Made by a program: the position numbers and the translations under genes. From IMG/VR virus record IMGVR_UViG_3300047509_000177, positions 1 to 64,000 of that record: a stretch of DNA of 64,000 nt. One strand, given 5' to 3'. This DNA is from a virus. Below are positions 1-64,000 of this stretch, one piece after another. Position 1 is the stretch's first letter. Each line of letters starts with the position of its first letter. The notes beneath the pieces were generated by a model. That model was not told the origin of the DNA and did not search any database. It worked only from the letters and a program-made list of their open reading frames with translations.

Positions 1-229
1 CTGGTTCATCGGGGTCCGAATCATCGTCTTGGGGTACGGAGCAGCCGGTCTTGGGGTATCGTGCTGGACTATGCTCGTCAGAACAAGCCCATTTGCAGGG
101 CTTTTCCCTTTCGCCAAGCTCTCCTAGGCATGTCGCGGGGGTATCCGGGCCTGTGTAGTTCCCATCCAAGTACATTGAGACGGCCCAAGTCTGGAAGTTC
201 TTCCAACCGTTATATGTATCGTCAACCAT
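1..229 (-). CDS. Hypothetical phage protein, runs off the window edge
   Basis: Manual translation MVDDTYNGWKNFQTWAVSMYLDGN..., open to base 1; SD-like AGGA upstream; the YNGWxNxxTW start is a recurrent phage motif. Confidence 0.6.
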   Translation of the reverse strand, partial: MVDDTYNGWKNFQTWAVSMYLDGNYTGPDTPATCLGELGEREKPCKWACSDEHSPARYPKTGCSVPQDDDSDPDEP

Positions 230-256
230 ATTCTTTTCCTTCCTAATCAAATCGTC

Positions 257-487
257 TCAGGAAATCCTTGGCACAAATGCTTTCAACCAATACGGCAATT
301 CTTCGCCTAGTTCATCGATGTGAGTCTCACGGCCCGTTAGTTCTGAGAGCTTGTACTCGCCCATATTACTGCCGCAAGCATCTCGTGCTTCTTTGCGACC
401 GTTGAAGTAGCCAAGTATTACTCTTCCCTTTTTGGTCGAACCGATTACAGCATATTTGGTTTTGCTTGTTCTTTGTTCTCTAATCAT
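257..487 (-). CDS. Hypothetical protein
   Basis: 76-aa ORF in a tightly packed leftward gene run. Confidence 0.55.
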   Translation of the reverse strand: MIREQRTSKTKYAVIGSTKKGRVILGYFNGRKEARDACGSNMGEYKLSELTGRETHIDELGEELPYWLKAFVPRIS

Positions 488-659
488 CTAGATCAATCCC
501 TTCTAGATCTAGCCAGCTATTGAAAGCTTCTCTATAAGCAATAGGGTCCAGCTCACGCAAAATTCGCGCTGAATCAAACTCTAGCCCGTAAACTACAATT
601 GACTCGCTTGTATCTGCAAGCTCTTGGTGGAACCGGTTGAGAGCCTCGAACTCAGTCAT
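480..659 (-). CDS. Small acidic hypothetical phage protein (59 aa, not in ORF track)
   Basis: Manual translation MTEFEALNRF...ILRELDPIAYREAFNSWLD...; fills the gap between neighbours and overlaps both. Confidence 0.6.
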   Translation of the reverse strand: MTEFEALNRFHQELADTSESIVVYGLEFDSARILRELDPIAYREAFNSWLDLEGIDLDD

Positions 660-880
660 TCTTTCATCACATCTTCTACTAGCTTGTCTGGGGTTGGACG
701 ATCGGCAATAATCTCCTCTGCTTCATTCTGAATAGTATCGGATACTACTATGGCCGCAATCTCCCGTGCGCGAGAAAGAAGCGGGATAACATAATCATGA
801 GATCCCTGGCGCAAGTTTTCTAGTGCTGCTCCGATATTCTCGTGCAGTTCTTGAGCTTCTTCTAGATTGATATATAGCAT
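656..880 (-). CDS. Hypothetical protein
   Basis: 74-aa ORF with AAGGGAAAG upstream. Confidence 0.55.
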   Translation of the reverse strand: MLYINLEEAQELHENIGAALENLRQGSHDYVIPLLSRAREIAAIVVSDTIQNEAEEIIADRPTPDKLVEDVMKE

Positions 881-1069
881 TGTTCTTTCCCTTTTTTTTT
901 AGCGCTAAATCGCGCCGAGTATATCTAATGATCCAATATAGAGCTGATAGTAGCTGAAGCCCTTAGAATAGGCTATCGGGGAGAACTTCGACCATATGGC
1001 CAGAATCCCCTGCTGAGATTGAAGATTTGGGTGTTCTAGAGCTTGATGCTAGCTATTGATTTAGCGGTG

Positions 1070-1282
1070 CTATCCGTAGACTACTATTCCCCTGTCTGTG
1101 TTTATGCAGCGGGATAGTGGACCAAAGGAATCCTTCTCTCCTGTATACCAAGATCCTTCAAGCTCATATCCGGCAGCTTCTAGCGCGGGGGAGAGAGTAA
1201 TCTTCTCGCATTCATAATAACTCTCATAGTCGACAATGATGTCAGGACAAATATTGAGCAAATACAGATAGTTCTTAGTCAT
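1070..1282 (-). CDS. Hypothetical phage protein
   Basis: 70-aa ORF with SD AGGAAG; W-x-TGEKDSFGPLSR motif. Confidence 0.55.
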   Translation of the reverse strand: MTKNYLYLLNICPDIIVDYESYYECEKITLSPALEAAGYELEGSWYTGEKDSFGPLSRCINTDRGIVVYG

Positions 1283-1502
1283 TACTCTTCCTAGTTATGT
1301 GGGCGAACGATATCTAGCTTCGGTGTAAAGCCTTCGATCTTTAGATGCTCCATTCGGCGCGAAATCCGGCCGAGAGAATGGCTCAGTAGATTCCTATCAG
1401 GATAGTAGTGGTTTCCACGATAGACGTATATTCGGTAGAGAGTCATAGCTTCCCTTTTCCTTTAGCTTCTACTCTATAGTATATCTTGTCAGAAGTCAAT
1501 AG

Positions 1503-1937
1503 TTATTCTTGAATCTTTATGTTCTTGGGCCATATATAAGGAAGGTCATCTGGTATGTCAGGAAACAGCGGCCCATAATGCGCGGGATTCTTGCGGAGAA
1601 GATTGGATTGATGGCTTCGATGGAAGTCCTTATCGCCGAGCCACGGAACCGGCGCAACATTGCCGGTGGGCCAAGAAGAGAGGGCAATGATCTTTTCAAG
1701 GCACGTGTCTCGATAGCCTTGTTTGGCCCACTCGCCACAGACTGCTGACCCGTACAATGCGAGAGCAGCCTCATATCCTCGCCACATGCGTACGGCGGGA
1801 TGAGAAGCCCAACCAGATGTCTCGCCAGAGAGCGTGCGCAGAATCTGTAGGACCTCTACCCGCTGCTTGCCCAACCGCTGGCGATCGAGCACGGAGGCTG
1901 AACGAACAAAGCTGTCGTATGGGAGGAAGGTCTGCAA
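1503..1937 (-). CDS. MSMEG_6728-family / pyrimidine-dimer DNA glycosylase (endonuclease V-like)
   Basis: MQTFLPY...LDRQRLGKQRVE..QIL...HPAVRMWRGYE...PWLG...HRSHQSNLLRK signature of this family. Confidence 0.8.
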   Translation of the reverse strand: MQTFLPYDSFVRSASVLDRQRLGKQRVEVLQILRTLSGETSGWASHPAVRMWRGYEAALALYGSAVCGEWAKQGYRDTCLEKIIALSSWPTGNVAPVPWLGDKDFHRSHQSNLLRKNPAHYGPLFPDIPDDLPYIWPKNIKIQE

Positions 1938-1939
1938 CG

Positions 1940-2197
1940 TTAGATCTTTCTCTGGCGCCTTGCGAGCCTTGCCAGACGTCTAGCACGATACTCAGGATCT
2001 ATGCTTTCGCAGGATATATCCTCGGCCATAGACTTAGCTTCGGCCAAAGTCGCGCCGTGGCATTCCACCATCGGAGGACGAATAACCTCCCATTGATTAC
2101 TAGCGGACTGGACTACGCGCAAGAGAGTGCCCTCGGAGTCGGTAGCCTCATACCATCCAGCTTTGATCTTATGCCAGTTGAGCTTATATTTAGCCAT
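1940..2197 (-). CDS. Hypothetical protein
   Basis: 85-aa ORF with a TLAEAK motif, coupled to neighbours. Confidence 0.55.
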   Translation of the reverse strand: MAKYKLNWHKIKAGWYEATDSEGTLLRVVQSASNQWEVIRPPMVECHGATLAEAKSMAEDISCESIDPEYRARRLARLARRQRKI

Positions 2198-2427
2198 TAT
2201 TCTTCCTTGGGCTTAGATTCCGCGCAAGGCATGATCTTGTAACTACCAAAGCCAAGCTCATGGTCTAGATCGTTGTACTCCTGCTCTATGAACTTCTCGG
2301 CGGCGGATCGCGCCGAAGTAGCCTCAACACAAGTTCCTTCTTTTCCCCACGTATCTTTACAGCCCACTCGGTGGACCTCAAAATCCCTGTCCTGTTTATT
2401 CAGTGTCTCTATGATTGAGTAAAGCAT
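2197..2427 (-). CDS. Hypothetical phage protein
   Basis: Likely start MLYSIIE at 2427; VHRVGCKD...MPC motifs. Confidence 0.5.
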   Translation of the reverse strand: MLYSIIETLNKQDRDFEVHRVGCKDTWGKEGTCVEATSARSAAEKFIEQEYNDLDHELGFGSYKIMPCAESKPKEE

Positions 2428-2429
2428 AT

Positions 2430-2480
2430 TGGCCGCTAGAGGATTCGATCCTCCACCCATTTCAGGGCAGAAAAGCGGCC
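2430..2480 (-). ncRNA. Minimal tRNA-like structure without a D-arm
   Basis: 7-bp GGCCGCT/AGCGGCC stem plus A, T-arm-like GGAGG-ATCGAAT-CCTCT, and one short hairpin. Confidence 0.35.
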
Positions 2481-2490
2481 GGGTGATAGC

Positions 2491-2691
2491 TCAGTAAACA
2501 GTAGGTTCAATAAGCTCTGTTATGTCCCCAGTAAGATTATGCTGCTTAGTTGCTTCAGCGCGGACAGCGCGGTTGTGGGTCGTACTAGCAAGGACATTCC
2601 TATTATCCCTGTAGAGCTTGAGAGCTGCTAGCAGGATGGCTTCTTGTTCGGCAGTGATAGAGATTGTCTTTGTGAATTTAGAAGCAATCAT
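2491..2691 (-). CDS. Hypothetical protein
   Basis: 66-aa ORF with GGGAAGG upstream. Confidence 0.45.
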   Translation of the reverse strand: MIASKFTKTISITAEQEAILLAALKLYRDNRNVLASTTHNRAVRAEATKQHNLTGDITELIEPTVY

Positions 2692-2969
2692 TAGAGCCTT
2701 CCCTTTGTAGAACGATAGAATACTGCATACACCGCTGAGGTTTGACCCTCTGCGCGCTCTGCTCCGCTGGCAGAGCCGCGCGGTGTGGTGGTTCTATCGG
2801 GAAGTAGTTCTAACAGTGATCGTAGATAGACCCGCTTGCACGTAGGTCTGAGCGCTCTGGGCAGCCACAGTCGGAGATATCGTGCGCTGTTTGCTCGCCT
2901 TCGTATAGCTCCAGCTTATCAAGACTTGTTAGATGCTCTTGCTTATAGAACATTCTTCTCTCCTCGGTC

Positions 2970-3490
2970 TGTAGAACAGAATTGCTTGAAAAGCATACTA
3001 TCTATCTTCCAGCCCTCCTGCTCTCCTAATGTAGCACACTAGCCCATCCGAGTACAACCCCCTTTGATAGAACATTGAGGCAAACTACTTATTTGCAACA
3101 TATTGATACAATACTTCCATTTTAGAAGATCCATCCAGCTCAGCAGGCGCCAGAATCGGCCGGGTAGAAGATCATTCTCAATCCCCTATAGTTACAAAGC
3201 ACCTTTCCTCCCGGCGAATTCCTGCTGCCCCAACCGAAGGTTCCGGTACCCCGGCCAGGGGGTGCTCGACTTCGGGCTTTTCTGCTGGCATACGGGGTCG
3301 ATCCTAAGTGGCCCACGCCATCACCAAATCGTGCTACAATGTAGAACATGGATATGCTAACTATAATTCAAATTCTTATGATTATATATTTGACTTTTCT
3401 TACAATACTTATTATATATATAATCAAAAGTAGGAAATGATCTCTAGAATTTGTTCTACAATGTGCTACAAGGAGTTGTTCTACATGAGA
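2970..3490. repeat. Cluster of direct and inverted GT(G/T)CTACA repeats in the divergent intergenic region
   Basis: Direct copies near 3331, 3453, 3462 and 3477; inverted copies near 2970, 3029 and 3340; adjacent AT-rich tract 3360-3530. Confidence 0.45.
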
Positions 3491-3632
3491 ATTGATATAG
3501 ATGAAAAAATATATGAAGAATTGAGGTAGATGAACCTGATAGCCTCCTCGACCGAGCGGGACGTGAAGTTAGTCCTTATTGAAAACTGTATACTTTGAGC
3601 TACCACCGCGCAGATCGCGCGGGGAGACTACT

Positions 3633-3643
3633 TGTGCTACAAT
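3633..3643 (+). promoter_or_regulatory. Extended -10 promoter, probably leaderless transcript
   Basis: TGTGcTACAAT followed 6 nt later by ATG 3650. Confidence 0.55.
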
Positions 3644-3649
3644 ATCAGT

Positions 3650-4078
3650 ATGTGGATATCAAATAGAAAATTTAATGAACTGCACAAAGCTTATCTTGCA
3701 TTCAAGAAATTGTCAGAAGAGCAAACAGAAGATATAAGACGAATGACTAATCTTCTTAAAGAATCTGTCAAGATTATTGAGAAAGGAGATACAATAAATA
3801 GACAAATATATGAGATTAGAGATGCTATCAAAACTATAGAGAGATTTAATAATGAGAATGAAATAGAAAAGTATTTAAAAAATAAGAAATCCTCTTGGCC
3901 TGATCTTTGGATTGTCTCCAAGAGAGGCCGGGGAGGATTTTGGGCGATGAGCGCTAAGGACTATATGGACAGAAATTCTTTTTTCTTTATCCCGACCAAA
4001 ATCAGCCCAATTAAGCCAGTTTCTATGCCCGGTCCATCTAATTTGCCGCATGTTGGCCCTGGCGGTCCTATAACTTGA
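3650..4078 (+). CDS. Hypothetical coiled-coil protein
   Basis: ORF track; start moved to ATG 3650 because of the promoter position. Confidence 0.55.
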   Translation: MWISNRKFNELHKAYLAFKKLSEEQTEDIRRMTNLLKESVKIIEKGDTINRQIYEIRDAIKTIERFNNENEIEKYLKNKKSSWPDLWIVSKRGRGGFWAMSAKDYMDRNSFFFIPTKISPIKPVSMPGPSNLPHVGPGGPIT

Positions 4079-4104
4079 CAAGCCAAACTAAGTTGTGCTA
4101 CAAT
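4075..4104 (+). promoter_or_regulatory. Sigma70/SigA-type promoter, probably leaderless
   Basis: TTGACA-18-TACAAT with TG extension; ATG 4111 lies 6 nt downstream. Confidence 0.7.
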
Positions 4105-4110
4105 CTTCTT

Positions 4111-4323
4111 ATGCTAGAAAAAATAAATCAATATACTATTTCGTTCCAAAAGAATCATAAGACTATAACAGCAGCAATTACTATGATATTGTTTATTATG
4201 ATTGCTGCGATCTTTATACCGATAGCGATACTGTATATAATAGGATCTCTATTTCATAAAGTATTTTTTACAGGGCTAATATATAAGAAGGAAAACAATA
4301 GACCAAAACTGACGTGGATATAA
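4111..4323 (+). CDS. Small membrane protein
   Basis: Long hydrophobic stretch AAITMILFIMIAAIFIPIAILYIIGSLF. Confidence 0.55.
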   Translation: MLEKINQYTISFQKNHKTITAAITMILFIMIAAIFIPIAILYIIGSLFHKVFFTGLIYKKENNRPKLTWI

Positions 4324-4324
4324 A

Positions 4325-5032
4325 ATGACATTTAATTATACGCAGCTGACACAAAATTATTTGGCAGAGCTTGAAAAAAGAAAGGTTCTGTGCCAAGAAG
4401 AAATAGAGGAACTGAATGTAGCTATTACCAGCGCAAGAAGTCTTCTCGGAGTTAAATTAGCCGAGAAGCCGAGAAATGTTCCTAAGGAGAGCAAGAAGAC
4501 AAAGAAGATTACAGAAAGAATGGTAAGAGATGCTGTAATCTATATATCAAAGAATCCTGTAGACCGCAAAAACAGATTCCCAGTTGAGGAGGGATTCTTT
4601 ACACAATCTCATATAAATGAGTTTATGGGGGTTTTTAGGTACAATCCTTCTGTTAAGGCTATTCTGGATAAAATGGTCTCTAAGGGAATTCTTGAGACAA
4701 GAAAATATAAGAATGGCCTACAATATAGGTATATCAAGCCGGATGCCGCTACCAGTGTTGCCGTAAAAGAAGTAAAAAAATATAAACAAGAAAACAGATC
4801 TCAGCCTATCCCAAGAACTGGGAACAACTATCATACAATCAGGAACAAGGATATAGAGAAGGCGATTAAATCTGCTGAATCTCAGGGGTTTATAATAAGC
4901 AGATTGGGTTCTGATCATATTCGTGTATCTAAGGAAGGGAAATTTACTACTATAAGTACAACTGGAGCTGATAAAGCGCGAGGCGTGGAGAACACCAGAG
5001 CTGCTTTAAAGAGAATTGGTGTTGAGCTGTAA
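4325..5032 (+). CDS. Coiled-coil + winged-helix-like protein with a C-terminal HicA-like domain
   Basis: C-terminus IEKAIKSAESQGFIISRLGSDHIRV...ENTRAALKRIG resembles the HicA/dsRBD-like fold with the conserved His; central ILDKMVSKGIL...YRY resembles a wHTH wing. Confidence 0.55.
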   Translation: MTFNYTQLTQNYLAELEKRKVLCQEEIEELNVAITSARSLLGVKLAEKPRNVPKESKKTKKITERMVRDAVIYISKNPVDRKNRFPVEEGFFTQSHINEFMGVFRYNPSVKAILDKMVSKGILETRKYKNGLQYRYIKPDAATSVAVKEVKKYKQENRSQPIPRTGNNYHTIRNKDIEKAIKSAESQGFIISRLGSDHIRVSKEGKFTTISTTGADKARGVENTRAALKRIGVEL

Positions 5033-5216
5033 TGAATTTCTTAAGCATTAAAAAGGGGACTTTATGCGCTAAATCATGCGGCAGAGAAGCTGGTGGTGGC
5101 GCTGCCTGCGCCTCGCCTTCGCAATCTGGCTCGCATTCGCGATCATGCGCGCCATGAAGCGGCCCACGATGCTGATCGTCGGGCTGTGCTTCGCGCCGCT
5201 GACATCAGCGCTGCCA

Positions 5217-5246
5217 TTGAGGCCCGGTTATTGCCGACAGTATAGT
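5217..5246 (+). promoter_or_regulatory. Putative promoter for the structured RNA
   Basis: TTGAGG-18-TATAGT; predicted start ~5252 coincides with the first paired bases of the RNA. Confidence 0.45.
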
Positions 5247-5250
5247 TGGG

Positions 5251-5490
5251 CACCCTGACACGACGAGGCGCTGGGGTGGCTTCAGCCCGAAAGTGAGATA
5301 TCAGGTCGTCAAGACGTGACGACCAGCACCATTTTTGGGCAGGCGAGGAGTAATCGCCGCAGGGGAGGGGGGTCCGTTGTGCTTCGGCCCACTTTCCGGG
5401 CAGCGCAGTCCCGATCCGATCTTGGGCCGCGCATGAACTGATGCGCTGCCGCTTCCCCGCGTATCAGGGTGATTGTCTCGGGCTGAGCCA
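5251..5490 (+). ncRNA. Candidate large structured non-coding RNA with a pseudoknot
   Basis: Closing stem 5251-5262/5460-5471 (11 of 12 bp); 13-bp crossing pairing 5277-5290/5478-5490; internal 8- and 9-bp perfect stems; no credible ORF. Confidence 0.6.
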
Positions 5491-5717
5491 GAGTATAAGG
5501 ACGCACCGGACGGCGCCGGGCGGGGTAAGTTCAGATCGAAAGCGAGGTACGATCGATGCGAGCAGATCTACAACCCGCACCAACACTGGCACTACGAGTT
5601 TCGCTAGTGCCTCCTAGGCAACTGGAATATGCAGAGGAGCAATCTGATAGAATTCCAGTTCTAAAGAGGAAGATAGTAAGAATAGAGAAAAAAGAACATG
5701 GAAGAAGCAAAATATAA

Positions 5718-5897
5718 ATGGATGCGACTCTGCATATTCGCTTGGATTCAGCTCTAAAGAAAGAGCTTGAAGAGTGTGCCGTATTCTATAATATAAAGCT
5801 ATCTAATGTAATTCGTATTGCACTAGAAGAGTATGCATATAAAGATCATAGACAAACTACAAATACATTGTCAAAAGTAAATTTGGAGAACTTTTGA
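5718..5897 (+). CDS. Ribbon-helix-helix DNA-binding protein (59 aa, not in ORF track)
   Basis: MDATLHIRLDSALKKELEECAVFYNIKLSNVIRIALEEY, a CopG/RelB-type RHH pattern; TGATG overlap with the next gene. Confidence 0.7.
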   Translation: MDATLHIRLDSALKKELEECAVFYNIKLSNVIRIALEEYAYKDHRQTTNTLSKVNLENF

Positions 5898-6223
5898 TGG
5901 GTAAACCACAATATGATTTAGATAATCTGTTAGAAAGTGGGTTTGTAATGAAAGTTAATGTAGCAGACAAGATAAAGGCAGACACAGCGGCAGAGATCGC
6001 GCGAGTAGAGAAGTATTTAGTTTCTTTAAGAAAGTTACAAACGGCAATAGATTCTTCCCGGAAGAAGAGGAAAGTATCTTCTAAGAAGAAATCGAGCAGC
6101 CCAAAGATACTTAGTATTATTCCAGTAGAAGGATATGCAATGCCAGAAAGTTTACAAATAAGTGAATATATTGAGCCGTTGCAAAAGAAAAAGTCTGGTA
6201 GGCCGCGCAAGAAGGTTGTATAG
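5897..6223 (+). CDS. Basic hypothetical protein with an AT-hook-like C-terminus
   Basis: Lys-rich; ends KKKSGRPRKKVV. Confidence 0.55.
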   Translation: MGKPQYDLDNLLESGFVMKVNVADKIKADTAAEIARVEKYLVSLRKLQTAIDSSRKKRKVSSKKKSSSPKILSIIPVEGYAMPESLQISEYIEPLQKKKSGRPRKKVV

Positions 6224-6406
6224 AGTGATATTATGTGGCCATCGAGATCAAGGGCGGCGAAGGCGCGCAGGAAATATACAAATGGTTTTTAATTCCCATT
6301 ATGGATATTGTTGGTGGGCTCGGAGGTATTCGGCGGGAGAATCGCGCGAGAGGAAATTAGAAAACTACTTCACTCGATATTCTCTGTACGGGCATAGGAG
6401 GCCCGC

Positions 6407-6688
6407 GTGAGCGACGAACGGATAGACCCCCAGGTGATCGAGGCGGCAGCGAAGGCGATGTACGCGGCGCTGGGTACTGCGCGTCAGCGCTCTTGGGAGG
6501 TGCTGACAATCAGACAGCGCGAGCCGATGTTGCGGGAAGCTGAGGCTGCTATCCGTGCGGCTGACCGAGAGCGAGGTATTGAGAAGGAATCGCGTCCGAA
6601 CGGTCTTATGAGCCGTGGCACGGACGAACCGTTGGAGCGTTATATCTCGGATTGGCGTCCAGTGGAGCGAGGAAGCGAGGATGTCTGA
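6407..6688 (+). CDS. Hypothetical phage protein (GC-rich)
   Basis: GTG start with SD AGGAGG; IEAAAKAMY...EAEAAIRA pattern. Confidence 0.6.
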   Translation: MSDERIDPQVIEAAAKAMYAALGTARQRSWEVLTIRQREPMLREAEAAIRAADRERGIEKESRPNGLMSRGTDEPLERYISDWRPVERGSEDV

Positions 6689-6884
6689 CGAGCTATCTGA
6701 GGCCGAGTGCGAGGCGATGGAACGCGAGAGGGCGGTCGCCGTTCGGAGCGGGCGCGGTAGTCGTTTTCAGGATGGTTGGTTTGCTGCCCGCGGCTACTAC
6801 GAAAGTGAGCTTGTCCGGCATATCGGGGCTGCGGCCCAAGCGCGCGAGCAAGCATATGGGGTCGGGCCGGAGCAGTCCTCGTGA
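6681..6884 (+). CDS. Hypothetical protein (GC-rich)
   Basis: Start MSDELSEAE overlaps the previous stop. Confidence 0.45.
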   Translation: MSDELSEAECEAMERERAVAVRSGRGSRFQDGWFAARGYYESELVRHIGAAAQAREQAYGVGPEQSS

Positions 6885-6972
6885 GCGCTGAGACGAGCAT
6901 CTGCGACTTCGCGGGCCACGATTTTCAGGACGCCGGAAAAAGAGAAAAGATATTCAAGAAAATCTTTCCAGT

Positions 6973-7040
6973 TGGGGAATGTAATGGTCGCGCAATATTC
7001 TTTGGAAGTACTAGCTCTAGTTTGAGTCTAGATTACCCAG
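6973..7040 (+). pseudogene. Degenerate tRNA-Gln(UUG)
   Basis: Acceptor TGGGGAA/TTACCCA (1 mismatch), anticodon loop CT-TTG-GA, T-arm TCTAG-TTTGAGT-CTAGA; D-arm shortened. Confidence 0.5.
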
Positions 7041-7198
7041 TATGCTATTATTAGTTAGAAATTATAGATATATCAAAAATAGAAGATGTTTTATATCTTC
7101 TACAGATGAATATTTTCTGGAATCAGAACGGATAATGAAAAAGGGTAGAGTTAAACGTAATCCTGAATTGCTAGAAATTTTAGAGAAAGAGAAGAGAG

Positions 7199-7387
7199 AT
7201 GCTACGTAAGCAAGCAAGCGTCGTAAAAGGAAAATATTTCGAGTGGGAAAGAGATGAAGGTTCAATGCATCCAGCTACTCAGGCGCAGAAATCGCGCGAA
7301 ATACAATCAGAGCTTTCTCCGATAGGTAAATTAGAGTCTAGATATAATTTACAGTTTATAAGATCTAGAGGATTTAAAGTAGCATGA
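7199..7387 (+). CDS. Hypothetical protein
   Basis: 62-aa ORF, ATGA-coupled to the next gene. Confidence 0.45.
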   Translation: MLRKQASVVKGKYFEWERDEGSMHPATQAQKSREIQSELSPIGKLESRYNLQFIRSRGFKVA

Positions 7388-7800
7388 TTGACATTTTAAT
7401 AAGAGGTGTGCCGGCACAATTTTTTTATGCAACTGATCCTGTGTCGGTATCAAGAATTGGCGATGTTGTACTTTTAACTAAGGAAAAGGAAAATAAGTTT
7501 CAGTGCAGAGTTCCTTGGGTTAACATTTTTGAGGCAAAAGAAATTGAAAGCATTGGAGGTTCGTTATTAGATAGAGGTTTTGATATAATCAGGACAAGAC
7601 TAAACAAATTTGATATTGAAACGTTTGATTCTATAATTGGGATATTTAAAGAAAAAAACATAACTCTATCAATTTTACAAGGTATTGATAAGCTATCTTT
7701 ATGCGTTGTAAACGGGAAGTTTTGTGGATATAAGATGGATTCAGAGGAAATAATTCTTGATTTTGATGTTTTAAAGAGCGAAATGATTTATAATCAGTGA
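7384..7800 (+). CDS. Hypothetical protein
   Basis: 138-aa ORF in an operon-like run. Confidence 0.55.
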   Translation: MIDILIRGVPAQFFYATDPVSVSRIGDVVLLTKEKENKFQCRVPWVNIFEAKEIESIGGSLLDRGFDIIRTRLNKFDIETFDSIIGIFKEKNITLSILQGIDKLSLCVVNGKFCGYKMDSEEIILDFDVLKSEMIYNQ

Positions 7801-8021
7801 TGCAGGACAGAGTTCTTATTATAAATGGTGTTGTATCAACCGATGAGCTATCTAAACTTGGTATAGAAGTAGCAAAAGAATTTTCAGAAGCTGATAAAGT
7901 ATTTATTATAGATATAAAAGGATTTGCTAGACAAGTTAAGTATAGTTGTAAAGAAAATCTATCTAGTGTAAAGTATATAGACGCGAGTGTTATGCGAAGA
8001 AAACAGACGAATCCTGTATAA
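7797..8021 (+). CDS. Hypothetical protein
   Basis: 74-aa ORF coupled to the previous gene. Confidence 0.5.
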   Translation: MMQDRVLIINGVVSTDELSKLGIEVAKEFSEADKVFIIDIKGFARQVKYSCKENLSSVKYIDASVMRRKQTNPV

Positions 8022-8028
8022 TTGAGAG

Positions 8029-8277
8029 GTGGATCAAAAAGCGCTAACAAAACGGCAGGTAGAATTTCTGGCGAAATCAGCGCGCGGGATGACTTATGAG
8101 GAGATAGCAGAAACTTCTTTTGTAACTAAAAATACTGTGATATCTACTTTTTCTTCTGCTAGAAAAAGATTAGGAGCAGAGACCAACACTAAATGTGTTG
8201 TCATGGCAATAGCTCGTGAGGAATTGGGGTTGAGCCATGACGGAATATGTTTCGTTCCGAATTATGAGGAGGAATAA
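8029..8277 (+). CDS. LuxR-type helix-turn-helix transcriptional regulator
   Basis: LTKRQVEFL...ARGMTYEEIAETSFVTKNTV...ARKRLGA, the LuxR C-terminal HTH pattern. Confidence 0.85.
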   Translation: MDQKALTKRQVEFLAKSARGMTYEEIAETSFVTKNTVISTFSSARKRLGAETNTKCVVMAIAREELGLSHDGICFVPNYEEE

Positions 8278-8354
8278 ATTTTAATATTATGTATATTGAT
8301 AATATGGTTAGTAATTCTAGTGTTTATAATTGCTCTTTGTCAAATGGCTAAATA

Positions 8355-8393
8355 ATAAAGCCGCCCCCAATTATGAGGGCGGCTTATTTTTTA
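8355..8393. terminator. Bidirectional intrinsic terminator
   Basis: AAGCCGCCC-loop-GGGCGGCTT flanked by A- and T-rich tracts, between convergent genes. Confidence 0.8.
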
Positions 8394-8403
8394 TCTATTT
8401 ATA

Positions 8404-8829
8404 CTATCTAAGATATAAGCACGGAGGTATTGTATTTGGCCATGCGCCGGGGTCGATCCGTGACCAAGTGTTGAATATAATTGCTTGCTGCTCGGGGGAA
8501 GCTTCATAGGCATGACGCGCAAATCTACTCCCGCCTTGAGACAGCCAGGTTGAGTTTAGCCAGCTGAAGCCTCCCTCGTATAATCCTTCATTTTGGGCGG
8601 GAGTATCGCGCCAGTGGATTGTGCCGAAGCTTTTGCTTCCGGGAGAACCAGTCTCGTTATTAGCAACACATAGATCAAATAAAGTAATTACTGATCTATG
8701 TCTCTTGTGATGATGATGCTTAACTATATGAATCTTAGGATTCTTTTTAATATATCTTACTGATCTGCTATGTGTAGGAACAGCTATTGAGAATATAGCT
8801 ATTGCTAGGCTGCTTATCAGTGAAACGAT
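8404..8829 (-). CDS. Resuscitation-promoting factor (Rpf)-like lytic transglycosylase, probably secreted; non-canonical start (not in ORF track)
   Basis: Manual translation: hydrophobic N-terminus, then FDLCVANNETG...GLYEGGFSWLNSTWLSQGGSRFARHAYEASPEQQAIIF...GAWPNTIPPC; SD AGGAGG 9 nt before an in-frame ATC. Confidence 0.8.
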   Translation of the reverse strand: MVSLISSLAIAIFSIAVPTHSRSVRYIKKNPKIHIVKHHHHKRHRSVITLFDLCVANNETGSPGSKSFGTIHWRDTPAQNEGLYEGGFSWLNSTWLSQGGSRFARHAYEASPEQQAIIFNTWSRIDPGAWPNTIPPCLYLR

Positions 8830-8961
8830 ACAGGAAAACCTCCTGTTTGGTTTTGACTATGCGTTTGTCATAGCCCTAATAGAAAACAAGCCTTCTAAAT
8901 GGGAGGCTTTGTTGTTCTTTTCAAGCTTTCAATATCTGAGAGCTTTATGACTGCACCCTAC

Positions 8962-8990
8962 ACAATATCGAACTAGGGGTGGAAAGTCAA
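8962..8990 (-). promoter_or_regulatory. Promoter for the Rpf-like gene
   Basis: TTGACT-17-TATTGT on the minus strand. Confidence 0.6.
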
Positions 8991-9091
8991 GGAATTAATT
9001 TTACGTTTTGGGCTCAAATAATCTAATGACTAAATTTCATACCTTGTTGCTATTGAGATGATCTTGTCTATAGAACATAATTTATAGGTAG

Positions 9092-9337
9092 ATGCCAGCG
9101 CTAGAAACGCCGAGAGGAGCTAGCAAAGCAATTCCGCTGTTTGAAGCGGGCAGATTACGCTGCCCCCATGATAAGCAACTCCATGATCTCTTGTCTTATA
9201 AGCGATTTGATTTGCCTTCGGAATTTGAAACTCAGTTGAATGTTGTTTTAAGATGTGCCTTTTGCAGCCATGTATTCTCTCCACATTTGGATGACGGAGA
9301 GATGAGGCTTATATGTGAGGCTTTTAATGTTAGCTGA
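9092..9337 (+). CDS. Small zinc-ribbon-like protein
   Basis: CPHD and CAFCSH motifs. Confidence 0.55.
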   Translation: MPALETPRGASKAIPLFEAGRLRCPHDKQLHDLLSYKRFDLPSEFETQLNVVLRCAFCSHVFSPHLDDGEMRLICEAFNVS

Positions 9338-9842
9338 TATTAAAAAAGCTTCAAACAGAAGAGAAGAAGAAGTTTTTCTTGAAGAGATAGATAAAAGATT
9401 AGATCTTTTGTTAGCTAATTACCAAAGAGTTACTGCGAATCCTAGGTCAATGGGATATTTGAGGTTCTTGCTTCGGCATTATGCCAAATCCCCGACTCCT
9501 TGGAGAGATTGCTACAAAGATAATCTTAAGAGATTCGGGCCAGATAAAACAAAAGGAATATGCTCGGTTCTCAAGGACACACTTAGGCAGAGTACACATT
9601 GGAGGGGCCATCCTGCGGCGGATATAGGTTCGCCAGGAGTTGCAATTGCCGATGCAGATGCGAAAGCTGCTCCTCCTTGGGGAGGTCACCATCACATGTC
9701 TGAGAATAATTTAGATATGGGGCAAATGGCGATGCCTGAAGATATAGCTTTGGTACTAGAAGATCTTGGATCTAAGTGCGATGTATATCGTGTATTAATA
9801 GGGCTCGATGAGCCGCCTTCAGAACTTGGAATAGCGGTATGA
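9327..9842 (+). CDS. Head-module hypothetical protein
   Basis: Coupled to the protease gene; WRDC...GICSVL...HWRG motif. Confidence 0.5.
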   Translation: MLADIKKASNRREEEVFLEEIDKRLDLLLANYQRVTANPRSMGYLRFLLRHYAKSPTPWRDCYKDNLKRFGPDKTKGICSVLKDTLRQSTHWRGHPAADIGSPGVAIADADAKAAPPWGGHHHMSENNLDMGQMAMPEDIALVLEDLGSKCDVYRVLIGLDEPPSELGIAV

Positions 9843-12076
9843 GGAATAAACCTACGGTGGCGATGAAAGCTGCTAGCAAAAAGGGAATTGAACTTATTAA
9901 TTCCGGCGCGTTCCCTGTGACGGCTAGGGCTGAAGAAGTTGGCCGGAAAATAGCTTCAGACCAAGATTTAGATGAAAATCATCTTGTTGATATGGCTCAT
10001 TTTCATGCTGCCCACGGCGGAAATTGCCCTGATGACGATGCTGAGGATCTCCTTTGGGGCGGTCCTGCGGGCGGCGATTGGGCGCGGAAAAAGATGATGC
10101 AAAATATGAGAACTGGGTTGGCAGAGGAAGAATTAGATTTTAATAAAATTATATCTGATAAAGATTTAAATCTTAGCTTAGAGATTTATTCTGATATCCA
10201 ATTAGATGAGCCTACTGAAGAGACTGATGATGGGCTTATTTGGGCTCCAATTGCGCGGAGTGGAATGTTAGCTACTCGCCCCGGTCCTAATGGAGAGAAG
10301 CTAGACCAACCGCTCATTTTTGTTCCTGGTCGTTCAGAAGATCAGCGTAAAGAGATTGGTTTACAAGATATATACGATTCTTTTAAGGATAAAGCAATTG
10401 AGTATGTGACTCTTCCTCTGTCACATGAAAATAAAGTATTAGAGAACACTGGATACATCAAAGATCTTAAAATTATAGATTCTGCTAAATCTCCCGGGGA
10501 GAAAGTTCTTATGGGAGGGCATCAGTTTACGGAGCCCGACGTAAAAGGTAAAGTAGAAAGAGGAACTATTCCTTCGAGATCATCTGGCCTTCTTTATGAC
10601 TATAAGAATACTACTACTGGGAAAGTATATCCTATCGCGTTAGACCATGTATGCTTAACTCCTAAACCTTGGATGGGGGGGATGGAGCCATATGGTTCTG
10701 CTGATTTAGGAGATAGAACTATTATCCCTATGATGTTATCAGAGAAACCTTTTACGGCAAAACCTGTTGAGAAAACTTTGCCGACAAAACTTACGCAAGA
10801 AAAAAACACCATATCTCATCGAGAAATTAAAAAAGAAGAGATTCAGAGTGAGTTTCTTGCGGATATTGTATGGGGTGAAAAACCCTCATTTAGTAATATA
10901 GAAAAACAGGTAGAAGATATTTTGGATCATATGGGCGGTGGCGATATGGACGATTATCCAAAGTATTTTCTATTGGATTGCACTGATGATAAAGTACTTA
11001 TAAAGGTGAATTATGGAGTTGGACCGGACGAAGATGCTTGGGTGGTTCCATATAATGTTGATAAAGATGGAAATCTTCATTTAGCGCCGTTTAATGAATG
11101 GGTTGATTCTACAAAGAAATGGGTAACAGATACTTTAGATCCAGATAAAGATAAATCTGAATTAGATAGGTTGGGCATGAATGAGAAAGATAAGTTAATA
11201 GCTAGTTTATATCTAGATGTTACCCAAGCTGAGAGAGATAAGGCTAAATCTAATAATAATTCATTACCTGATGGTTCTTATCCAATAAATAATGTAAAAC
11301 AGCTTAATTCGGCAGCTATTCTTGCTGCTTCTAAACATGGGGATTACGAAGCTGCTAAAAGGCTTATTAGACGCAGAGCAAAAGAGTTGGGTGTAGACGT
11401 AACTACATTGAGTGGATTTGGAAAGAAAAAAGAATCATCTTCAAATATGGCTGATCCACTTAAAGTGGCTTCAGCAAATAGGCTCGGTTTATCCGAGGCA
11501 AATAACAGCCCCCTAGGAGGATCAATGACACTCCTTGCAATGTCGGAGGAGCAAATGGAGCTGCTTGGCCTTTCTGAGGAGGCCAAAGAGTTTCAGCGTA
11601 ATCAGAATAAAGAGATTCAGAAAATTAGTTTAGAGTTAGCTGAGTCTAAGAAAGTAGAGAAGGAAACTAAAACTGCAAATAAGATTGCAGAGTATAAAGC
11701 GGAAGGATTCGATACTTTTCCAGGTTTATTGATGGAGTACGAGACTACTGCTCTTAGTGACGATGGTGATATTGCTGTAAAACTTTGTCTTTCTGAGAAT
11801 GGACACGAAACTACTAAAGTTGAGACCGCTACTCAGATTGCTGAAAGGTTTATGGCGGCTATACCGCGCAAAGATAATAAAATTGATTTTAGCGAGATGC
11901 CTAATAAATTAGAATCTCCTATAAACGAAAGGCCAGATCTTAAACCAGAAGATCCTAATGCCGAGAATAAAATTATGACTGGGGATGATCTTCTTGAAAG
12001 AATGTTGTCCGAAAATCCAAACTTAGCAAAGGACCCTGAATTCCTTGCGTTGAGTGAGAACGGAAAAGGAAAGTAA
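9839..12076 (+). CDS. Capsid maturation protease / scaffold fusion
   Basis: Precedes decoration and MCP genes; protease-like core (PLSHEN, SRSSGL, LDHVCLTPKPWMGGM); N-terminal LLWGGPAG..WA module, LPDGSYPI...IRRRAKELG module, acidic coiled C-terminus. Confidence 0.75.
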   Translation: MRNKPTVAMKAASKKGIELINSGAFPVTARAEEVGRKIASDQDLDENHLVDMAHFHAAHGGNCPDDDAEDLLWGGPAGGDWARKKMMQNMRTGLAEEELDFNKIISDKDLNLSLEIYSDIQLDEPTEETDDGLIWAPIARSGMLATRPGPNGEKLDQPLIFVPGRSEDQRKEIGLQDIYDSFKDKAIEYVTLPLSHENKVLENTGYIKDLKIIDSAKSPGEKVLMGGHQFTEPDVKGKVERGTIPSRSSGLLYDYKNTTTGKVYPIALDHVCLTPKPWMGGMEPYGSADLGDRTIIPMMLSEKPFTAKPVEKTLPTKLTQEKNTISHREIKKEEIQSEFLADIVWGEKPSFSNIEKQVEDILDHMGGGDMDDYPKYFLLDCTDDKVLIKVNYGVGPDEDAWVVPYNVDKDGNLHLAPFNEWVDSTKKWVTDTLDPDKDKSELDRLGMNEKDKLIASLYLDVTQAERDKAKSNNNSLPDGSYPINNVKQLNSAAILAASKHGDYEAAKRLIRRRAKELGVDVTTLSGFGKKKESSSNMADPLKVASANRLGLSEANNSPLGGSMTLLAMSEEQMELLGLSEEAKEFQRNQNKEIQKISLELAESKKVEKETKTANKIAEYKAEGFDTFPGLLMEYETTALSDDGDIAVKLCLSENGHETTKVETATQIAERFMAAIPRKDNKIDFSEMPNKLESPINERPDLKPEDPNAENKIMTGDDLLERMLSENPNLAKDPEFLALSENGKGK

Positions 12077-12078
12077 AA

Positions 12079-12858
12079 ATGCCTTGGAATCAATTCCGAA
12101 ATCGAGAAATTCAGCGCAAGACATGCTTAAGAGGATTTGCTGGTAGGGATTCAATTAAATCTTGTTTCTTCGCTGCTGAGACTCTAAAAGAAAATAGTCA
12201 GAATTTTGAAGCCGGGAAGTGGACAGTTCCTATTGGATCTTTTCTTACTTATTTCGTTGCCAAATCAGGAGAAATTGAATCCGATCCCACGAAGGTTAAG
12301 ATTTTTGAAAAGCTTGGCACTAATGCCAATGCTGTTCAGACTCTGACTCTTACTGGAGAAGAAATAGGTGGTACATTCACCTTAACTTATGGTGGGCAAA
12401 CTACAGCTGCGATTTCAGCTAAAGAACCTACTGGAACTAAAATTATTGAAGAATTAGTTAAATTAAGTACGATAGCTACTTCGGAAAACATTAAATCGAC
12501 TAATGCAGCTAAAAAACTTTCTGAAGAAGCTATTAAAATTGAATTTATTGGAGAGCTTGGGAATCAGGCTCAGCCATTGCTGGTAGTCAATAATGCGGGA
12601 GTAACCTCTAAAGAATCTAAAGGCAAAATTACTGCGACTACGACAACTCCTGGTACGGCGGCTGAGAAGATTATGGGCGTTTATGACGGTCCGGATCAAG
12701 ATTTCTGGGGAAATACTGCGGGCTCTGAAACTGAAAACTTTGATGAGCCTATTCCTGTGTATTTTCATTCTTGTTCTTTCAATATCGCATTTCTTCCTGA
12801 ATTCAGGAAATATGGATTATTAGCGGAAGAAGCTTTAAAAAATTGTACGTTTTATTAG
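12079..12858 (+). CDS. Head decoration protein with an inserted beta-rich domain
   Basis: Lies between protease and MCP; NAVQTLTL..GGTFTLTYGGQTTAAI insertion. Confidence 0.65.
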   Translation: MPWNQFRNREIQRKTCLRGFAGRDSIKSCFFAAETLKENSQNFEAGKWTVPIGSFLTYFVAKSGEIESDPTKVKIFEKLGTNANAVQTLTLTGEEIGGTFTLTYGGQTTAAISAKEPTGTKIIEELVKLSTIATSENIKSTNAAKKLSEEAIKIEFIGELGNQAQPLLVVNNAGVTSKESKGKITATTTTPGTAAEKIMGVYDGPDQDFWGNTAGSETENFDEPIPVYFHSCSFNIAFLPEFRKYGLLAEEALKNCTFY

Positions 12859-12889
12859 GCTAAGGTCAGAAAGGATAAAGGAGAATAAA

Positions 12890-14155
12890 ATGGCCAAGGC
12901 CAAAAAAACACAGTTAGAACGTCTTAAAAAGTATTGGAGTGAAAATAATATACCTGTCAATCCGATTACTGGGCTGGCAGAGATGTCGGGAGGAGCAGGA
13001 GTAAACGCTGAAATTTTTACTCCTGGGCCTGGAACTGTGGGGAATAACGTATTCGACATCTGGCCGCAGGCGGCGCTTACGGATATTTCTCTTCGTGCGC
13101 TGGAGACGGCTTGGGAGTCAATTGCATATATTGGGGCTAATATTGCGCCGTTGAAGCCTGTTTATGATCGTAAAATTCGTAGGGATATTGCTGAAGTGGC
13201 ACCGTTTGGTATCGGGCAGTTTCGGGCTCCGGATGCTACGCCGCAGATCTACAATCCTACGATCAATTATGTTGAGGAAGTCCAGGAGCTTTTGATTCTG
13301 GATGAGATGACGGAGATCAAGGAAGATCTTTGGATTCGTATGACTTCTGATGATCCGGTAATTAGAGCGCGCGCAGGAATTGATCTTGCGACATTAGGCA
13401 AGGTTCTTCAGCTTCGCCATGAGCGCCTTACTGAAGTAATGCGTTGGAAAGTATTTAAGGGCGAAGAACTGGTTGTTAAATTCTCTGGTAACCAGGAAAT
13501 CAAAATCAAGCCAAGTTATTTGGAAACTCACAAGGTTTCTGCAACTGTTCCTTGGACTGATCGTCTGAATTCTACGCCTATTGATGATATGCGTGGATGG
13601 CAGAAGATTATAGGTAATGATGCGGGAGTTTATGGGTCTCGGTTCCATATGAATTCGCAGACTTATCAGTATCTTCAGCGTTCGAACCAGGCGCGTGGTT
13701 ATTTGACTCAGACAGATAGAAATGTATTTCTTCCGAAGCCAGAAGATATTAAGACTTTGCTTTGGGGTTCTACTGAGTCTGATGCACAGGGCGGAGTTGC
13801 GGCTGAGGAACCGATGATTATTGTCACCGATTCTGGTTATCGTGAAGAAACTGGAAAAGCTGCTGGCACGGGGCTTACTGGTTATGAACGTGGGCAGGCT
13901 GCGATTACTAATTTCCTTAAAAATGGGGAAATTCTTGTTACTACAAGTTATGTATTCGAGGGTGAGAATATTGCGGATACTCTTGATGGGCCAGTTCTTG
14001 TATCGGACAGCTGGAACTCCCTGCGTAAAGAGATTGGTGCTCAGTCTGAGTTAATTATTAATCGTAATAATTACAATCAGTATATGCGCCAAGGTTGTTC
14101 AAGATTTGTTCGTATGCGGCGTCCGCAATGTTTTTTGTTAGCAAAGTGTTTTTAA
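12890..14155 (+). CDS. Major capsid protein (HK97 fold, gpE-like)
   Basis: Size and position; E.MRW.VF.G and PWTD..STPIDDMRGW motifs; strong SD AAGGAG. Confidence 0.8.
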   Translation: MAKAKKTQLERLKKYWSENNIPVNPITGLAEMSGGAGVNAEIFTPGPGTVGNNVFDIWPQAALTDISLRALETAWESIAYIGANIAPLKPVYDRKIRRDIAEVAPFGIGQFRAPDATPQIYNPTINYVEEVQELLILDEMTEIKEDLWIRMTSDDPVIRARAGIDLATLGKVLQLRHERLTEVMRWKVFKGEELVVKFSGNQEIKIKPSYLETHKVSATVPWTDRLNSTPIDDMRGWQKIIGNDAGVYGSRFHMNSQTYQYLQRSNQARGYLTQTDRNVFLPKPEDIKTLLWGSTESDAQGGVAAEEPMIIVTDSGYREETGKAAGTGLTGYERGQAAITNFLKNGEILVTTSYVFEGENIADTLDGPVLVSDSWNSLRKEIGAQSELIINRNNYNQYMRQGCSRFVRMRRPQCFLLAKCF

Positions 14156-14256
14156 ACCTATAGATCTAAGAGTCTCCCCAAGCAAGAACGCTTTTTGCTC
14201 GCGAAATGTTTTTAATTAATAAAGATAATAATTAAATTAGGAGAAAAGAACCTAAA

Positions 14257-14898
14257 ATGTCGGACGAGAAGTTTTCATACTTAGTAAAGAAGAATGTAAC
14301 AAACTCTAACGAGGATAATGAGGGAATTATCCATTTTGCTGGAGAAGTTCTGTCTGATTGGGAGTTAAAAGACCATGTAAAACAAAAAATTAAAGATGGA
14401 CATTCATGGTATACACAGAATTATGAAATTTTAACTCCAAAAGAGGCAGAGCTTTATAGAAAGAAAGCTACCGAGGCGGTGGGTAAAAGAACTGATTCAG
14501 AAGGCCAGTTTGTAGACCCTCCTTGGGATGATTATGTAGGACTTCATCCAAGAGATGTAGTAGACCGAATGAAGGACCTTAGTTACCATGATGTTGAGAA
14601 AGTAAGACAGTATGAGCGAGCAGGGTTAAATAGACCAACTATTATGGATTATGTTGCTCCTTCTGAGAGAGAGCCTTGGTATGAATATAATAATTGGGGT
14701 GCTCGTGAAATCTTAGAGAAGATGGAACTTCTCGATCCGCAAACAGTTCAAGATGTGATTGTTTACGAGATGAATCATAAAAAACGGCCTGCAATTCTGA
14801 CGTATGAATCTGAGCCCGATGGTGATGTAGAGGCTCCTCATTCTAACGGCGAAAAAGAGATGGTTTCTGTAGGTTCTGGCGGCGGGGAAGTTACGTAG
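14257..14898 (+). CDS. Protein with two tandem ~45-aa helical repeats
   Basis: PWDDY...VRQYERAGLNRPTIM and PWYEY...VIVYEMNHKKRPAIL. Confidence 0.6.
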   Translation: MSDEKFSYLVKKNVTNSNEDNEGIIHFAGEVLSDWELKDHVKQKIKDGHSWYTQNYEILTPKEAELYRKKATEAVGKRTDSEGQFVDPPWDDYVGLHPRDVVDRMKDLSYHDVEKVRQYERAGLNRPTIMDYVAPSEREPWYEYNNWGAREILEKMELLDPQTVQDVIVYEMNHKKRPAILTYESEPDGDVEAPHSNGEKEMVSVGSGGGEVT

Positions 14899-14907
14899 GA
14901 TTAAATA

Positions 14908-15846
14908 ATGACTACTGTAGTTGACTCTTCTATAAAAACTCCGATTATTCTTCCTATAGGAGTAGCTTATAGGTTTACTGATCGTATTATAAAAAATAAT
15001 AACGAAGAAGTGAAAATAGAATCTGCAAAATTTTATATGAGGCCGTATTTATCCAGAATACCTAGTATTAATGGCGCTACTGGAGAAGTTATTGGCGATG
15101 AACTAGGTGATAATGTAGCAGTTAAATTAACAGCAGAAGAGTTAGCATTCGAGGGGGAATATTTCGCTTGGTGGTCTTTTAAATCTGGCGGAGAAGAATT
15201 TCAAACCCCCGAGTTTCCTGTTGTGGTCACAGATCATGGCCCCGGAACAGGAGTAGAGACGGGCGCGATAGTAGATGGTGTATCGGATCATATGCCAACT
15301 ACTGTGGATGCTTTGAAGAAATCTCCTAATTTTGGGGAACGCAGAATACAGAAGATAGCTACTCTTATTCAGATAAGAGTGTTAAAGTCTTATGTTCAAC
15401 CAGATGAAGAGTTAACTGCTTATGAATTACCTCTTTTAGATTATTTTTCTAAGAGAGTAGCTTTAGAGTTGTGCAGACCTGGAATTGACTATTGGGCAAG
15501 ACAACTTAGAACGGCTACTAAGGTAGGCCCTACTGAGATATCTTCTTACCCAGATATGATTCAATCTCTAGAGAAGCTAAGAGATCATCTTGTAATAGAA
15601 CTTGAAGAAAATTGGAGAGAACTTAGTTTCTTAGTTCCTGAATTGAAACAAAGAAAAGCAGTTCCTATGCCTGCTTCATCTTTAGAGTTTCATGAGACTC
15701 CTGAACAAAACGGAACCCTACGACGTAGGATTGAACCAGTGCGATTTTTGACAAAGAATCCTAACGAGTGGCAGCGGCTGGCGACAGGGTGGAGAGGTAA
15801 TTATGATTTATTCTCTCCGCTCGGATTCTGGCCTTCGTTCCCATGA
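14908..15846 (+). CDS. Putative head-tail connector with an N-terminal Ig/BppU-like domain
   Basis: Synteny after MCP; beta-rich N-terminus (EGEYFAWW..TPEFPVVV) plus a helical C-terminus. Confidence 0.5.
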   Translation: MTTVVDSSIKTPIILPIGVAYRFTDRIIKNNNEEVKIESAKFYMRPYLSRIPSINGATGEVIGDELGDNVAVKLTAEELAFEGEYFAWWSFKSGGEEFQTPEFPVVVTDHGPGTGVETGAIVDGVSDHMPTTVDALKKSPNFGERRIQKIATLIQIRVLKSYVQPDEELTAYELPLLDYFSKRVALELCRPGIDYWARQLRTATKVGPTEISSYPDMIQSLEKLRDHLVIELEENWRELSFLVPELKQRKAVPMPASSLEFHETPEQNGTLRRRIEPVRFLTKNPNEWQRLATGWRGNYDLFSPLGFWPSFP

Positions 15847-16514
15847 GCGTATTTTTTGCAGAAGCGGAGGAGGCGGTATTAGACGGTAATTACAGCCGGC
15901 CGTTTGGGGTGGGGTTTGAGTGCGAGTTGATTCAGCGAGCAGCGAAGGCACAAATAATTAAATTTCTTCCGGATATACAGGAAAATATTCAAGAAATCTG
16001 GGATAGAAGAGATCAAGAATTTTGCGAAAAGTTTAATTTATCATACAAAAAATTGAAAGTTCCTAGGGTATCTACTGAAAATATTTATTCGGGTATAGAG
16101 AATATTTCATTAATAGAAGCCCCGCTTGAAAGATGGCCTAACATTTTAATTTATGCAAGAAATGGAAATTCTTATCAATATCAAGAGGATCAATTTGATA
16201 CAAGTTCTATTACTTTATGTATAGAGGTTTTGTGCAGCGAAGGGCCAATAAAAGCAGAAGAATTACATAATAAAGAAGGTTTAGAAGCGATGGAATCTCT
16301 TGATAGTAAACTTCATAGACTTTCAGATTCTATTTATATGTGTATTCAAAAAGATAAGACTTTAAGTGGTTCGATAGGACAATTTGAAAAACCACCAAAA
16401 GTTACTACTTCTTTACCTTGGAGCAGAAAAGAATCTACCGATGCTACTGGAGAAATCTATTTTATTTTTCAAGGTAAACAATTTGAGTTTTCAACTCAGA
16501 AAATAACGTTGTGA
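15843..16514 (+). CDS. Putative tail terminator / neck protein
   Basis: Synteny; ERWPNILI and IQKDKTLSG motifs. Confidence 0.5.
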   Translation: MSVFFAEAEEAVLDGNYSRPFGVGFECELIQRAAKAQIIKFLPDIQENIQEIWDRRDQEFCEKFNLSYKKLKVPRVSTENIYSGIENISLIEAPLERWPNILIYARNGNSYQYQEDQFDTSSITLCIEVLCSEGPIKAEELHNKEGLEAMESLDSKLHRLSDSIYMCIQKDKTLSGSIGQFEKPPKVTTSLPWSRKESTDATGEIYFIFQGKQFEFSTQKITL

Positions 16515-16529
16515 AGAAAGGATTGAATA

Positions 16530-16850
16530 ATGCCCGACGTTACTAGCACAGTAAAGGTCGATGGCGTCGAGCCTACGATCTTAGTTAGACTGACTGATGA
16601 AGTTGATACTCCAGAGAGAGTGAGGATTTTTACATCTGATGATGGAACCAAAAGATTTTTAATTAAGGGGTCAGACCCAGTATTAGTTACTAATAAAGAT
16701 CTTTCTGTCCTTGGTGGGGTTCCTGTAGAGATACTTGATTATGCTGGAACTTCTAAAGCTTCTCTCGATGCTTCGGCGCGAAATCAGCCGGAGGTAGTAG
16801 TAACACCTTCTCCGGTAAATAACCCTACACCCGGACAAACGGGTCAGTAA
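16530..16850 (+). CDS. Virion-module hypothetical protein
   Basis: 106-aa ORF with SD, directly before the tail tube gene. Confidence 0.55.
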   Translation: MPDVTSTVKVDGVEPTILVRLTDEVDTPERVRIFTSDDGTKRFLIKGSDPVLVTNKDLSVLGGVPVEILDYAGTSKASLDASARNQPEVVVTPSPVNNPTPGQTGQ

Positions 16851-16871
16851 TAACAAGAAAGGATAACCCTA

Positions 16872-17858
16872 ATGTCCAAAGGTGGATTCCAAAGAGTAAA
16901 CCCGCTGGGGCCTGGCTTTACGCGTGGCCCGGCTAGAATTTTGATTGCTCCATATACTTATTTATGGCCAACTCATATTGGTTCGATTATTAATCTAGAA
17001 GAAGAAGCAAATTGGAAAAACGAGAAACAGGAAATCTCAAAATTTGCTGAAGCTCCGTCTACCGGTACTTTTTATCTTGGCTTTGCGTCCTATCCGACTA
17101 CTGCTCTTACTGGTACTACCGTCACTGGGGAACAGATAGCTACTGCTTTAGAAGCTTTGCCGACGATTGGTACTGGTGGCATTACAATTACTAGCACTAA
17201 ATCTAAAAAACTTTCTGAAGAAGCTTTTAAATTTGAATTTGCTGGAGAACTTAAAAATCATGCTCAGCCTTTAGTTCAAGTTCTTAGAAATACTGTTAAA
17301 AAAGAATCTACTCCACTTGCTCTTACCGTCACGCGTACTCAGGCAGGATTTGGCGAATATGATCCGGTAGGGGAATGGACCGATCTTGGTGCTACTAAAG
17401 GTGGAATCAAAATCACCCGGAATAACACCGAGAGCTTGCAGGATATAGATCAGATTCAGGCTGCTGTGGCGGTGCTTCCTGACGAGTGGGAGATGTCCAT
17501 AGAGGCTCCTATTGCGGAAACTAATGAGGAAAATCTATCGGTGGCTTGGGAAGGCTCTGGCGTGACCGTGGATGCAACTCAGACTCCGACTGAGAATCAT
17601 ATAGGTTATGGAAATCCGCTTTCTTATGAAGAACGTCGTTTGGCGATTATCCATAAAATTACTCTTGGTTCCAACAAGAATAAACTGAAAGCGTTTGTTT
17701 TTCGTAAAGCAATGCGTTCTGCGACTGCGAGTACGATTGACTTTATGAAGACTGGCAATATGGCAACAGTTAATACTACATTTAGAGCATTCGCTGATGC
17801 TACTGTTGCTAATCCTCTTTATTCAATGGGTGAACTCATAGAAATGAATTATTTTTAG
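16872..17858 (+). CDS. Major tail (tube) protein with an inserted domain
   Basis: GPARILIAP, WTDLGATKGG, IAETNEENLSVAW and TTFRAFAD, as in actinophage tail tubes. Confidence 0.8.
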   Translation: MSKGGFQRVNPLGPGFTRGPARILIAPYTYLWPTHIGSIINLEEEANWKNEKQEISKFAEAPSTGTFYLGFASYPTTALTGTTVTGEQIATALEALPTIGTGGITITSTKSKKLSEEAFKFEFAGELKNHAQPLVQVLRNTVKKESTPLALTVTRTQAGFGEYDPVGEWTDLGATKGGIKITRNNTESLQDIDQIQAAVAVLPDEWEMSIEAPIAETNEENLSVAWEGSGVTVDATQTPTENHIGYGNPLSYEERRLAIIHKITLGSNKNKLKAFVFRKAMRSATASTIDFMKTGNMATVNTTFRAFADATVANPLYSMGELIEMNYF

Positions 17859-17880
17859 TATATAGAAAGAAGAAGATATT

Positions 17881-18201
17881 ATGGGAGCCACCGCTTATAT
17901 CATCCCTACTAGTTCTGGTCTGATTGAAGGTACAGCAGTATCGGATGAAAGTTCTTTGGGAGGGTTGTATAAAGGTGGCTCTCTTTTAGGTTGGAATTTG
18001 TATGGGAAAATTAAATCAAAGATAATATTTTACGATAATTCTACCGAAGCAAAAGGAACCAATTATGGGCCTATAACTTTAAACGAACATGAATCAATCA
18101 GAGATTGGTTTGGTTCAAATGGAATAAAGTTTAAAGAAGCTTTATATATGAAAGTAGTAGAAGGAGAAGTTGAAGGTGTAGTATTTGCTGCCGTAGAATG
18201 A
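17881..18201 (+). CDS. Small beta-rich virion protein
   Basis: 106 aa; FYDN...GIKF..ALY pattern. Confidence 0.55.
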   Translation: MGATAYIIPTSSGLIEGTAVSDESSLGGLYKGGSLLGWNLYGKIKSKIIFYDNSTEAKGTNYGPITLNEHESIRDWFGSNGIKFKEALYMKVVEGEVEGVVFAAVE

Positions 18202-18211
18202 AAGTAATTAT

Positions 18212-19879
18212 ATGTCTAACAGCGGTGCAAATTTTGAATCTTTAATACCGACAGAAATAGCAAATGGTAAAACCAATATCGATGTTCGGGCTTATGGAGC
18301 TGTTGCTGGAACAGATTGCAGCGCAGCCATTTTATCTGCTATAAAAGCTGCTGAGGAATCCGGATTAAAGGCATTTTCTCTTTATTTCGCAGCTAATAAA
18401 GTCTCTTATATGATGGCACTTGGTATACTCGGAGAAGCTGGTTCTGGAAAGGGTATTAGTATCAAGTTGTCTGGTGATGGATTGCGTGCTTCTAAAATAG
18501 CTCCTATAAACGCGTCTGAATCCATTCTAACTATTGAAGGGCCGAGCGATGAAACAAACCAGGGTTTTTCTATTGTTGATCTAGGTATAGAAATTCCTGA
18601 ACATCGCCGTTATGATAAACCTTTGTTTCAAATAAATCTTGCTAGAAGTTATCACCTTGAGAGAGTGCTATTGGACGGTGGTAACCACACTGGTACATTC
18701 TTTTCTCATGAGTCTTCTTATGCTGGTAGCTGGCGGGATGTACAGACGCAGCGTGGAGCATATTGTTTACCGTTTATTCATACAAACACGGTTAAACCAT
18801 TACAGCAATGTGATAATTTTGTCTTTGACAGGTGTGACTTTAGAGTAAACGGTCCGATTTTCCGCAATGCTTCTGACGAGGTGCATAGTGTAGTTATGGT
18901 TACTCCTAAGGCTGTGCAAACTGGAGAGTACCCTGAAGGTTCTAAGCTTTTAACAACTCTTTCTTCTGAAGCTTCTGCTGGAGCTACTTCATTGCATTTA
19001 ACATCAGTTACAGGATTGAAAGTAGGAGATCTTCTTAGAGTTGGCCATGATGCCAACGGGAATTCGTCAGATTATTGTCGTGTTACTGAAATTATTGGGA
19101 CCGAAGTTAAGGTAGCAGCGGAAACACCTTTATTATTCACCCATGCTACGGCAGCGGCGGTTCAACAGGGTGGTATACCTTTGACGCTGGGCGATGGTGT
19201 TCATGCCTGCACAATTATTCGTCCTCATTTTGAGCGGCATATGGCCGGTGTAGCGCTTGGCAATACCGCAGATGTGGAGATTTTTGGTTATTATGGAACA
19301 GTTGCTTATGGAGTGCTTGTTTGCGGTCCTACGATGCAGAAGGTTAAGATATCGGGGGCTGCGATGGGTGGTACAACAGTTGCTAATGAAATGTTTCATA
19401 CTTCTTCGGATAATCCTGCATCAGGATTGGGAGAATATATTTTTGAAGGACCATTATATACTATAACTGGAGCGACATTCACAGCAACCGCTAATGCTCC
19501 GTCATCGGTGAAGTATAAGACAGATATTCTTGATACCTCTTTATCGACTAATACCAGAAAGAACGTTGGTGGATCTTCAGCTTATAAGGATCGCGCTTGG
19601 GAGATAACTTCGGCCAATGTAACTAAGTTTAAGGTTCAATATAGTGGGAGAGGATTTTTTAATGATGGTATGTGCTTAGGTGACCTGGGATCGATTACTG
19701 GCAAAACAAGCGCTGAAATCGATACTCTTGTTGAAGAACGTGGTATTGCCCCCGGTGATGCTACAACTTTGGGTATTTTGCACTATACTGGCGAACGAGA
19801 AGGCGCGCGTGTATTGTTAGCTCGTAAAGCTGGCGCTGGTAATAAATGGCGTTATGTTGCTATGACGGAAATTTCATAG
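18212..19879 (+). CDS. Spike / depolymerase, pectin-lyase-like beta-helix
   Basis: IDVRAYGAV..TDCSAAILSAIKAA pectate-lyase-3-like start followed by beta-helix-like sequence. Confidence 0.7.
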   Translation: MSNSGANFESLIPTEIANGKTNIDVRAYGAVAGTDCSAAILSAIKAAEESGLKAFSLYFAANKVSYMMALGILGEAGSGKGISIKLSGDGLRASKIAPINASESILTIEGPSDETNQGFSIVDLGIEIPEHRRYDKPLFQINLARSYHLERVLLDGGNHTGTFFSHESSYAGSWRDVQTQRGAYCLPFIHTNTVKPLQQCDNFVFDRCDFRVNGPIFRNASDEVHSVVMVTPKAVQTGEYPEGSKLLTTLSSEASAGATSLHLTSVTGLKVGDLLRVGHDANGNSSDYCRVTEIIGTEVKVAAETPLLFTHATAAAVQQGGIPLTLGDGVHACTIIRPHFERHMAGVALGNTADVEIFGYYGTVAYGVLVCGPTMQKVKISGAAMGGTTVANEMFHTSSDNPASGLGEYIFEGPLYTITGATFTATANAPSSVKYKTDILDTSLSTNTRKNVGGSSAYKDRAWEITSANVTKFKVQYSGRGFFNDGMCLGDLGSITGKTSAEIDTLVEERGIAPGDATTLGILHYTGEREGARVLLARKAGAGNKWRYVAMTEIS

Positions 19880-19896
19880 TGACTGGATAAAATAGA

Positions 19897-20229
19897 ATGG
19901 CTAACTGGACTTATACTGAAAATGCAGAAAAGAAGAATATAAGTATTCTACTTAGGAATGGACAACTTATATTAAGAATAGGAACTTACGCTAACTTAAC
20001 TTCTGAAGAGGTAACACAGGTATTAGATAGCGGTGTGGGAGTAGTATTGAAAGAAGGGATTGTATCACCTGCAACTCCCGCTACTGGAGGAAGTTCATCT
20101 TCTTCAGCAACAGTTTTCGTATGGAAACCAAAAACTTATTTAACAGAAAATAGTTTAGTTGTTAGCCCTGAAGGAGAACTCCTAAGAACACTTAGGAATT
20201 TTGAAACTGGAGAAACCTATGTGTTTTAA
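19897..20229 (+). CDS. Small virion adaptor-like protein
   Basis: 110 aa; Ser/Gly linker followed by a partial CBM5/12-like motif. Confidence 0.55.
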   Translation: MANWTYTENAEKKNISILLRNGQLILRIGTYANLTSEEVTQVLDSGVGVVLKEGIVSPATPATGGSSSSSATVFVWKPKTYLTENSLVVSPEGELLRTLRNFETGETYVF

Positions 20230-20238
20230 GGAGATGCA

Positions 20239-22458
20239 ATGAGTAATAGTGGAGCTAATTTTGAATCTCTTTTGCCAACTACAGTAGTAAACAGTAGTTC
20301 TACAGGTGGGATTGAAACATGGAAAGCTCATACTACTTATTCACTTAATAGACTTGTTCAAGAAGCTGGTATAGTTTATATTTGTAAGGAAACTCATGAA
20401 TCGGGAGAAACTTTCAGCGGTGTCGGCGCTCACTGGGAAATTGTTGCTGGTCTTGGGGCGGTATTTGCTTGTGTACCGCCCACTGGCGTAGCAGCTACGG
20501 ATACGAAAAATGTGGAAGCGACGTTTACGGCTGCTAGTGCATCTAATGGTGCAGCTTTTTTCTTACATGCTGGCGCATACAACATTAATGTTAAAGAACT
20601 TGTACGACCGCATAATATCTCGATAGTTGGTACGGCAGATACGATCTTTCGGGCTCAAGCTGGATGCGAAATTCTACTTTCCGACTCTCTTACTGAAAAG
20701 ACTGAATATAAGTCGATAGTCGGCGGTTTGCGGCTGGATGCGAACAACATCGCTAAGCACGCCCTATGGTGCAGGTTCTTCAACCACATGGTGTTTGGCG
20801 TCAAGCCCTACAACTCTCTCGAAGACGATTGGATACTCGGCGACAGTAACGCGGCAGCGGCAAGCGCCGAACCTGTGTTTACTGATGAGTGTCTCGTTCA
20901 GCGCACAACTGGGAGTGTTCCGGTCGGGCATTACTGCATCTGGGCACAGAACGCATCAGATGGCAGAATGCCCGGAACCGTAATGACCGGCCAGGAAACC
21001 GGGCTCAGGGTCGATAACGGCGGCTGGCGTGGTTTCGGTGTGCACCCCGTCGGTGCTGGGTTCCCGATGCAGGTCGGCATAGATGACCATTCGGGTGGTA
21101 ATGAGTGGCACGGTACCAACCTCGACACGATGACTGGTAAAGAACATGCTGGAGCTACGGGTGAAGCTGCAAGCTCTACGATCACAGATGCGGAAATTCT
21201 TGCGCAACATCTAAATAGACCAGTGAGCGGAGTAAATATACCGGCTGGTTCTTTTGTGGGTACTGTTACACCTGGTGTAAGTTTTAATCTTGTAAATGCT
21301 AAAAATGTAGCGGTTAAACCAACGGGAGTAGTAACAGGTATTAGATTGAATGGTGTTGGTTGCTTGATGCGTTTTACTGGCGGCGGACTGGTAGGAGGGC
21401 TGGGATTAGTCAATACTACTTATGGCAATGATAACGATATGTACGGCATGATTATTGGACCGCAATCGACGGGTAATTACGCGCTTGGCTTCCGTGCGAG
21501 AGGAGGCAATGCAGAACATAGGTTGATTCAAGCTTTTGCGGGGAATACTTCTGTTCTCACATGGGTGGGGTTGATGCAGCAGGAAAACTGTGTAAATACA
21601 CAGGTCGTCACTCAGTTGACTGGAACAGCAACAGGGACGACGGCTGCGGAAAAAGATAACTCGGCCACGCTTGCTACTACTGCTTATGCCGACAGAGCTG
21701 CTGCTGCTGGTGGAACTCCTCTTGAACCATCGATCATTCTTGCGAACACTACATACAATATTCCGACAGGTGCTAAATATCTACAAGCTGTAGCTGTGGG
21801 CGGAGGTGGTGGAGGCGCGGGAGCTGGATCGGCCGCAGCGGCTCAGTTACAAACTGGTGGTGGCGGGGGCGCTGCTGGTGTTTCTGCTCGACGGATGCTT
21901 AAAGTGGGAGAATCGACTACGGCAGAAGTAGTAGTTGGTGCAGGAGGTGCAGGAGGTAATGGAGGGGCGGCGGGTGGCACAGAAGGTGTGGGGGGTACGC
22001 AAGGCAGCGAATCAAGAGTCAAAGTAGGGGCGACGACGGTAAAGGGGCTTGGCGGCGCGCCAGGTGCAAAATCTACAGCTTCATCGACAACTATTGCTGG
22101 TGGTGGAGTTTATGGCGGCAATGGTGCTGCAACTGGCGTGGCAGTTGGAGGCTCGGGTGGCGGAAGCGCTCTTGGCGGTGGCAAGAACATAGATGCTACA
22201 GGTGGCGGAGGAGCTGGTGGTGGCACCGCTACGGCCACTAATGGCGGCTCAGGCGGTGGTGCTGGTACTGAAATCGCTGGTGGTACGGCAGGTACATCAG
22301 GTGGCAGCGGTACGTCGGCTGGTGGTGAAGGCGCTACTGCGGCGGCGAATACCGCAGCAGGCGGTGGAGGCGGAGGTGGTGGTGCGGCGGGGACCGGAGC
22401 TGGCGGGAAAGGCGGCGAAGGTGGCAGCGGCTATGTAGTTATCCAGCCCATTGCTTAA
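20239..22458 (+). CDS. Spike/fibre: CBM5/12-like + beta-helix + glycine-rich C-terminus
   Basis: WKAHTTY...YICKETH.SG.TF....HWE motif; PTGVAATDT; long Gly-rich domain ending GGSGYVVI. Confidence 0.7.
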   Translation: MSNSGANFESLLPTTVVNSSSTGGIETWKAHTTYSLNRLVQEAGIVYICKETHESGETFSGVGAHWEIVAGLGAVFACVPPTGVAATDTKNVEATFTAASASNGAAFFLHAGAYNINVKELVRPHNISIVGTADTIFRAQAGCEILLSDSLTEKTEYKSIVGGLRLDANNIAKHALWCRFFNHMVFGVKPYNSLEDDWILGDSNAAAASAEPVFTDECLVQRTTGSVPVGHYCIWAQNASDGRMPGTVMTGQETGLRVDNGGWRGFGVHPVGAGFPMQVGIDDHSGGNEWHGTNLDTMTGKEHAGATGEAASSTITDAEILAQHLNRPVSGVNIPAGSFVGTVTPGVSFNLVNAKNVAVKPTGVVTGIRLNGVGCLMRFTGGGLVGGLGLVNTTYGNDNDMYGMIIGPQSTGNYALGFRARGGNAEHRLIQAFAGNTSVLTWVGLMQQENCVNTQVVTQLTGTATGTTAAEKDNSATLATTAYADRAAAAGGTPLEPSIILANTTYNIPTGAKYLQAVAVGGGGGGAGAGSAAAAQLQTGGGGGAAGVSARRMLKVGESTTAEVVVGAGGAGGNGGAAGGTEGVGGTQGSESRVKVGATTVKGLGGAPGAKSTASSTTIAGGGVYGGNGAATGVAVGGSGGGSALGGGKNIDATGGGGAGGGTATATNGGSGGGAGTEIAGGTAGTSGGSGTSAGGEGATAAANTAAGGGGGGGGAAGTGAGGKGGEGGSGYVVIQPIA

Positions 22459-22487
22459 AAAAGTGATATAATAGAAGTACAGCAGTA

Positions 22488-22603
22488 GAGCGTAATAGGG
22501 CGAGGCCGCGCTCGTGCTACTGGACCAGATCCGGCGCAGATCGTGCCGGGAGGGTCTGGGCAAGCACGAAGCCAAATAAGGTCCGACTAGTAGGAATACG
22601 CTC
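22488..22603 (+). promoter_or_regulatory. Structured 5' leader downstream of an extended -10 promoter
   Basis: TGaTATAAT at 22464-22472; nested stems GAGCGTA/TACGCTC, TCGTGCT/AGCACGA, CCAGATC/GGTCTGG. Confidence 0.5.
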
Positions 22604-23128
22604 ATGGCGAATCAGCCAGAAGTAATATTAGAAGTTAAATCTAATACGCAGAAATTAAGTGATCGTGCTTTGCATGATGTTTTAGTTAGCTTTATGCGTC
22701 ATGAGGCTCTTATGGGTGAGGTAGCCTTGAAGGCTCTCGTTCCAAAGGGCGAGACATTCTCTCTGGCGCGCGAGGCTGGGCATAAGGGACCCTTTGATGA
22801 GGGCGCAGAGATTACGGCTTCTGTAGGCATTCCTGAGATTCATAAGCCCGGGGAGACTGATCCTTTATCGGCTAAATACCCTATTTTTGTGGATAAGGGA
22901 ACGGGAATATTTGGAGATACAGATTCTAAAATATTTCCAAAGACTAGAAAGTTTATGAAGCTGCCGCCAAAAGATGATTTCTCTATCTTCCATAGATCTA
23001 TTAAAGGGCAAAAAGGTCAAGAGTTTATGCTCGCAACATTCTCAATTATGGTAGGAATGTTGAGAATAAATGGAGAGACTTTTAAAGCAGAATTATCAGA
23101 GAAGTTAAAATCAGATAAGTTATTATAA
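22604..23128 (+). CDS. HK97 gp10-like tail completion protein
   Basis: LVPKGET..L, YPIFVDKGTGIFG, SIKGQKGQEFM motifs. Confidence 0.7.
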   Translation: MANQPEVILEVKSNTQKLSDRALHDVLVSFMRHEALMGEVALKALVPKGETFSLAREAGHKGPFDEGAEITASVGIPEIHKPGETDPLSAKYPIFVDKGTGIFGDTDSKIFPKTRKFMKLPPKDDFSIFHRSIKGQKGQEFMLATFSIMVGMLRINGETFKAELSEKLKSDKLL

Positions 23129-23157
23129 TCTATTAGAATAGATGTAGAAAGGAAAAG

Positions 23158-23844
23158 ATGTCAGCAAATGATACAACTGTAGAGGATGAGCAAGATCAGG
23201 CTTCAAAAATATTGCAGGAAAAATTAGGTGAGCCTGTAGTAAAAGATGATGCACCTATTGCCGTAGAGGAAGATATTGAAAAGCCTGTTACTCATAAAGA
23301 ATGGATATTCGAGGCTGAGTATGATCTCATTATGAAAGGTCAGCCGGAGAAGCAAGTTTTCAAAAGAGCTTACATTCAGAAACCTCTTTCTTATCATGCC
23401 TTCGGGGAATTCACGGGGCTTATCGGCCGGAAGTTGGCCGAGGCGATGAGAGGTCCAGATGGATTATCTCTAGATCGTCTTACTCCCGGTGAGGCATCTA
23501 TTCCTCTTGAATTTAATGATGGGCAGATAAGTCTCGCGGGAGAGGGAGATAATGTAGTAGATCCAATAATTCAAGGAATAGCCAAATTAGCCTCCTATGT
23601 TCCGGATCTGATGGGAGAAGCACAGTGTATCTGGCTTCGTGTTCCGCGCTCAGAGCGGCCTCTGTTGATGGATATTTGGTCTCGGCCTGTTGATGAGGGC
23701 GGTATGTCTATGGACCAGGGCGAGGAAATGTTGAATATATTCATTGAACAGAATTATGATGAGTTGAATGCTTTTTTAAAGCGATACGCGAGAGTCAAAA
23801 ACACAGTTCAGAAGATGAGGAGCAGAGCTACCAAAGGAGAATGA
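23158..23844 (+). CDS. Tail assembly chaperone (gpG-like)
   Basis: Upstream of the tape measure; carries a slippery site near its 3' end. Confidence 0.7.
   Translation: MSANDTTVEDEQDQASKILQEKLGEPVVKDDAPIAVEEDIEKPVTHKEWIFEAEYDLIMKGQPEKQVFKRAYIQKPLSYHAFGEFTGLIGRKLAEAMRGPDGLSLDRLTPGEASIPLEFNDGQISLAGEGDNVVDPIIQGIAKLASYVPDLMGEAQCIWLRVPRSERPLLMDIWSRPVDEGGMSMDQGEEMLNIFIEQNYDELNAFLKRYARVKNTVQKMRSRATKGE
23772..23778 (+). other. -1 programmed frameshift site T TTT TTA
   Basis: The -1 frame is open from here into ORF 23841-24251, the classic G/GT arrangement. Confidence 0.75.
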
Positions 23845-24251
23845 CATCGCTAGAGGCCCTGGAGACCTACTCATGTCATCACAGCGAGACATTTGAGGAA
23901 TTACTTGAGTGGCCGTATAGGAGATTCATAAAGGCGTTCTCAGCTTGGCAAAGAAGGAATGCTGTAGATGAAATAGAGCATCGAAAGAATCTCCATGTGC
24001 AAGCGATGTGGCAAATAGTAGAGTGGAAAGAGCAAGGGGACCAGCAAAAAGCAATTGAGGATATTGAGAAGTATTATGAGTTATTAAAGGATCATATATG
24101 GAACCCAAACAAAGCTATCGAAGAGAATCAAGAGATGCAAGAACTTGAGGAAACCGACAATTTCCTCAAAGCAGGGAAACGTAACCTTAAGAAGGTCCTG
24201 GAGCCATATATGCCCAATCAAGAGAAAATAGAAGAGATTCTAGACGAATGA
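23841..24251 (+). CDS. Tail assembly chaperone, gpT-like C-terminal part
   Basis: Reached by the -1 shift; TFEELLEWPYRRF motif. Confidence 0.7.
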   Translation: MTSLEALETYSCHHSETFEELLEWPYRRFIKAFSAWQRRNAVDEIEHRKNLHVQAMWQIVEWKEQGDQQKAIEDIEKYYELLKDHIWNPNKAIEENQEMQELEETDNFLKAGKRNLKKVLEPYMPNQEKIEEILDE

Positions 24252-24273
24252 TAATATTAGAAAGGTTTACTTA

Positions 24274-24741
24274 ATGTTGAAATCTCATCTGCATATGGCG
24301 CATGCTTCACACTTGAATTTAAACGATGCTCGGAAATTTGCTAAAGAGGTAGATGGGATCAACCGAAAGACAGCAATCATTGTTCCTGCAATACTTGGCT
24401 CGATGCCTTTCTTTTGGTTCTGCGTTGTTTTAGCATTGTGCAGTCTTCCAGCGGTGTTAACTGCCTTTGATACAGAAGTGATAAAGGGAGCGCTTGGTTT
24501 GTCTAATATTTTTCCACAGATTATCATTAAAGTGAGCTTGATTGCGCTTGTTGCATGGATTGCGCAGACATTTATACAGCTCGTAGCATTGCCTATATTA
24601 CAAGTTTCTTCTAATGCATCACAAGCAATGGCCGAAGCTCACACGGAGACGATTCTCGATCGTTTGGACCTTGATACTGCTGGAGGCTTGCCTCAAGTTC
24701 GTGATGAACTTCTTGCCGCAATAAAAGATATAAAACAATAA
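24274..24741 (+). CDS. Membrane protein (DUF1003-like)
   Basis: Two TM segments; GSMPFFW...AWIAQTFIQLVALPILQV. Confidence 0.6.
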   Translation: MLKSHLHMAHASHLNLNDARKFAKEVDGINRKTAIIVPAILGSMPFFWFCVVLALCSLPAVLTAFDTEVIKGALGLSNIFPQIIIKVSLIALVAWIAQTFIQLVALPILQVSSNASQAMAEAHTETILDRLDLDTAGGLPQVRDELLAAIKDIKQ

Positions 24742-24793
24742 AAAATATCAGAAGATTAAACCAAAGTCAAGAATAGAAAGGAAATAGTTTTTA

Positions 24794-24985
24794 GTGAATG
24801 AAAATTATGATAAGTATAGGAATAAAGTATATGATTTTTTATCAAATGAATTAGATAAGATTTTATCAAAAAGTAATATAGATGATAGAGATAGATTTAT
24901 AATATATTTATATCATTTAGATATCCAAATTAAAACTATAAAATTAGATTTAGAACATATTATAATAACAAATGGTTTAAGATAA
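24794..24985 (+). CDS. Hypothetical protein, very AT-rich
   Basis: 63-aa ORF with AAGGA upstream. Confidence 0.35.
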   Translation: MNENYDKYRNKVYDFLSNELDKILSKSNIDDRDRFIIYLYHLDIQIKTIKLDLEHIIITNGLR

Positions 24986-24986
24986 T

Positions 24987-25221
24987 TTATTTATATATAT
25001 TAGAAATTTGATCTACTAAATCGGTATTAAATAAAATATCATTGTTAGTTGTTGAAAGTTCAACAAATTTATCCTTATTAAAATAGATATTATTAACGAT
25101 GAAAAATGAAATCCAAACTGTTTATGATATTATCTGTAAAATCTTTTAATTCTTTTGACTTTGCTTCTTTTCTCGTTACATTTAAGACTCTTGCTATTTG
25201 ATAATAATCACTTTGTAGCAT
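24987..25221 (-). pseudogene. Frameshifted small phage gene
   Basis: MLQSDYYQIARVL...FIFHR stop, then NNIYFNKDKFVELS... in an adjacent frame; SD GAAAGG. Confidence 0.45.
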
Positions 25222-25312
25222 GAAATACCTTTCTATTGTTAATGAAGAAAGAAATTTTATCAGGAATTGAAATCGAAGCCAAGGGCATTACGAAAGGAGG
25301 TGAAAATAGAAT

Positions 25313-28300
25313 ATGGCCGACGCGGACTTCTTGATAGAGATATTGGCGAGATTAAGAGATGAGGCTTCTCCTGGATTAGCAAAACTCAAGGCAGAGATAA
25401 ATAGTATCAAGGGAACTCAAGACGCTGAGAATGCAGAGAAGGATCTTGGCAATGCAATAAAGGGTACTGGCGAAGAGGCTGATCGCTCGAAGAGAAAGCA
25501 TGAAGGTCTAAGAACAGAGCATGAAAAGTCTCGTCGTGCGGCGGATGACGCCGGGAGAGGAGTTAGATCTCTTAGTGAAGATCTAGAGAGAGGAAGAAAG
25601 AGTGTTGATGCTCACGCTGAGTCGATGAGCGCTGCTGCAAGTGATCAGGAAAGATTTGCTAAGTCGTCAGAAGAGGTATTGAAGGGGGCGAAGGAGGCTG
25701 GAGACGGTGTAGAAGATCTACATTTGAGGATGTCGAAATTAAAAACTTCTTGGTCTAACTTTGATAATTTACTTAGAAACGGAGAGTTAACAAAGGGACA
25801 AGCTAAAAGAGGTTTACAAGAATATTCATCTGAGTTTTCTTCCCTTATGAAAAAGATTGAGACCGGAAGCCAAGAATGGAAACATCTAGAGGCTATTCTA
25901 GACAATGTAAATAGAAAACTCAGGAACCCTACTTCTGGAAAATCTTTTGAATCTTTAAATGATTCTTTATCTGGTGCTGGATCCGGTCTACGAATAACTG
26001 GAGTTGCATCTTTCTTACAAGGCTTGAAAGATCTATCTCTTATAGCTATTTCTCCACAGCTTATTACTGGAGTGGCTTCGTTAGCAGGGGGATTATTTTC
26101 GGTTGCTTCTGCTGCTGTCCAAGCGGGATCAGCGCTGGCGGGAGCTTTTGTTTCTGGTCTAGGCCAAGCAATACCGATGCTTTCGATTGTTGCTGCTTCT
26201 ATAGAGAGATTTAAAAATATTCTTCAGGCAGTTTCTGTTGCCGGGCAAGCAGAACAACAGCATTTCTATGATCCTACTGAAAAACAGGTTCTTCAGCTAC
26301 AACAAAGTAGCCAATTAATTAGTTCTAATCAACAACTTTCTAACTCTTATATTCAATTATTCGAGGCTCAACAAAGAGTTAGAGACTCTCAAATAGCTCT
26401 TACTGAAGCTAGATATACAGCTCAAAGGCAGATAACTGAGCTTGCTTTGGCAGAAAAAAATGCACGCCTTCAAGCAGAAGGCGCGAATATATCCCTTACT
26501 GAATCTAAAAGGCAACTTCAAATTGCGATTCAGAGAGGAGATGTTGCTGGGCTTCAGCAGGCAGAATTGGCGGTAAGAGAGGCTGAATTAAATAAGAAAA
26601 AAGCAGACTTTGAAATTCCTAAAACAGAACGTGAAGCACGCCTAGCCCGAGAGAGAGGCGTAAGCGGTGCGCCGTCTGTTATTAGCGCTGTACGTGGGCT
26701 AGAAGGCTCTCGTCTTGCTGTAGTTCAGGCACAGCAGAGCGCAGAAGCGGCGCAGAGACAAAAACAAATAATAGATCTTCAGCGTCAAGCTAGATCATCT
26801 AAAGAAACTCAGTTTGAAGCTCAGCTTAAATTCTTTGAGAAAGGAATGTCTCCTACAGAGCTTGGGTTGACAAATGCTCTGATAGGTATTGAGAAGGAAC
26901 TTAAATCTCCTAATTCTCCTTTGAAGAGAATAACTAATTATTTTGTAGAACCTTTTACCAATGCTATCGAGAGAATCAGATCTCTTCTTAAGAATTCGTC
27001 TTTTCTTAGGCCGCTAGATGAACTAGCAAAGTCGATGGGCGCTGGTCTTGGTCGTCTTGAGAAAGCTGCGTTTGGCAAGGAAGGAACTTCTTTCTTTGAG
27101 CAGATGGCTAGAGATGCTAAAGAAAATATACCTATTGTATCTCAGTCTATTGAAAGGATAATGAAAGTTTTTGAGGATATAGCTAAGGCTGCTGGGCCTG
27201 CTTTTCATAAATTAAGTGAAGATTGGGATAAATTCTGGGGTAAACTAGATATAAAATATGGTACTCCTATAGGCTTCTCTCTACTTGAAAAATTCTTTAA
27301 TAAATCAGTTGAATATGCAGAAGCTTTTGGGAAACTAGGAAAAGCTTTATATGGTCTTTTTATATCTATTGGTCATGATGCTGCTCCACAAGGTTTGTCT
27401 ACTGTAACTGGGTTTACCGGGGCAGTAAAAAGCGCTACCGAATGGGTCAAATCTCATGGACCAGAGGTAACTAAATTTTTCAAGGAAGCGCGTGAAGGTT
27501 TAGAGACTATAGGAGGTCTATTATTTACTATAGGGAAGGATTTTCTTGAAGCTTTCAGTTTAAGTTCTTTAAGAGCTTTAAGCGGATTTCTTTCTCAATT
27601 CCTTTTGCCAGGTCTTAGAGATGTTATAAATATAATAGGCAAAATAACTACAGCAGTTCTTGATTTCTTTAATCTATTCGGTTCTGCTGGTAGAAAGGCT
27701 TTAGAGGTTCTTGCTGCTTTTGTGTTGGGGACTTTGGGTTTAATCAAAGTTATTGCTTTTATAAATGAGCTTCGAAAAGCTATTATTGAGTTATGGGCTA
27801 CGATTGTTGCTTTAGAGGGATTAGCTTTTTGGACAGCTATTGGTGCAGGGATAGTTGCTGCCGCCGCAGCTTTAGGATTGTTTGATAGTGCTCAGAAGAA
27901 GACTAAAATTACCACTGAAGAAATTAACAATGCTCTTGAAAGGCAAGCTGAAGCTTTAAGAACTATAAAGAGTTTAAATGATGAATATGCGAGTTCTAAG
28001 CTTTCAGTAGAAGAAGCCAACCTAAGAGTAACGCAGTCAGAACAAACTTTGGCTAGGGCAAAGCACAGTTTAGCCCATCCTGAAAGACCTTTATCGCGCG
28101 AAGAGCGCGCTGAAGCTGTTATAGGAATTAAGCAAGACGAACAATCTGTTACTAGAGCTAGATTAAGCGCAAGAGAAGCACAAGAAAATTTTGAAAAGCT
28201 TCCAGAACAACAAAGAGAAACAGCAAAGAAGGAAACTTCTGTTGCGCGTAAGAGCGCCGCTGAAGCTCGTGCCCTGAATAAGCAAAACACTGAAGAACTT

Positions 28301-31300
28301 AGGTCTCTTGAAAAGGAAAGAACTGAAGCAGAGCAGAAGATTAGTAAGGGTAGGGAAGTAGGAGGGTCAATAGGACATGAAATTGAAGTAAATGCAAAGT
28401 CTGAAGTAGTAAAGATAAATGAAAAGATTGTGTCTAGCAACAAGAAGTTAAAGGAATCACAAGAATCTCTTGGAACAGCAGTTCTTAGAGAAAATGAAGC
28501 AATAAACTCCTCTAATGCCTTAACTTCTCAAGGTGCTTCAAAGTATAGTACTGCGTTTGCAGAAGCATTCTCTAAGTTTGAAGAGTCTGTTAGAAAGGGC
28601 GCTTCTTCTGCGCATGATGGAATGGGCAAGATAAGAAAGCTTGTCGATGATGCTTTAAAGAAGTATGGAGTTACTCCTGCCGAAATAGCTAGTGGCTCTT
28701 CTGCAATAGGCAAGGTATCTAGCGGAATTAGTTCGGCTGGTAGGGCTGTGTCTAAGGGGCTAGAAGGGTTTGCTTCTGGCGGATATATACCTGCTAAATC
28801 AGGGGGGCAGATTGCGCGGGTAGGAGAGGGTGGTCATGATGAGGTAGTTCTTTCTACAGATCCTAAATATGCGGGGAGAAGTAGAGCTCTTCTCGGCCAA
28901 TATTTCTCCCGAGCGCCGCATATGGCCGCTGGTGGGTATATATACCCGTTCCACGGTGGAGCGACCAAAGGTAGAACAGATCAGGGTATAGATTATGATC
29001 TTACTCCAGGTTCACCAATTACTTCGATTGGTGATGCTAAAATAAAGGGTATAATATCTAATTGGTTTAAAGGTCAGTCTTTCCTTTGGTATGAACTTTT
29101 AAGCGGGTTAGATAAAGGGAAAAATGTATATATAGCTGAGCAAATAAATCGTTTATCTCAAGTTGGGTCAACTGTAAGAGCAGGACAACCTATTGCTTAC
29201 TATGCTCCTTCTGGAACTGGTTTGGAGATTGGTTGGGCTACTTCTTCCGGGCAAACTCTCGCTCAAGCTACTACCGGATATAGAGAGGGGCAAGTAACTC
29301 CTGCTGGAGCTTCTTTTGGAGCTTTTATCTCGGGTCTGCAACAAGGAAAAGTAGTTGGAGGACTTCAAGCTTTTAAGGAAATTATTGCTCCGAAAGTAAA
29401 AGGTGGAGGCATTATTGGGCAAATAAGTCAAAGAGCTTTGAATTTGGCTGCAAAAGCTGCGAATATATATCTTGAAAAACATATTTCTTCGGGGGGAGAA
29501 GCTAATTTCGCTGGGGTAAGTGGGCATGGTGGTGCGCCGAGTGCCAATGAAGCTTTAGGGAAGCGCATGATGGTTGCTGCTGGCTGGCCTGTAGGTATGT
29601 GGCCTTCTTTGCAAGCTTTGTGGACGCAGGAGTCGGGATGGAACGCGAATAGCGTGAATTCATCCAGTGGCGCTTACGGTATTCCCCAATCGCTCGGGCA
29701 CGGTCATCCCTATAACCTTGGCGATGCTCGTGCGCAGATAGCTTGGGGGCTTAATTATATTCGTGAACGATATGGCTCTCCTGTCGCTGCTGAGGCTCAT
29801 GAGCGAGCTTTTAATTGGTATGCCAAAGGTGGTGTAATCCAAGCTGTTAGAGAATTTGCAGCGGGCGGTAGAGCGCCGTGGGGCGGTAGACCAGTACCAA
29901 TAATCGCTCACGAGGGCGAGCGCATTATGAATCCTGCTCAATACAATGCTACGGCCAGTTTGGCGGGAATTTCGCCGAGAGGTTTAGATAAGTATCTTGG
30001 TTATGATGGCTCTCCCCGGCAGAACTTCGCTGCTGGTGGTGGCCCTATAGCTATTGGTCAACGTTCTCAGCCTATGAGTGAATTTGAACCTAATTTGATA
30101 AGCCAGTTTACGAATATAATTTTTGAAATTGGTAATATAAGCAATATTTTAAAATCTTTCAATAAAGTTAAAAAAGCTTTCTCGAAACTTAAAAAATCTA
30201 GTGGAGAGAATTTTGTAAAGAATCTTGAAAAGATTATAAATGAAATTGTCATAGAAACAAATGGAGTTTTGGCTAGATTGCAAGAAGGAAGAGAATTCTT
30301 TAAAGCTCGCTTGGAAAGAAAATCAGTAGAGAAAGAGTATACTGCTAAAGGTGGGAAAATACAATTAGGATCAAAAGGGCAGATTGGTATAGCTGAATTT
30401 TCTGAAAAAAATCTCGCTGAAGAATCGAAATATCTTCAAACCGAACAAAAAATAATTGATAAAGCTATATCTGAAACTAGAAAAATAAAACCAAAAAATC
30501 AGAAGCAAGCGCAAGCAAAGTCTACCGCATTGAAAACTTTAGCTGTAAAACAAAAAGAACTTCTTGAAACTATAGATCAAAATGTAGAAGCTAGATACCA
30601 GGCTGAGGCTCAAACTATCCAGGCTAAAATAACTGAAGCTAATAATCAATATCAAGTTTCTTCCCAAGAACAACAAACTAAAATTTCTAAAGCTCAGGCT
30701 TTTGGTAATCTTGGAGAAGTAGGAAAGTTGGAGGAACAAACTGCTACTTCTGCTCAAGCTCAGATTTCTAGGCTAACCCCTATGCTGGAACAAGCTCAGA
30801 AAATTGGTAATAAGGAACTTGAATCTAGTATAAAACAAGAAATTATTGGTTTACAGCAAACTATAAATACTACAGTAATAGAAAGAATCTCTAATGCACA
30901 GACTTTGATACAGAGAGAATCGGCGCAAGCTGAATCAAAAGTTGGTAGAAGGCTTGGGATTGCAAAGGTATTATCTGCTGAAGGAAGATATAGTGCTGCA
31001 AACGCTGAAGAAGAAGTAGGATTAAAAGAAAAAGGAACCAATTTACTCAATACCAGAGCGGTAGAGGAAAAACTAAAAGAACAAGCTTTGCGGGAAGGCG
31101 ATACTGCTGCTGCTATAACTTTGGGCGAGGAATTGGAAAAGAACAGTGTAGAAATAGCTGAAAATAATCTTGCTCTAAAAAACAATGCTGCTGTGACAAG
31201 GGAATTAGTTCTTAGTCAAATAGGAAGAGAAACAGGAGTTGGAACAGGTATTTATGGGGCGCTTCGATCCGGGATCGAAACAATAGGAAAGACAACTGGA

Positions 31301-31876
31301 TTTACAAATGTTGCTGCTTTGATAACTACTGCAAAGGGCGAAGGCGCTGTGCTTGGGGCGGGCGAGAAAAAATATGAGGAAACAGGAACTGAAATGGGAT
31401 TTCAGACTGTTGGTATGACTGCTCAGCAGGTTCTTCAATATCTTACTTCTCCTGAAGCACAGTCTATAATCTCTAGAATAGAGACTACGGGCACAGAAGC
31501 AGAAAAAGCTGATCTTGAAAAGTGGCTTTTTGGGATAGAGGGCAACTCTGTTGCTATTTTGAAGAATACAGAAGAACTTGCGAGGTTGAATGGGCAGCTA
31601 AATCAACCGCAAAGCTTTTCTACTGCTGCTTTCAATGCCTTCAGGACTTCTTTCTTTACTGGCATGGGAGGGCTATTAGAACCTTATTCGGCGGCGCTTC
31701 CGCCGGGATCTCGCCCAGAAGGTCTTCCTGTATATGGTTCTGGGCAAGTTGGAGCGCCTATGAGTTCAACTCATATTGAGAATATCAATCTTACTCATCC
31801 TGTAGAGAAGCTTCATCCGGGTCTGTTGGGAGAAGAATTGTCCTACCATATTTCAGTGACACCGCCTACTTCATGA
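25313..31876 (+). CDS. Tape measure protein with M23-like and lytic transglycosylase domains
   Basis: 2187 aa, helical and Ala-rich, follows the chaperones; SD AGGAGGT; ESGWN...SSGAYGIPQ...YIRERYG SLT motif; RTDQGID M23-like motif. Confidence 0.9.
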   Translation: MADADFLIEILARLRDEASPGLAKLKAEINSIKGTQDAENAEKDLGNAIKGTGEEADRSKRKHEGLRTEHEKSRRAADDAGRGVRSLSEDLERGRKSVDAHAESMSAAASDQERFAKSSEEVLKGAKEAGDGVEDLHLRMSKLKTSWSNFDNLLRNGELTKGQAKRGLQEYSSEFSSLMKKIETGSQEWKHLEAILDNVNRKLRNPTSGKSFESLNDSLSGAGSGLRITGVASFLQGLKDLSLIAISPQLITGVASLAGGLFSVASAAVQAGSALAGAFVSGLGQAIPMLSIVAASIERFKNILQAVSVAGQAEQQHFYDPTEKQVLQLQQSSQLISSNQQLSNSYIQLFEAQQRVRDSQIALTEARYTAQRQITELALAEKNARLQAEGANISLTESKRQLQIAIQRGDVAGLQQAELAVREAELNKKKADFEIPKTEREARLARERGVSGAPSVISAVRGLEGSRLAVVQAQQSAEAAQRQKQIIDLQRQARSSKETQFEAQLKFFEKGMSPTELGLTNALIGIEKELKSPNSPLKRITNYFVEPFTNAIERIRSLLKNSSFLRPLDELAKSMGAGLGRLEKAAFGKEGTSFFEQMARDAKENIPIVSQSIERIMKVFEDIAKAAGPAFHKLSEDWDKFWGKLDIKYGTPIGFSLLEKFFNKSVEYAEAFGKLGKALYGLFISIGHDAAPQGLSTVTGFTGAVKSATEWVKSHGPEVTKFFKEAREGLETIGGLLFTIGKDFLEAFSLSSLRALSGFLSQFLLPGLRDVINIIGKITTAVLDFFNLFGSAGRKALEVLAAFVLGTLGLIKVIAFINELRKAIIELWATIVALEGLAFWTAIGAGIVAAAAALGLFDSAQKKTKITTEEINNALERQAEALRTIKSLNDEYASSKLSVEEANLRVTQSEQTLARAKHSLAHPERPLSREERAEAVIGIKQDEQSVTRARLSAREAQENFEKLPEQQRETAKKETSVARKSAAEARALNKQNTEELRSLEKERTEAEQKISKGREVGGSIGHEIEVNAKSEVVKINEKIVSSNKKLKESQESLGTAVLRENEAINSSNALTSQGASKYSTAFAEAFSKFEESVRKGASSAHDGMGKIRKLVDDALKKYGVTPAEIASGSSAIGKVSSGISSAGRAVSKGLEGFASGGYIPAKSGGQIARVGEGGHDEVVLSTDPKYAGRSRALLGQYFSRAPHMAAGGYIYPFHGGATKGRTDQGIDYDLTPGSPITSIGDAKIKGIISNWFKGQSFLWYELLSGLDKGKNVYIAEQINRLSQVGSTVRAGQPIAYYAPSGTGLEIGWATSSGQTLAQATTGYREGQVTPAGASFGAFISGLQQGKVVGGLQAFKEIIAPKVKGGGIIGQISQRALNLAAKAANIYLEKHISSGGEANFAGVSGHGGAPSANEALGKRMMVAAGWPVGMWPSLQALWTQESGWNANSVNSSSGAYGIPQSLGHGHPYNLGDARAQIAWGLNYIRERYGSPVAAEAHERAFNWYAKGGVIQAVREFAAGGRAPWGGRPVPIIAHEGERIMNPAQYNATASLAGISPRGLDKYLGYDGSPRQNFAAGGGPIAIGQRSQPMSEFEPNLISQFTNIIFEIGNISNILKSFNKVKKAFSKLKKSSGENFVKNLEKIINEIVIETNGVLARLQEGREFFKARLERKSVEKEYTAKGGKIQLGSKGQIGIAEFSEKNLAEESKYLQTEQKIIDKAISETRKIKPKNQKQAQAKSTALKTLAVKQKELLETIDQNVEARYQAEAQTIQAKITEANNQYQVSSQEQQTKISKAQAFGNLGEVGKLEEQTATSAQAQISRLTPMLEQAQKIGNKELESSIKQEIIGLQQTINTTVIERISNAQTLIQRESAQAESKVGRRLGIAKVLSAEGRYSAANAEEEVGLKEKGTNLLNTRAVEEKLKEQALREGDTAAAITLGEELEKNSVEIAENNLALKNNAAVTRELVLSQIGRETGVGTGIYGALRSGIETIGKTTGFTNVAALITTAKGEGAVLGAGEKKYEETGTEMGFQTVGMTAQQVLQYLTSPEAQSIISRIETTGTEAEKADLEKWLFGIEGNSVAILKNTEELARLNGQLNQPQSFSTAAFNAFRTSFFTGMGGLLEPYSAALPPGSRPEGLPVYGSGQVGAPMSSTHIENINLTHPVEKLHPGLLGEELSYHISVTPPTS

Positions 31877-31883
31877 GGTAATA

Positions 31884-33521
31884 ATGGCACGAGTTCAATA
31901 TATAGATGTAATAATAAATAATTTAGGTGTGCCGCAGAAAAATGTGATTCTTACTGTAGTTCCTATTGCTGGTACGTCTGCTACAAACAAATTATGGAAA
32001 GAAGAAACTGGTCCTACGGAACTGGCAAATGTTATTACTAATTCTAATGGAGTCTTCTCGGTATGGCTGGATGAAGGAAGATATGAAATAAAATTAGAAG
32101 GTACTGTTGTTAGAAAAATTGAGTTAATAAATCAATCGTCAGTTATAGTTTCTTCTCATTATGTAAAAGAAGAAAATAATAATCTATCATTTGGATCTTC
32201 TTTATCAGGTTTGACTACTGGCAAAAATAATACATCTTTTGGAATTGGGGCGCTAGCAGGTGTTACTACTGGAGAATATAATGTAGCTATTGGGAGTAAA
32301 TCTCTTGTATCTATGGCAACTAGTGCTGGATTAGTTGGAATAGGATATAAAGCTTTAGAAGTAAACACTACTGGTATTGAAAACACAGCAGTTGGATATG
32401 AAACATTAGCAAAAAATATTAGTGGTAACTATAACGTTGCTGTAGGTTATATGGCTCTTTCCAAGGCAACTGGCCAAGGTTTTAATACGGCAGTTGGTAA
32501 GAGGGCATTGGAAAGATCTACAAGCGGATCGGGGAATGTTGCTGTAGGTAGTAATGCTTTGAATGCTTTAACAACGGGAGAAGAACATGTAGCTGTAGGT
32601 TGTGAAGCTATGCAAAATCAAACTGAAGGAATTGGTAATGTTGCTGTAGGATTTCAGGCTCTATTATCTTGTACAACTGGCGCCCCAAATGTAGCTATTG
32701 GATATCAATCTGCTCATCTTATTACTACTGGGACTGCAAATATTTCTATAGGCCGCGAATCTCTTAATAAAAATGTAAGTGGGGAAAAGAATATAGCGAT
32801 AGGAAGCGAAGCTTTATTTGTATCTACTTCGTCTAATAATATTTGTATTGGCCAGGGGTCAGGAAAGGCTCTCACTACTGGTAATGAAAATATAGCTATA
32901 GGAACTGCTTCATTATTTACTTCTGCTACGAATTCTAGAAATATTATAATAGGTAGAAGTGCTGGGAGAGAAATTACCGGAGGTGGTAATGTTGCTATAG
33001 GAGTAGAAGCTTTATTTAAGACCTCTGGAGAAAAAAATACTGCTATAGGAACTGAAGCTCTAGAAAAACTTCAAACTGCTGGAGAAAATGTTGCTTTAGG
33101 GTATAAGGCTGGAAAGTTCCTCAATGCAGGATCAAAAGGCAATGTATATATTGGGAATGAAGTTGGTCCTACTTCTGAAAAAGAAGAATCTAATAAGCTT
33201 ATTATCCATAACAAAGGTGTTACTACACCGACTACAGAATCTCTTATTGTTGGAGATTTTTCGGCGAAAACTGTTACAATAAACGGGCATTTAACTACTA
33301 GCCAAAATACTGTTCCGAGTGAAGTAGGACGGAGCGCTGAAATGGTTGGTGGTGAAATTACTATAGCTGCTCCTGCTGTTACTGCTACAGGAGTGATTAA
33401 TTTGTCTGAGGAGGGAACAGTAGCGGCTGGTTTGGCTTTTACTAGGGAAGTTGGTGTTGGATTTAAAATAAAATCTACAATAACTAATACAAATCGAGTG
33501 AATTGGGCTGTTTATAATTAA
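31884..33521 (+). CDS. Tail fibre with YadA-head-like beta-roll repeats
   Basis: Many N(T/V)A(V/I)G..AL repeats of ~14 aa. Confidence 0.75.
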   Translation: MARVQYIDVIINNLGVPQKNVILTVVPIAGTSATNKLWKEETGPTELANVITNSNGVFSVWLDEGRYEIKLEGTVVRKIELINQSSVIVSSHYVKEENNNLSFGSSLSGLTTGKNNTSFGIGALAGVTTGEYNVAIGSKSLVSMATSAGLVGIGYKALEVNTTGIENTAVGYETLAKNISGNYNVAVGYMALSKATGQGFNTAVGKRALERSTSGSGNVAVGSNALNALTTGEEHVAVGCEAMQNQTEGIGNVAVGFQALLSCTTGAPNVAIGYQSAHLITTGTANISIGRESLNKNVSGEKNIAIGSEALFVSTSSNNICIGQGSGKALTTGNENIAIGTASLFTSATNSRNIIIGRSAGREITGGGNVAIGVEALFKTSGEKNTAIGTEALEKLQTAGENVALGYKAGKFLNAGSKGNVYIGNEVGPTSEKEESNKLIIHNKGVTTPTTESLIVGDFSAKTVTINGHLTTSQNTVPSEVGRSAEMVGGEITIAAPAVTATGVINLSEEGTVAAGLAFTREVGVGFKIKSTITNTNRVNWAVYN

Positions 33522-33522
33522 A

Positions 33523-33795
33523 ATGAGTAAAGATAATATTAAAAAATTACGCCTTGTTAAAGTGGCTGTACAGCCTTTTTTTGTTCTGGACGATGGAGAG
33601 AATATAAAAGAGATAGAGCATGGAGTTACTATAATTCCTGCTAGTGAGTGGTCTGCTTATTCTTCTGAGAGATTTCCGCGAGAGGTAAAAGAGTGGCAAA
33701 AACAAATTGATGAAGAAAGCATAATTACTCTTCAATCGGATTTTGGTCGTCCAAATCCATCCGAAATAGTTTATGATGAGTTATCGAGATACTAA
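33523..33795 (+). CDS. Hypothetical protein, possibly a fibre chaperone
   Basis: Directly follows the fibre gene. Confidence 0.45.
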   Translation: MSKDNIKKLRLVKVAVQPFFVLDDGENIKEIEHGVTIIPASEWSAYSSERFPREVKEWQKQIDEESIITLQSDFGRPNPSEIVYDELSRY

Positions 33796-33808
33796 TTAGT
33801 AAAAATAA

Positions 33809-35452
33809 ATGACATTTGTAATTGAACCAGCAGAAGTTTTATCTCCAGAATTAAAAGAAGAAAAAAATGTTCTGGGTACAGTAGCTAATGTTAAATACTA
33901 CCATCAAGCTGCTGCATGGGATTCGCCGCTTTCTTTTGGGGTTCAAGCTTTTATTGAATATAATGGATTAGTTCTAAATGATCGTCATCAGGCTGATCTA
34001 ATTAGAGTCAACCATGTTGGGGGGCTGGATGACGCGGAAGTGAGAGACAGTAGAGAGCCTCGCCCAGGAGAATCAGGGGAATACGCATACGACGCCTTCT
34101 ATGGAGGACGTAATTTAGTTCTAAGCGGCTTTGTTGAAGCCGGCTCTCTGGCGGCTTTGGGCACTCTTTCCCGGAATTTAAAAGCCGCTTTTGCGTCGCT
34201 TAATGAGTCATATCTGAAGTTTAGGTGGTTTGATGTATATGATCCGTTTGATGATCCTAATACTATTTTAGAATATAATCCGAACGCTAGCTTAGTTGGG
34301 GCGCCTAGTGGGAACTATTCTCCAATTATAGGTTCTTTGAATAACTTGAAGATAGAAAATGGTTTGTTATTGTGGTCTAAAGCTGGGAAAGTTGCTTTTG
34401 TAAGATCGTCTGATAAAAGAACTTTTTGCGACACTCAGATGACTATAAAGTGCATTGTTGGAGAAAAAGATTCTTCATATATAGGATTTATTTTGTGTGC
34501 TAAAAATTCTGAAAATTACTTAGCCGCTGTGTATGAAGAGAATTCTGGATCGCCTACTTTGAAAATAGTATCTGTAATAAATAATGAAGAACATAAATTA
34601 GTATCTAAAGAAATTACTTCTAGTTTGCGCCCTGTTGTAGGGCAGCCTATATGGATAAGAGGTCGTAAGGAAGGAAATAATATTTATTGTGAGTTTTATA
34701 ATGCGATTCCTACCGATAATTCTCTTCCAAATTTTTCTGTGAATACAAATCTTTTTGGTGAAGATGAAGAAATATATGGTGATGGTATCTTATCCGAGGT
34801 AGGTATTATAGGAAACCAAGTAAACACTAATTGGGCTTTTGATGAATATAGAATTGAATCTATTTATCCTGGTGATATTCAATTTAAAGCCAGAAAGATC
34901 AATTTCTCTATGGCTGATGAGCAGACCAGTTTAACAAAGTTTAAAAGGCCATTCCAAATAACTATGAAGACTTCTGATTTCAGAGCTTTCTCTTCTGTAA
35001 AATTATCTAAATCTATTTATCCTACAAACGCGACTTCTGCTCCTGCGTTGGGGCGTTCTTATCCAAGAAAATATCCTTTAAGTTATAGAGTTTTTACTTC
35101 GTCAACTTTCCCTGCTCAATCTAATTTGCTGAGTATAAATAATAGAGGGTCTGTCTACGTAGAACCAATTTTATATTTATATGGTCCTGGAGAAAATATT
35201 CTTATTGAGAATTTAGCCAATGGCCAGTCTCTAGAATGGCTCGGTGCTATTTCCGAAGGTGACTATATAGAAATTGATTGTAGAGAAAAAACGATTGTAA
35301 ATTCAATAAAATCTAATTTTTTGGAACCGCTTGTTCCTACCACTGAATGGATACGAATAGAGCCTATGTGGAACGATATATATATACAAGGTTCTGGATT
35401 TAAAGAAGAAGTTACTAAATTTATTGCGAAATTACGCCATGGATATATGTAG
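33809..35452 (+). CDS. Distal tail protein (Dit) with an inserted lectin-like domain
   Basis: YGGRNLVLSG N-domain; NRGSVYVEP..YLYGP...IEIDCREKT C-domain; beta-sandwich insertion. Confidence 0.75.
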   Translation: MTFVIEPAEVLSPELKEEKNVLGTVANVKYYHQAAAWDSPLSFGVQAFIEYNGLVLNDRHQADLIRVNHVGGLDDAEVRDSREPRPGESGEYAYDAFYGGRNLVLSGFVEAGSLAALGTLSRNLKAAFASLNESYLKFRWFDVYDPFDDPNTILEYNPNASLVGAPSGNYSPIIGSLNNLKIENGLLLWSKAGKVAFVRSSDKRTFCDTQMTIKCIVGEKDSSYIGFILCAKNSENYLAAVYEENSGSPTLKIVSVINNEEHKLVSKEITSSLRPVVGQPIWIRGRKEGNNIYCEFYNAIPTDNSLPNFSVNTNLFGEDEEIYGDGILSEVGIIGNQVNTNWAFDEYRIESIYPGDIQFKARKINFSMADEQTSLTKFKRPFQITMKTSDFRAFSSVKLSKSIYPTNATSAPALGRSYPRKYPLSYRVFTSSTFPAQSNLLSINNRGSVYVEPILYLYGPGENILIENLANGQSLEWLGAISEGDYIEIDCREKTIVNSIKSNFLEPLVPTTEWIRIEPMWNDIYIQGSGFKEEVTKFIAKLRHGYM

Positions 35453-35461
35453 AGATATATT

Positions 35462-36199
35462 ATGATTCCTACTGAATATTACAAAGTAATACGTAGAGAG
35501 TCTTCGCTTGTATGTTATTGGAGGCTCAATGATTCGGCTGGGACCAGGGCGATAGACTGGGCTGGGAAATATAATTTAAACGGTATATATGATGGCTCTC
35601 CTTCTTCCGATCAACCGCTTATCAGCAATGATGTGGCTGCGGGGTCTAAATTATTTGGATCGGAAAATCAGAATATGGAAGTGCCGAATGCTGTGCCTTT
35701 GCAAATAGTGTCTGGGATAGGGGTTGAGTTTTGGATTTTGCCGCTTGCTGCTACTCAAACTTGCTCGTTGATAGGAAAGATGAATGCGGCTTTTACTTTT
35801 CCAAATCCATATAGAGTGGGATTAGAAAATGGAAAAGTAATTTTTTCTTTGGGAAATGGGATAAATAAAACTTCAGTTTCTTCTAGCTATGTATTGCCTA
35901 TTTCTATTCCTTCTCATATAATGGTTACTTCTTATAGAAATAAGTTAAGAATTTTTATTAATGGGGTAGAAAATATTTCAGCTAGTTTAGGTACACAGGA
36001 AATAAAAGATGGTGGGCAGCCTGTTTACACGGGCGAACTAGGAAATAATTCTTCTAGGTTCAATGGGATGCTAGGAGAGTTGGCATTATACTCTGAAGCA
36101 ATTGGATCTACCGAAATAAAGAATCATTTTAGTATTGGAAGAAATATAATATATAAAAAGCCATATTATACTAATTTTGATAGACCTTCTTATTCATAA
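35462..36199 (+). CDS. LamG/concanavalin-like minor tail protein
   Basis: YWRLND..GT.A.D, RIFINGV, FNGMLGELALY. Confidence 0.8.
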   Translation: MIPTEYYKVIRRESSLVCYWRLNDSAGTRAIDWAGKYNLNGIYDGSPSSDQPLISNDVAAGSKLFGSENQNMEVPNAVPLQIVSGIGVEFWILPLAATQTCSLIGKMNAAFTFPNPYRVGLENGKVIFSLGNGINKTSVSSSYVLPISIPSHIMVTSYRNKLRIFINGVENISASLGTQEIKDGGQPVYTGELGNNSSRFNGMLGELALYSEAIGSTEIKNHFSIGRNIIYKKPYYTNFDRPSYS

Positions 36200-37440
36200 T
36201 GTCAGAACCGAATGTGAGATGGTCTTGGTGGCTTTGCAAATCTTCTAATTTAGCTCAGATTGCAGATCTGACAAGTGCCCATAGTAAACATCTTCAGTTA
36301 TTTCTCAATCAACCAGGGAGTGCTACGTTTTGGCTTCATTTGGAAGATGAAAGAACTAAATATATAGAGGAACATAAGACTTGTATTGTGTGCTATAGGA
36401 ATGGAAAGGCTGTCTGGTCTGGGCCTATTTTTAAGTGTGTTGAGAACGCAGATAATACTTCTAATGCTACTTTACAAGTAACTGTTCTTGGATGGTTTGA
36501 GTTATTGAATCGTAGAATAGTTCATACTGGCAGAGAGTGGGAAGAAATGGCTGTGCGATATTCTGGCAAAACTCCCTCCTCTGAAGAAAAAGCTCTAAAG
36601 GAACAGTATGAAATAGTTTTATCAGAAAAACTATATACTCCTGCTTCCACTGAATCAGCTTTGCAATTATATTATGGAAAAACTTCGGAACCATTTGGAA
36701 TTCCTAGAAATGAAATTGCAGTTGATTTAATAAATAGAGCGAACATAGATGTACCTACTGGAATCACTATTGGCCTAAATCCAGAAGTCTCATCGCTGAA
36801 TTATACTGTGCCCCAATTTCATCCTGTAGGCGAATTAATTACTCAGCTTACTTCTATTGAAAATAGTTTTGATTTTAATATAGACCCTATTACTAGAAAG
36901 TTTAATATATATTATAACCAGATTAAAGCAAATACTACTATGTATGGGCTGGGGCAGGATCGCGGCCAAGGTGTTAGATTTACTTATCCCGGCAACTGTG
37001 TACTGGTTAATAGAGCAGCAGACGGAACGAAAACTCAGAATCGTACTGAGGCTCAGGGCCAATTTGGAGTTGGGAAAGCAGAATCGCTATCTAGTATCTC
37101 AGAAAATGGTCTTTTTGAGAAAAGTGAAAGTTTAACGGATGTAGTTAATATAGATATTTTGATAGCCTACGCAAACATACAAGTAGCCACTTTAGAACAA
37201 CCATTCAAAATTCTTACTTTCAATCCAAGGCCAGTAAATAACTCAGAATCTTATGGAGTACCTAGACCGTTTGAAGATTATGAAATAGGGGATATTTGCT
37301 ATGCTACAGTTTCTAAAGGTCCACGATTTAAAGTAGGATATCCTAATCCACAGCCTGTCAGAATCTTTGGTATGTCGGTGGACATTGGAGATGATGGCGT
37401 GGAGCGCGTTAGCCAGATTCAGACTGTATATTCCCAATGA
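36199..37440 (+). CDS. Baseplate hub / Tal-like minor tail protein
   Basis: LNQPGSATF, YRNGKAVWSGPI, DYEIGD..VRIFG motifs; position after Dit. Confidence 0.75.
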   Translation: MSEPNVRWSWWLCKSSNLAQIADLTSAHSKHLQLFLNQPGSATFWLHLEDERTKYIEEHKTCIVCYRNGKAVWSGPIFKCVENADNTSNATLQVTVLGWFELLNRRIVHTGREWEEMAVRYSGKTPSSEEKALKEQYEIVLSEKLYTPASTESALQLYYGKTSEPFGIPRNEIAVDLINRANIDVPTGITIGLNPEVSSLNYTVPQFHPVGELITQLTSIENSFDFNIDPITRKFNIYYNQIKANTTMYGLGQDRGQGVRFTYPGNCVLVNRAADGTKTQNRTEAQGQFGVGKAESLSSISENGLFEKSESLTDVVNIDILIAYANIQVATLEQPFKILTFNPRPVNNSESYGVPRPFEDYEIGDICYATVSKGPRFKVGYPNPQPVRIFGMSVDIGDDGVERVSQIQTVYSQ

Positions 37441-37700
37441 CCAAACCACTTTTGAAACCTAATTTCCCGGCCGAATATGGAGCGCTGAGAAGGAAAATAG
37501 AAACGTTAGAAAGAGCTTCTCTACAATCTTCAATTCTATTAGAAGTAAATACTACTGGATTGAGCAATGAAGAAATAGATAAGATAGTGATTGGCGGTGG
37601 AGGAGGAGAACCGCCAAATGCAAAGTTAATATCAGATCCTACAAATAAACTATTATTAGTGCGTCAGGCTGGCGTTTGGAGAAAGGTTTCGGTGACTTAA
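37437..37700 (+). CDS. Minor tail protein
   Basis: LRRKIETLER coil; synteny. Confidence 0.55.
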   Translation: MTKPLLKPNFPAEYGALRRKIETLERASLQSSILLEVNTTGLSNEEIDKIVIGGGGGEPPNAKLISDPTNKLLLVRQAGVWRKVSVT

Positions 37701-37701
37701 A

Positions 37702-38832
37702 ATGGCTGTAGGTTCTGGTTTAATATTACAAGCTTCATATACTGAAGATGTTAAGTTCCCTGCATACCAAGATAGGCTTTTAATGAAGTCTTTAGGTATT
37801 CAGGCCGGTGTTGTAGAACCAGAAGATTTCAAAGTATCTGCTGGAACTGGTTTGCAAATTAATGTAAAGAAAGGGAAGTCTTTTGTAGAACAGACAAAAG
37901 CGATAGAGGAATCTAGTAATACATTTTATAATGGATTGTATAACGTTTTAAATCCTATTGAACAAAACCCATATAATAATGTAGAAGTAAGCGCTGTAAA
38001 TCCTCAAATCGCTCAGATAATTATTCGAGTATATGACGTTGGGGAGCTGAAAATCGGCGGAGAATCTTATGCCCGGTTAGAGTGGTTAAACGGTTCTCCT
38101 AATGCTTTAGCAACAGAAGCAAAAATGAAAGAAGGCGTATATGAAGGTGCTGCGGCGTTGCCGCAGAGCAGCTTTAGAATAGCGTATGTGTTAGTTCCTA
38201 AAAATGCTACGAAATCTTCTGAATATTATATAGAAGACACTAGAAAATTATCATCTAAATCTTTTTTGCAGTGTAGAGAAGTGACAGGAAATTATACAGT
38301 TTCTAATGGAGAACTTGTTCAAGCTGAAACAGAAAATGCAACTATCACAGCTCCGAAGAATGCACCTGTAAATACTATTGTTGGAATTTTTGCGGGAGCG
38401 AATAATATAAAAATTTCAGCTTTTAATGGTATTATATGGAAAGGGGAATCATTTTCTAGTATAAAATTATCTATAAATCAATGCATCATAATGCAAGTGT
38501 TATCGTTGGGATCATGGGCTATTATTGCCGGAGAACCTAAGAGGGAAAATAAATATACTAGTACAAGTTATTCAGTCGCCGAAGCCGAAGTAGGCATAAC
38601 CCCCAGTGCTGCACGCCCTGCTACTGTAAATCTCGTAGTAACAAGCAAAACCGGAGAAAGTGGATCTGCATCAATTAGTGTTGGGGGAGAAAATGCTGGG
38701 TTTGTTCATTCGCTTTCTGCAACGAGTGAACCTGGGATTCCGTTGACGGTTTGGACCAACCCCGGCGAGAAATGGAATCTAAGTGCGGCTAGTCACATTG
38801 AACGAATTTTTGCTTACACAAAGATACTTTGA
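37702..38832 (+). CDS. Minor tail protein (upper baseplate / fibre)
   Basis: FKVSAGTGLQINVKKG..IAYVLVP..IEDTR N-domain. Confidence 0.65.
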   Translation: MAVGSGLILQASYTEDVKFPAYQDRLLMKSLGIQAGVVEPEDFKVSAGTGLQINVKKGKSFVEQTKAIEESSNTFYNGLYNVLNPIEQNPYNNVEVSAVNPQIAQIIIRVYDVGELKIGGESYARLEWLNGSPNALATEAKMKEGVYEGAAALPQSSFRIAYVLVPKNATKSSEYYIEDTRKLSSKSFLQCREVTGNYTVSNGELVQAETENATITAPKNAPVNTIVGIFAGANNIKISAFNGIIWKGESFSSIKLSINQCIIMQVLSLGSWAIIAGEPKRENKYTSTSYSVAEAEVGITPSAARPATVNLVVTSKTGESGSASISVGGENAGFVHSLSATSEPGIPLTVWTNPGEKWNLSAASHIERIFAYTKIL

Positions 38833-38843
38833 GGCGCGCCGGC

Positions 38844-39182
38844 CTAACTTATTATTACTTGATTATGAACAAGCCGCGCAGTAGCAATATAAGTGAGGTT
38901 TCCAATAATGGCTTTGCTGTTATCATAGATTAGTGTGTGCGCTCCAATCTCTGCAACGTGGCAGACGATGGTAACTAATGAGTGTCGGTAACATAATGTC
39001 AGTACGACTGATATTGGTTCATCTAGTTCTGCATTAGCACGGATATCCGTCTTGGCTCGGGCCATCGCCAAGCCAACTACTGGCTTATGTTGAAGCTGTC
39101 TTTTGCGAATAGTTCGAGAATGAGCCGATGCTGGCACAGCAAATACAAGTGATACAAATATAGACAGCATTATCCTCTTCAT
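38844..39182 (-). CDS. Secreted protein, antisense to the tail operon
   Basis: Signal peptide MKRIMLSIFVSLVFAVPASA; two Cys; SD AAGGA. Confidence 0.65.
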   Translation of the reverse strand: MKRIMLSIFVSLVFAVPASAHSRTIRKRQLQHKPVVGLAMARAKTDIRANAELDEPISVVLTLCYRHSLVTIVCHVAEIGAHTLIYDNSKAIIGNLTYIATARLVHNQVIIS

Positions 39183-39478
39183 TATATATCCTTAATTAAG
39201 TAAGATTTATTGAGAGTATATAAGCTATAAAACAACTAAGTATTATAGCAAATATAGAAAATATTATGTATATAGTAGTATAGTTCATAGCTTTCAGCGC
39301 AAAACGCGCCGAGAAGAAGATATTATCATAAAGCTCTTAGTTGCGTCAAGCTTCTTCCTATGCTAGACTTCATATGCTCCAGATGGAGTCCGAGTTCTCC
39401 CTTTCCCTCGCTCTGTCTGAGGCTCTTTTACTGCTACGCTATGTCTAGCGGTAGAAGTTGCACATAAAGGGTTTCTAA

Positions 39479-40471
39479 ATGAGTAGTTCTGGCGCGAAAC
39501 AAACGGGCGGGGAACCTGGTGAAAAGGGAGAAAAGGGTTCTTCTATTATTACAGAAGAAGGTATCCCTAAAGAAAGTACAGGGAACATAGGAGATTGGTA
39601 TATTGATAAATCTACTATGCATATGTATGGTCCTAAGTCTAAAACTGGTTGGACTTTTTATGGAAGCATAGTTGGCCCTAAAGGAGAACGGGGAGAAATT
39701 GGACCTACTGGTCTTGTAGGCTCTCAGGGGGAAAAAGGTGCTGCTGGTTCTGAAGGTCCTCGTGGCCTTGTTGGAGAAAAAGGCGTAAAAGGAGATACCG
39801 GCGCGACTGGCGCGCAAGGCGCTCAGGGCCTGCAAGGAATTCAAGGAGCTAAAGGAGAAGTTGGTTCCCAAGGAGAACGTGGGCTAGCTGGAGAAAAAGG
39901 CTCTACGGGGCTGACAGGGACTACAGGGACTACAGGTGCGAAAGGGGAAGCAGGTTCGGTTGGTGCTACGGGACCAGCGGGGGAAAAAGGAGCTGTTGGT
40001 TCGCAGGGGACTCAGGGAATTGAAGGGCCGAAAGGAGCAACGGGAACTACAGGTCTAACAGGATCGGAAGGTCCTAAAGGTTCTACAGGCTCTACGGGAG
40101 CGGAAGGGCTGAAAGGATCAACAGGCAATACAGGTTCAGCAGCTACTTTGGGAGAATGGAAATCTCTTTCTTTAGAAACTGGTATTACAAATAAAGGCGA
40201 ACCTTATAGCAATGCCGAATGTTCAAAAGATTCTTTGGGAATTGTATACCTTCGCGGTGTTGTAAAAAGTTCTGGGTTATTGTCAAAAGAAGCTACTTTA
40301 GCAACTTTGCCAGAAGGATATAGACCAGCTAAGCAACAATCTATTACATCTAATTTGGGTGGAACTTTAGGGAATTTATTTATACTCACAAATGGGAAAA
40401 TTCAAATAAGTTTGGGAGTAAGCTTAGAAACACCTTTTTATTTTGATGGTGTGGTGTTTCCGCTAGTTTGA
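39479..40471 (+). CDS. Collagen-like fibre protein
   Basis: Long G-X-Y tract; C-terminal IVYLRG...TLPEGYRP head domain. Confidence 0.85.
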   Translation: MSSSGAKQTGGEPGEKGEKGSSIITEEGIPKESTGNIGDWYIDKSTMHMYGPKSKTGWTFYGSIVGPKGERGEIGPTGLVGSQGEKGAAGSEGPRGLVGEKGVKGDTGATGAQGAQGLQGIQGAKGEVGSQGERGLAGEKGSTGLTGTTGTTGAKGEAGSVGATGPAGEKGAVGSQGTQGIEGPKGATGTTGLTGSEGPKGSTGSTGAEGLKGSTGNTGSAATLGEWKSLSLETGITNKGEPYSNAECSKDSLGIVYLRGVVKSSGLLSKEATLATLPEGYRPAKQQSITSNLGGTLGNLFILTNGKIQISLGVSLETPFYFDGVVFPLV

Positions 40472-40669
40472 AATTACACAATGGACTTGACATTAGCGTG
40501 GTTCTCGATTTTCTAGTAAAATCTTCCTTAGAAGGCTAAAGGCCAGTAAAATGTACGCAGAGCAAGCCGAGCGGGTGCTCCTGGACAAAAGGACGGCTGC
40601 TAATGGGGTTATCGAATGGTATTTGCTCAGATGTTTTTCTGGATCTCTCCGCACGAGGCTTAGCGCCCG

Positions 40670-40978
40670 ATGGAGAGAGCCACATCAGCTTGGAATGATG
40701 CCAGGCTTGATGACCTTGCGCGGGAAGTAGATCGCTTGCGACCTCTAGCTGTTGAGTTCGAGCGCTTATCAGGGAATATTCATGGGCTTAAATCTGAATT
40801 AGGTTCGACGCGGTATGAGATGGAAGGTCTTAGAAAAGATATTAGATCTTTTATTGGTAATCCCATTGCGGAAAAGAGACAGAGAAATTCAGCATTATAT
40901 GTAAGTTTAGTGGCGGCTATTGGCGGTGGCGCTTTTGTCTATGTTCTTTCGCTGCTTACAGGAGCGCCGGTACATTGA
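40670..40978 (+). CDS. Coiled-coil protein with C-terminal TM (holin-like candidate)
   Basis: Coil followed by one hydrophobic segment. Confidence 0.5.
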   Translation: MERATSAWNDARLDDLAREVDRLRPLAVEFERLSGNIHGLKSELGSTRYEMEGLRKDIRSFIGNPIAEKRQRNSALYVSLVAAIGGGAFVYVLSLLTGAPVH

Positions 40979-41790
40979 TACGAACAGTCCTTACAAATTC
41001 TTCTGCTACTGCTTACGCTTTAACTAAATCTGGTTTGGCGATCGGGGCGGCATTTTTGGGCGGTGTAGTAGTATCTATTGCTATAGGATGGTCAGCTTTA
41101 AATAACACTCATTCTCTTAATAGCGAAAATAGGCGGTTGGTTTCTAGGTTAGAAAATGTAGTAATGTATCAAAAAACTCAGATTAGTGAAGCTAGAGAAG
41201 CAAATTGTAAGCTAAAGTTATATGATGTTTTGAGTGGGAGAGCAGGAACAATATTATTTAAAAAGGCTAAGGTTATTAACAAGACTTTTGAAGAGGGAAT
41301 TAATCATACTTTGGAAGTTGTGGAATCTATTCCGGCAAAGAAAAATTGTACAGCAATTTTTATTGAATCAAAAGGAAAAAAGAAAAAGCAAATAGGTGGT
41401 TTAACTCCTTCTGATATTAAAAATGCTAATATAGTATTGGGAGAAATTTTAGAAGAACCGCGAGCGCAGAGACATAACGAAAGTAAAGCTCAGAAAAAAT
41501 TCGAACATAAGAAATTTACAAATCATAATGCTTTTCGACTTCATAGAGGAGCGCATAAGAAAAAAGTTCCTTCTGTGATTACTTCTCCGCCTGCTCCAAT
41601 TGTTATTTCTGCGCCTACTCAAACTGCTTCATCGCCAGTTACTGCCGAAAGTAGTAAGCACGAAAAGCGTGAAGAAAAGAAGGAAGAACGCGAAAATATA
41701 AAGCAAGAAAAGAAAAACGAAAAGTGTGCCGCAGAAGTAAGTGTGGGGAATAGAATTGGCTTAGAACAAGAATTGAAAATATGCTATTGA
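40975..41790 (+). CDS. Membrane-anchored protein
   Basis: N-terminal TM, Pro/Ser linker, charged tail. Confidence 0.5.
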   Translation: MIRTVLTNSSATAYALTKSGLAIGAAFLGGVVVSIAIGWSALNNTHSLNSENRRLVSRLENVVMYQKTQISEAREANCKLKLYDVLSGRAGTILFKKAKVINKTFEEGINHTLEVVESIPAKKNCTAIFIESKGKKKKQIGGLTPSDIKNANIVLGEILEEPRAQRHNESKAQKKFEHKKFTNHNAFRLHRGAHKKKVPSVITSPPAPIVISAPTQTASSPVTAESSKHEKREEKKEERENIKQEKKNEKCAAEVSVGNRIGLEQELKICY

Positions 41791-41817
41791 GCGTTTTCAA
41801 TAGAATGTAGTGAGATA

Positions 41818-42357
41818 ATGGCTAAATCTACATGGACGCTTGAATCGCTTAAGGAGATGCATGATCATGATTTAGCCGCAAAAGAGAAATTATTCCTAGC
41901 TGAAATTCATAGATTAGATGAGGGAGTAAAAGCGGCTCAGGTAGCGCTTGAATTATTAGCTGATGAGCGTCGTAGAGCACAAGATAAGTTTGAAGATACA
42001 GTTACGGCTAGATTTGTGCAAATTAATGAGTTTCGCGGCGCTCTCGATGATCTTGGAAAAGATATGGCTACACGGCGTGAACTCGAAGCGTCAATGGAAG
42101 CTGTAAGAACTGAGCGTGCATCTTTGGTCACAGCAAATGATGCTAGATTGTCTGAACATAGCAAACAAATAATTGATTTAAGAAGTAGGCTAGATGTTGG
42201 CCCTATAGAGCTACGAACTTTACAAGATAGATCTAACCAATCTATCGGTGCAGAAAGAAAGGAGAGGAACGTAGGTCTGGATATTAGATCCAATATCGGA
42301 TTGATTATAGCTTTATTGACTTTAGCATATTTAGTAGCTAGCGGTCACTTGCATTAA
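41818..42357 (+). CDS. Coiled-coil protein with C-terminal TM
   Basis: WTLESLKE, NEFRGALDD..MATRRE, C-terminal TM. Confidence 0.55.
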   Translation: MAKSTWTLESLKEMHDHDLAAKEKLFLAEIHRLDEGVKAAQVALELLADERRRAQDKFEDTVTARFVQINEFRGALDDLGKDMATRRELEASMEAVRTERASLVTANDARLSEHSKQIIDLRSRLDVGPIELRTLQDRSNQSIGAERKERNVGLDIRSNIGLIIALLTLAYLVASGHLH

Positions 42358-42388
42358 GGCGTCGAGCGGTAGCAGGCTGTGGGCCAAC

Positions 42389-42418
42389 TTGACAGAATGT
42401 AGTTTTGTGTGGTATGAT
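42389..42418 (+). promoter_or_regulatory. Sigma70/SigA-type promoter, probably leaderless
   Basis: TTGACA-18-TATGAT with TG extension; GTG start 6 nt downstream. Confidence 0.7.
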
Positions 42419-42424
42419 ATCTAA

Positions 42425-43858
42425 GTGGAGTCTATAAATATAATTATTGATAGTTCGATAAGATTTAATCCACAAGATCTTCCAAAGCAAGTTTTAGACG
42501 AGATCTTTAATCAATTAAGAGTTCCTAATCCGCAGAAGTCAATTGCGGAACGAGAGATGTTATGGAATGCTGATGATATTCCTGAGTATCTTGAGATATG
42601 GAAGTATAATGGGCATAATGAATTGATATTACCTAGAGGATTTTTATTTGATCTAGATGAAATATTTAAAAATGAAGATATAAAATACAACAATATAGAT
42701 AAAACTTTATCTAATAATACGAATTATGAAGTTTCTCAAATTGATTTGAGAGATTATCAATGGAAGGCTTTCCACCAATTGATGATGTATGGGTGTGGTA
42801 TTTACAAGGCTCCAACCGGAGCAGGTAAGTCTCATGTGATGTTGGAGGTTATAAGACAAGCTAAACAAAAATCCTTGATTATATGTGAAAAGAGAGATAT
42901 AGCTCAGCAATGGTATAGAACTGCTAATATGTTGGGGTTTAATTCAAGTCTTGCTAGTGGGCATCACTTTAATGATAACTGTGATTTAGTTATAGTTCTT
43001 AGACAAACACTTTGGCATAAAGAATTAGATCAAGAATGGTATAACCAATGGGGACTAATTGTGTGGGATGAGATGCATCATCTCCAGAGCGCGGAGACGG
43101 CTTTCGAGCTGATCCAGCGATTCCCTGCATATTATCGTTATGGCTGCTCAGCGACGCCAGATAGCGATCGTGAGTTATTTCCAATTGCTCGGGCGGTAAT
43201 CGGCCCGGTGGTCCATGAGACTAAATTAGAGGAAATAGGAGACCATTTAGTAATTCCCTCCGTGAAAGTGGTGAAGACGGATTTTGAGTTTCCCTACCGG
43301 CCGACTGTGCGTGCCGGTAGGAAGGTAGTTCGTAATAACTACAATGATATGATGCAAGCCTTGGAAGAAGATAAAAATCGTAATATAGAAATAATGTCTA
43401 AAGCTCATGTATCGGCTCAGGCACAAAGATCGTGTTTAGTAGTTTCTAAAAGAAAGAAACATTTAAATAATTTATATAATATTTGGAAAAGCGTAATGGA
43501 GCATGCTGCGCCACCTAACTATGGAATCTATTTTCTTACTGGAGATAATTCAAAAGAATTTAATAAAATAAAAGAAGAAATAGAGAATAGTTATGGTTGT
43601 ATTGTATTTTCTACTTTAGCTGACGAGGGTACTGATATTCCTAGATTAGATAGAATATTCCTAGCTTATCCTGGAAGAAAGCTAAGAGGGTTTGAGCAAA
43701 CTATTGGCCGCATCATGAGACCGCATCCAAAGAAGAAGGATGCTATAGTATACGACTTTAGAGATTACAAAGTACCAATCTTAAATAGTCAATATAGATT
43801 TAGAGCCCAAAACATATACAATAAAAAGGGATATAAAGTAGAAACTATAAATGGCTAA
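42425..43858 (+). CDS. Superfamily II DExH helicase
   Basis: LRDYQ, APTGAGKS, DEMH, SATP, EGTDIP, QTIGRIMR. Confidence 0.92.
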   Translation: MESINIIIDSSIRFNPQDLPKQVLDEIFNQLRVPNPQKSIAEREMLWNADDIPEYLEIWKYNGHNELILPRGFLFDLDEIFKNEDIKYNNIDKTLSNNTNYEVSQIDLRDYQWKAFHQLMMYGCGIYKAPTGAGKSHVMLEVIRQAKQKSLIICEKRDIAQQWYRTANMLGFNSSLASGHHFNDNCDLVIVLRQTLWHKELDQEWYNQWGLIVWDEMHHLQSAETAFELIQRFPAYYRYGCSATPDSDRELFPIARAVIGPVVHETKLEEIGDHLVIPSVKVVKTDFEFPYRPTVRAGRKVVRNNYNDMMQALEEDKNRNIEIMSKAHVSAQAQRSCLVVSKRKKHLNNLYNIWKSVMEHAAPPNYGIYFLTGDNSKEFNKIKEEIENSYGCIVFSTLADEGTDIPRLDRIFLAYPGRKLRGFEQTIGRIMRPHPKKKDAIVYDFRDYKVPILNSQYRFRAQNIYNKKGYKVETING

Positions 43859-44120
43859 AAAGGGAAAGCATTCAGGATATACAGAGCTAGGAGCAATCCA
43901 ATTTAGAAGACTTAGGAAAGGAGATATTGAGTGGTGTTCTAACGAACATTATATTCCTAAGCATAAAGATAAGAGAAGTCCTAATGCAGGATCAGGATCA
44001 AGAAAAAATGCTACTCATACAGTATTTATATTAGGACTACATTCTGCTTATGTATGCGCTAAGTGTAGAAAAGAATGGATAGATACTTGGAAAAAATATT
44101 CACCAATAGAGTATGCATAG
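43851..44120 (+). CDS. Small zinc-finger-like protein
   Basis: CSNEH and CAKC motifs. Confidence 0.5.
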   Translation: MAKKGKHSGYTELGAIQFRRLRKGDIEWCSNEHYIPKHKDKRSPNAGSGSRKNATHTVFILGLHSAYVCAKCRKEWIDTWKKYSPIEYA

Positions 44121-44216
44121 TGCGCCTGGGGAGAATTGAACTCCCGACCTCCTGTTTGAAAGACAGGCGCTCTTTGAGACCCCGAAGGTTCTCGTTTACC
44201 ACTGAGCTACAGGCGC
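44121..44216 (-). tRNA. tRNA-Glu(UUC) with an extra hairpin in the D-loop
   Basis: Acceptor GCGCCTG/CAGGCGC, D-stem GCTC/GAGC, anticodon arm CCTGT-CTTTCAA-ACAGG, T-arm GGGAG-TTCAATT-CTCCC; 96 nt; CCA not encoded. Confidence 0.8.
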
Positions 44217-44222
44217 ATGAAG

Positions 44223-44305
44223 TGCGGGAGACAGGATTCGAACCTGCAAGCCCTTTCGGACAGACCCTCTTAAGGGGTCCGCGTCGCCAATTGCGCCACT
44301 CCCGC
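44223..44305 (-). tRNA. tRNA-Leu(UAA)
   Basis: Acceptor GCGGGAG/CTCCCGC, anticodon arm GACCC-CTTAAGA-GGGTC, long variable arm, TTCGAAT T-loop, discriminator A. Confidence 0.92.
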
Positions 44306-44364
44306 AAGAAATCGGCCGAGAAGAATATCATAATAGATTCTCCCCGGCCGAGTAAATCTACTTA

Positions 44365-44715
44365 TTAACCGCTATAGCCATCATCCTTGTTACCAGAAAT
44401 GACGCCAGTACCAGCCAGCTTAGACAGCTTACGAGCCACGTTACGAGCATCGACACCAAGAGCCTTGGCGATGTCCGTGGTCTTCACGGCGGCAGAACCT
44501 GGCGCAGAGGTAAGCTTACCAACAGTCTCTATAACCTGCTCATCAGTAACAACAGAAGTTGACACTCCCTTGCCGCTTTTCTTGAGCTTCTTGAGAAGTG
44601 CGGCAAGTTCATCGCGCTCATCAACTAGGCCAGCAACCTTCGACTTGATCTCATCTTCAACCTTCTGAAGCTTGCCCTCAATTTCTTGGGCTAGCTTATC
44701 TGCAACTGCGCTCAC
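44365..44715 (-). CDS. Coiled-coil + winged-helix DNA-binding protein
   Basis: TTDIAKALGVDARNVARKLSKL..TGVI wHTH; SD AGAGGAG. Confidence 0.75.
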   Translation of the reverse strand: MSAVADKLAQEIEGKLQKVEDEIKSKVAGLVDERDELAALLKKLKKSGKGVSTSVVTDEQVIETVGKLTSAPGSAAVKTTDIAKALGVDARNVARKLSKLAGTGVISGNKDDGYSG

Positions 44716-44760
44716 GATATTCTCCTCTGATTAGATTTGGGGTATAAAGAACGTAAGAAC

Positions 44761-44790
44761 ACAATAGCATACATAGAAAGTGAATGTCAA
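44761..44790 (-). promoter_or_regulatory. Promoter for the wHTH-tRNA operon
   Basis: TTGACA-18-TATTGT with TG extension on the minus strand. Confidence 0.65.
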
Positions 44791-44924
44791 GGACTTTCTG
44801 AAAGAAGTTCTAGATTCTAGTTCTTAGGGGGCGTTTTTGGCTTGGATGCTAGAATATACGGCGGTTTGTGTGGACTGAAACAAACAATTTAGAATATGAA
44901 TCTAAAAGGAGATTATAAAAAAGA

Positions 44925-45143
44925 ATGTCTTTAGTAGTGGATAATAGAAATAGATTACATGCTGTTGAGCAATTGAAAAAGGGACTTAAGAATAAGGATA
45001 ACCTAGATGAGGGCGTTGAGGAGCTGAGGATGCTTGCAGCAATAGCCAACTCTTTAATATATGTAGGGGATACTTTGAAAGAATTAAATGATAATATGAA
45101 AGAAGAAGATTGGTCTAATTCAGATAATAGAATAGGAGCCTAA
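44925..45143 (+). CDS. Hypothetical protein
   Basis: 72-aa ORF with SD AGGAG. Confidence 0.55.
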   Translation: MSLVVDNRNRLHAVEQLKKGLKNKDNLDEGVEELRMLAAIANSLIYVGDTLKELNDNMKEEDWSNSDNRIGA

Positions 45144-45487
45144 TGGCTGCGGAGACTCCCCAATTAAAATTAGCAAGAGAAGAGGGAGAGAAGAACTTAG
45201 TAGAACAAGATATTCCTCTAGATCCTAATGGAAGACCATTCATTAGAATATCTTGTTCGGCAGCAGAGTTGATTCCTACAGTCCAATATGGAAATGTTAC
45301 GGTGGGACCTACAAGTGTTGTTGTATGGGTTCCATTTGGTTTTAAAGGTTTTAATGATGAAGAAACAAATAGTATAAAGATTGCTATTAGAGCTACTCAA
45401 ACTCTTTGTGAGGAAGCTATAGCAGAAGATCGTCAGTCAGTTCATGCTTTAACACGCCAATCTACAGAAGGAAGATACCAAGATTAA
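45143..45487 (+). CDS. Hypothetical protein
   Basis: 114-aa coupled ORF; ELIPTVQYGNVTVG. Confidence 0.6.
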   Translation: MAAETPQLKLAREEGEKNLVEQDIPLDPNGRPFIRISCSAAELIPTVQYGNVTVGPTSVVVWVPFGFKGFNDEETNSIKIAIRATQTLCEEAIAEDRQSVHALTRQSTEGRYQD

Positions 45488-45488
45488 T

Positions 45489-46280
45489 ATGAGCGCTATA
45501 GAAGATCTACAGACATTTCCTATAGATAAGGCAGCAGAACTAATTTCAGAAATCAATGGCAGAAATTCTTATTATGAAGCAAAGCAATTATATGAATATG
45601 CAAAGAGTTCTGAATGCAGCTTTAGTGAACTAGTAGATAGAAGAATCAATCATGAGCCTGTAGCATATATTACTAACCATTGCAAGTTTAGGGGATTAGA
45701 TTTATTTATCGATAACAGAGTTTTAGTCCCTCGTAGTGAGACTGAACCTTTGGTCGAAGTTGCCGTGGAGTCTCTTCCAAAAAATTCAAGTGTTATCGAT
45801 GTGGGAACTGGAAGCGGCGAGGTAGCGCTTGCAGTAAAGAATGAGCGTCCTGATTTAACTGTTCTTGGAACTGATATTAGTAAAGATGCTCTCGATGTTG
45901 CTTCTATCAATTCAACTACTCTTGAGCTTGATGTTGATTGGCATGAAGCCGATTTGCTGGAAGGAATTAAGGGAGAATATAACGCAGTATTAGCCAATTT
46001 GCCTTATTTGCCTACGACTAAGCGCGATTCGTATGAGCCTGAGATGGTGGATTATGAGCCGCAGGTGGCGCTGTGGGGCGGGAAGGATGGCTACGATCTC
46101 ATCCGGCGGCTTCTCGTTGGCGTGGCTAAGCGTTCTGCTGTATCATTTGTAGCCTTAGAGATAGGGCTCACGCAAGAGAAGGATGTGGCGGAGTTTGTAC
46201 GCAAAGCAGGTTTCCCCACAGTCTTTTGTACAACTGATAAGAAATCTCAAATAAGATGCGTAGTCGGTAAAAGATTTTAA
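45489..46280 (+). CDS. prmC: Release factor N5-glutamine methyltransferase (PrmC/HemK family)
   Basis: EPVAYI...VLVPRSETE, DVGTGSG, ANLPY, EPQVALWGG.DG, LEIG. Confidence 0.88.
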   Translation: MSAIEDLQTFPIDKAAELISEINGRNSYYEAKQLYEYAKSSECSFSELVDRRINHEPVAYITNHCKFRGLDLFIDNRVLVPRSETEPLVEVAVESLPKNSSVIDVGTGSGEVALAVKNERPDLTVLGTDISKDALDVASINSTTLELDVDWHEADLLEGIKGEYNAVLANLPYLPTTKRDSYEPEMVDYEPQVALWGGKDGYDLIRRLLVGVAKRSAVSFVALEIGLTQEKDVAEFVRKAGFPTVFCTTDKKSQIRCVVGKRF

Positions 46281-46293
46281 TTAAGGAGATAAG

Positions 46294-47541
46294 GTGGATC
46301 ATGAGCGCGCCGTTCTTTCAAGTGCCTTGCAAACAGGTAATATATCCACTTTATTAGCGAAAGGTATCGAAAGTCGGCATTTCACTTCTACTAAATCTGG
46401 AGAAGAAGTAAAAGATGTTTTTGAGTTTTCCACTCATCATGCACGAAAATATGGTGTCTCGCCTAGTTTGCAGATAGTTAAAAGTAATTTTCCTAATTGG
46501 CGCGGAGAACCTTCGTCAGATCCGTTAGAAGCTTTAGCAGATCAGTTTTTAAATGATGTACGTAGAAGATTTTTTGCAGCGAAGGTATTGGAGTTAGCCC
46601 AAGCAGAAAGCAATCCAGCTAACTGGTCTAAATTAGATGAGATTATGCTTGATGCGGCACGGGATTTGGCGGGAGTAATTCCTTCCGGTCAAGTTTCTCG
46701 TGTAAGAGCAGAAATGCAAGAACGTATCGACCAGTATGAAATTGATAAGGCGGAAGGTAAAATCGCAGGAATAAAATGCGGTATCCCTCTATTTGATGAT
46801 TTGACTGATGGTTTCCAACAGGGAGATATCGTCACTGTGGCGGGGTATTCAGGTCGCGGGAAGTCTTTTACTTCCCAGAGTTTCCTTGCTAATGCTATAG
46901 ACCAAGGTAAAAATGCCTTACTTATGTCTCTTGAGATGAGCACAAAACAGATAATGGATCGTTTTGATACTATGACTATGAACTTTAGCCATAGAGATTT
47001 ACGAAAGCGACAATTGCCAGACAGTGAGATTGAGAACTGGCGACGAGCGGCACAGAAATTTAAAGATGCTAAAAATGATTTAGTTGTGGTTGATAAATTA
47101 GGAAACTGTACTGTAGATAGGGTATATGCTGAGATTAATCGTTATAAACCAGATATCACTTGTGTGGATTATGTGCAATTGATGAAGGGGTCTAAATCAT
47201 CTATGTCGAAGTGGGAGGGGCTTGTAGAGATAACGAATGAATTGAAGTCTGTCGCTCTTGCTACTGACTCAACAATAATTATGGTTAGTCAAGATCAGAG
47301 AAATTCGGCGCAGGAGGGATCAACAGAAAGCAATATGGGAGGATCAATCTCAGTTCTTCAGGCTGCTGATATTTATATTGGAATGATGCAAGATGAAGAA
47401 ATGCGTCAGCAGAAGAAAATTCTGATGAGACTTATTAAGAATCGTAATGGATCTCCTGGCGAGTCGGATGTACTTTGCGACCCTGAATTCGGAAAGTTCC
47501 AACCTTGGGAACGTCAAAGCGAGTTCTTCGATAAAGGATAA
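46294..47541 (+). CDS. DnaB-like replicative helicase
   Basis: AGYSGRGKS, SLEMS, VDYVQLM, VSQ, QAAD, KNRNG. Confidence 0.92.
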   Translation: MDHERAVLSSALQTGNISTLLAKGIESRHFTSTKSGEEVKDVFEFSTHHARKYGVSPSLQIVKSNFPNWRGEPSSDPLEALADQFLNDVRRRFFAAKVLELAQAESNPANWSKLDEIMLDAARDLAGVIPSGQVSRVRAEMQERIDQYEIDKAEGKIAGIKCGIPLFDDLTDGFQQGDIVTVAGYSGRGKSFTSQSFLANAIDQGKNALLMSLEMSTKQIMDRFDTMTMNFSHRDLRKRQLPDSEIENWRRAAQKFKDAKNDLVVVDKLGNCTVDRVYAEINRYKPDITCVDYVQLMKGSKSSMSKWEGLVEITNELKSVALATDSTIIMVSQDQRNSAQEGSTESNMGGSISVLQAADIYIGMMQDEEMRQQKKILMRLIKNRNGSPGESDVLCDPEFGKFQPWERQSEFFDKG

Positions 47542-47625
47542 ATATGAGTTGGGAATTGGTTTTACAGATTATTGTAATTCTATTTACGGTTAGAATATTC
47601 TTTCCGATTACTGGCAGGTCTTAAT

Positions 47626-47838
47626 ATGCAACTTGACGAGCAAATTGAGCTTGCTTTTAAAGCAGGAGTGTCGTGGGCTATGGAGAATGCTTATTGTCGT
47701 GATATGACAGGAGTTAGTTATGCAGATGTGGATTTAGATAGGAATATAGAGGAAGGTATACAGGAATATATAAATGGAAATTCAAAACCCAGCAAGAGTG
47801 CTTCGATTTTGGACCAAAGTCATGGCGGGTCTATCTGA
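47626..47838 (+). CDS. Hypothetical protein
   Basis: 70-aa ORF; AFKAGVSWA motif. Confidence 0.45.
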   Translation: MQLDEQIELAFKAGVSWAMENAYCRDMTGVSYADVDLDRNIEEGIQEYINGNSKPSKSASILDQSHGGSI

Positions 47839-48184
47839 TGAATGTTGGAACTGGATAGGTGCTAAGGATACAGAAGGATACGGAAATCTATATATAGGAA
47901 AGAGCAAATATAGTAAGGCCCATATCTTCTCTTATATATATCATTACGGATCAATTCCTGCTGATATGCAAGTTCATCACAAATGTGTAAATACTAGCTG
48001 CGTTAATCCAAATCATCTACAGTTGTTAACTGGGTCTGAGAATAATGAAAAATCTAATTCTCCTTCTGCTATAAATAAAAGAAAAACGTATTGCAAATAT
48101 TTTCATCCTTTCGATGAGGAGAACACAATCAGAAAAAATGGTAGACGCATATGTATTGCTTGTGAGAAAGAAAGAAAGAGGTAG
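47774..48184 (+). CDS. HNH homing endonuclease
   Basis: RFWTKV...CWNW.G...YG, HHKCVNTSCVNPNHL...EN, C-terminal KTYC..H...CIAC. Confidence 0.9.
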   Translation: MEIQNPARVLRFWTKVMAGLSDECWNWIGAKDTEGYGNLYIGKSKYSKAHIFSYIYHYGSIPADMQVHHKCVNTSCVNPNHLQLLTGSENNEKSNSPSAINKRKTYCKYFHPFDEENTIRKNGRRICIACEKERKR

Positions 48185-48190
48185 GTTAAT

Positions 48191-48634
48191 ATGACAAGAA
48201 TTAATTCTCAAAAAGCTCCATTCCCAGACGAGCTTGATGATCTAGTAAAGAATATGAATTATCGCCCAGGATGGAAATTTGAATTAGAACATATGGATCG
48301 TGGACAAGGTAGCGAGGGTCTGACTTTTAAAATTCTCTCGCTTGGATATGATTCTTATCATCCAGATCGTGGTGAAACATATCGTGTATGGCATTATATG
48401 CTTGTTCCTCCTGCCGCGTTTGATCGCCGTGCTTGGCAGCGATGGATATTGGAGCAACTTCTATTGGTAGAGCAGCATGAGGCATGCGAGTTTTTTCAAA
48501 TTGGTGATAAACGTCCCTTCGCGCCAAATCATGGGCCAGGAAGAGATCCATATACAGTTCTTGAGTTAGGCACAGTCGATGATGCTGAGACTAGATTCAC
48601 TGGTGAGCATAAAGCTGGTACTCAAAGTTCATAA
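48191..48634 (+). CDS. Conserved phage hypothetical protein
   Basis: YRPGWKF, EQHEACEFF...RPFAPNH. Confidence 0.6.
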   Translation: MTRINSQKAPFPDELDDLVKNMNYRPGWKFELEHMDRGQGSEGLTFKILSLGYDSYHPDRGETYRVWHYMLVPPAAFDRRAWQRWILEQLLLVEQHEACEFFQIGDKRPFAPNHGPGRDPYTVLELGTVDDAETRFTGEHKAGTQSS

Positions 48635-48636
48635 AA

Positions 48637-49749
48637 ATGCTTGAGGATCTTTCTTATATTAAGTGTAGAGACTTATTAGAGTCTACGGGCATCAAAAATA
48701 TCTCTGAAAGTTCTGGCGAGATTTCCTTCTCGTGCCCTAGCTCGGATCACTTTCATGGGGATACTTCTCCTTCTGCGCGAATGAATGCTCGTACTTCAGC
48801 GTTCCTATGCCATTCTTGCGGGGTTAGAGGTAATGGAATTACTTTTCTTTCTTGGCATAAATCAATTCCAGAGACTGTAGCTAGGCGTTTGATAGAAGAA
48901 AGATATGGCGGAGGCAGAATCTCGGCCGGAGTAGGAAGCTTAGAACAGGAAGTGAAAAGAATTATGAATCCAGAGATTATAGAAGAGGAGAAGAGAATTC
49001 CTCCCGTTGAGTCTTGGCTCGAAGCGTTTTATCTCGACTGGGAAAATAAGAATTGGTGCCAGGGCTGTTCACCTGACCCTGAGAATAAAAACGAGCATGC
49101 TTGTAGTGGTTGTGCTCAACCTCCTCCTTATAAGCAATATATGTATGATAGAGGTTTTAATCCTAGTATTTTAAATATGTGGGAAATAGGATATGACCAA
49201 ATTTCAGATCGTATTACTATTCCTATTAGGGACCATGAAGGAAGGCTTGTAGGGTTTAAGGGACGCGCTTGGCGAGAGAATACGGTTCCTAAGTACATGA
49301 TACTTGGAGATTATGGGAATCAGAAAAGATATGGATTTCAACCATATAAGAAGTCTCATTATGTGTTTGGTTTAGATAGATTCATTAAAGAGTATAGCTG
49401 GCGAGAAGATAATGTAAGTGCAGTCATAGTTGAGGGAGAGCTAAATGCTATAGCTATGGATCAACATGGGTACGGTTATCATGCTATCGCTATTGCTGGT
49501 AGCGAGTTTTCTGATAAACAAAGAGACTTGATTGTAAGAAATTGTAGCTCAGCTGTTATATTCTTGGATAAAGGCAGAGCGGGGGAAAATGGAACTAAAA
49601 AAGTTGTAGATATGCTGGCATCTTATATGGGATTAAGAGTTATTTTAAATCCTCCAGGAGATGCAGCAGATTTAGATGCTTCAACAGTAAAAGATCTTAT
49701 TGACAATGCGCAACCTTATTTGTCTTTGCAGGTTGAAGGCAGACTATGA
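48637..49749 (+). CDS. DnaG-like DNA primase
   Basis: CP..H...CHSC zinc-binding domain, RITIPIRD..G.LVGFKGR, PKY, Toprim IVEGELNA and FLDKG. Confidence 0.9.
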   Translation: MLEDLSYIKCRDLLESTGIKNISESSGEISFSCPSSDHFHGDTSPSARMNARTSAFLCHSCGVRGNGITFLSWHKSIPETVARRLIEERYGGGRISAGVGSLEQEVKRIMNPEIIEEEKRIPPVESWLEAFYLDWENKNWCQGCSPDPENKNEHACSGCAQPPPYKQYMYDRGFNPSILNMWEIGYDQISDRITIPIRDHEGRLVGFKGRAWRENTVPKYMILGDYGNQKRYGFQPYKKSHYVFGLDRFIKEYSWREDNVSAVIVEGELNAIAMDQHGYGYHAIAIAGSEFSDKQRDLIVRNCSSAVIFLDKGRAGENGTKKVVDMLASYMGLRVILNPPGDAADLDASTVKDLIDNAQPYLSLQVEGRL

Positions 49750-50024
49750 ACTTCAGATGTGGATATTGCGGATCTCCTGGTGAGAATGGCAGATGCAAGG
49801 TGTGTGGGTCTGCTATGGAGAAGGAGTATAAATCTTTAGAAGGTGCTAAATATCCAAGTTTAATAAGGAGATGGTTAAAAAGTAGAGATAGAGGATGGGA
49901 ACTAGTTGATTCTATGAGGAGTGAGCTTAAGCTCAGACAATATGAGGATTATAAAGAAGGTAGAAATTGGAAAAGATTTGATGGAGTAATATTTGAGTAT
50001 GAGGAAGATTGTGATAAGATGTAG
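49746..50024 (+). CDS. Zinc-ribbon protein
   Basis: CGYC...CKVC. Confidence 0.55.
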   Translation: MNFRCGYCGSPGENGRCKVCGSAMEKEYKSLEGAKYPSLIRRWLKSRDRGWELVDSMRSELKLRQYEDYKEGRNWKRFDGVIFEYEEDCDKM

Positions 50025-50113
50025 GGGTTGATTCGCGCGGCAACTAGGCTAGAGCACTCGGATCGCGCACAGAATCGGCACGTAAATTAAAACGAATTAG
50101 AAAGTAGGGCATA

Positions 50114-50920
50114 ATGGCCCCATCGGGTTTAGACGCATTTCAGCGTCATTCAGATGTCATATCAGCACGACGTAGCGGAGGGGAATTTCAGCGGATCGAT
50201 TATTTCCGTCTCAATGACGGGGAATCGGCGCGGGTTAGGTTCCTAGAGCAAGGAGAGAATCTTACTTGGGCTACTTCTCATCGTATTAAAACTCCTGGCC
50301 TGACTTTCCCCCAGGATGTTCTTTGTTTAGATCAGGAAGATGACGGTACTCCTTGTCCAGCATGCATGTCAGATAATAGAGAAGTAAAGTCTCGTTCTAC
50401 TAAGGGTTATCTAAATATTATTTGGAGAGGTACCGAGGAGTCTGATCTTTCTCGTGCTCCTATTTATAAAAGAAATGATAAAGGATCTCCTGAGAAATCC
50501 CCCAATGGGCAGAAGATAGTTACTGGTTTTGAAGATTCTACTTGGCTTTGGAAGTGTTCTAAGACTGTATTTGAACAGATCTTAGCTAAGGACAAAGCTT
50601 ATAAAGGTCTCATGTCGCGCGATTTCCTCGTGAGCAGAAAAGGCGCGGGGTTGGAGAATACTACTTATTTCATTGAGCCAGCAATAGTGGACGGTGGGCC
50701 GGAACCCCTTACTGTTGCGGATCAGAATCTCGCGCAGGGAAAGTTAGATGTAGTATCAGTTACTACTCCAGGATCATTCTCCGAGATGCAAGCTCTAATT
50801 GCTGGTCTCCCTGTTCCCGGAAAAGAAGGACCACAACCGACTTTCTCCCGTGGTGGAGAGCCGAATGCTGAAGATGTTTTCTCTGGAACTCCCATGCGCT
50901 CGTCTGCTTTCCAGAAATAA
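50114..50920 (+). CDS. Single-stranded DNA-binding protein (gp32-like)
   Basis: FRLNDGESARVRFL, H...C...CPAC zinc site, RDFLVSRKG.GL..TY; located in the replication cluster. Confidence 0.75.
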   Translation: MAPSGLDAFQRHSDVISARRSGGEFQRIDYFRLNDGESARVRFLEQGENLTWATSHRIKTPGLTFPQDVLCLDQEDDGTPCPACMSDNREVKSRSTKGYLNIIWRGTEESDLSRAPIYKRNDKGSPEKSPNGQKIVTGFEDSTWLWKCSKTVFEQILAKDKAYKGLMSRDFLVSRKGAGLENTTYFIEPAIVDGGPEPLTVADQNLAQGKLDVVSVTTPGSFSEMQALIAGLPVPGKEGPQPTFSRGGEPNAEDVFSGTPMRSSAFQK

Positions 50921-50921
50921 A

Positions 50922-51155
50922 ATGTACGAGTACAGAATACGTTGGAAAAGAAAAGGTTTAAAAAGTAGATTAAAGATATATCAAAATATAGGCAATGCAG
51001 AAAAATTTATAGAGACTTTGAAAGGAAATTATTATAGAGATGATCCAAATTATGACGGCGAGAATGGAATTGATTATTATGAGAAAGTTCCTGAGCTAGA
51101 AAATGATCCTGTTATAGAAAAAAGATCAGTAGGTACATGGTCTAGATATAGATGA
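50922..51155 (+). CDS. Hypothetical protein
   Basis: MYEYRIRW...EKRSVGTW; coupled to dnaE. Confidence 0.5.
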   Translation: MYEYRIRWKRKGLKSRLKIYQNIGNAEKFIETLKGNYYRDDPNYDGENGIDYYEKVPELENDPVIEKRSVGTWSRYR

Positions 51156-54100
51156 TACATTTACATCATCATGACAGCGATTCTATTTTAGATGGTTTAG
51201 GAACTCCACTTCAATGTGCAGAAATTGCTGCCGAATTAGGTCAGACATCTTTAGCTCAATCAAATCATGCAACTTTAAGCGGGTCACTGAAGCATATAAA
51301 GGCTTGTAATAAAGTAGGAATACAACCCATATGTTCCGTGGAGGGATATTTTCGCCCAAATCGCCTCGTAAGAGATAAAGATTGGAGATTCCGTAAGTGG
51401 CATTATCTTCTTCATGCTAAAAACCTCAAGGGCTGGCATAACTTAATTAAGATCACCAGTGCCGCTTTTGCAGATGGAATGTATCAATTCCCATGCTTTG
51501 ACTGGGAGTTATTAGAAAAGCACCACGAGGGCCTAATCGCCAGCACGGCTTGCATATTAGGCCCGCTACCATTTCTAATTGAGAATGGTTCTGAAAAAGA
51601 AGTAGATGATTTTGTTGTAAGAACTAAGAAGATATTTGGTGAGGATTTCTATATAGCGATCATGCCTCACGATTTTGACCGTCAGAGAGCAGTAAATTTA
51701 GAGCTAATATCGATAGCAAATAAACACGGAGTTCCAATTGTATATGAGGGTGACTCACATTACCCTAAAAAAGGTTGGGTAGATACTCAAAAGATAGCCA
51801 TTCTCATTGGAACTAATTCTACAGTCGCAGATGCAGATGCGCAGAATAAAGAGAGACTAGAAAATAATGAAGAGATTTATGAGCTTTGGCACGATGGTCT
51901 TCATATTATGGGAGAGGGCGAGGTAAGAGAAACCTTTGCGCGAAATCATCCCGACATTCCTAGCAATATAATTGACGAATCTATCTCGAATACTGATTAC
52001 ATTGGATCAAAAATTGAACCCTTTCTCATGAATAGGTCAGTCAAGATGCCACGGGCAGGAAAATCGCCGAGAGAAGCTGAGGATAAAGTAATTCAATGGT
52101 GCTGGGCAGGAATGGAGGATAAAGGATTAAGAGGAAATAAAGTATATGAGGATAGGTTGAAGTATGAGCTAGAAGTAATTAGAACAAGAGGCAATTTCGA
52201 TTATTTCTTCATTACGATTGATTGGGTAAAGTGGGCTCGTAGCGCTGATCCTCTCCCTGGCGATTCTGCGCCGAAGAAACCTATGCGTATTGGATCAGGG
52301 CGTGGATCAGTAGCTGGGTCTCTTGTTTCATATCTTTGTGGTATTACTACGCTAGATCCTATCGCTTATAAGCTGAAGTTTGAGAGATTTCTGAACCCTG
52401 AAAGAAAGGGGCTGCCAGATATAGATGTAGATTTTCCTAGTAAAAGAAGAAACGAAGCAAAGGAATATCTTGCTAGGAAATATGGGGAGAAAAATATTGC
52501 CGATGTAATAGCTCAGCAGCATTTCCAGCCGAGAGCTGCTCTGAAGAATGTTACTAAGGTAATAAATGGTTTTGATAGCGAAGCATACAATGAAATTGCT
52601 GATATATGCCATGAAAAATCAGGTCTGATAGATCCTGTTCATGATACTAATTTGGAAGTTATGAGAGGAAGAATTGCTGAGCTAGACCAATGGGCTGGAA
52701 AATGGCCCGAGGAGTGGAAACAAGCTGTCAGATTAGAGAACGGTGGAGACCCATTCTGCCTGCGTATCAGTAAGCACGCGGCGGGAGTGGTTATTACCCC
52801 CGGAGAAATAACAGATTTTATGCCTACGCTTCGTTCCGATGAGAAGGAGGTAGGAGCTAGAACAGCTTGGTCAGAGACTCCAAAGATCTCTATCGTTGAG
52901 GATTTCGGATTTGTGAAGTGGGACGCGCTTGGCCTTACTGGCATGGATCAGCAGCAGATGATAGTAGATCAGATTTATGATAGAAGCGAAGAATATATTG
53001 ATTTAGATAATCTACCTATATTAATTGATCCTATGAAAGTAGATTCTAAAGTTATGCAAGCTTTTCAAGATAAAAGGACACTAGGAACAAACCAGTTCCC
53101 AGGAAATGGTGTGACTTCTTTTATGGCTAGGGCTAAACCTGAAAATGTTATTGATCTTGCTGCTGTTAATGCCTTGTATCGTCCTGGTCCTATGGGGAAA
53201 CAAGGACATTTTCATTATGCAGATAGAAAGAATGGTAGAAAAGAATATAATATACCTGATATTTTAAAACCATATCTTTCTGATACTTATGGATCTTTAT
53301 GTTTTCAAGAGTCTGTAACCGATCTTTTTGAGATTTTGGCAGATTATACTCCTGGTCAATCAGATGGTATTAGAAAGATCATCGCTAAGTTATATCGCGA
53401 GAAGGGGCCGGTAGCTGAGGAAGAGCTTGATAAACATAAAGAAAAATTTATTCAGAAAGCTTCTGAAAAGATAGGGCTAGAAGAATCTGAAAGATATTGG
53501 GAGGAAATACTTCCTTACACTGATTATTCATTCAACAAGGCACATTCTTCTGGGTATGCAGTTCAAGCTTATCAAGATCAATGGTTGAAGGTGAATTATC
53601 CTCTTGATTTCTATTCAGTTATTATGACTTTAGACCCGAAGATTTCTTTACAAGCTATAAAGGAGGCTAGATATTTTAACATAAAAGTTCTTCCTCCTGA
53701 TGTAAATATTTCTAATTCAGATTATACTCCTGACTTTGAAAATAATGCTTTACGTTATGGTCTTTGTGGCATTAAAGGAATTGCGCAAACGTCAGCGGAT
53801 CAAGTAATGAAACTCCGGCCATATTTCTCCCTGGAAGACTTCAATAAAAAGCATGAATTTAAATACTCTAAAGTTAATAAAGGCCACCGAGACAAGCTAC
53901 TTAGAGTTGGTGCTTTGGATTCATTGGGTGGCAGAAAAGACTGGTCGGACAGTGAAAAATCGGCGGAGGAGATTGAGTTGTTAGGCATAAGTCTCTCTGA
54001 TGGAGGAACATTTGGTGATGATGAGAAGTATATAAGAGAAAAAGTTCATTCTGAAGAAGAATATAATAATCTTAATGTGGGTGATAAGGTAGTTGCGGCA

Positions 54101-54445
54101 GGACAACTTGTAGAGATAAAGAAAATAAAAACTAAGAAAGGAAAGAATCCCGGACAAGATATGGCATTTGCGAAAATATCTTTTGGTTTAGATTCTTTTT
54201 CTTGTACTGTATTCCCAAATGTATTTTCTTCTTATAAGGATTTGTTATCTAGCGGCAACAAGGTTGTTATAAGCGGCAATAAGGACGAAAGAGGAATCAT
54301 TGTAAATGATATAATTGCAGTTGATGATTTTGATCATTGGACAATTTGTCCTCACGATAGATTTAAAGCTTCTCAGTCTGTAAAAGAAATGCAGGATAGA
54401 GGAGAACTTCGACAGGATTCTGGCCCAGAGGGAGACCCGCATTGA
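51152..54445 (+). CDS. dnaE: DNA polymerase III alpha subunit
   Basis: PHP domain HLHHH...LDG, GSGRGSVAGSL, FERFLNPER..LPDIDVDF, HAAGV, YRPGP, FNKAHS, C-terminal OB fold. Confidence 0.95.
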   Translation: MIHLHHHDSDSILDGLGTPLQCAEIAAELGQTSLAQSNHATLSGSLKHIKACNKVGIQPICSVEGYFRPNRLVRDKDWRFRKWHYLLHAKNLKGWHNLIKITSAAFADGMYQFPCFDWELLEKHHEGLIASTACILGPLPFLIENGSEKEVDDFVVRTKKIFGEDFYIAIMPHDFDRQRAVNLELISIANKHGVPIVYEGDSHYPKKGWVDTQKIAILIGTNSTVADADAQNKERLENNEEIYELWHDGLHIMGEGEVRETFARNHPDIPSNIIDESISNTDYIGSKIEPFLMNRSVKMPRAGKSPREAEDKVIQWCWAGMEDKGLRGNKVYEDRLKYELEVIRTRGNFDYFFITIDWVKWARSADPLPGDSAPKKPMRIGSGRGSVAGSLVSYLCGITTLDPIAYKLKFERFLNPERKGLPDIDVDFPSKRRNEAKEYLARKYGEKNIADVIAQQHFQPRAALKNVTKVINGFDSEAYNEIADICHEKSGLIDPVHDTNLEVMRGRIAELDQWAGKWPEEWKQAVRLENGGDPFCLRISKHAAGVVITPGEITDFMPTLRSDEKEVGARTAWSETPKISIVEDFGFVKWDALGLTGMDQQQMIVDQIYDRSEEYIDLDNLPILIDPMKVDSKVMQAFQDKRTLGTNQFPGNGVTSFMARAKPENVIDLAAVNALYRPGPMGKQGHFHYADRKNGRKEYNIPDILKPYLSDTYGSLCFQESVTDLFEILADYTPGQSDGIRKIIAKLYREKGPVAEEELDKHKEKFIQKASEKIGLEESERYWEEILPYTDYSFNKAHSSGYAVQAYQDQWLKVNYPLDFYSVIMTLDPKISLQAIKEARYFNIKVLPPDVNISNSDYTPDFENNALRYGLCGIKGIAQTSADQVMKLRPYFSLEDFNKKHEFKYSKVNKGHRDKLLRVGALDSLGGRKDWSDSEKSAEEIELLGISLSDGGTFGDDEKYIREKVHSEEEYNNLNVGDKVVAAGQLVEIKKIKTKKGKNPGQDMAFAKISFGLDSFSCTVFPNVFSSYKDLLSSGNKVVISGNKDERGIIVNDIIAVDDFDHWTICPHDRFKASQSVKEMQDRGELRQDSGPEGDPH

Positions 54446-54669
54446 GTGAGTATTTAAATTTTGAAGAGGATGACCATTATGATGGGAAGACTAAAAGAAT
54501 TATAGTAGTTAGTAAGAGACATCTAAACATCTTAGGTGCGATAAAGTGGTATGGAGCTTGGAGACAATATACATTCTATCCAGAATCTGACACTATATGG
54601 AATAAACAATGTTTGAATGATATTCTAGACTATATAAATAATTTAATGCAGGAAAGAAAGAAATCTTAA
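54442..54669 (+). CDS. Hypothetical phage protein
   Basis: LG.IKWYGAWRQY.FYP...CL.DI. Confidence 0.55.
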   Translation: MSEYLNFEEDDHYDGKTKRIIVVSKRHLNILGAIKWYGAWRQYTFYPESDTIWNKQCLNDILDYINNLMQERKKS

Positions 54670-55754
54670 TGTCTCCAGTTATGACCGAGAATCTTGAGCG
54701 CGACATTGAGATAATAAGGAAAAAGCGTGGTCCAAAGGCTATATACACAACGTATGAAGAACCTCCTATATATCGTATCCCATTTGATTCTCCTGGACTA
54801 AATAGAATTACTTCGGGAGGGATACCCTTGGGTCGGATTACTCGTTTTTGGGGAGGTCCGATGAGTTCCAAGAGTCTTTTGGCATGGCAAATTGTTCGTA
54901 AAGCTAGAGAGATGGACCTTGCTGCTACTTGGTGGGATATTGAGCGGCAAGTATCAAAAGAATTTGCGGAGAAAATGGGATGTAAAGGAATTCATATAGA
55001 GACAGCTAGGATTATTGAGGATATAACTAGAGAGTTACAGCTGTTACTAGGATCGGTGCATCTCCATGTTCTGGACTCATGCTCGGAGGCTATACCCCAG
55101 GATAGATGCAATAAGGACCCTGCTGATTGGCATATAGGGTTAGACATTCGTGTATGGAATAAGTGTTGGGAATATATAATGAGTGCTATGGATAAGAATG
55201 AAAATTCTATTATTGCGATAGACCACGCAAAGAGTACTTTTTCTCCAAGCTCGCCAGGCGGGCGTATATCAGAAAAACCCTTGGGAGGGAAGGAGATTGA
55301 GCATCATTCATCGCTTTCCCTACATATGAAAAATACTAAGTGGTTATATTATGATGAAGAAGGGATGCTTCAGACTGAGGATAAGTTAAAAGATAAAGGA
55401 ATAATTGGTTTTGCTGGGAAGCCTGAGCCTGATGGAATGGAAGTAGTAGTTAGAACTTCTAAGAGTAGGGTTTGCACACCTTTTAAAATTGCTAATCTTA
55501 GGCTTGATTTTAAAGATCTAGAATTCGATCATACTTTTGAGCTTATGCAAGGTGCAGAATATTTTGATAAAATGGGTGGATTAGCACATAGGTCTGGGCA
55601 ACCTGCAATTGCTCATCGGGCAGCAAAGCAGGGCGGATGGGTTTCCCTTCCATCCGGCGAGAAAATTCAGGGAGAAAGAGCATTAAGACAGAGAATAGAG
55701 CAGGATATAGACCTTCAGCGCCTTATCCGCCGTGCAATGCTTCAAGGTAATTAA
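54669..55754 (+). CDS. RecA/UvsX-like recombinase
   Basis: GGIPLGRIT, variant Walker A GGPMSSKS, DIER, VLDS, PLGG, KSRV. Confidence 0.85.
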   Translation: MSPVMTENLERDIEIIRKKRGPKAIYTTYEEPPIYRIPFDSPGLNRITSGGIPLGRITRFWGGPMSSKSLLAWQIVRKAREMDLAATWWDIERQVSKEFAEKMGCKGIHIETARIIEDITRELQLLLGSVHLHVLDSCSEAIPQDRCNKDPADWHIGLDIRVWNKCWEYIMSAMDKNENSIIAIDHAKSTFSPSSPGGRISEKPLGGKEIEHHSSLSLHMKNTKWLYYDEEGMLQTEDKLKDKGIIGFAGKPEPDGMEVVVRTSKSRVCTPFKIANLRLDFKDLEFDHTFELMQGAEYFDKMGGLAHRSGQPAIAHRAAKQGGWVSLPSGEKIQGERALRQRIEQDIDLQRLIRRAMLQGN

Positions 55755-55921
55755 ATGGGATATGATTCTATAAAATTATTTGAGATCTACGTTCAGGTTT
55801 CTAGACATAATAGCGATAGAGATAAAGAAGACGATATGCTGGTTAGGAATTTAGAAATAGAAATAAAAAAAATACTTGAAAGCAAGAAATATGAACAAAT
55901 AATGGTTAGTTGGTGATATAA

Positions 55922-56995
55922 GTGGGGCTTACACGCCAACAACTTTGGGGTTTGCTCTCGAACATCACTCCTGTAGAGGCAACTCTTTTATCTGCATATG
56001 AAAACGAAGAGGAGAAGATTTGGCGGGAAGGTTTAGGAGATTCTCCTCATGGTCATAAGTGGGCAAGCTCCTTCCACGGCTCAAGCTTCCCCGGGGATGA
56101 TGATTCTGTATGTGGTAGAGCTTTAGTATATGGGTTGACTGATCCTGCGCCGGAATCTCCGCTGGCTCCTAAAACTAGAGCTATATTCGATGTAGGAACA
56201 CAGCACGAGCATAATTGGGTAAAGAGACTATCTAACTACGGAGTACTTCTTTCTGCCGATGTAACAGGAAAAGATGAATATCAAACTAATTTTTCTGATT
56301 CTGAAGTATGGTTGTCTGGTAGCCCTGACGTAATTATGCTCCCTCCCTTCTGGAATAAAAGTCATGTAGCTGAGATAAAGACTACTAAGCATGAAAATGT
56401 AATTAAGATGCAGCAAAATCCAGAGGATACGCCTTATTCGCATTCAAAGTACGTTAGACAGACTAAACTATATATTGGAGAAGCACGAGATAACAATTTT
56501 TCTCCTACAGTAGTAGTTTGTGAACTAGGCGGTGTATTGATAAAGAATGGGAAAGATAAATGTTCTATGCCGCATTCTGGTTCTTGCATTCCTAAGCTTC
56601 TAAAAGTACTGCCTCCCGATGATGGAACTCTAATTTATTCTTCTCGCGAAGAACCATTTTGTATTGCTAGTTATTACATACCTTATGATAGAGAATTTAT
56701 GATAAAAGGAAAGAAAAAGCTTAAAGAATTAAGAGGATACTTTGAAAGGGGTGAGATCCCGCCTCATGTTAGAGAGGGCGAGAGCGCGAAGTGGAGCGTT
56801 GGTCAATGCCAGTATTGTTCTGAAAAGAAAAGATGTAAAGTTGACTATAAAGAGAAAAGAAAACACCTTTCTGAATCTGAGGTAGTAAATTTTACAAAGA
56901 CCATACGACCCTGGTATAATTATCAAGACGCTCGAGCGGCGGTATTCAACAGATGGGGAGTTAAAGATCCTCTTAAAGAGAAAGAATTAGTATGA
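55922..56995 (+). CDS. Cas4-like PD-(D/E)XK exonuclease
   Basis: CGR, GT..H, GSPD, EIKT, Q..LY, CQYC...C. Confidence 0.8.
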   Translation: MGLTRQQLWGLLSNITPVEATLLSAYENEEEKIWREGLGDSPHGHKWASSFHGSSFPGDDDSVCGRALVYGLTDPAPESPLAPKTRAIFDVGTQHEHNWVKRLSNYGVLLSADVTGKDEYQTNFSDSEVWLSGSPDVIMLPPFWNKSHVAEIKTTKHENVIKMQQNPEDTPYSHSKYVRQTKLYIGEARDNNFSPTVVVCELGGVLIKNGKDKCSMPHSGSCIPKLLKVLPPDDGTLIYSSREEPFCIASYYIPYDREFMIKGKKKLKELRGYFERGEIPPHVREGESAKWSVGQCQYCSEKKRCKVDYKEKRKHLSESEVVNFTKTIRPWYNYQDARAAVFNRWGVKDPLKEKELV

Positions 56996-57384
56996 GTATA
57001 ATTGGAGAATGTAGGATAGAAGAAAATAAGATTTATCTTGATAAAGATTATGATGACGAAACTAAAATAAGATTATATATAATTCCTAATTGTTCCATGC
57101 GTAGTGAGCTTAGAGACGGAGATAAAATAGAATTAAGAGTTCATAGAGATTTCAAGAAAGATTCTTCAGTTTTATTTGATGGTAAGCTAACTAATCTTGA
57201 TAAGGGAAAATATGGATGGATATATGAGCTAGAACAACCAGTTAGAGAACGCTTGGATCACAGAGGATCTTACAATTTTTGGCAAACTTTTGAGGACGGA
57301 GAAGGAAAAGGAGATCTAACTCCAGATCCAATTTTGGGCGAGTGGTTAGAGGTAAGGGTTCATGTAATAGAAAGAGCACAATGA
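56992..57384 (+). CDS. Hypothetical protein
   Basis: 130-aa coupled ORF. Confidence 0.55.
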   Translation: MSIIGECRIEENKIYLDKDYDDETKIRLYIIPNCSMRSELRDGDKIELRVHRDFKKDSSVLFDGKLTNLDKGKYGWIYELEQPVRERLDHRGSYNFWQTFEDGEGKGDLTPDPILGEWLEVRVHVIERAQ

Positions 57385-59324
57385 CAGATATCAGTTTAAA
57401 CGACGATCAAGCGACGGCCATCTTAACTGAGGGTCTGAATAGAAATTTATATGAGGGGCCTATTCCCTCTGATTCAGCAGATAAGATGAAAGATGCTGAA
57501 GATCTTACAAAAGCTGCACAGTTAGCATTCAATAATGGGAACCGCAGCGATAACGTTCAAACTATCTTATTCATATCTCAAGTCGATCAAAAACCTCCGC
57601 TGCCTGAAGAACAAGTTTCTGAAGCACCTATGGCGGAAACCGCGCCGGAAGTTACAAATAATATTCACAACGGTATAGATCTATCTACTCTTTCAGATGG
57701 GGTTATTGATGGATTAATCGTTGGGCTTGATAAATATCCTAATTCTGAGCAGGTAGAAGAAGACCGTAAAGCCTATCTAGCAGAGAAAGAGAGGCGTAAT
57801 GAAAAAGCCGGTAAAAGCCAAGATGAGCCACAGGGCACGACGGCGCAGGCGCCTGAAGAAAAAGCCGGAGAAGCTGCGCCAGAGGACTCTCCTGCACAGA
57901 CTGAAGTGGGAAGCCAATTACCTGGAGAAGCTGGAGACCAAGAGCGAGCCGGAGGAGAAGGAACGGCTAGTGGGCCTGGAGACGTTGAGCAGCAGAATTC
58001 CGCGCAAGGAGAAGATGCCGGAGCTTTTGCAAGAGCACAAACTCCAGAGACGAGCCCAGAAGGGAAACAAATTAAAGCCAAAGCGCCAAAAGAAGATGGA
58101 AGCCGCCTTGAGCTAGAAGAACAGCTTACTTTTGATATTCTAAAAGCTCATGAAGCTGATATAACTAAAATTAATAATCTGACTGTAGATCAGATAAAGT
58201 TTATGCTTGAAAATCCTGATGGTTCTGGAGATAAAAAAGTGCCAATTACAGACGGAGAGGCAGAAGCAGCGGCGGTAACAAATGCGGAAGTAAAAGCTGT
58301 AACAGGGATTTCTGCGCAGGAGTCTTCCCCGGAAAGAGTAGTGTCTAAAGAAGATTTAGGTATAAAAGTAGAGGAGATTCCAGCGCAAAAAGCCGCCGAA
58401 GAAATAGACAGAGAGTCTCTAGAAGCACAACTAACTGGTCCTACTTTAAAAGCTTATGGCCAGGGTAGAAAAAGCGTTCCTGGTCTTGGGATCAATGAGC
58501 TTCGCTTTATGGTTGAGCATCCTGACGGGAAGGTATATCCGGCGGAATTGGAAGCTGCTCGCGCCTTAGATAATTTAGATAGCGAGTCTCCTGCTGATAG
58601 ATTAAAAGCAGTTGAGAAAATAAATGATTTAAAAAAATATGCAGAAGGGGGTTTAGTAGAAAATCCTAATATTAAATTAAATAATTCTGAGACTTTATTT
58701 CTTGTCGAATCAGAAACTATAATTAAAGGTCCTCCTATTGAAGAAGTAAACAGATCAGAAATATCTGATATTGAGGATGCAGAAGAAGTTAATAAGAGGG
58801 ACAATATTCAAAGAGCTGATAAGGTTTTTTCTGAAATAGACGCGGAGGAATCTCGGCGGCGAAATCGCGCGATGGAGATCGTTGCTCAAGAGGGGATGCC
58901 TATTCCTCCTGCATATTCAGATGAGCAAGCGCCTGTATTTCCAGTAGATGTTTCTAAGTGCTCTCGTGAGGAGCTTTATTCTTTCCACGCCGAATATCAT
59001 GCCTACGAGACAAGAATAAATTATGTTTTGATTGAACATGAAGACAGATTAAATGATTGTATTCATTATAAAAACTATAGAGAAAACGTAGTAGCTAAAG
59101 AAGTTCCATTTATGGGAGAGGATGGTAAGCGTAATACCAATGAGTTTCGAGAGGCTCAAGTTAAAGGAGATCCAGAAGTTCTTGAGTTAAGCAATAAAGA
59201 GCATGAAGCTAGAAAAATAGTTAGTGGTTTAAAGGCTTTTCAGAAGAATTTTCATCTTTCTTGCGAGAGATTGTCTAGACAAATTAGCAAATATGAAACT
59301 GAGAGGCAAGATGCGCCGAGATAA
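57381..59324 (+). CDS. Large acidic protein with an internal repeat and a helical C-terminus (UvsY-like candidate)
   Basis: Lies between RecA/Cas4 and RuvC; C-terminal REAQVKGDPEV...ERLSRQIS. Confidence 0.5.
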   Translation: MTDISLNDDQATAILTEGLNRNLYEGPIPSDSADKMKDAEDLTKAAQLAFNNGNRSDNVQTILFISQVDQKPPLPEEQVSEAPMAETAPEVTNNIHNGIDLSTLSDGVIDGLIVGLDKYPNSEQVEEDRKAYLAEKERRNEKAGKSQDEPQGTTAQAPEEKAGEAAPEDSPAQTEVGSQLPGEAGDQERAGGEGTASGPGDVEQQNSAQGEDAGAFARAQTPETSPEGKQIKAKAPKEDGSRLELEEQLTFDILKAHEADITKINNLTVDQIKFMLENPDGSGDKKVPITDGEAEAAAVTNAEVKAVTGISAQESSPERVVSKEDLGIKVEEIPAQKAAEEIDRESLEAQLTGPTLKAYGQGRKSVPGLGINELRFMVEHPDGKVYPAELEAARALDNLDSESPADRLKAVEKINDLKKYAEGGLVENPNIKLNNSETLFLVESETIIKGPPIEEVNRSEISDIEDAEEVNKRDNIQRADKVFSEIDAEESRRRNRAMEIVAQEGMPIPPAYSDEQAPVFPVDVSKCSREELYSFHAEYHAYETRINYVLIEHEDRLNDCIHYKNYRENVVAKEVPFMGEDGKRNTNEFREAQVKGDPEVLELSNKEHEARKIVSGLKAFQKNFHLSCERLSRQISKYETERQDAPR

Positions 59325-59700
59325 TTTAAAGATATCTGTTAAGGTAGATGATTTTATTGATGCTTTAGCAGCTAAGAGAGACAAAGAAATAAAAGATTTT
59401 GAGAGATATAAGAAAAAGTATAAAAATGAATCTTCGAAACATTATAAGATAACGGCCGATAAGATAAGAAGGTTAGCAGATAAAATAGAATCAGGAATAA
59501 TTCCTCAAGGAGTAGATAGAAATTCTTATCGTGAAAAGGAAACTCTAGTTATCCCAGTCAATCTTATGAAGCTACCTCATGAACCGGATACGAATTCTAT
59601 TAATAGTTTGATAAAGGCTTTAAAGATTTCGTCTTCTAAAACTATATCTCTAGAAAAATGGGAATATGAAAACTATTTTTCTGACAATTTAGATGAATGA
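59311..59700 (+). CDS. Hypothetical protein
   Basis: Coupled ORF; start uncertain (59293 or 59311). Confidence 0.5.
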   Translation: MRRDNLKISVKVDDFIDALAAKRDKEIKDFERYKKKYKNESSKHYKITADKIRRLADKIESGIIPQGVDRNSYREKETLVIPVNLMKLPHEPDTNSINSLIKALKISSSKTISLEKWEYENYFSDNLDE

Positions 59701-60170
59701 AAATAGCAGGAATTGATCCGTCGTCTTCTATAACAGGTGTTGCGTTAGTAGAAAATAATAATCTTCTTTTGACCGATGCTTGGTATAAACCTAAAAATGG
59801 ATCTTCTTCTGATCGTCTTGTAGATTATTTCTTATGGCTACAATCATGGTTGTCAGCTAATAAACCAGATATAGTTGTTATTGAGTTTCTCAGTGTGGTT
59901 AGAAACGCAGAAGCTGTGAGAGTTATATCACATTACCAGGCAGCTTCTGCATTAGTATGTAAGCTTAGAGGATTATTAATTATAGAAGGAAGAGTTACTT
60001 CGGCGCGAAAAGCGGCGCTGGGAAAGGGGAATATGTCTAAGGAGGAAGCTTATAAGAAAGTCAAAGCCATGTATCCTTCTCATAACTGGGGCCGTATAAA
60101 CGACGGGGGAGCAGATCGCGCGGATGCTTTAGTTCTTGCTCTTGCAGGACCAGCGATAGCTGAAAGATAG
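59697..60170 (+). CDS. ruvC: RuvC-like Holliday junction resolvase
   Basis: IAGIDPS..TGVA, PDIVVIE, GKGNMSKE, DRADAL. Confidence 0.9.
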   Translation: MKIAGIDPSSSITGVALVENNNLLLTDAWYKPKNGSSSDRLVDYFLWLQSWLSANKPDIVVIEFLSVVRNAEAVRVISHYQAASALVCKLRGLLIIEGRVTSARKAALGKGNMSKEEAYKKVKAMYPSHNWGRINDGGADRADALVLALAGPAIAER

Positions 60171-60242
60171 GAGGTGATGCCAATGCTGAATTTCAAAGAG
60201 GCTTTTGAAAAAGATCTTGAGAGATTAGGCGGGAAATAGATA

Positions 60243-60288
60243 GGGCCATCTTTTGCGCGAGATTTGCGCCGAGGGTGGCCTTATTTCA
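60243..60288 (+). terminator. Long hairpin, probable terminator
   Basis: GGCCATCTT...AGGGTGGCC followed by TTATTTC. Confidence 0.5.
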
Positions 60289-60304
60289 TGTATAATTTAA
60301 TGGT

Positions 60305-60541
60305 ATGGAGGGATTTCAACCTATTCTGGTCTTTGACTCCAATTCGGCGGATTTCGCGCGTGGGGTAGAGGTTGGACGTTTATGGGAGCAGATAAAAGAT
60401 CCAGAGCCATTTGAGCAGACTATTCATTCTTCTAATATTGAGATGGTAATGAGAATGATAGAAGCAACGGGACGAGAAATGCGCGTAGAAGATTCTTCAG
60501 ATGATAATTGGTGCTATTTATATGTAGGTTCTGAAGTATGA
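60305..60541 (+). CDS. Hypothetical phage protein
   Basis: FARGVEVGRLW..., 78 aa; TATAAT upstream. Confidence 0.55.
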   Translation: MEGFQPILVFDSNSADFARGVEVGRLWEQIKDPEPFEQTIHSSNIEMVMRMIEATGREMRVEDSSDDNWCYLYVGSEV

Positions 60542-61029
60542 GCGAGCAGGAAAACGGCGCGGGTAGTAATGGAAATCTTCCTTCCCGGAGAAGATCTGGA
60601 TTCGGTGATCCCTCCTGGTGGAATACTACGGGGCCTCAAGGGCTAACTCGGCGCGAGGAAAAAAGCATTGAAGCTAAACGAATGGTCGCCGAAGGCAGGA
60701 TCGGAGGGGCTAGACCCGGCGCAGGGAGACCCCGTAAAAACAAACCAGTAGCAGAGATAGTAACTGAGAAAGCTTCTGAGAAAGGCGAGAGGATCGCCAG
60801 TAAGCTATTAGACCTTGCTTTGAATCATAAGGCTCCTTCTGTGAACCTCGGTGCGATTGATCGCCTGAATAAGTACGAACAAGACTATGAGAAAAATCTT
60901 CGCGATGACGAGAAAGAGTTGAGAAAACTTTCTAGTCCAGATCTTGAAAAAGTTCTTAAAGAAGAATTATCGAATCATCTTGGATACGATTATGAGATAC
61001 CTCCAGAAGATATAGAAGATGATGACTGA
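60538..61029 (+). CDS. Putative terminase small subunit
   Basis: GGARPGAGRPRK motif, helical, upstream of TerL. Confidence 0.6.
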   Translation: MSEQENGAGSNGNLPSRRRSGFGDPSWWNTTGPQGLTRREEKSIEAKRMVAEGRIGGARPGAGRPRKNKPVAEIVTEKASEKGERIASKLLDLALNHKAPSVNLGAIDRLNKYEQDYEKNLRDDEKELRKLSSPDLEKVLKEELSNHLGYDYEIPPEDIEDDD

Positions 61030-61264
61030 TTTACCTCCTATGGAAATTAGCGATGACGGGTGGGAGCTAATGCAGGATCTTGCGCGCCGTTCGGAGTCTG
61101 GGCGAGCGCAGATCAATGATAATTGGCTTCCTCATACGCCGTCATATAAGCCACTTGTATGGCTGAAACTGATTGAGGAGCGAGAGCGCGCGGGTGGTGG
61201 AATTGAGATTCGTCTTACAGACTTTGGTTGGAAAATGTTGATTGATGGTATGGAGCGTGTATAA
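61019..61264 (+). CDS. Small wHTH-like protein
   Basis: L..LKLIE...IRLTDFG. Confidence 0.5.
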   Translation: MMTDLPPMEISDDGWELMQDLARRSESGRAQINDNWLPHTPSYKPLVWLKLIEERERAGGGIEIRLTDFGWKMLIDGMERV

Positions 61265-61267
61265 AAG

Positions 61268-61384
61268 ATGAGACGTAAATATAGAAATTGGCGAAAGAGG
61301 TGGGCTTGCAGATTGCAGGGATGTTTGCGGGAGGTTGCATATATGTACGATGGCAGATGCCCTAGATGTGGTAAAGATGTATAA
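61268..61384 (+). CDS. 38-aa Cys-rich peptide (not in ORF track)
   Basis: MRRKYRNWRKRWACRLQGC...RCPRCGKDV; fills the gap between neighbours. Confidence 0.45.
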   Translation: MRRKYRNWRKRWACRLQGCLREVAYMYDGRCPRCGKDV

Positions 61385-61754
61385 AGTCAATGAAGAAAAG
61401 TTGAAATCTGATTGGGATGCAGAAAGAAAACCAATTGTAAATTGGGAAATTAAATCTACCAGCTCTCCTGTGAAGGATTTAAGAAGTTGGCAAACATCTC
61501 TTGGCTATTTATGCGGCACTTATGGAAATTTGATAGAATTTAATTATAAGACTTTTATTTCTATCCAAGAATCATTTGAGTATAGAACTCTTGGTTATGA
61601 CAGGATAGTAACTATATCAGATTTAATAAATTTGTTATGGGGAGTGGATACAAAAATTATTATAAATGATATGCGTGATGGCAAGGTTGTAATGAAATCA
61701 GTGAGTGGATGGCTCCCTGATTATTATAGTGATTTAGAAGCTACTGTATATTAG
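61377..61754 (+). CDS. Hypothetical protein
   Basis: ORF track; start moved to ATG 61377. Confidence 0.5.
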   Translation: MYKVNEEKLKSDWDAERKPIVNWEIKSTSSPVKDLRSWQTSLGYLCGTYGNLIEFNYKTFISIQESFEYRTLGYDRIVTISDLINLLWGVDTKIIINDMRDGKVVMKSVSGWLPDYYSDLEATVY

Positions 61755-61761
61755 GCAGGAA

Positions 61762-63648
61762 ATGGCGCAAGAAGAGAAAAATAAATTAGAAAATGTAGAT
61801 CTTTCTACTCTCTCTGATAAGGAGAAAAGAGATCTAATTCTCTCTATGCGCAGATTAGGCGGCAAAAGGGGGTCTCAAAAGAGGGCTATTCCTACTACTG
61901 ATGATGAGTTGTGGTGGTTAATTAAAGAAGAGATCGGGGATGAGATCCCGCGAGTTTCTGTCTGCGACGATCATAATGCACCTTTTGATTTTGTTTCTGA
62001 TTATTATTTTGAAAGAAAAAGAGCTATTCTTGTCATGGCTAACAGAGAAGGCGGCAAGACGAGATCTGTAAATATAGCTAATTATTTAAATTGTGAGTAT
62101 AAGCCTGGCTGTGAGGTTTGTGTCTTCGCGGATATCGAAGCTCAATCAAACAAGTCTTATAACTATATTAAATCTTTTGTTTATGCTAAAGATGATACTG
62201 GGAAGAAAATCCCTAAACCCAGTATTGAAGGAGACCCTTTAAGAAAAGAAACTAGATGGAAGAATGGCTCTAAACTAGAAGTAATTATCGCATCCCCCTC
62301 TGGCGTAAACTCCCCTCATCCTCACAAGGTTCACGCTGATGAGATCGACTTGATGGAGCGTCCGATCTGGGCCGAGAGTCGGTCGATGGCGTCGTCAGGT
62401 AAAGGTTCTGACGGTAATATGATTAAATCGCAAGATATAGCTACTTCTACTAGGAAGTCGGCTAAAGGTTTAATGCAAGAGATAATAGATGAATCAGACA
62501 AAGCTATAAAACTTGGAGTAGAACCTCCTTGGCATGTATTTAAATTTTGTTTGTTTGAGTGTGCAAAAGAGGTTCCTACTTGCGAATCAGTTCCGGCAGA
62601 CAAACGAGAAGCAAGATTAATTGAGCTTGGTAAAGATCCTAAAGAATTATGCGGATGTAAAAAAATTATTAAAGGTGAGTGGGCCGAGGGGTCTCCTAGA
62701 ACATTAGAGTCTGTTTGTAAAGGAAAGCTTTTTAAATCAAGAGGATGGATGGAATATGATGATATAAAGCATAAATTTACTCAGAACTCTCCCAATGTAT
62801 GGGTAGCTCAGCACGAATGTAGAAGACCAATGGCCGATGGTCTTTATCTTCCTACATGGTCTAGAGAAAGATATGTAATTAAGGATTATGAACCAAGACC
62901 AGAGTTTGGATATATTTGGCAAGGTATTGATTGGGGGGGCAGTAGTAACTCGACTTCGGCAGTTTTATGGATACAAGGTCCTTTACATCAACCTATTCAA
63001 GTAAATAATTTTCAAGGAACTAAAACTGTTATACCTCAAGGTGCTTATGTAATCTTTAAAGAGATATATGAGGTTGCTATTGGCGCGACTCGCCTTGCAG
63101 ATAAAGTAGTTAGAGTAGAGATCCAATATAAGAATAGATACGGAGCAGCTTGGAGAGTAAAAGGAAGGTTTGCTGATAAGGCTGGGGCTCAACAGCGCGC
63201 AGATTGGCGCGAACATAATCCTCCATTAAGAACTCATTGGTATCTATCAGGAAAATATTTTGATCCAACAGTAGAATGTGTACAGTCTTTAGTAGCTGAT
63301 AGTTTATTATATGCTGATGGAACTAGCGCCCCTGGAATCTGCGATGATTTTGAGAGTTGGAGATCCGAGAATGGGAAAGAAATTCATGACGAATCATCTC
63401 ACGGACCTTCTGGAGTTAGATATTGTTTAAAGAACGTTCAGGGTATTGTGAAGAGATATAGGAACCCTCGGCCGACTTTGCAGCCGATGGTGGCGGCGCG
63501 AGATTCGGCGGTGGGTCCTACAGCAGCTCTGGTTGGTGTAAGCTCCCCTTCCTCTGCCGACTATACAAGCGAAAAATGGCGTGAGGCTATGGGCCAAGAA
63601 ATCGGCGGAAATAATGGAAGAGGAGGGCGTGAACCTTGGATGCCATAG
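61762..63648 (+). CDS. Terminase large subunit
   Basis: Walker A ANREGGKT, Walker B VHADEID, motif III TST, nuclease GIDWG, Cys-rich insertion. Confidence 0.85.
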   Translation: MAQEEKNKLENVDLSTLSDKEKRDLILSMRRLGGKRGSQKRAIPTTDDELWWLIKEEIGDEIPRVSVCDDHNAPFDFVSDYYFERKRAILVMANREGGKTRSVNIANYLNCEYKPGCEVCVFADIEAQSNKSYNYIKSFVYAKDDTGKKIPKPSIEGDPLRKETRWKNGSKLEVIIASPSGVNSPHPHKVHADEIDLMERPIWAESRSMASSGKGSDGNMIKSQDIATSTRKSAKGLMQEIIDESDKAIKLGVEPPWHVFKFCLFECAKEVPTCESVPADKREARLIELGKDPKELCGCKKIIKGEWAEGSPRTLESVCKGKLFKSRGWMEYDDIKHKFTQNSPNVWVAQHECRRPMADGLYLPTWSRERYVIKDYEPRPEFGYIWQGIDWGGSSNSTSAVLWIQGPLHQPIQVNNFQGTKTVIPQGAYVIFKEIYEVAIGATRLADKVVRVEIQYKNRYGAAWRVKGRFADKAGAQQRADWREHNPPLRTHWYLSGKYFDPTVECVQSLVADSLLYADGTSAPGICDDFESWRSENGKEIHDESSHGPSGVRYCLKNVQGIVKRYRNPRPTLQPMVAARDSAVGPTAALVGVSSPSSADYTSEKWREAMGQEIGGNNGRGGREPWMP

Positions 63649-63851
63649 AAAAGAAATCAGTATCAGATCAGAGCAGTTTTTGCCCGGTAGTTCCTCGCTG
63701 GAATGGTGATCGTCTTGAGCTTCATTGGTATGGTTGGGGAGGGCCAATAGATGAGCTTGAGCCTTTATGCGATTTAACCAAAGCTCAGGGAATAGCATTG
63801 ATACAGATGTTAAATTCAGCTATATATAAAAAAGATAGTTATAATGTATAG
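63636..63851 (+). CDS. Hypothetical protein
   Basis: 71-aa ORF overlapping the TerL stop. Confidence 0.45.
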   Translation: MDAIEKKSVSDQSSFCPVVPRWNGDRLELHWYGWGGPIDELEPLCDLTKAQGIALIQMLNSAIYKKDSYNV

Positions 63852-64000
63852 CGATAGAGAGATAAAAATTATTATAGATACAATGAAAAATCTTAGTGAA
63901 TATATTTCCAAGAAAAAAAAAGAAGAGTATGATAAAAGTATTGAATCCATAATACAGGCTAGAAGATGAGCAATTGGTCTGATAATTCTACTGCGAACCC

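Follow-up and report, generated by a model that had tools for sequence, protein, structure and literature searches.

Why do two otherwise dissimilar spike proteins begin with one and the same short peptide, and could this peptide dock both of them onto the small protein encoded between them? The question arises in a window of 64,000 nucleotides from the 91-kb genome of an uncultured soil phage with a siphovirus-type tail module, in which the two spike genes and the intervening gene (here called the adaptor) lie upstream of the tape-measure gene and the Dit/Tal genes. An earlier note on this DNA had proposed that the shared peptide is a docking tag supplying the last strand of a truncated CBM5/12-like unit at the end of the adaptor. 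The features concerned are as follows.

17881..18201, + strand: conserved phage protein of 106 aa (in the Atlas, viral hypothetical clusters only)
18212..19879, + strand: spike 1, 555 aa; its body starts directly after the tag
18212..18253, + strand: tag copy 1, MSNSGANFESLIPT
19897-20229, + strand: adaptor gene, 110 aa, ending in GETYVF and a stop
19897..20067, + strand: adaptor N-domain (residues 1-57), a homologue of the N-terminal end of the fused spike (1117 aa) found in the relative L003
20068..20121, + strand: adaptor linker, rich in Pro, Gly and Ser (residues 58-75)
20122..20226, + strand: C-terminal stub of the adaptor (residues 76-110, 35 aa)
20227..20238, + strand: TAA stop of the adaptor plus 9-nt spacer, GGAGATGCA, with the Shine-Dalgarno sequence GGAG; in frame with spike 2
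20239..22458, + strand: spike 2, 739 aa
20239..20280, + strand: tag copy 2, MSNSGANFESLLPT
20305..20451, + strand: the complete CBM5/12-like unit in spike 2 (residues 23-71; compared with an HMM built from 108 independent units, E 3.3e-18)

The tag, MSNSGANFESL(I/L)PT, is indeed the N-terminus of both spikes; beyond the tag the two are dissimilar, the BLASTP alignment between them being limited to residues 1-30. A shared N-terminus of this kind might be a functionless leftover of recent duplication or recombination, a reading favored by the identity itself and by nothing further. However, the first 14 codons of the two copies are identical at 30 of 42 nucleotides and encode 13 identical residues of 14, 8 of which are specified by different codons (Ser2, for example, by TCT in one spike and AGT in the other). 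The sole non-synonymous change is I/L: divergence is largely synonymous, as the earlier note had claimed. Because so many of the identical residues use different codons the tag is evidently under purifying selection, and on account of this synonymous divergence we rejected the idea of a recent recombination relic. The tag is also kept atop other bodies in L004, L005, P0017 and P0089, and that it should be a mere leftover is scarcely credible.

In the 91-kb genome the degenerate tag pattern has exactly two matches, compared to 0.01 expected by chance. Six tag-bearing proteins in all have the tag or hinge alone in common and carry at least four unrelated bodies; among phages with adaptors that are merely 39-60% identical the tag is nearly invariant. 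Scanning viral_contigs with tag DNA patterns gave no matches. The pattern matched genome_contigs 11 times, where approximately nine matches are expected (our own estimate, from the information content of the pattern), and none of the 11 begins a spike gene: all are chance matches. Residues 1-40 of spike 1, used as a query, retrieved nothing but spike 1 itself, and the body of spike 1 had no match to any family, PDB entry or cultured phage. More generally, cultured phages gave no matches (by DNA or protein), a PDB sequence search gave none, and an IMG/VR query with the major capsid protein, made in search of further relatives, returned the L003 contig only.

Spike 2 is organized as tag, LPxxVV hinge, CBM5/12-like unit, central body and a C-terminal Gly-rich PF21722 region (residues 503-736); homologues of the central body bear other N-terminal modules. 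The unit is the only complete one in the genome and scores 15.6 bits against PF02839 (cut-off 26.2). Its homologue in P0089 reaches 26.3 bits and repeat arrays score far higher; P0127 contains 17 CBM5/12 repeats (E 2.9e-111) and matches the PDB chains 3wx7, 4ny2 and 1ed7.

The 110-aa protein aligns with the unit of spike 2 (33% over 48 aa, E 0.008), and comparison of the stub with a profile of 108 CBM5/12-type units by hhalign shows that it covers the first two thirds of the repeat (95.4%, E 1.8e-8, columns 7-41 of 63). In 16 of 17 adaptors the protein ends at position 37-39 of a 55-position HMM, before 'anWeli'; the window adaptor's own local HMM match ends at position 22. The proposal that the last (Trp) strand is missing is thereby borne out by family-level homology to CBM5/12-type units and by an end just past the conserved Phe in all 17 family members, and by these profile comparisons the stub appears to be a truncated CBM5/12 unit. 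No other part of the adaptor is as well conserved as the stub: mean pairwise identity is 83% over the last 27 aa (pattern ...SPEGELLRTLRNFxSGExYVF) and 61% over the N-domain. The 110-aa protein belongs to no Pfam or PHROG family, and the adaptor profile has no PDB relative. Models of the adaptor alone are too uncertain to use in the case of AF2 (pLDDT 38, from a 16-row alignment) and uninformative in the case of the ESM Atlas (0.38).

Relatives of the window phage carry both fused and split forms, and comparison of the two shows the adaptor to be the same module that forms the N-terminus of the fused spike. In L003 a single gene (8001-11354) encodes a fused spike of 1117 aa, in which the N-domain is followed by a complete unit (..ENWELIG), by GGGGG and by a body of 1,000 aa; stub and tag are absent, and L006 likewise lacks both the tag and the stub ending in YVF. 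The fused form was found only by profile scan, and a search of the word-indexed database for longer (fused) adaptor forms found none. With an ancestor-like fused form still present in a relative, the break point is directly readable. In L004 the adaptor ends in GETYVF and a stop, and the next gene begins MSNSGTNFESLIGE; in L005 the adaptor consists of N-domain, complete unit and a stub ending in YVF, and the next gene begins MGNSGVNFESLLPS. In both cases, then, a stub is followed by a gene with the tag on a different body, and stub and tag occur together in all three split loci (n = 3 adaptor/tag pairs inspected; 14 further adaptor homologues, P0002-P0015, come from other contigs, some of them 77-99 kb long). 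The gene for the 106-aa protein is directly 5' of the adaptor or fused spike in 3/3 relatives. Comparative genomics thus supports the central claim of the earlier note: interchangeable spikes with one N-terminal tag and one small adaptor.

The fused form also bears on whether the 110-aa protein is a structural component at all. A small gene between two spike genes, whose product has no family match and no confident fold alone, might encode a transient assembly chaperone that recognizes the tag on either spike without ending up in the virion. The N-domain, however, is the covalent N-terminus of the 1117-aa spike of L003 and therefore a structural part; being homologous to that N-terminus, we presume it to be the virion anchor. 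Moreover, genes for fibre chaperones (Tfa, gp38-type) are usually 3' of the fibre gene, whereas the adaptor gene is 5' of the spike gene in L004 and L005. We consider a chaperone role improbable.

A further possibility concerns the reading frame. As had been noted, the stop codon of the adaptor shares its frame with spike 2, and the same is true of adaptor and next spike gene in 3/3 loci (start-to-start offsets of 342, 351 and 612 nt): the in-frame layout could be functional, with read-through of the stop yielding a single adaptor-spike 2 protein. Yet the gap contains two stops in L004 and four in L005, and in the window its 9 nt hold a Shine-Dalgarno sequence (GGAG) followed by the ATG. The tag of spike 1, identical in kind, has no upstream in-frame partner (from the start of the preceding gene, 17881, to that of spike 1, 18212, is 331 nt, a distance not divisible by three). 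The extra stops of L004 and L005 led us to reject read-through as a mechanism, and we regard it as very improbable.

As to how tag and stub might fit together, the earlier note proposed that SGANFESL matches the missing strand. The data do not support this. The best register (ANFESLI against anWelig) scores 2.5 bits, a value equalled by approximately 10% of random 16-mers drawn from the window phage. With the tag added to the end of the stub, the match to the unit HMM still stops short of the tag, and the adaptor's own N-terminus (ANWTYTE) outscores the tag on the missing-strand profile. An AF2 model of adaptor, spacer and tag joined in frame has a pLDDT of 50; the tag itself stays under 50 and forms no strand there (too uncertain to use), and Foldseek found no BFVD entry similar to this model at E <= 0.001. 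Complex prediction from an adaptor plus tag alignment gave an ipSAE of 0.00 in both runs, made without controls and weighing neither way. A literature search for strand complementation in phage tail fibers found no paper. That the tag should provide the last strand for the truncated CBM5/12 unit is thus not supported: its match is at chance level, the adaptor N-terminus does better and in the AF2 model the tag is no strand. That a CBM5/12 repeat has been split into a 35-residue socket and an 11-residue plug, the fold being rebuilt in trans with Phe8 in place of the conserved Trp, is a possibility we entertain with some doubt. If true, socket and plug would be a natural non-covalent tag/catcher pair; one anchor could bear any spike, and virions could carry mixed spikes.

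The score of the adaptor N-terminus suggests a different closure. The N-terminal strand (M-A-x-W-T-Y-x-E) might itself complete the truncated unit, giving a circularly permuted, self-sufficient fold; the 110-aa protein would then be an independent, self-closed stump or short fibre, and the tag would dock elsewhere, for example on the 106-aa protein or on some part of the neck or tail. On the missing-strand profile the best adaptor N-termini reach 9.4 bits (0.3% of random peptides, as compared to roughly 10% for the 2.5 bits of the tag), and a strand at residues 4-9 of the adaptor is predicted in both AF2 runs. But L003 retains this N-terminal strand (MPIFTYVKN) despite its complete unit and the absence of a stub, so the strand is probably part of the N-domain. 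In P0005, P0008, P0016 and L003 the Trp is replaced by Tyr or Phe, and self-closing leaves the joint gain and loss of stub and tag unexplained. We consider this reading unlikely.

Taken together, we think it probable that the locus encodes a split spike-attachment system, in which the adaptor is the anchor and the spikes are docked by their tags. An L003-like ancestor would have combined in one polypeptide an N-terminal anchor domain of 57 aa, a unit of the CBM5/12 type and a spike body. In the window phage the anchor would now be the separate 110-aa adaptor, ending in a CBM5/12-derived stub of 35 aa, and each spike would begin with a docking peptide of 11 to 14 residues – SNSGANFESL in the mature form, after removal of Met – followed by the LPxxVV hinge. 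We infer that the tag binds the adaptor physically and that the stub is its binding site: docking would be non-covalent, most probably at the stub, and the adaptor N-domain would hold the spike complex on the virion. Since both spikes carry the same peptide and there is one adaptor with one stub, spike 1 and spike 2 would compete for one set of sites, and virions would bear some of each.

How does such an arrangement compare with known systems? In chaperone-usher pili the N-terminal extension of the next subunit completes an incomplete beta fold (donor-strand complementation); tag and stub resemble this by analogy only, the fold being Ig-like there and CBM5/12-like here. The units of spike 2 and its relatives appear to be of the CBM5/12 type (PF02839; PDB 1ed7, 3wx7, 4ny2), whereas the stub keeps the first two thirds of the fold, lacks the Trp strand and has a lineage-invariant SPEGELLRTLRNF where the family has its Y-x-C...H-T-S signature; the stub has no Pfam hit.

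A close parallel is found in phages K1-5, K1E and SP6, in which the adapter gp37 carries two tailspikes via N-terminal hepta- and undecapeptides (Leiman et al. 2007, summarised in PMC6872550), and the proposed origin of such an adapter is a spike that had an anchor and lost its body (PMC6872550). As there, a small protein devoid of a receptor-binding domain would serve two different spikes in the window, and a short conserved N-terminal peptide stands on unrelated spikes encoded beside a body-less adapter. The differences are several. The window adaptor, of 110 aa as compared to about 300 aa for gp37, matches neither the T7 gp17-type anchor nor the T4 gp10-like family (Pfam, PHROG), and is too short to hold both a T7 gp17-like anchor and a T4 gp10-like branching domain. 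Both window spikes carry one peptide, in contrast to two peptides and two sites in K1-5/SP6; a truncated CBM5/12 unit would serve as the socket; and the genes lie in a siphovirus-type tail module, upstream of the tape-measure gene.

In the Klebsiella phages KP32, K11 and KP34 a branching domain in RBP1 is paired with a 'conserved peptide' of RBP2: this N-terminal docking peptide is essential for incorporation of the secondary RBP, and such peptides are lineage-specific, with lengths down to 7 residues (PMC6872550, PMC13352976). There the socket resides in a full primary RBP, whereas the socket protein of the window is body-less and both RBPs are 'secondary'. Current plug-and-play engineering, by which the host range of podophages infecting Klebsiella and E. 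coli is altered, also builds on docking peptides and adapters (PMC6872550, PMC13352976). Should tag and stub indeed bind each other, the pair would make a compact natural connector on which receptor-binding proteins could be mounted, and would exemplify gene fission within a small beta domain; otherwise the tag is still a further lineage-specific docking peptide. The system is a new variant of the adapter/docking-peptide arrangement known from K1-5, SP6 and KP32: an unrelated and far smaller version, with an adapter of 110 aa and a tag of 11 to 14 aa.

The window comprises the first 64 kb of an IMG/VR record of 91,381 bases (estimated 98% complete), and every gene of the spike region lies on the + strand. 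DNA and protein comparison found no cultured phage similar to this region, which is organized as follows.

12890-14155, + strand: major capsid protein (similarity to Phage_cap_E and phrog_29 is weak)
between the major capsid and 328-aa protein genes, + strand: several small proteins
16872-17858, + strand: 328-aa Ig-domain protein
17881-18201, + strand: 106-aa protein
18212-19879, + strand: spike 1
19897-20229, + strand: 110-aa adaptor
20239-22458, + strand: spike 2
between spike 2 and the tape-measure-like gene, + strand: four small genes
25313-31876, + strand: 2187-aa tape-measure-like protein (peptidase-like and lysozyme-like segments in its middle part, by eye)
downstream of the tape-measure-like gene: Dit/Tal-type tail-tip module

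Immediately after the tape-measure gene is a third spike-like gene (31884-33521; phrog_4636 'tail spike protein', E 2.4e-46), with a weak K1-lyase_C match at its C-terminus and without the tag. The tail tip thus probably also bears spikes; the tagged spikes may be sited elsewhere, e.g. on the neck or tube.

The earlier note had described the two spikes as sharing the start MSNSGANFESL(I/L)PT, with largely synonymous DNA divergence, and as otherwise dissimilar: all of this holds. Codon-by-codon comparison shows 13 of the 14 N-terminal residues to be identical, with different codons at 8 of these 13 (Ser2 is TCT vs. AGT); past residue 14 most codons carry a non-synonymous change, and BLASTP similarity is absent past residue 30. 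Across the complete genome, a degenerate DNA pattern written for the tag has two matches, compared to 0.01 expected by chance. The tag peptide is thus under purifying selection, and codon divergence with residues kept rules out a recent recombination scar as its origin.

LPxxVV, the latter half of the tag region, also turns up in many homologous fibre proteins, where it forms the junction motif xQLPSSVV behind other N-terminal modules: the part specific to docking would thus be roughly MSNSGANFES, with a common hinge after it. Among matches from the spike 2 search, x-Q-L-P-S-S-V-V joins diverse N-terminal fibre modules to a CBM5/12-like unit or body (P0020, P0021, P0043, P0104, P0105, P0039 and P0052); in P0039 and P0052 it lies no more than 15 residues from the N-terminus, so these N-termini may be other short docking tags. 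At its other end spike 2 (residues 503-736; window 21745-22446) carries a glycine-rich domain (PF21722 Gly_rich_2, E 2.2e-11) that looks like a mobile C-terminal module, since it is common, at 40-64% identity, to more than 100 long, otherwise differing proteins.

Residues 23-71 of spike 2 match a repeat that other fibre-like proteins carry in arrays of as many as 17 copies and that Pfam names CBM_5_12 (homologue P0127, E 2.9e-111; its PDB relatives are the CBM12 or chitin-binding domains 3wx7, 4ny2 and 1ed7). The adaptor has 15 homologues that are 53-81% identical to it, several of them encoded on contigs 77-99 kb long. In alignment A2 it divides into an N-domain (residues 1-57), a linker of Pro, Gly and Ser, and a C-terminal stretch, W-x-x-x-T...EN-x-LVVSPEGELLRTLRNF-x-SGE-x-YVF, after which the stop comes in every case. 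Conservation is highest in the last 27 residues (mean pairwise identity 83% vs. 61% in the N-domain). On an HMM built from 108 complete units of proteins outside this phage lineage, 16 of 17 adaptor C-termini align at positions 3-39 of 55 and stop 1-2 residues past a conserved Phe; the strand 'stdianWeli', with its nearly invariant Trp, is missing, as had been proposed. The window stub itself matches weakly (i-E 0.037, local, to position 22 only), while the stub family profile aligns clearly with the unit profile in hhalign (95.4%, E 1.8e-8), its columns 1-36 falling on columns 7-41 of the 63 in the unit profile. Complete unit (in spike 2), N-domain and stub each occur once in the whole genome.

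Related loci show fused and split forms. L003 (IMGVR_UViG_3300043787_000164) shares the structural module (its capsid protein is 78% identical) and carries a 106-aa homologue followed by a single 1117-aa gene, whose product starts with the adaptor N-domain and continues with a complete unit that ends in ENWELIG, then GGGGG and a long body; L003 holds neither tag nor YVF* stub. In the L005 adaptor (162 aa), the N-domain is followed by a complete unit, judged by eye about 75% identical to the L003 one, and then by a stub with YVF* at its end; the next gene starts MGNSGVNFESLLPS. The L004 adaptor (112 aa) ends GETYVF*; the gene after it starts MSNSGTNFESLIGE, and its body is related to neither window spike. 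Exhaustive search with spike 2 added two tag-initiated proteins: P0017, with a spike-2-like body lacking the unit, and P0089, with the unit and then a different continuation. Given tag plus stub in L004 and L005 and neither in L003, the two appear and disappear together, as far as these loci indicate, and in L003 the N-domain is the true N-terminus of a spike. Co-occurrence and fusion together make the classical fusion/fission case for the adaptor and the tagged spikes being physically linked. Of the proposal that interchangeable spikes plug into one adaptor, the modular part is thus backed by comparative evidence and seems rather probable.

L003 also contains, between its capsid gene and the next structural gene, a 265-aa ORF (3128-3925; N-terminus ...IYALVDPRTDEVRYVGKT...) that by eye resembles a homing endonuclease of GIY-YIG type and is absent from the corresponding place in the window. 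A 256-aa protein encoded upstream of the capsid gene in L003 (1042-1812) shares with the window's 328-aa Ig-domain protein a domain, 'GTF(Y/T)L.. ..T..I...A....I..ALE.L.TIG', whose two uses may be for decoration or on the tube surface.

The adaptor stop is indeed in frame with spike 2, and adaptor and next spike gene share a frame at all three split loci (offsets 342, 351 and 612 nt). Stop read-through is nevertheless ruled out as the mechanism by the 1, 2 and 4 stops in the gaps and the Shine-Dalgarno sequence in the window gap; the common frame may be a fission relic or coincidence.

The suggestion that the tag supplies the missing strand, made from the likeness of SGANFESL to it, was examined by sequence and by structure prediction. 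With each of six natural tags appended to the stub, the HMM alignment still did not reach into positions 40-50, and about 2,000 control peptides scored as well. An ungapped PSSM of the missing strand did pick the proposed register, ANFESLI against anWelig, but at 2.5 bits only, a score reached by about 10% of random 16-mers and by 5 of 55 other N-termini of the phage. On this profile most members score 7-9.4 bits with the N-terminus of the adaptor itself (ANWTYTE or AIWTYVE), a level that 0.3-1.6% of random peptides attain: by sequence alone, closure of the stub by this strand is at least as good a candidate, although L003 retains the strand despite having no stub, and several members have Tyr or Phe in place of its Trp. 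AF2 gave pLDDT 38 for the adaptor alone. A read-through construct (adaptor, stop as Gly, GDA, spike 2 residues 1-22; alignment A4) reached 50 overall and 61-68 in the N-domain, with the stub as three weak strands and the tag below 50 and without a strand. Completion of the stub by the tag is a possible, though not probable, mechanism, with closure by the adaptor's own N-terminus as its rival.

No paper was found connecting strand complementation with tail-fibre docking, and the system matches neither gp17-type anchor nor gp10-like families. The closest known arrangement is the gp37 adapter of K1-5, K1E and SP6, which holds two tailspikes via one heptapeptide and one undecapeptide (PMC6872550); KP32-type phages, which pair a branching domain with a conserved peptide, come near it too (PMC6872550, PMC13352976). 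The window adaptor is one third the size of gp37, both its spikes carry one identical peptide rather than two, and its presumed socket – unlike those of the gp37 and KP32-type systems – is a CBM5/12-derived stub. The window system would function like these arrangements but is not a member of that family.

Follow-up and report, generated by a model that had tools for sequence, protein, structure and literature searches.

The stretch of DNA analysed here (the window) covers the initial 64 kb of a viral record of 91,381 bp, which has 41.7% GC and is rated 98% complete by CheckV. On its minus strand, at 44121..44216, lies a tRNA gene with the anticodon UUC whose D-loop holds an entire additional hairpin, and the locus raises the question of what such a tRNA does and why a phage would carry it. 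Judging from sequence comparisons we consider it probable that the gene encodes a working elongator tRNA reading GAA, that it stems from a conserved five-armed family which replaced the tRNA-Glu(UUC) of the host, and that the phage carries it to raise its decoding capacity.

The tRNA gene and its fifth arm

The gene is 96 nt long, has no encoded CCA and is recognized by the Rfam tRNA model RF00005 with 67.7 bits (gathering 29; E 3e-14), the match spanning the whole model (positions 1-71) with a single 25-nt insertion, located in the D-loop. Together with the sequence itself and with its homologues, this bears out an earlier note on this DNA, which had described a gene of the tRNA-Glu(UUC) type with a hairpin in its D-loop. 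ARAGORN also detects the gene, leaving its anticodon unnamed (‘tRNA-???’), and in intron mode mistakes the extra hairpin for the anticodon arm. The stems of the cloverleaf are Watson-Crick throughout (acceptor 7 bp; D 4 bp, GCUC/GAGC; anticodon 5 bp; T 5 bp), the anticodon loop CUUUCAA provides U33, the anticodon UUC and A37, the variable loop is AGGUC (5 nt) and the discriminator is A73. The nucleotides of the tertiary fold, U8, A14, G18G19 and the T-loop UUCAAUU, are all in place. As far as its letters can tell, the phage gene is shown to be intact.

The D-loop measures 31 nt and reads AGUGGUAAAC, then GAGAACC-UUCG-GGGUCUC, then AAA. The fifth arm, GAGAACC / UUCG / GGGUCUC, occupies 44176..44193 on the minus strand, exactly where the earlier note had placed its tetraloop hairpin; it begins after G18-G19-U20 and is flanked by the conserved linkers AAAC (5') and AAA (3'). 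The perfect pairing described previously holds for the four cloverleaf stems and has to be amended for the hairpin, whose seven positions consist of six pairs and an A.G mismatch, at the fifth pair, that had gone unmentioned. The position of this mismatch is identical to that in a host variant of the arm, GGCAACC/GGGUGCC. The minimum-energy fold retains the extra hairpin (ViennaRNA; -37.9 kcal/mol, z -2.72), and its existence is further indicated by the covariation described below.

[quoted passage not shown] All four anticodon-loop determinants are present in the five-armed tRNA. Its body has C11-G24, C13-G22 and a 5-nt variable loop with nucleotide 47 and hence has no ‘augmented D-helix’; the departure from the E. 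coli D-arm set that the earlier note had remarked upon is real when the sequence is compared with that published set (PMC9976931). The identity elements of class II LysRS are U35, U36 and A73 (PMC9976931), of which U35 and A73 are found here, position 36 being C.

Distribution and covariation of the five-armed family

We define the family by a helix of seven positions with a 4-6-nt loop following G18-G19-N20, the linkers NAAC and (A/G)AA, the acceptor stem GCGCC(C/U)G and the anticodon UUC. A genome search pattern calling for a CUUUCAA loop and for an insertion of 16-38 bases separating GGU from GAGC matched in at least 120 species-level genomes; 118 of the matches listed are complete homologous tRNAs of 95-97 nt, comprising 32 distinct sequences, and nearly all of the matches listed come from MAGs titled Solirubrobacterales or Solirubrobacteraceae (the bacterial genomes used throughout are mostly MAGs). 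The same pattern found eight viral contigs and an anticodon-free pattern four more, giving 12 contigs other than the one studied here, nine of which have the anticodon UUC. That 118 or more bacterial genomes and 12 viral contigs have the insertion at the same site and with the same size is far more than chance would give, and the uniqueness that the earlier note had allowed for was not seen. Other anticodons occur on the scaffold as well: UGC (for the Ala codon GCA, with no G3.U70) in the related phage G011 (L204:2235-2335), away from the syntenic site, and CCU (for the Arg codon AGG) in two other viral contigs (L202:2145-2248; L203:3503-3606). These UGC and CCU versions are unaccounted for by a simple reading of the scaffold as a Glu tRNA.

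The pairing of the family was assessed in an alignment of 40 distinct sequences, with 500 shuffles and slid partners as controls. Overall, 98.9% of cells are paired, as compared to 84.9% after shuffling and 36-50% with slid partners, and the observed pairing values were reached in none of the 500 shuffles. In the extra arm, 96.4% of cells are paired and six of the seven pairs vary on both sides. Such strong covariation indicates that the extra helix is under selection, and covariation among the homologues supports the five-armed tRNA of the earlier note, the arm being a selected structure rather than a random insertion. The size of the arm is fixed: of the 32 distinct bacterial sequences from the matches listed, 30 have 18 nt and the other two 17 and 19 nt. 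Across the 40 sequences A21, A22, A43 and A44 of the linkers are invariant or nearly so, C23 and A42 reach at least 90%, the D-stem is also invariant or nearly so, and U33, a purine at 37, U8, A14, G18G19 and the T-loop UUCRA are invariant.

A structured insertion might also be a mini-intron, a hairpin excised to leave an ordinary four-armed tRNA. Archaeal tRNAs contain short introns at non-canonical positions, the D-loop included, which lends the idea a precedent; the D-loop minus the 18-nt hairpin would be 13 nt, only slightly over the usual length, and a splicing signal would likewise appear as a conserved helix. However, a bulge-helix-bulge (two 3-nt bulges and a 4-bp helix) can be drawn in none of the 40 sequences, their helix being uninterrupted save for a single mismatch at most, the hosts are bacterial, and the fixed size of the arm and its near-invariant linkers are as one would expect of a structural part. 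The missing bulge-helix-bulge and the fixed size and linkers make excision so unlikely that we give it hardly any weight; an archaeal-type intron had been thought unlikely from the outset, and the missing motif sustains that judgement. We infer that the extra arm remains in the mature tRNA, which would then be an ordinary cloverleaf with a 7-bp, tetraloop-capped helix leaving the D-loop just after G18-G19-U20.

Under even sampling, 51 of 61 genomes of the genus to which the complete genome G001 belongs have the five-armed tRNA, and the 10 negative ones are 1.5-3.2-Mb assemblies, mostly small. Outside the genus it was found in one of 60 other genomes of the family and in none of 120 genomes of the class; further genera supply other arm types. 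In the samples taken, the five-armed tRNA is restricted to this clade.

The tRNA sets of these bacteria suggest what became of the ordinary gene. G001 is a complete 3.57-Mb host-type chromosome with 47 tRNAs, in which the sole Glu-bodied tRNA has the anticodon CUC and UUC is present twice, in the five-armed tRNA and in a 71-nt tRNA. This 71-nt tRNA(UUC) (L141; G001:C1:419040-419110, minus strand) has the D-loop AAUGCA (no G18G19) and the T-loop CUCGUAC (no UUC), is absent from all 60 other genomes of the genus (60/60) and is perhaps part of a mobile element. In 41 genomes of the genus there is essentially one copy each of the Glu-bodied tRNA, and the variants that were read are all CUC, the one exception being a canonical Glu(UUC) from a single MAG, on a contig of 3.3 kb. 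The host tRNA-Glu(CUC) has U11-A24 and a 4-nt variable loop. G166, a member of the family without the arm, keeps a tRNA-Glu(UUC) of the canonical four-armed type, in which U11-A24 and U13.G22 are accompanied by a 4-nt variable loop. Since this armless relative has the canonical gene and the sampled genus has no other conserved UUC tRNA, the ordinary gene was apparently replaced: the five-armed type appears to have taken the place of the ordinary tRNA-Glu(UUC) in a clade of uncultured soil Solirubrobacterales.

The acceptor stem of the five-armed tRNA is identical to that of host tRNA-Arg(CCG) and tRNA-Arg(ACG). Two oddities were met in the same tRNA sets. In G195 the only Glu-bodied tRNA of the genome (L210; G195:C8:36434-36518) has an 8-nt anticodon loop, CUUCUCAC, with a one-base insertion relative to its CUC relatives, and G001 carries a 73-nt class I tRNA(UAA) (L147) besides a normal class II tRNA-Leu(UAA).

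The Solirubrobacterales clade is the likely host group of the phage. The phage copy aligns gap-free with the bacterial consensus and is 83-85% identical to the nearest variants, its stems being AU-richer, and this degree of identity together with the AU-richer stems argues that it is not a recent capture. The earlier note had spoken of a hairpin grafted into the D-loop, which is wrong as far as the phage is concerned, since the five-armed type is what a bacterial clade has as its own UUC tRNA.

Decoding of GAA and the phage locus

A tRNA of such unusual shape might be non-translational or mistranslating, for instance a decoy for tRNA nucleases, a non-ribosomal aminoacyl donor, or a vehicle for a lysine-like residue at GAA. 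Its body is unlike that of tRNA-Glu, U35 and A73 are LysRS determinants (PMC9976931), the gene has a linked LysRS paralogue whose pocket is acidic (discussed below), and several other tRNAs of the phage are irregular too. The codon sites give a different picture. In nine invariant Glu columns of 26 host LysRS-family genes GAA is used at 57 of 234 codons. Across the 40 GAA sites of the phage pol III alpha, the values in distant homologues are E 0.33, D 0.14 and K 0.08; its GAG sites give E 0.40 and K 0.09, and its AAA sites K 0.24. The phage helicase follows the same trend, its invariant Glu155 being encoded by GAA. On these statistics (host LysRS, phage pol III alpha and helicase) we reject a recoding of GAA to lysine, and by the evidence of the codon sites GAA is glutamate in host and phage alike.

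One feature of pol III alpha (window 51152-54445) might nevertheless be counted in favour of mistranslation: in columns at least 70% conserved among distant homologues, Glu is encoded by GAG 10 times and by GAA once. Lys is, however, encoded in such columns by AAG 11 times and by AAA twice, and there is no comparable skew for TTA/CTT, AGA/CGT or GAT/GAC. Conserved sites would therefore seem to avoid the two codons that are read by split-box U34 tRNAs, and the parallel between Lys and Glu makes the preference for GAG look like a general effect of codon accuracy. Furthermore, the sampled host genus has no other conserved UUC tRNA and uses GAA for about a fifth of its Glu codons, invariant catalytic ones included, the GAA sites of the phage are Glu-like and not Lys-like, and the tertiary-fold nucleotides are all intact. 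We consider a non-translational or mistranslating role improbable. The mischarging and decoy functions that the earlier note had raised are disfavoured by GAA at invariant catalytic Glu residues of host genes and at Glu-like positions in phage genes, and are also at odds with sampled hosts that have no other conserved UUC tRNA.

In this group of phages, much longer homologues of the helicase (P0028, P0046, P0089, P0106) contain the intein-type Pfam domain PF14890, as do longer homologues of pol III alpha (P0148, P0169, P0173), from which it appears that inteins interrupt the replication genes of the group. The helicase and pol III alpha copies in the window are themselves uninterrupted.

Returning to the elongator tRNA that we favour, the reason for its presence in a phage may be sought in codon usage. 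In the phage, Glu is encoded by GAA in 61% of cases, Leu by TTA in 28%, Arg by AGA in 43% and Ser by TCT in 41%; the bacterial loci, with a mean GC of 68%, have shares of about 22%, 1%, 2% and 4%, figures that the GC3 filter makes approximate. The phage tRNAs have the anticodons UUC, UAA (twice), UCU, AGA and CAU, a set that fits the codon bias of the phage itself. Because these tRNAs match codons which the phage favours and its presumed host rarely uses, compensation of codon supply is the simplest reading, and most likely the five-armed gene supplies the phage with extra GAA-reading capacity. An AT-rich phage would thus bring its own diverged copy, some 85% identical to the bacterial ones, along with further tRNAs for A/U-ending codons (UUA, AGA and UCU) that are rare in a host of about 68% GC, and the set together would provide more decoding capacity for phage messages.

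A class II tRNA-Leu(UAA) lies 6 nt upstream of the five-armed tRNA (44223..44305, minus strand) and is kept at this site in the related phages L002 and L003, and upstream of both tRNAs is a 116-aa ORF (44365..44715, minus strand) with a weak match to PHROG 37426 and a homologue at the same place in the relative L001. Two promoter-like sites, each identified by consensus match only, lie on the same strand: TTTACT-18-TATGAT (9/12; 44327..44356) just upstream of tRNA-Leu, and a stronger one, TTGACA-18-TG-TATTGT (10/12; 44761-44790), upstream of the ORF. Three related phages, with helicase identities of 48-60%, have no five-armed gene at the syntenic site, at which tRNA-Leu(UAA) is kept (the closest helicase relatives have 61-67% identity; the locus comparison covers those at 48-60%), and the gene's absence from that site in three relatives marks it as accessory. 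The 3 kb surrounding the gene gave no megablast match among GenBank phages, and a distant blastn of the five-armed tRNA aligned ordinary tRNA-Val and tRNA-Thr of phages over their 3' halves only. Nothing came from a narrower tRNA pattern in the viral contigs or from searching loci with the helicase as the only protein; it was an alignment-based search that found the relatives. In the bacteria, no conserved gene neighbourhood of the tRNA was found across the G001-type genus, where the neighbours vary by genome.

Other tRNA genes of the phage lie beyond the window and have irregularities of their own. A 95-nt tRNA with an 8-bp acceptor stem, a 4-bp T-stem and a long variable arm (genome 74142-74237; L184:4142-4237, plus strand) scores 45.1 bits with the Rfam tRNA-Sec model (gathering 47), and its loop CCUUCAU gives UUC in register and would give UCA after a one-base shift. 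Two class II tRNAs with A73 (L184:3719-3803 and L184:3901-3986, minus strand) have bodies nearest to host tRNA-Leu and anticodon loops with AGA (for the serine codon UCU) and CAU, the latter being drawable also with a 9-nt loop. A 75-nt class I tRNA with the anticodon UAA and no long variable arm (L184:1346-1420, plus strand) adjoins a transposase fragment, the ORF at L184:856-1266 being of the IS1595 type (Pfam DDE_Tnp_IS1595, 5e-30).

The charging enzyme and comparison with known systems

The five-armed tRNA is presumably charged with glutamate, although GluRS cannot be taken for granted as the enzyme, since the body lacks the D-arm determinants that the E. coli GluRS needs. One candidate is the single GluRS of the host, in which case the arm might do the work of the augmented D-helix. 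More generally, the arm may be a recognition element for whichever enzyme charges the tRNA, taking the place of the augmented D-helix missing from the body. We put the chances of GluRS a little short of even, those of a LysRS paralogue lower and those of neither, or of some other enzyme, lowest.

The paralogue deserves attention here. G001 and G002 have one GluRS each and two full-length LysRS-like genes each, and the second of these (LysRS2) is found 120-2650 nt upstream of the tRNA in 32 of the 118 bacterial loci among the matches listed, co-oriented in all 32. The sample of the family has the extra paralogue only in the two tRNA-bearing genomes, G001 and G152 (the 59 other genomes in this tally include G135, flagged as unpublished, and the claim is independent of G135), and of the other stand-alone LysRS genes read in that sample 12 of 13 have a canonical pocket. 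In a quick tree with SH-aLRT support only, the LysRS2 genes form one clade apart from the canonical enzymes (SH-aLRT 95). With residues given in E. coli numbering, mapped via PDB alignments, LysRS2 keeps the catalytic residues, and Y280, R412, N424, F426 and E428 are replaced identically in 23 tRNA-linked genes; Y280 and F426 are residues of the lysine pocket (PMC12546413). In human LysRS, a Glu contacts U36 (PMC11643047), and at that position about 15 of the 23 linked genes have Gln.

The phage itself encodes a LysRS-like class IIb synthetase of 435 aa with an OB anticodon domain (genome 76677-77984; L184:6677-7984, minus strand), 12.7 kb past the end of the window. Its pocket has the changes Y280F, R412A, N424S, F426A and E428D, and replacements of the same type are found at these five positions in four phage enzymes; at the U36-contact position the phage enzyme has Lys. 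With respect to the NCBIfam cut-off for LysRS, the bacterial paralogue lies above and the phage enzyme below. Homologues are present in all three related phages (G011, G012 and G013).

These observations raise the possibility of a dedicated pair, in which LysRS2 and not GluRS charges the five-armed tRNA, the arm together with U35 and A73 serves as identity marks, and the phage brings both halves. A remodelled pocket with retained catalytic residues in the linked bacterial genes and the phage enzymes, the altered U36 contact, the co-oriented linkage, the single clade, the occurrence of the paralogue with the tRNA beside a lone GluRS, and a tRNA body with no GluRS D-arm determinants all fit such a pair. 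Several points count against it. Position 428 stays Asp/Glu and R412 is lost, so that the more acidic pocket would suit a cationic amino acid and not glutamate, yet GAA is glutamate; no new basic pocket residue able to bind glutamate is common to the bacterial and phage paralogues. In the same tree the phage enzymes form their own long-branch clade outside LysRS2, only some two thirds of the linked genes have an altered U36-contact residue, and the synteny and the co-occurrence may each stem from a single ancestral event. The enzyme is moreover core to the phage family, whereas the tRNA is not: the LysRS-like gene fails as a predictor of the five-armed tRNA in the phages G012 and G013, which have the enzyme without the tRNA, and in the bacterium G166. 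Conversely, the 11 other tRNA-bearing viral contigs, expected on this reading to carry the LysRS-like gene, all lack it (0/11), and four of them are at least 94% complete. We regard the dedicated pair as possible, if rather doubtful.

The case of G166 bears on the same point, in that a LysRS with a variant pocket adjoins tRNA-Lys(UUU) in a genome with a normal tRNA-Glu(UUC). This stand-alone enzyme (G166:C17:21475-22914) has Y280F, S385W, R412G, N424S, F426S and E428D and lies about 200 nt from the ordinary tRNA-Lys(UUU) (L231:211-283), in divergent orientation. The other LysRS domain of G166, with canonical motifs, is part of a 1190-aa LysX-like open frame.

In its strongest form, the proposal would see in the fifth arm what identifies the tRNA within a naturally orthogonal pair: tRNA(UUC) would be charged by a class IIb enzyme derived from LysRS, and the pair serving GAA would be unrelated to the GluRS and tRNA-Glu that serve GAG. 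This we offer as speculation, with the odds well against it. Were it true, glutamate would have to be attached by a class II enzyme, or else GAA and GAG would differ chemically in some hidden way. Whichever enzyme is responsible, the locus poses a question of tRNA identity: how a tRNA with no GluRS D-arm determinants obtains its glutamate, and whether a co-evolving LysRS paralogue is involved.

To our knowledge, long variable arms aside, nearly all cytoplasmic tRNAs have the four-armed cloverleaf. The present D-loop helix is conserved and covarying, occurs in 12 viral contigs and no fewer than 118 bacterial species, and belongs to what is in the sampled hosts the only conserved reader of a common sense codon. 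Our literature search for a D-loop arm, or for a LysRS paralogue tied to tRNA-Glu, returned no description, though absence there is no proof, and the accessible portion of a review of non-canonical tRNAs (PMC7609411) contains no case of a D-loop arm. The phage gene is also a clean case of a phage copying an idiosyncratic tRNA of its host clade and may serve as a marker for host prediction, and the compact natural arm, as a possible identity element, is of interest for the engineering of orthogonal tRNA pairs.

In comparison with the canonical bacterial tRNA-Glu(UUC), the five-armed tRNA shares U33, UUC, A37 and G1-C72 and presumably the same job, the reading of GAA as glutamate. It differs in a body that is unrelated, with C11-G24/C13-G22 instead of U11-A24/U13.G22, nucleotide 47, A73, a tRNA-Arg acceptor stem and the 18-nt D-loop arm. 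A natural extra helix on the cloverleaf is shared with the class II tRNAs (Leu, Ser and bacterial Tyr), tRNA-Sec and the allo-tRNAs. The long variable arm stays in the mature tRNA and for Ser is an identity mark for the synthetase (reviewed in PMC7609411 and PMC9976931). Unlike the helix of all these tRNAs, which stands between the anticodon and T stems, that of the five-armed tRNA lies beyond G19-U20, on the opposite side of the core. The archaeal non-canonical introns are likewise short structured insertions in tRNA genes, sometimes in the D-loop, but the five-armed tRNA has no bulge-helix-bulge, a bacterial and phage setting, a fixed size and conserved linkers.

Similar comparisons can be drawn for the phage gene and for the enzyme. 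As with phage tRNAs that offset a codon mismatch, the anticodons fit A/U-ending codons which the phage favours and the presumed host rarely uses; unlike in those cases, the type that was copied is the unusual five-armed tRNA of the host clade, and the other tRNAs of the phage are irregular too. EpmA/PoxA, LysX and engineered orthogonal pairs resemble LysRS2 in being a duplicated class IIb LysRS with an altered pocket, linked to one special tRNA. LysRS2 is, however, full length with an anticodon-binding domain, unlike EpmA, and has no MprF fusion, unlike LysX. [quoted passage not shown] The natural arm lies on the other side of G18-G19 and, if the function proposed here is true, RNase P, the modification enzymes, EF-Tu and all three ribosomal sites would tolerate a module in a loop where the engineered insertion failed.
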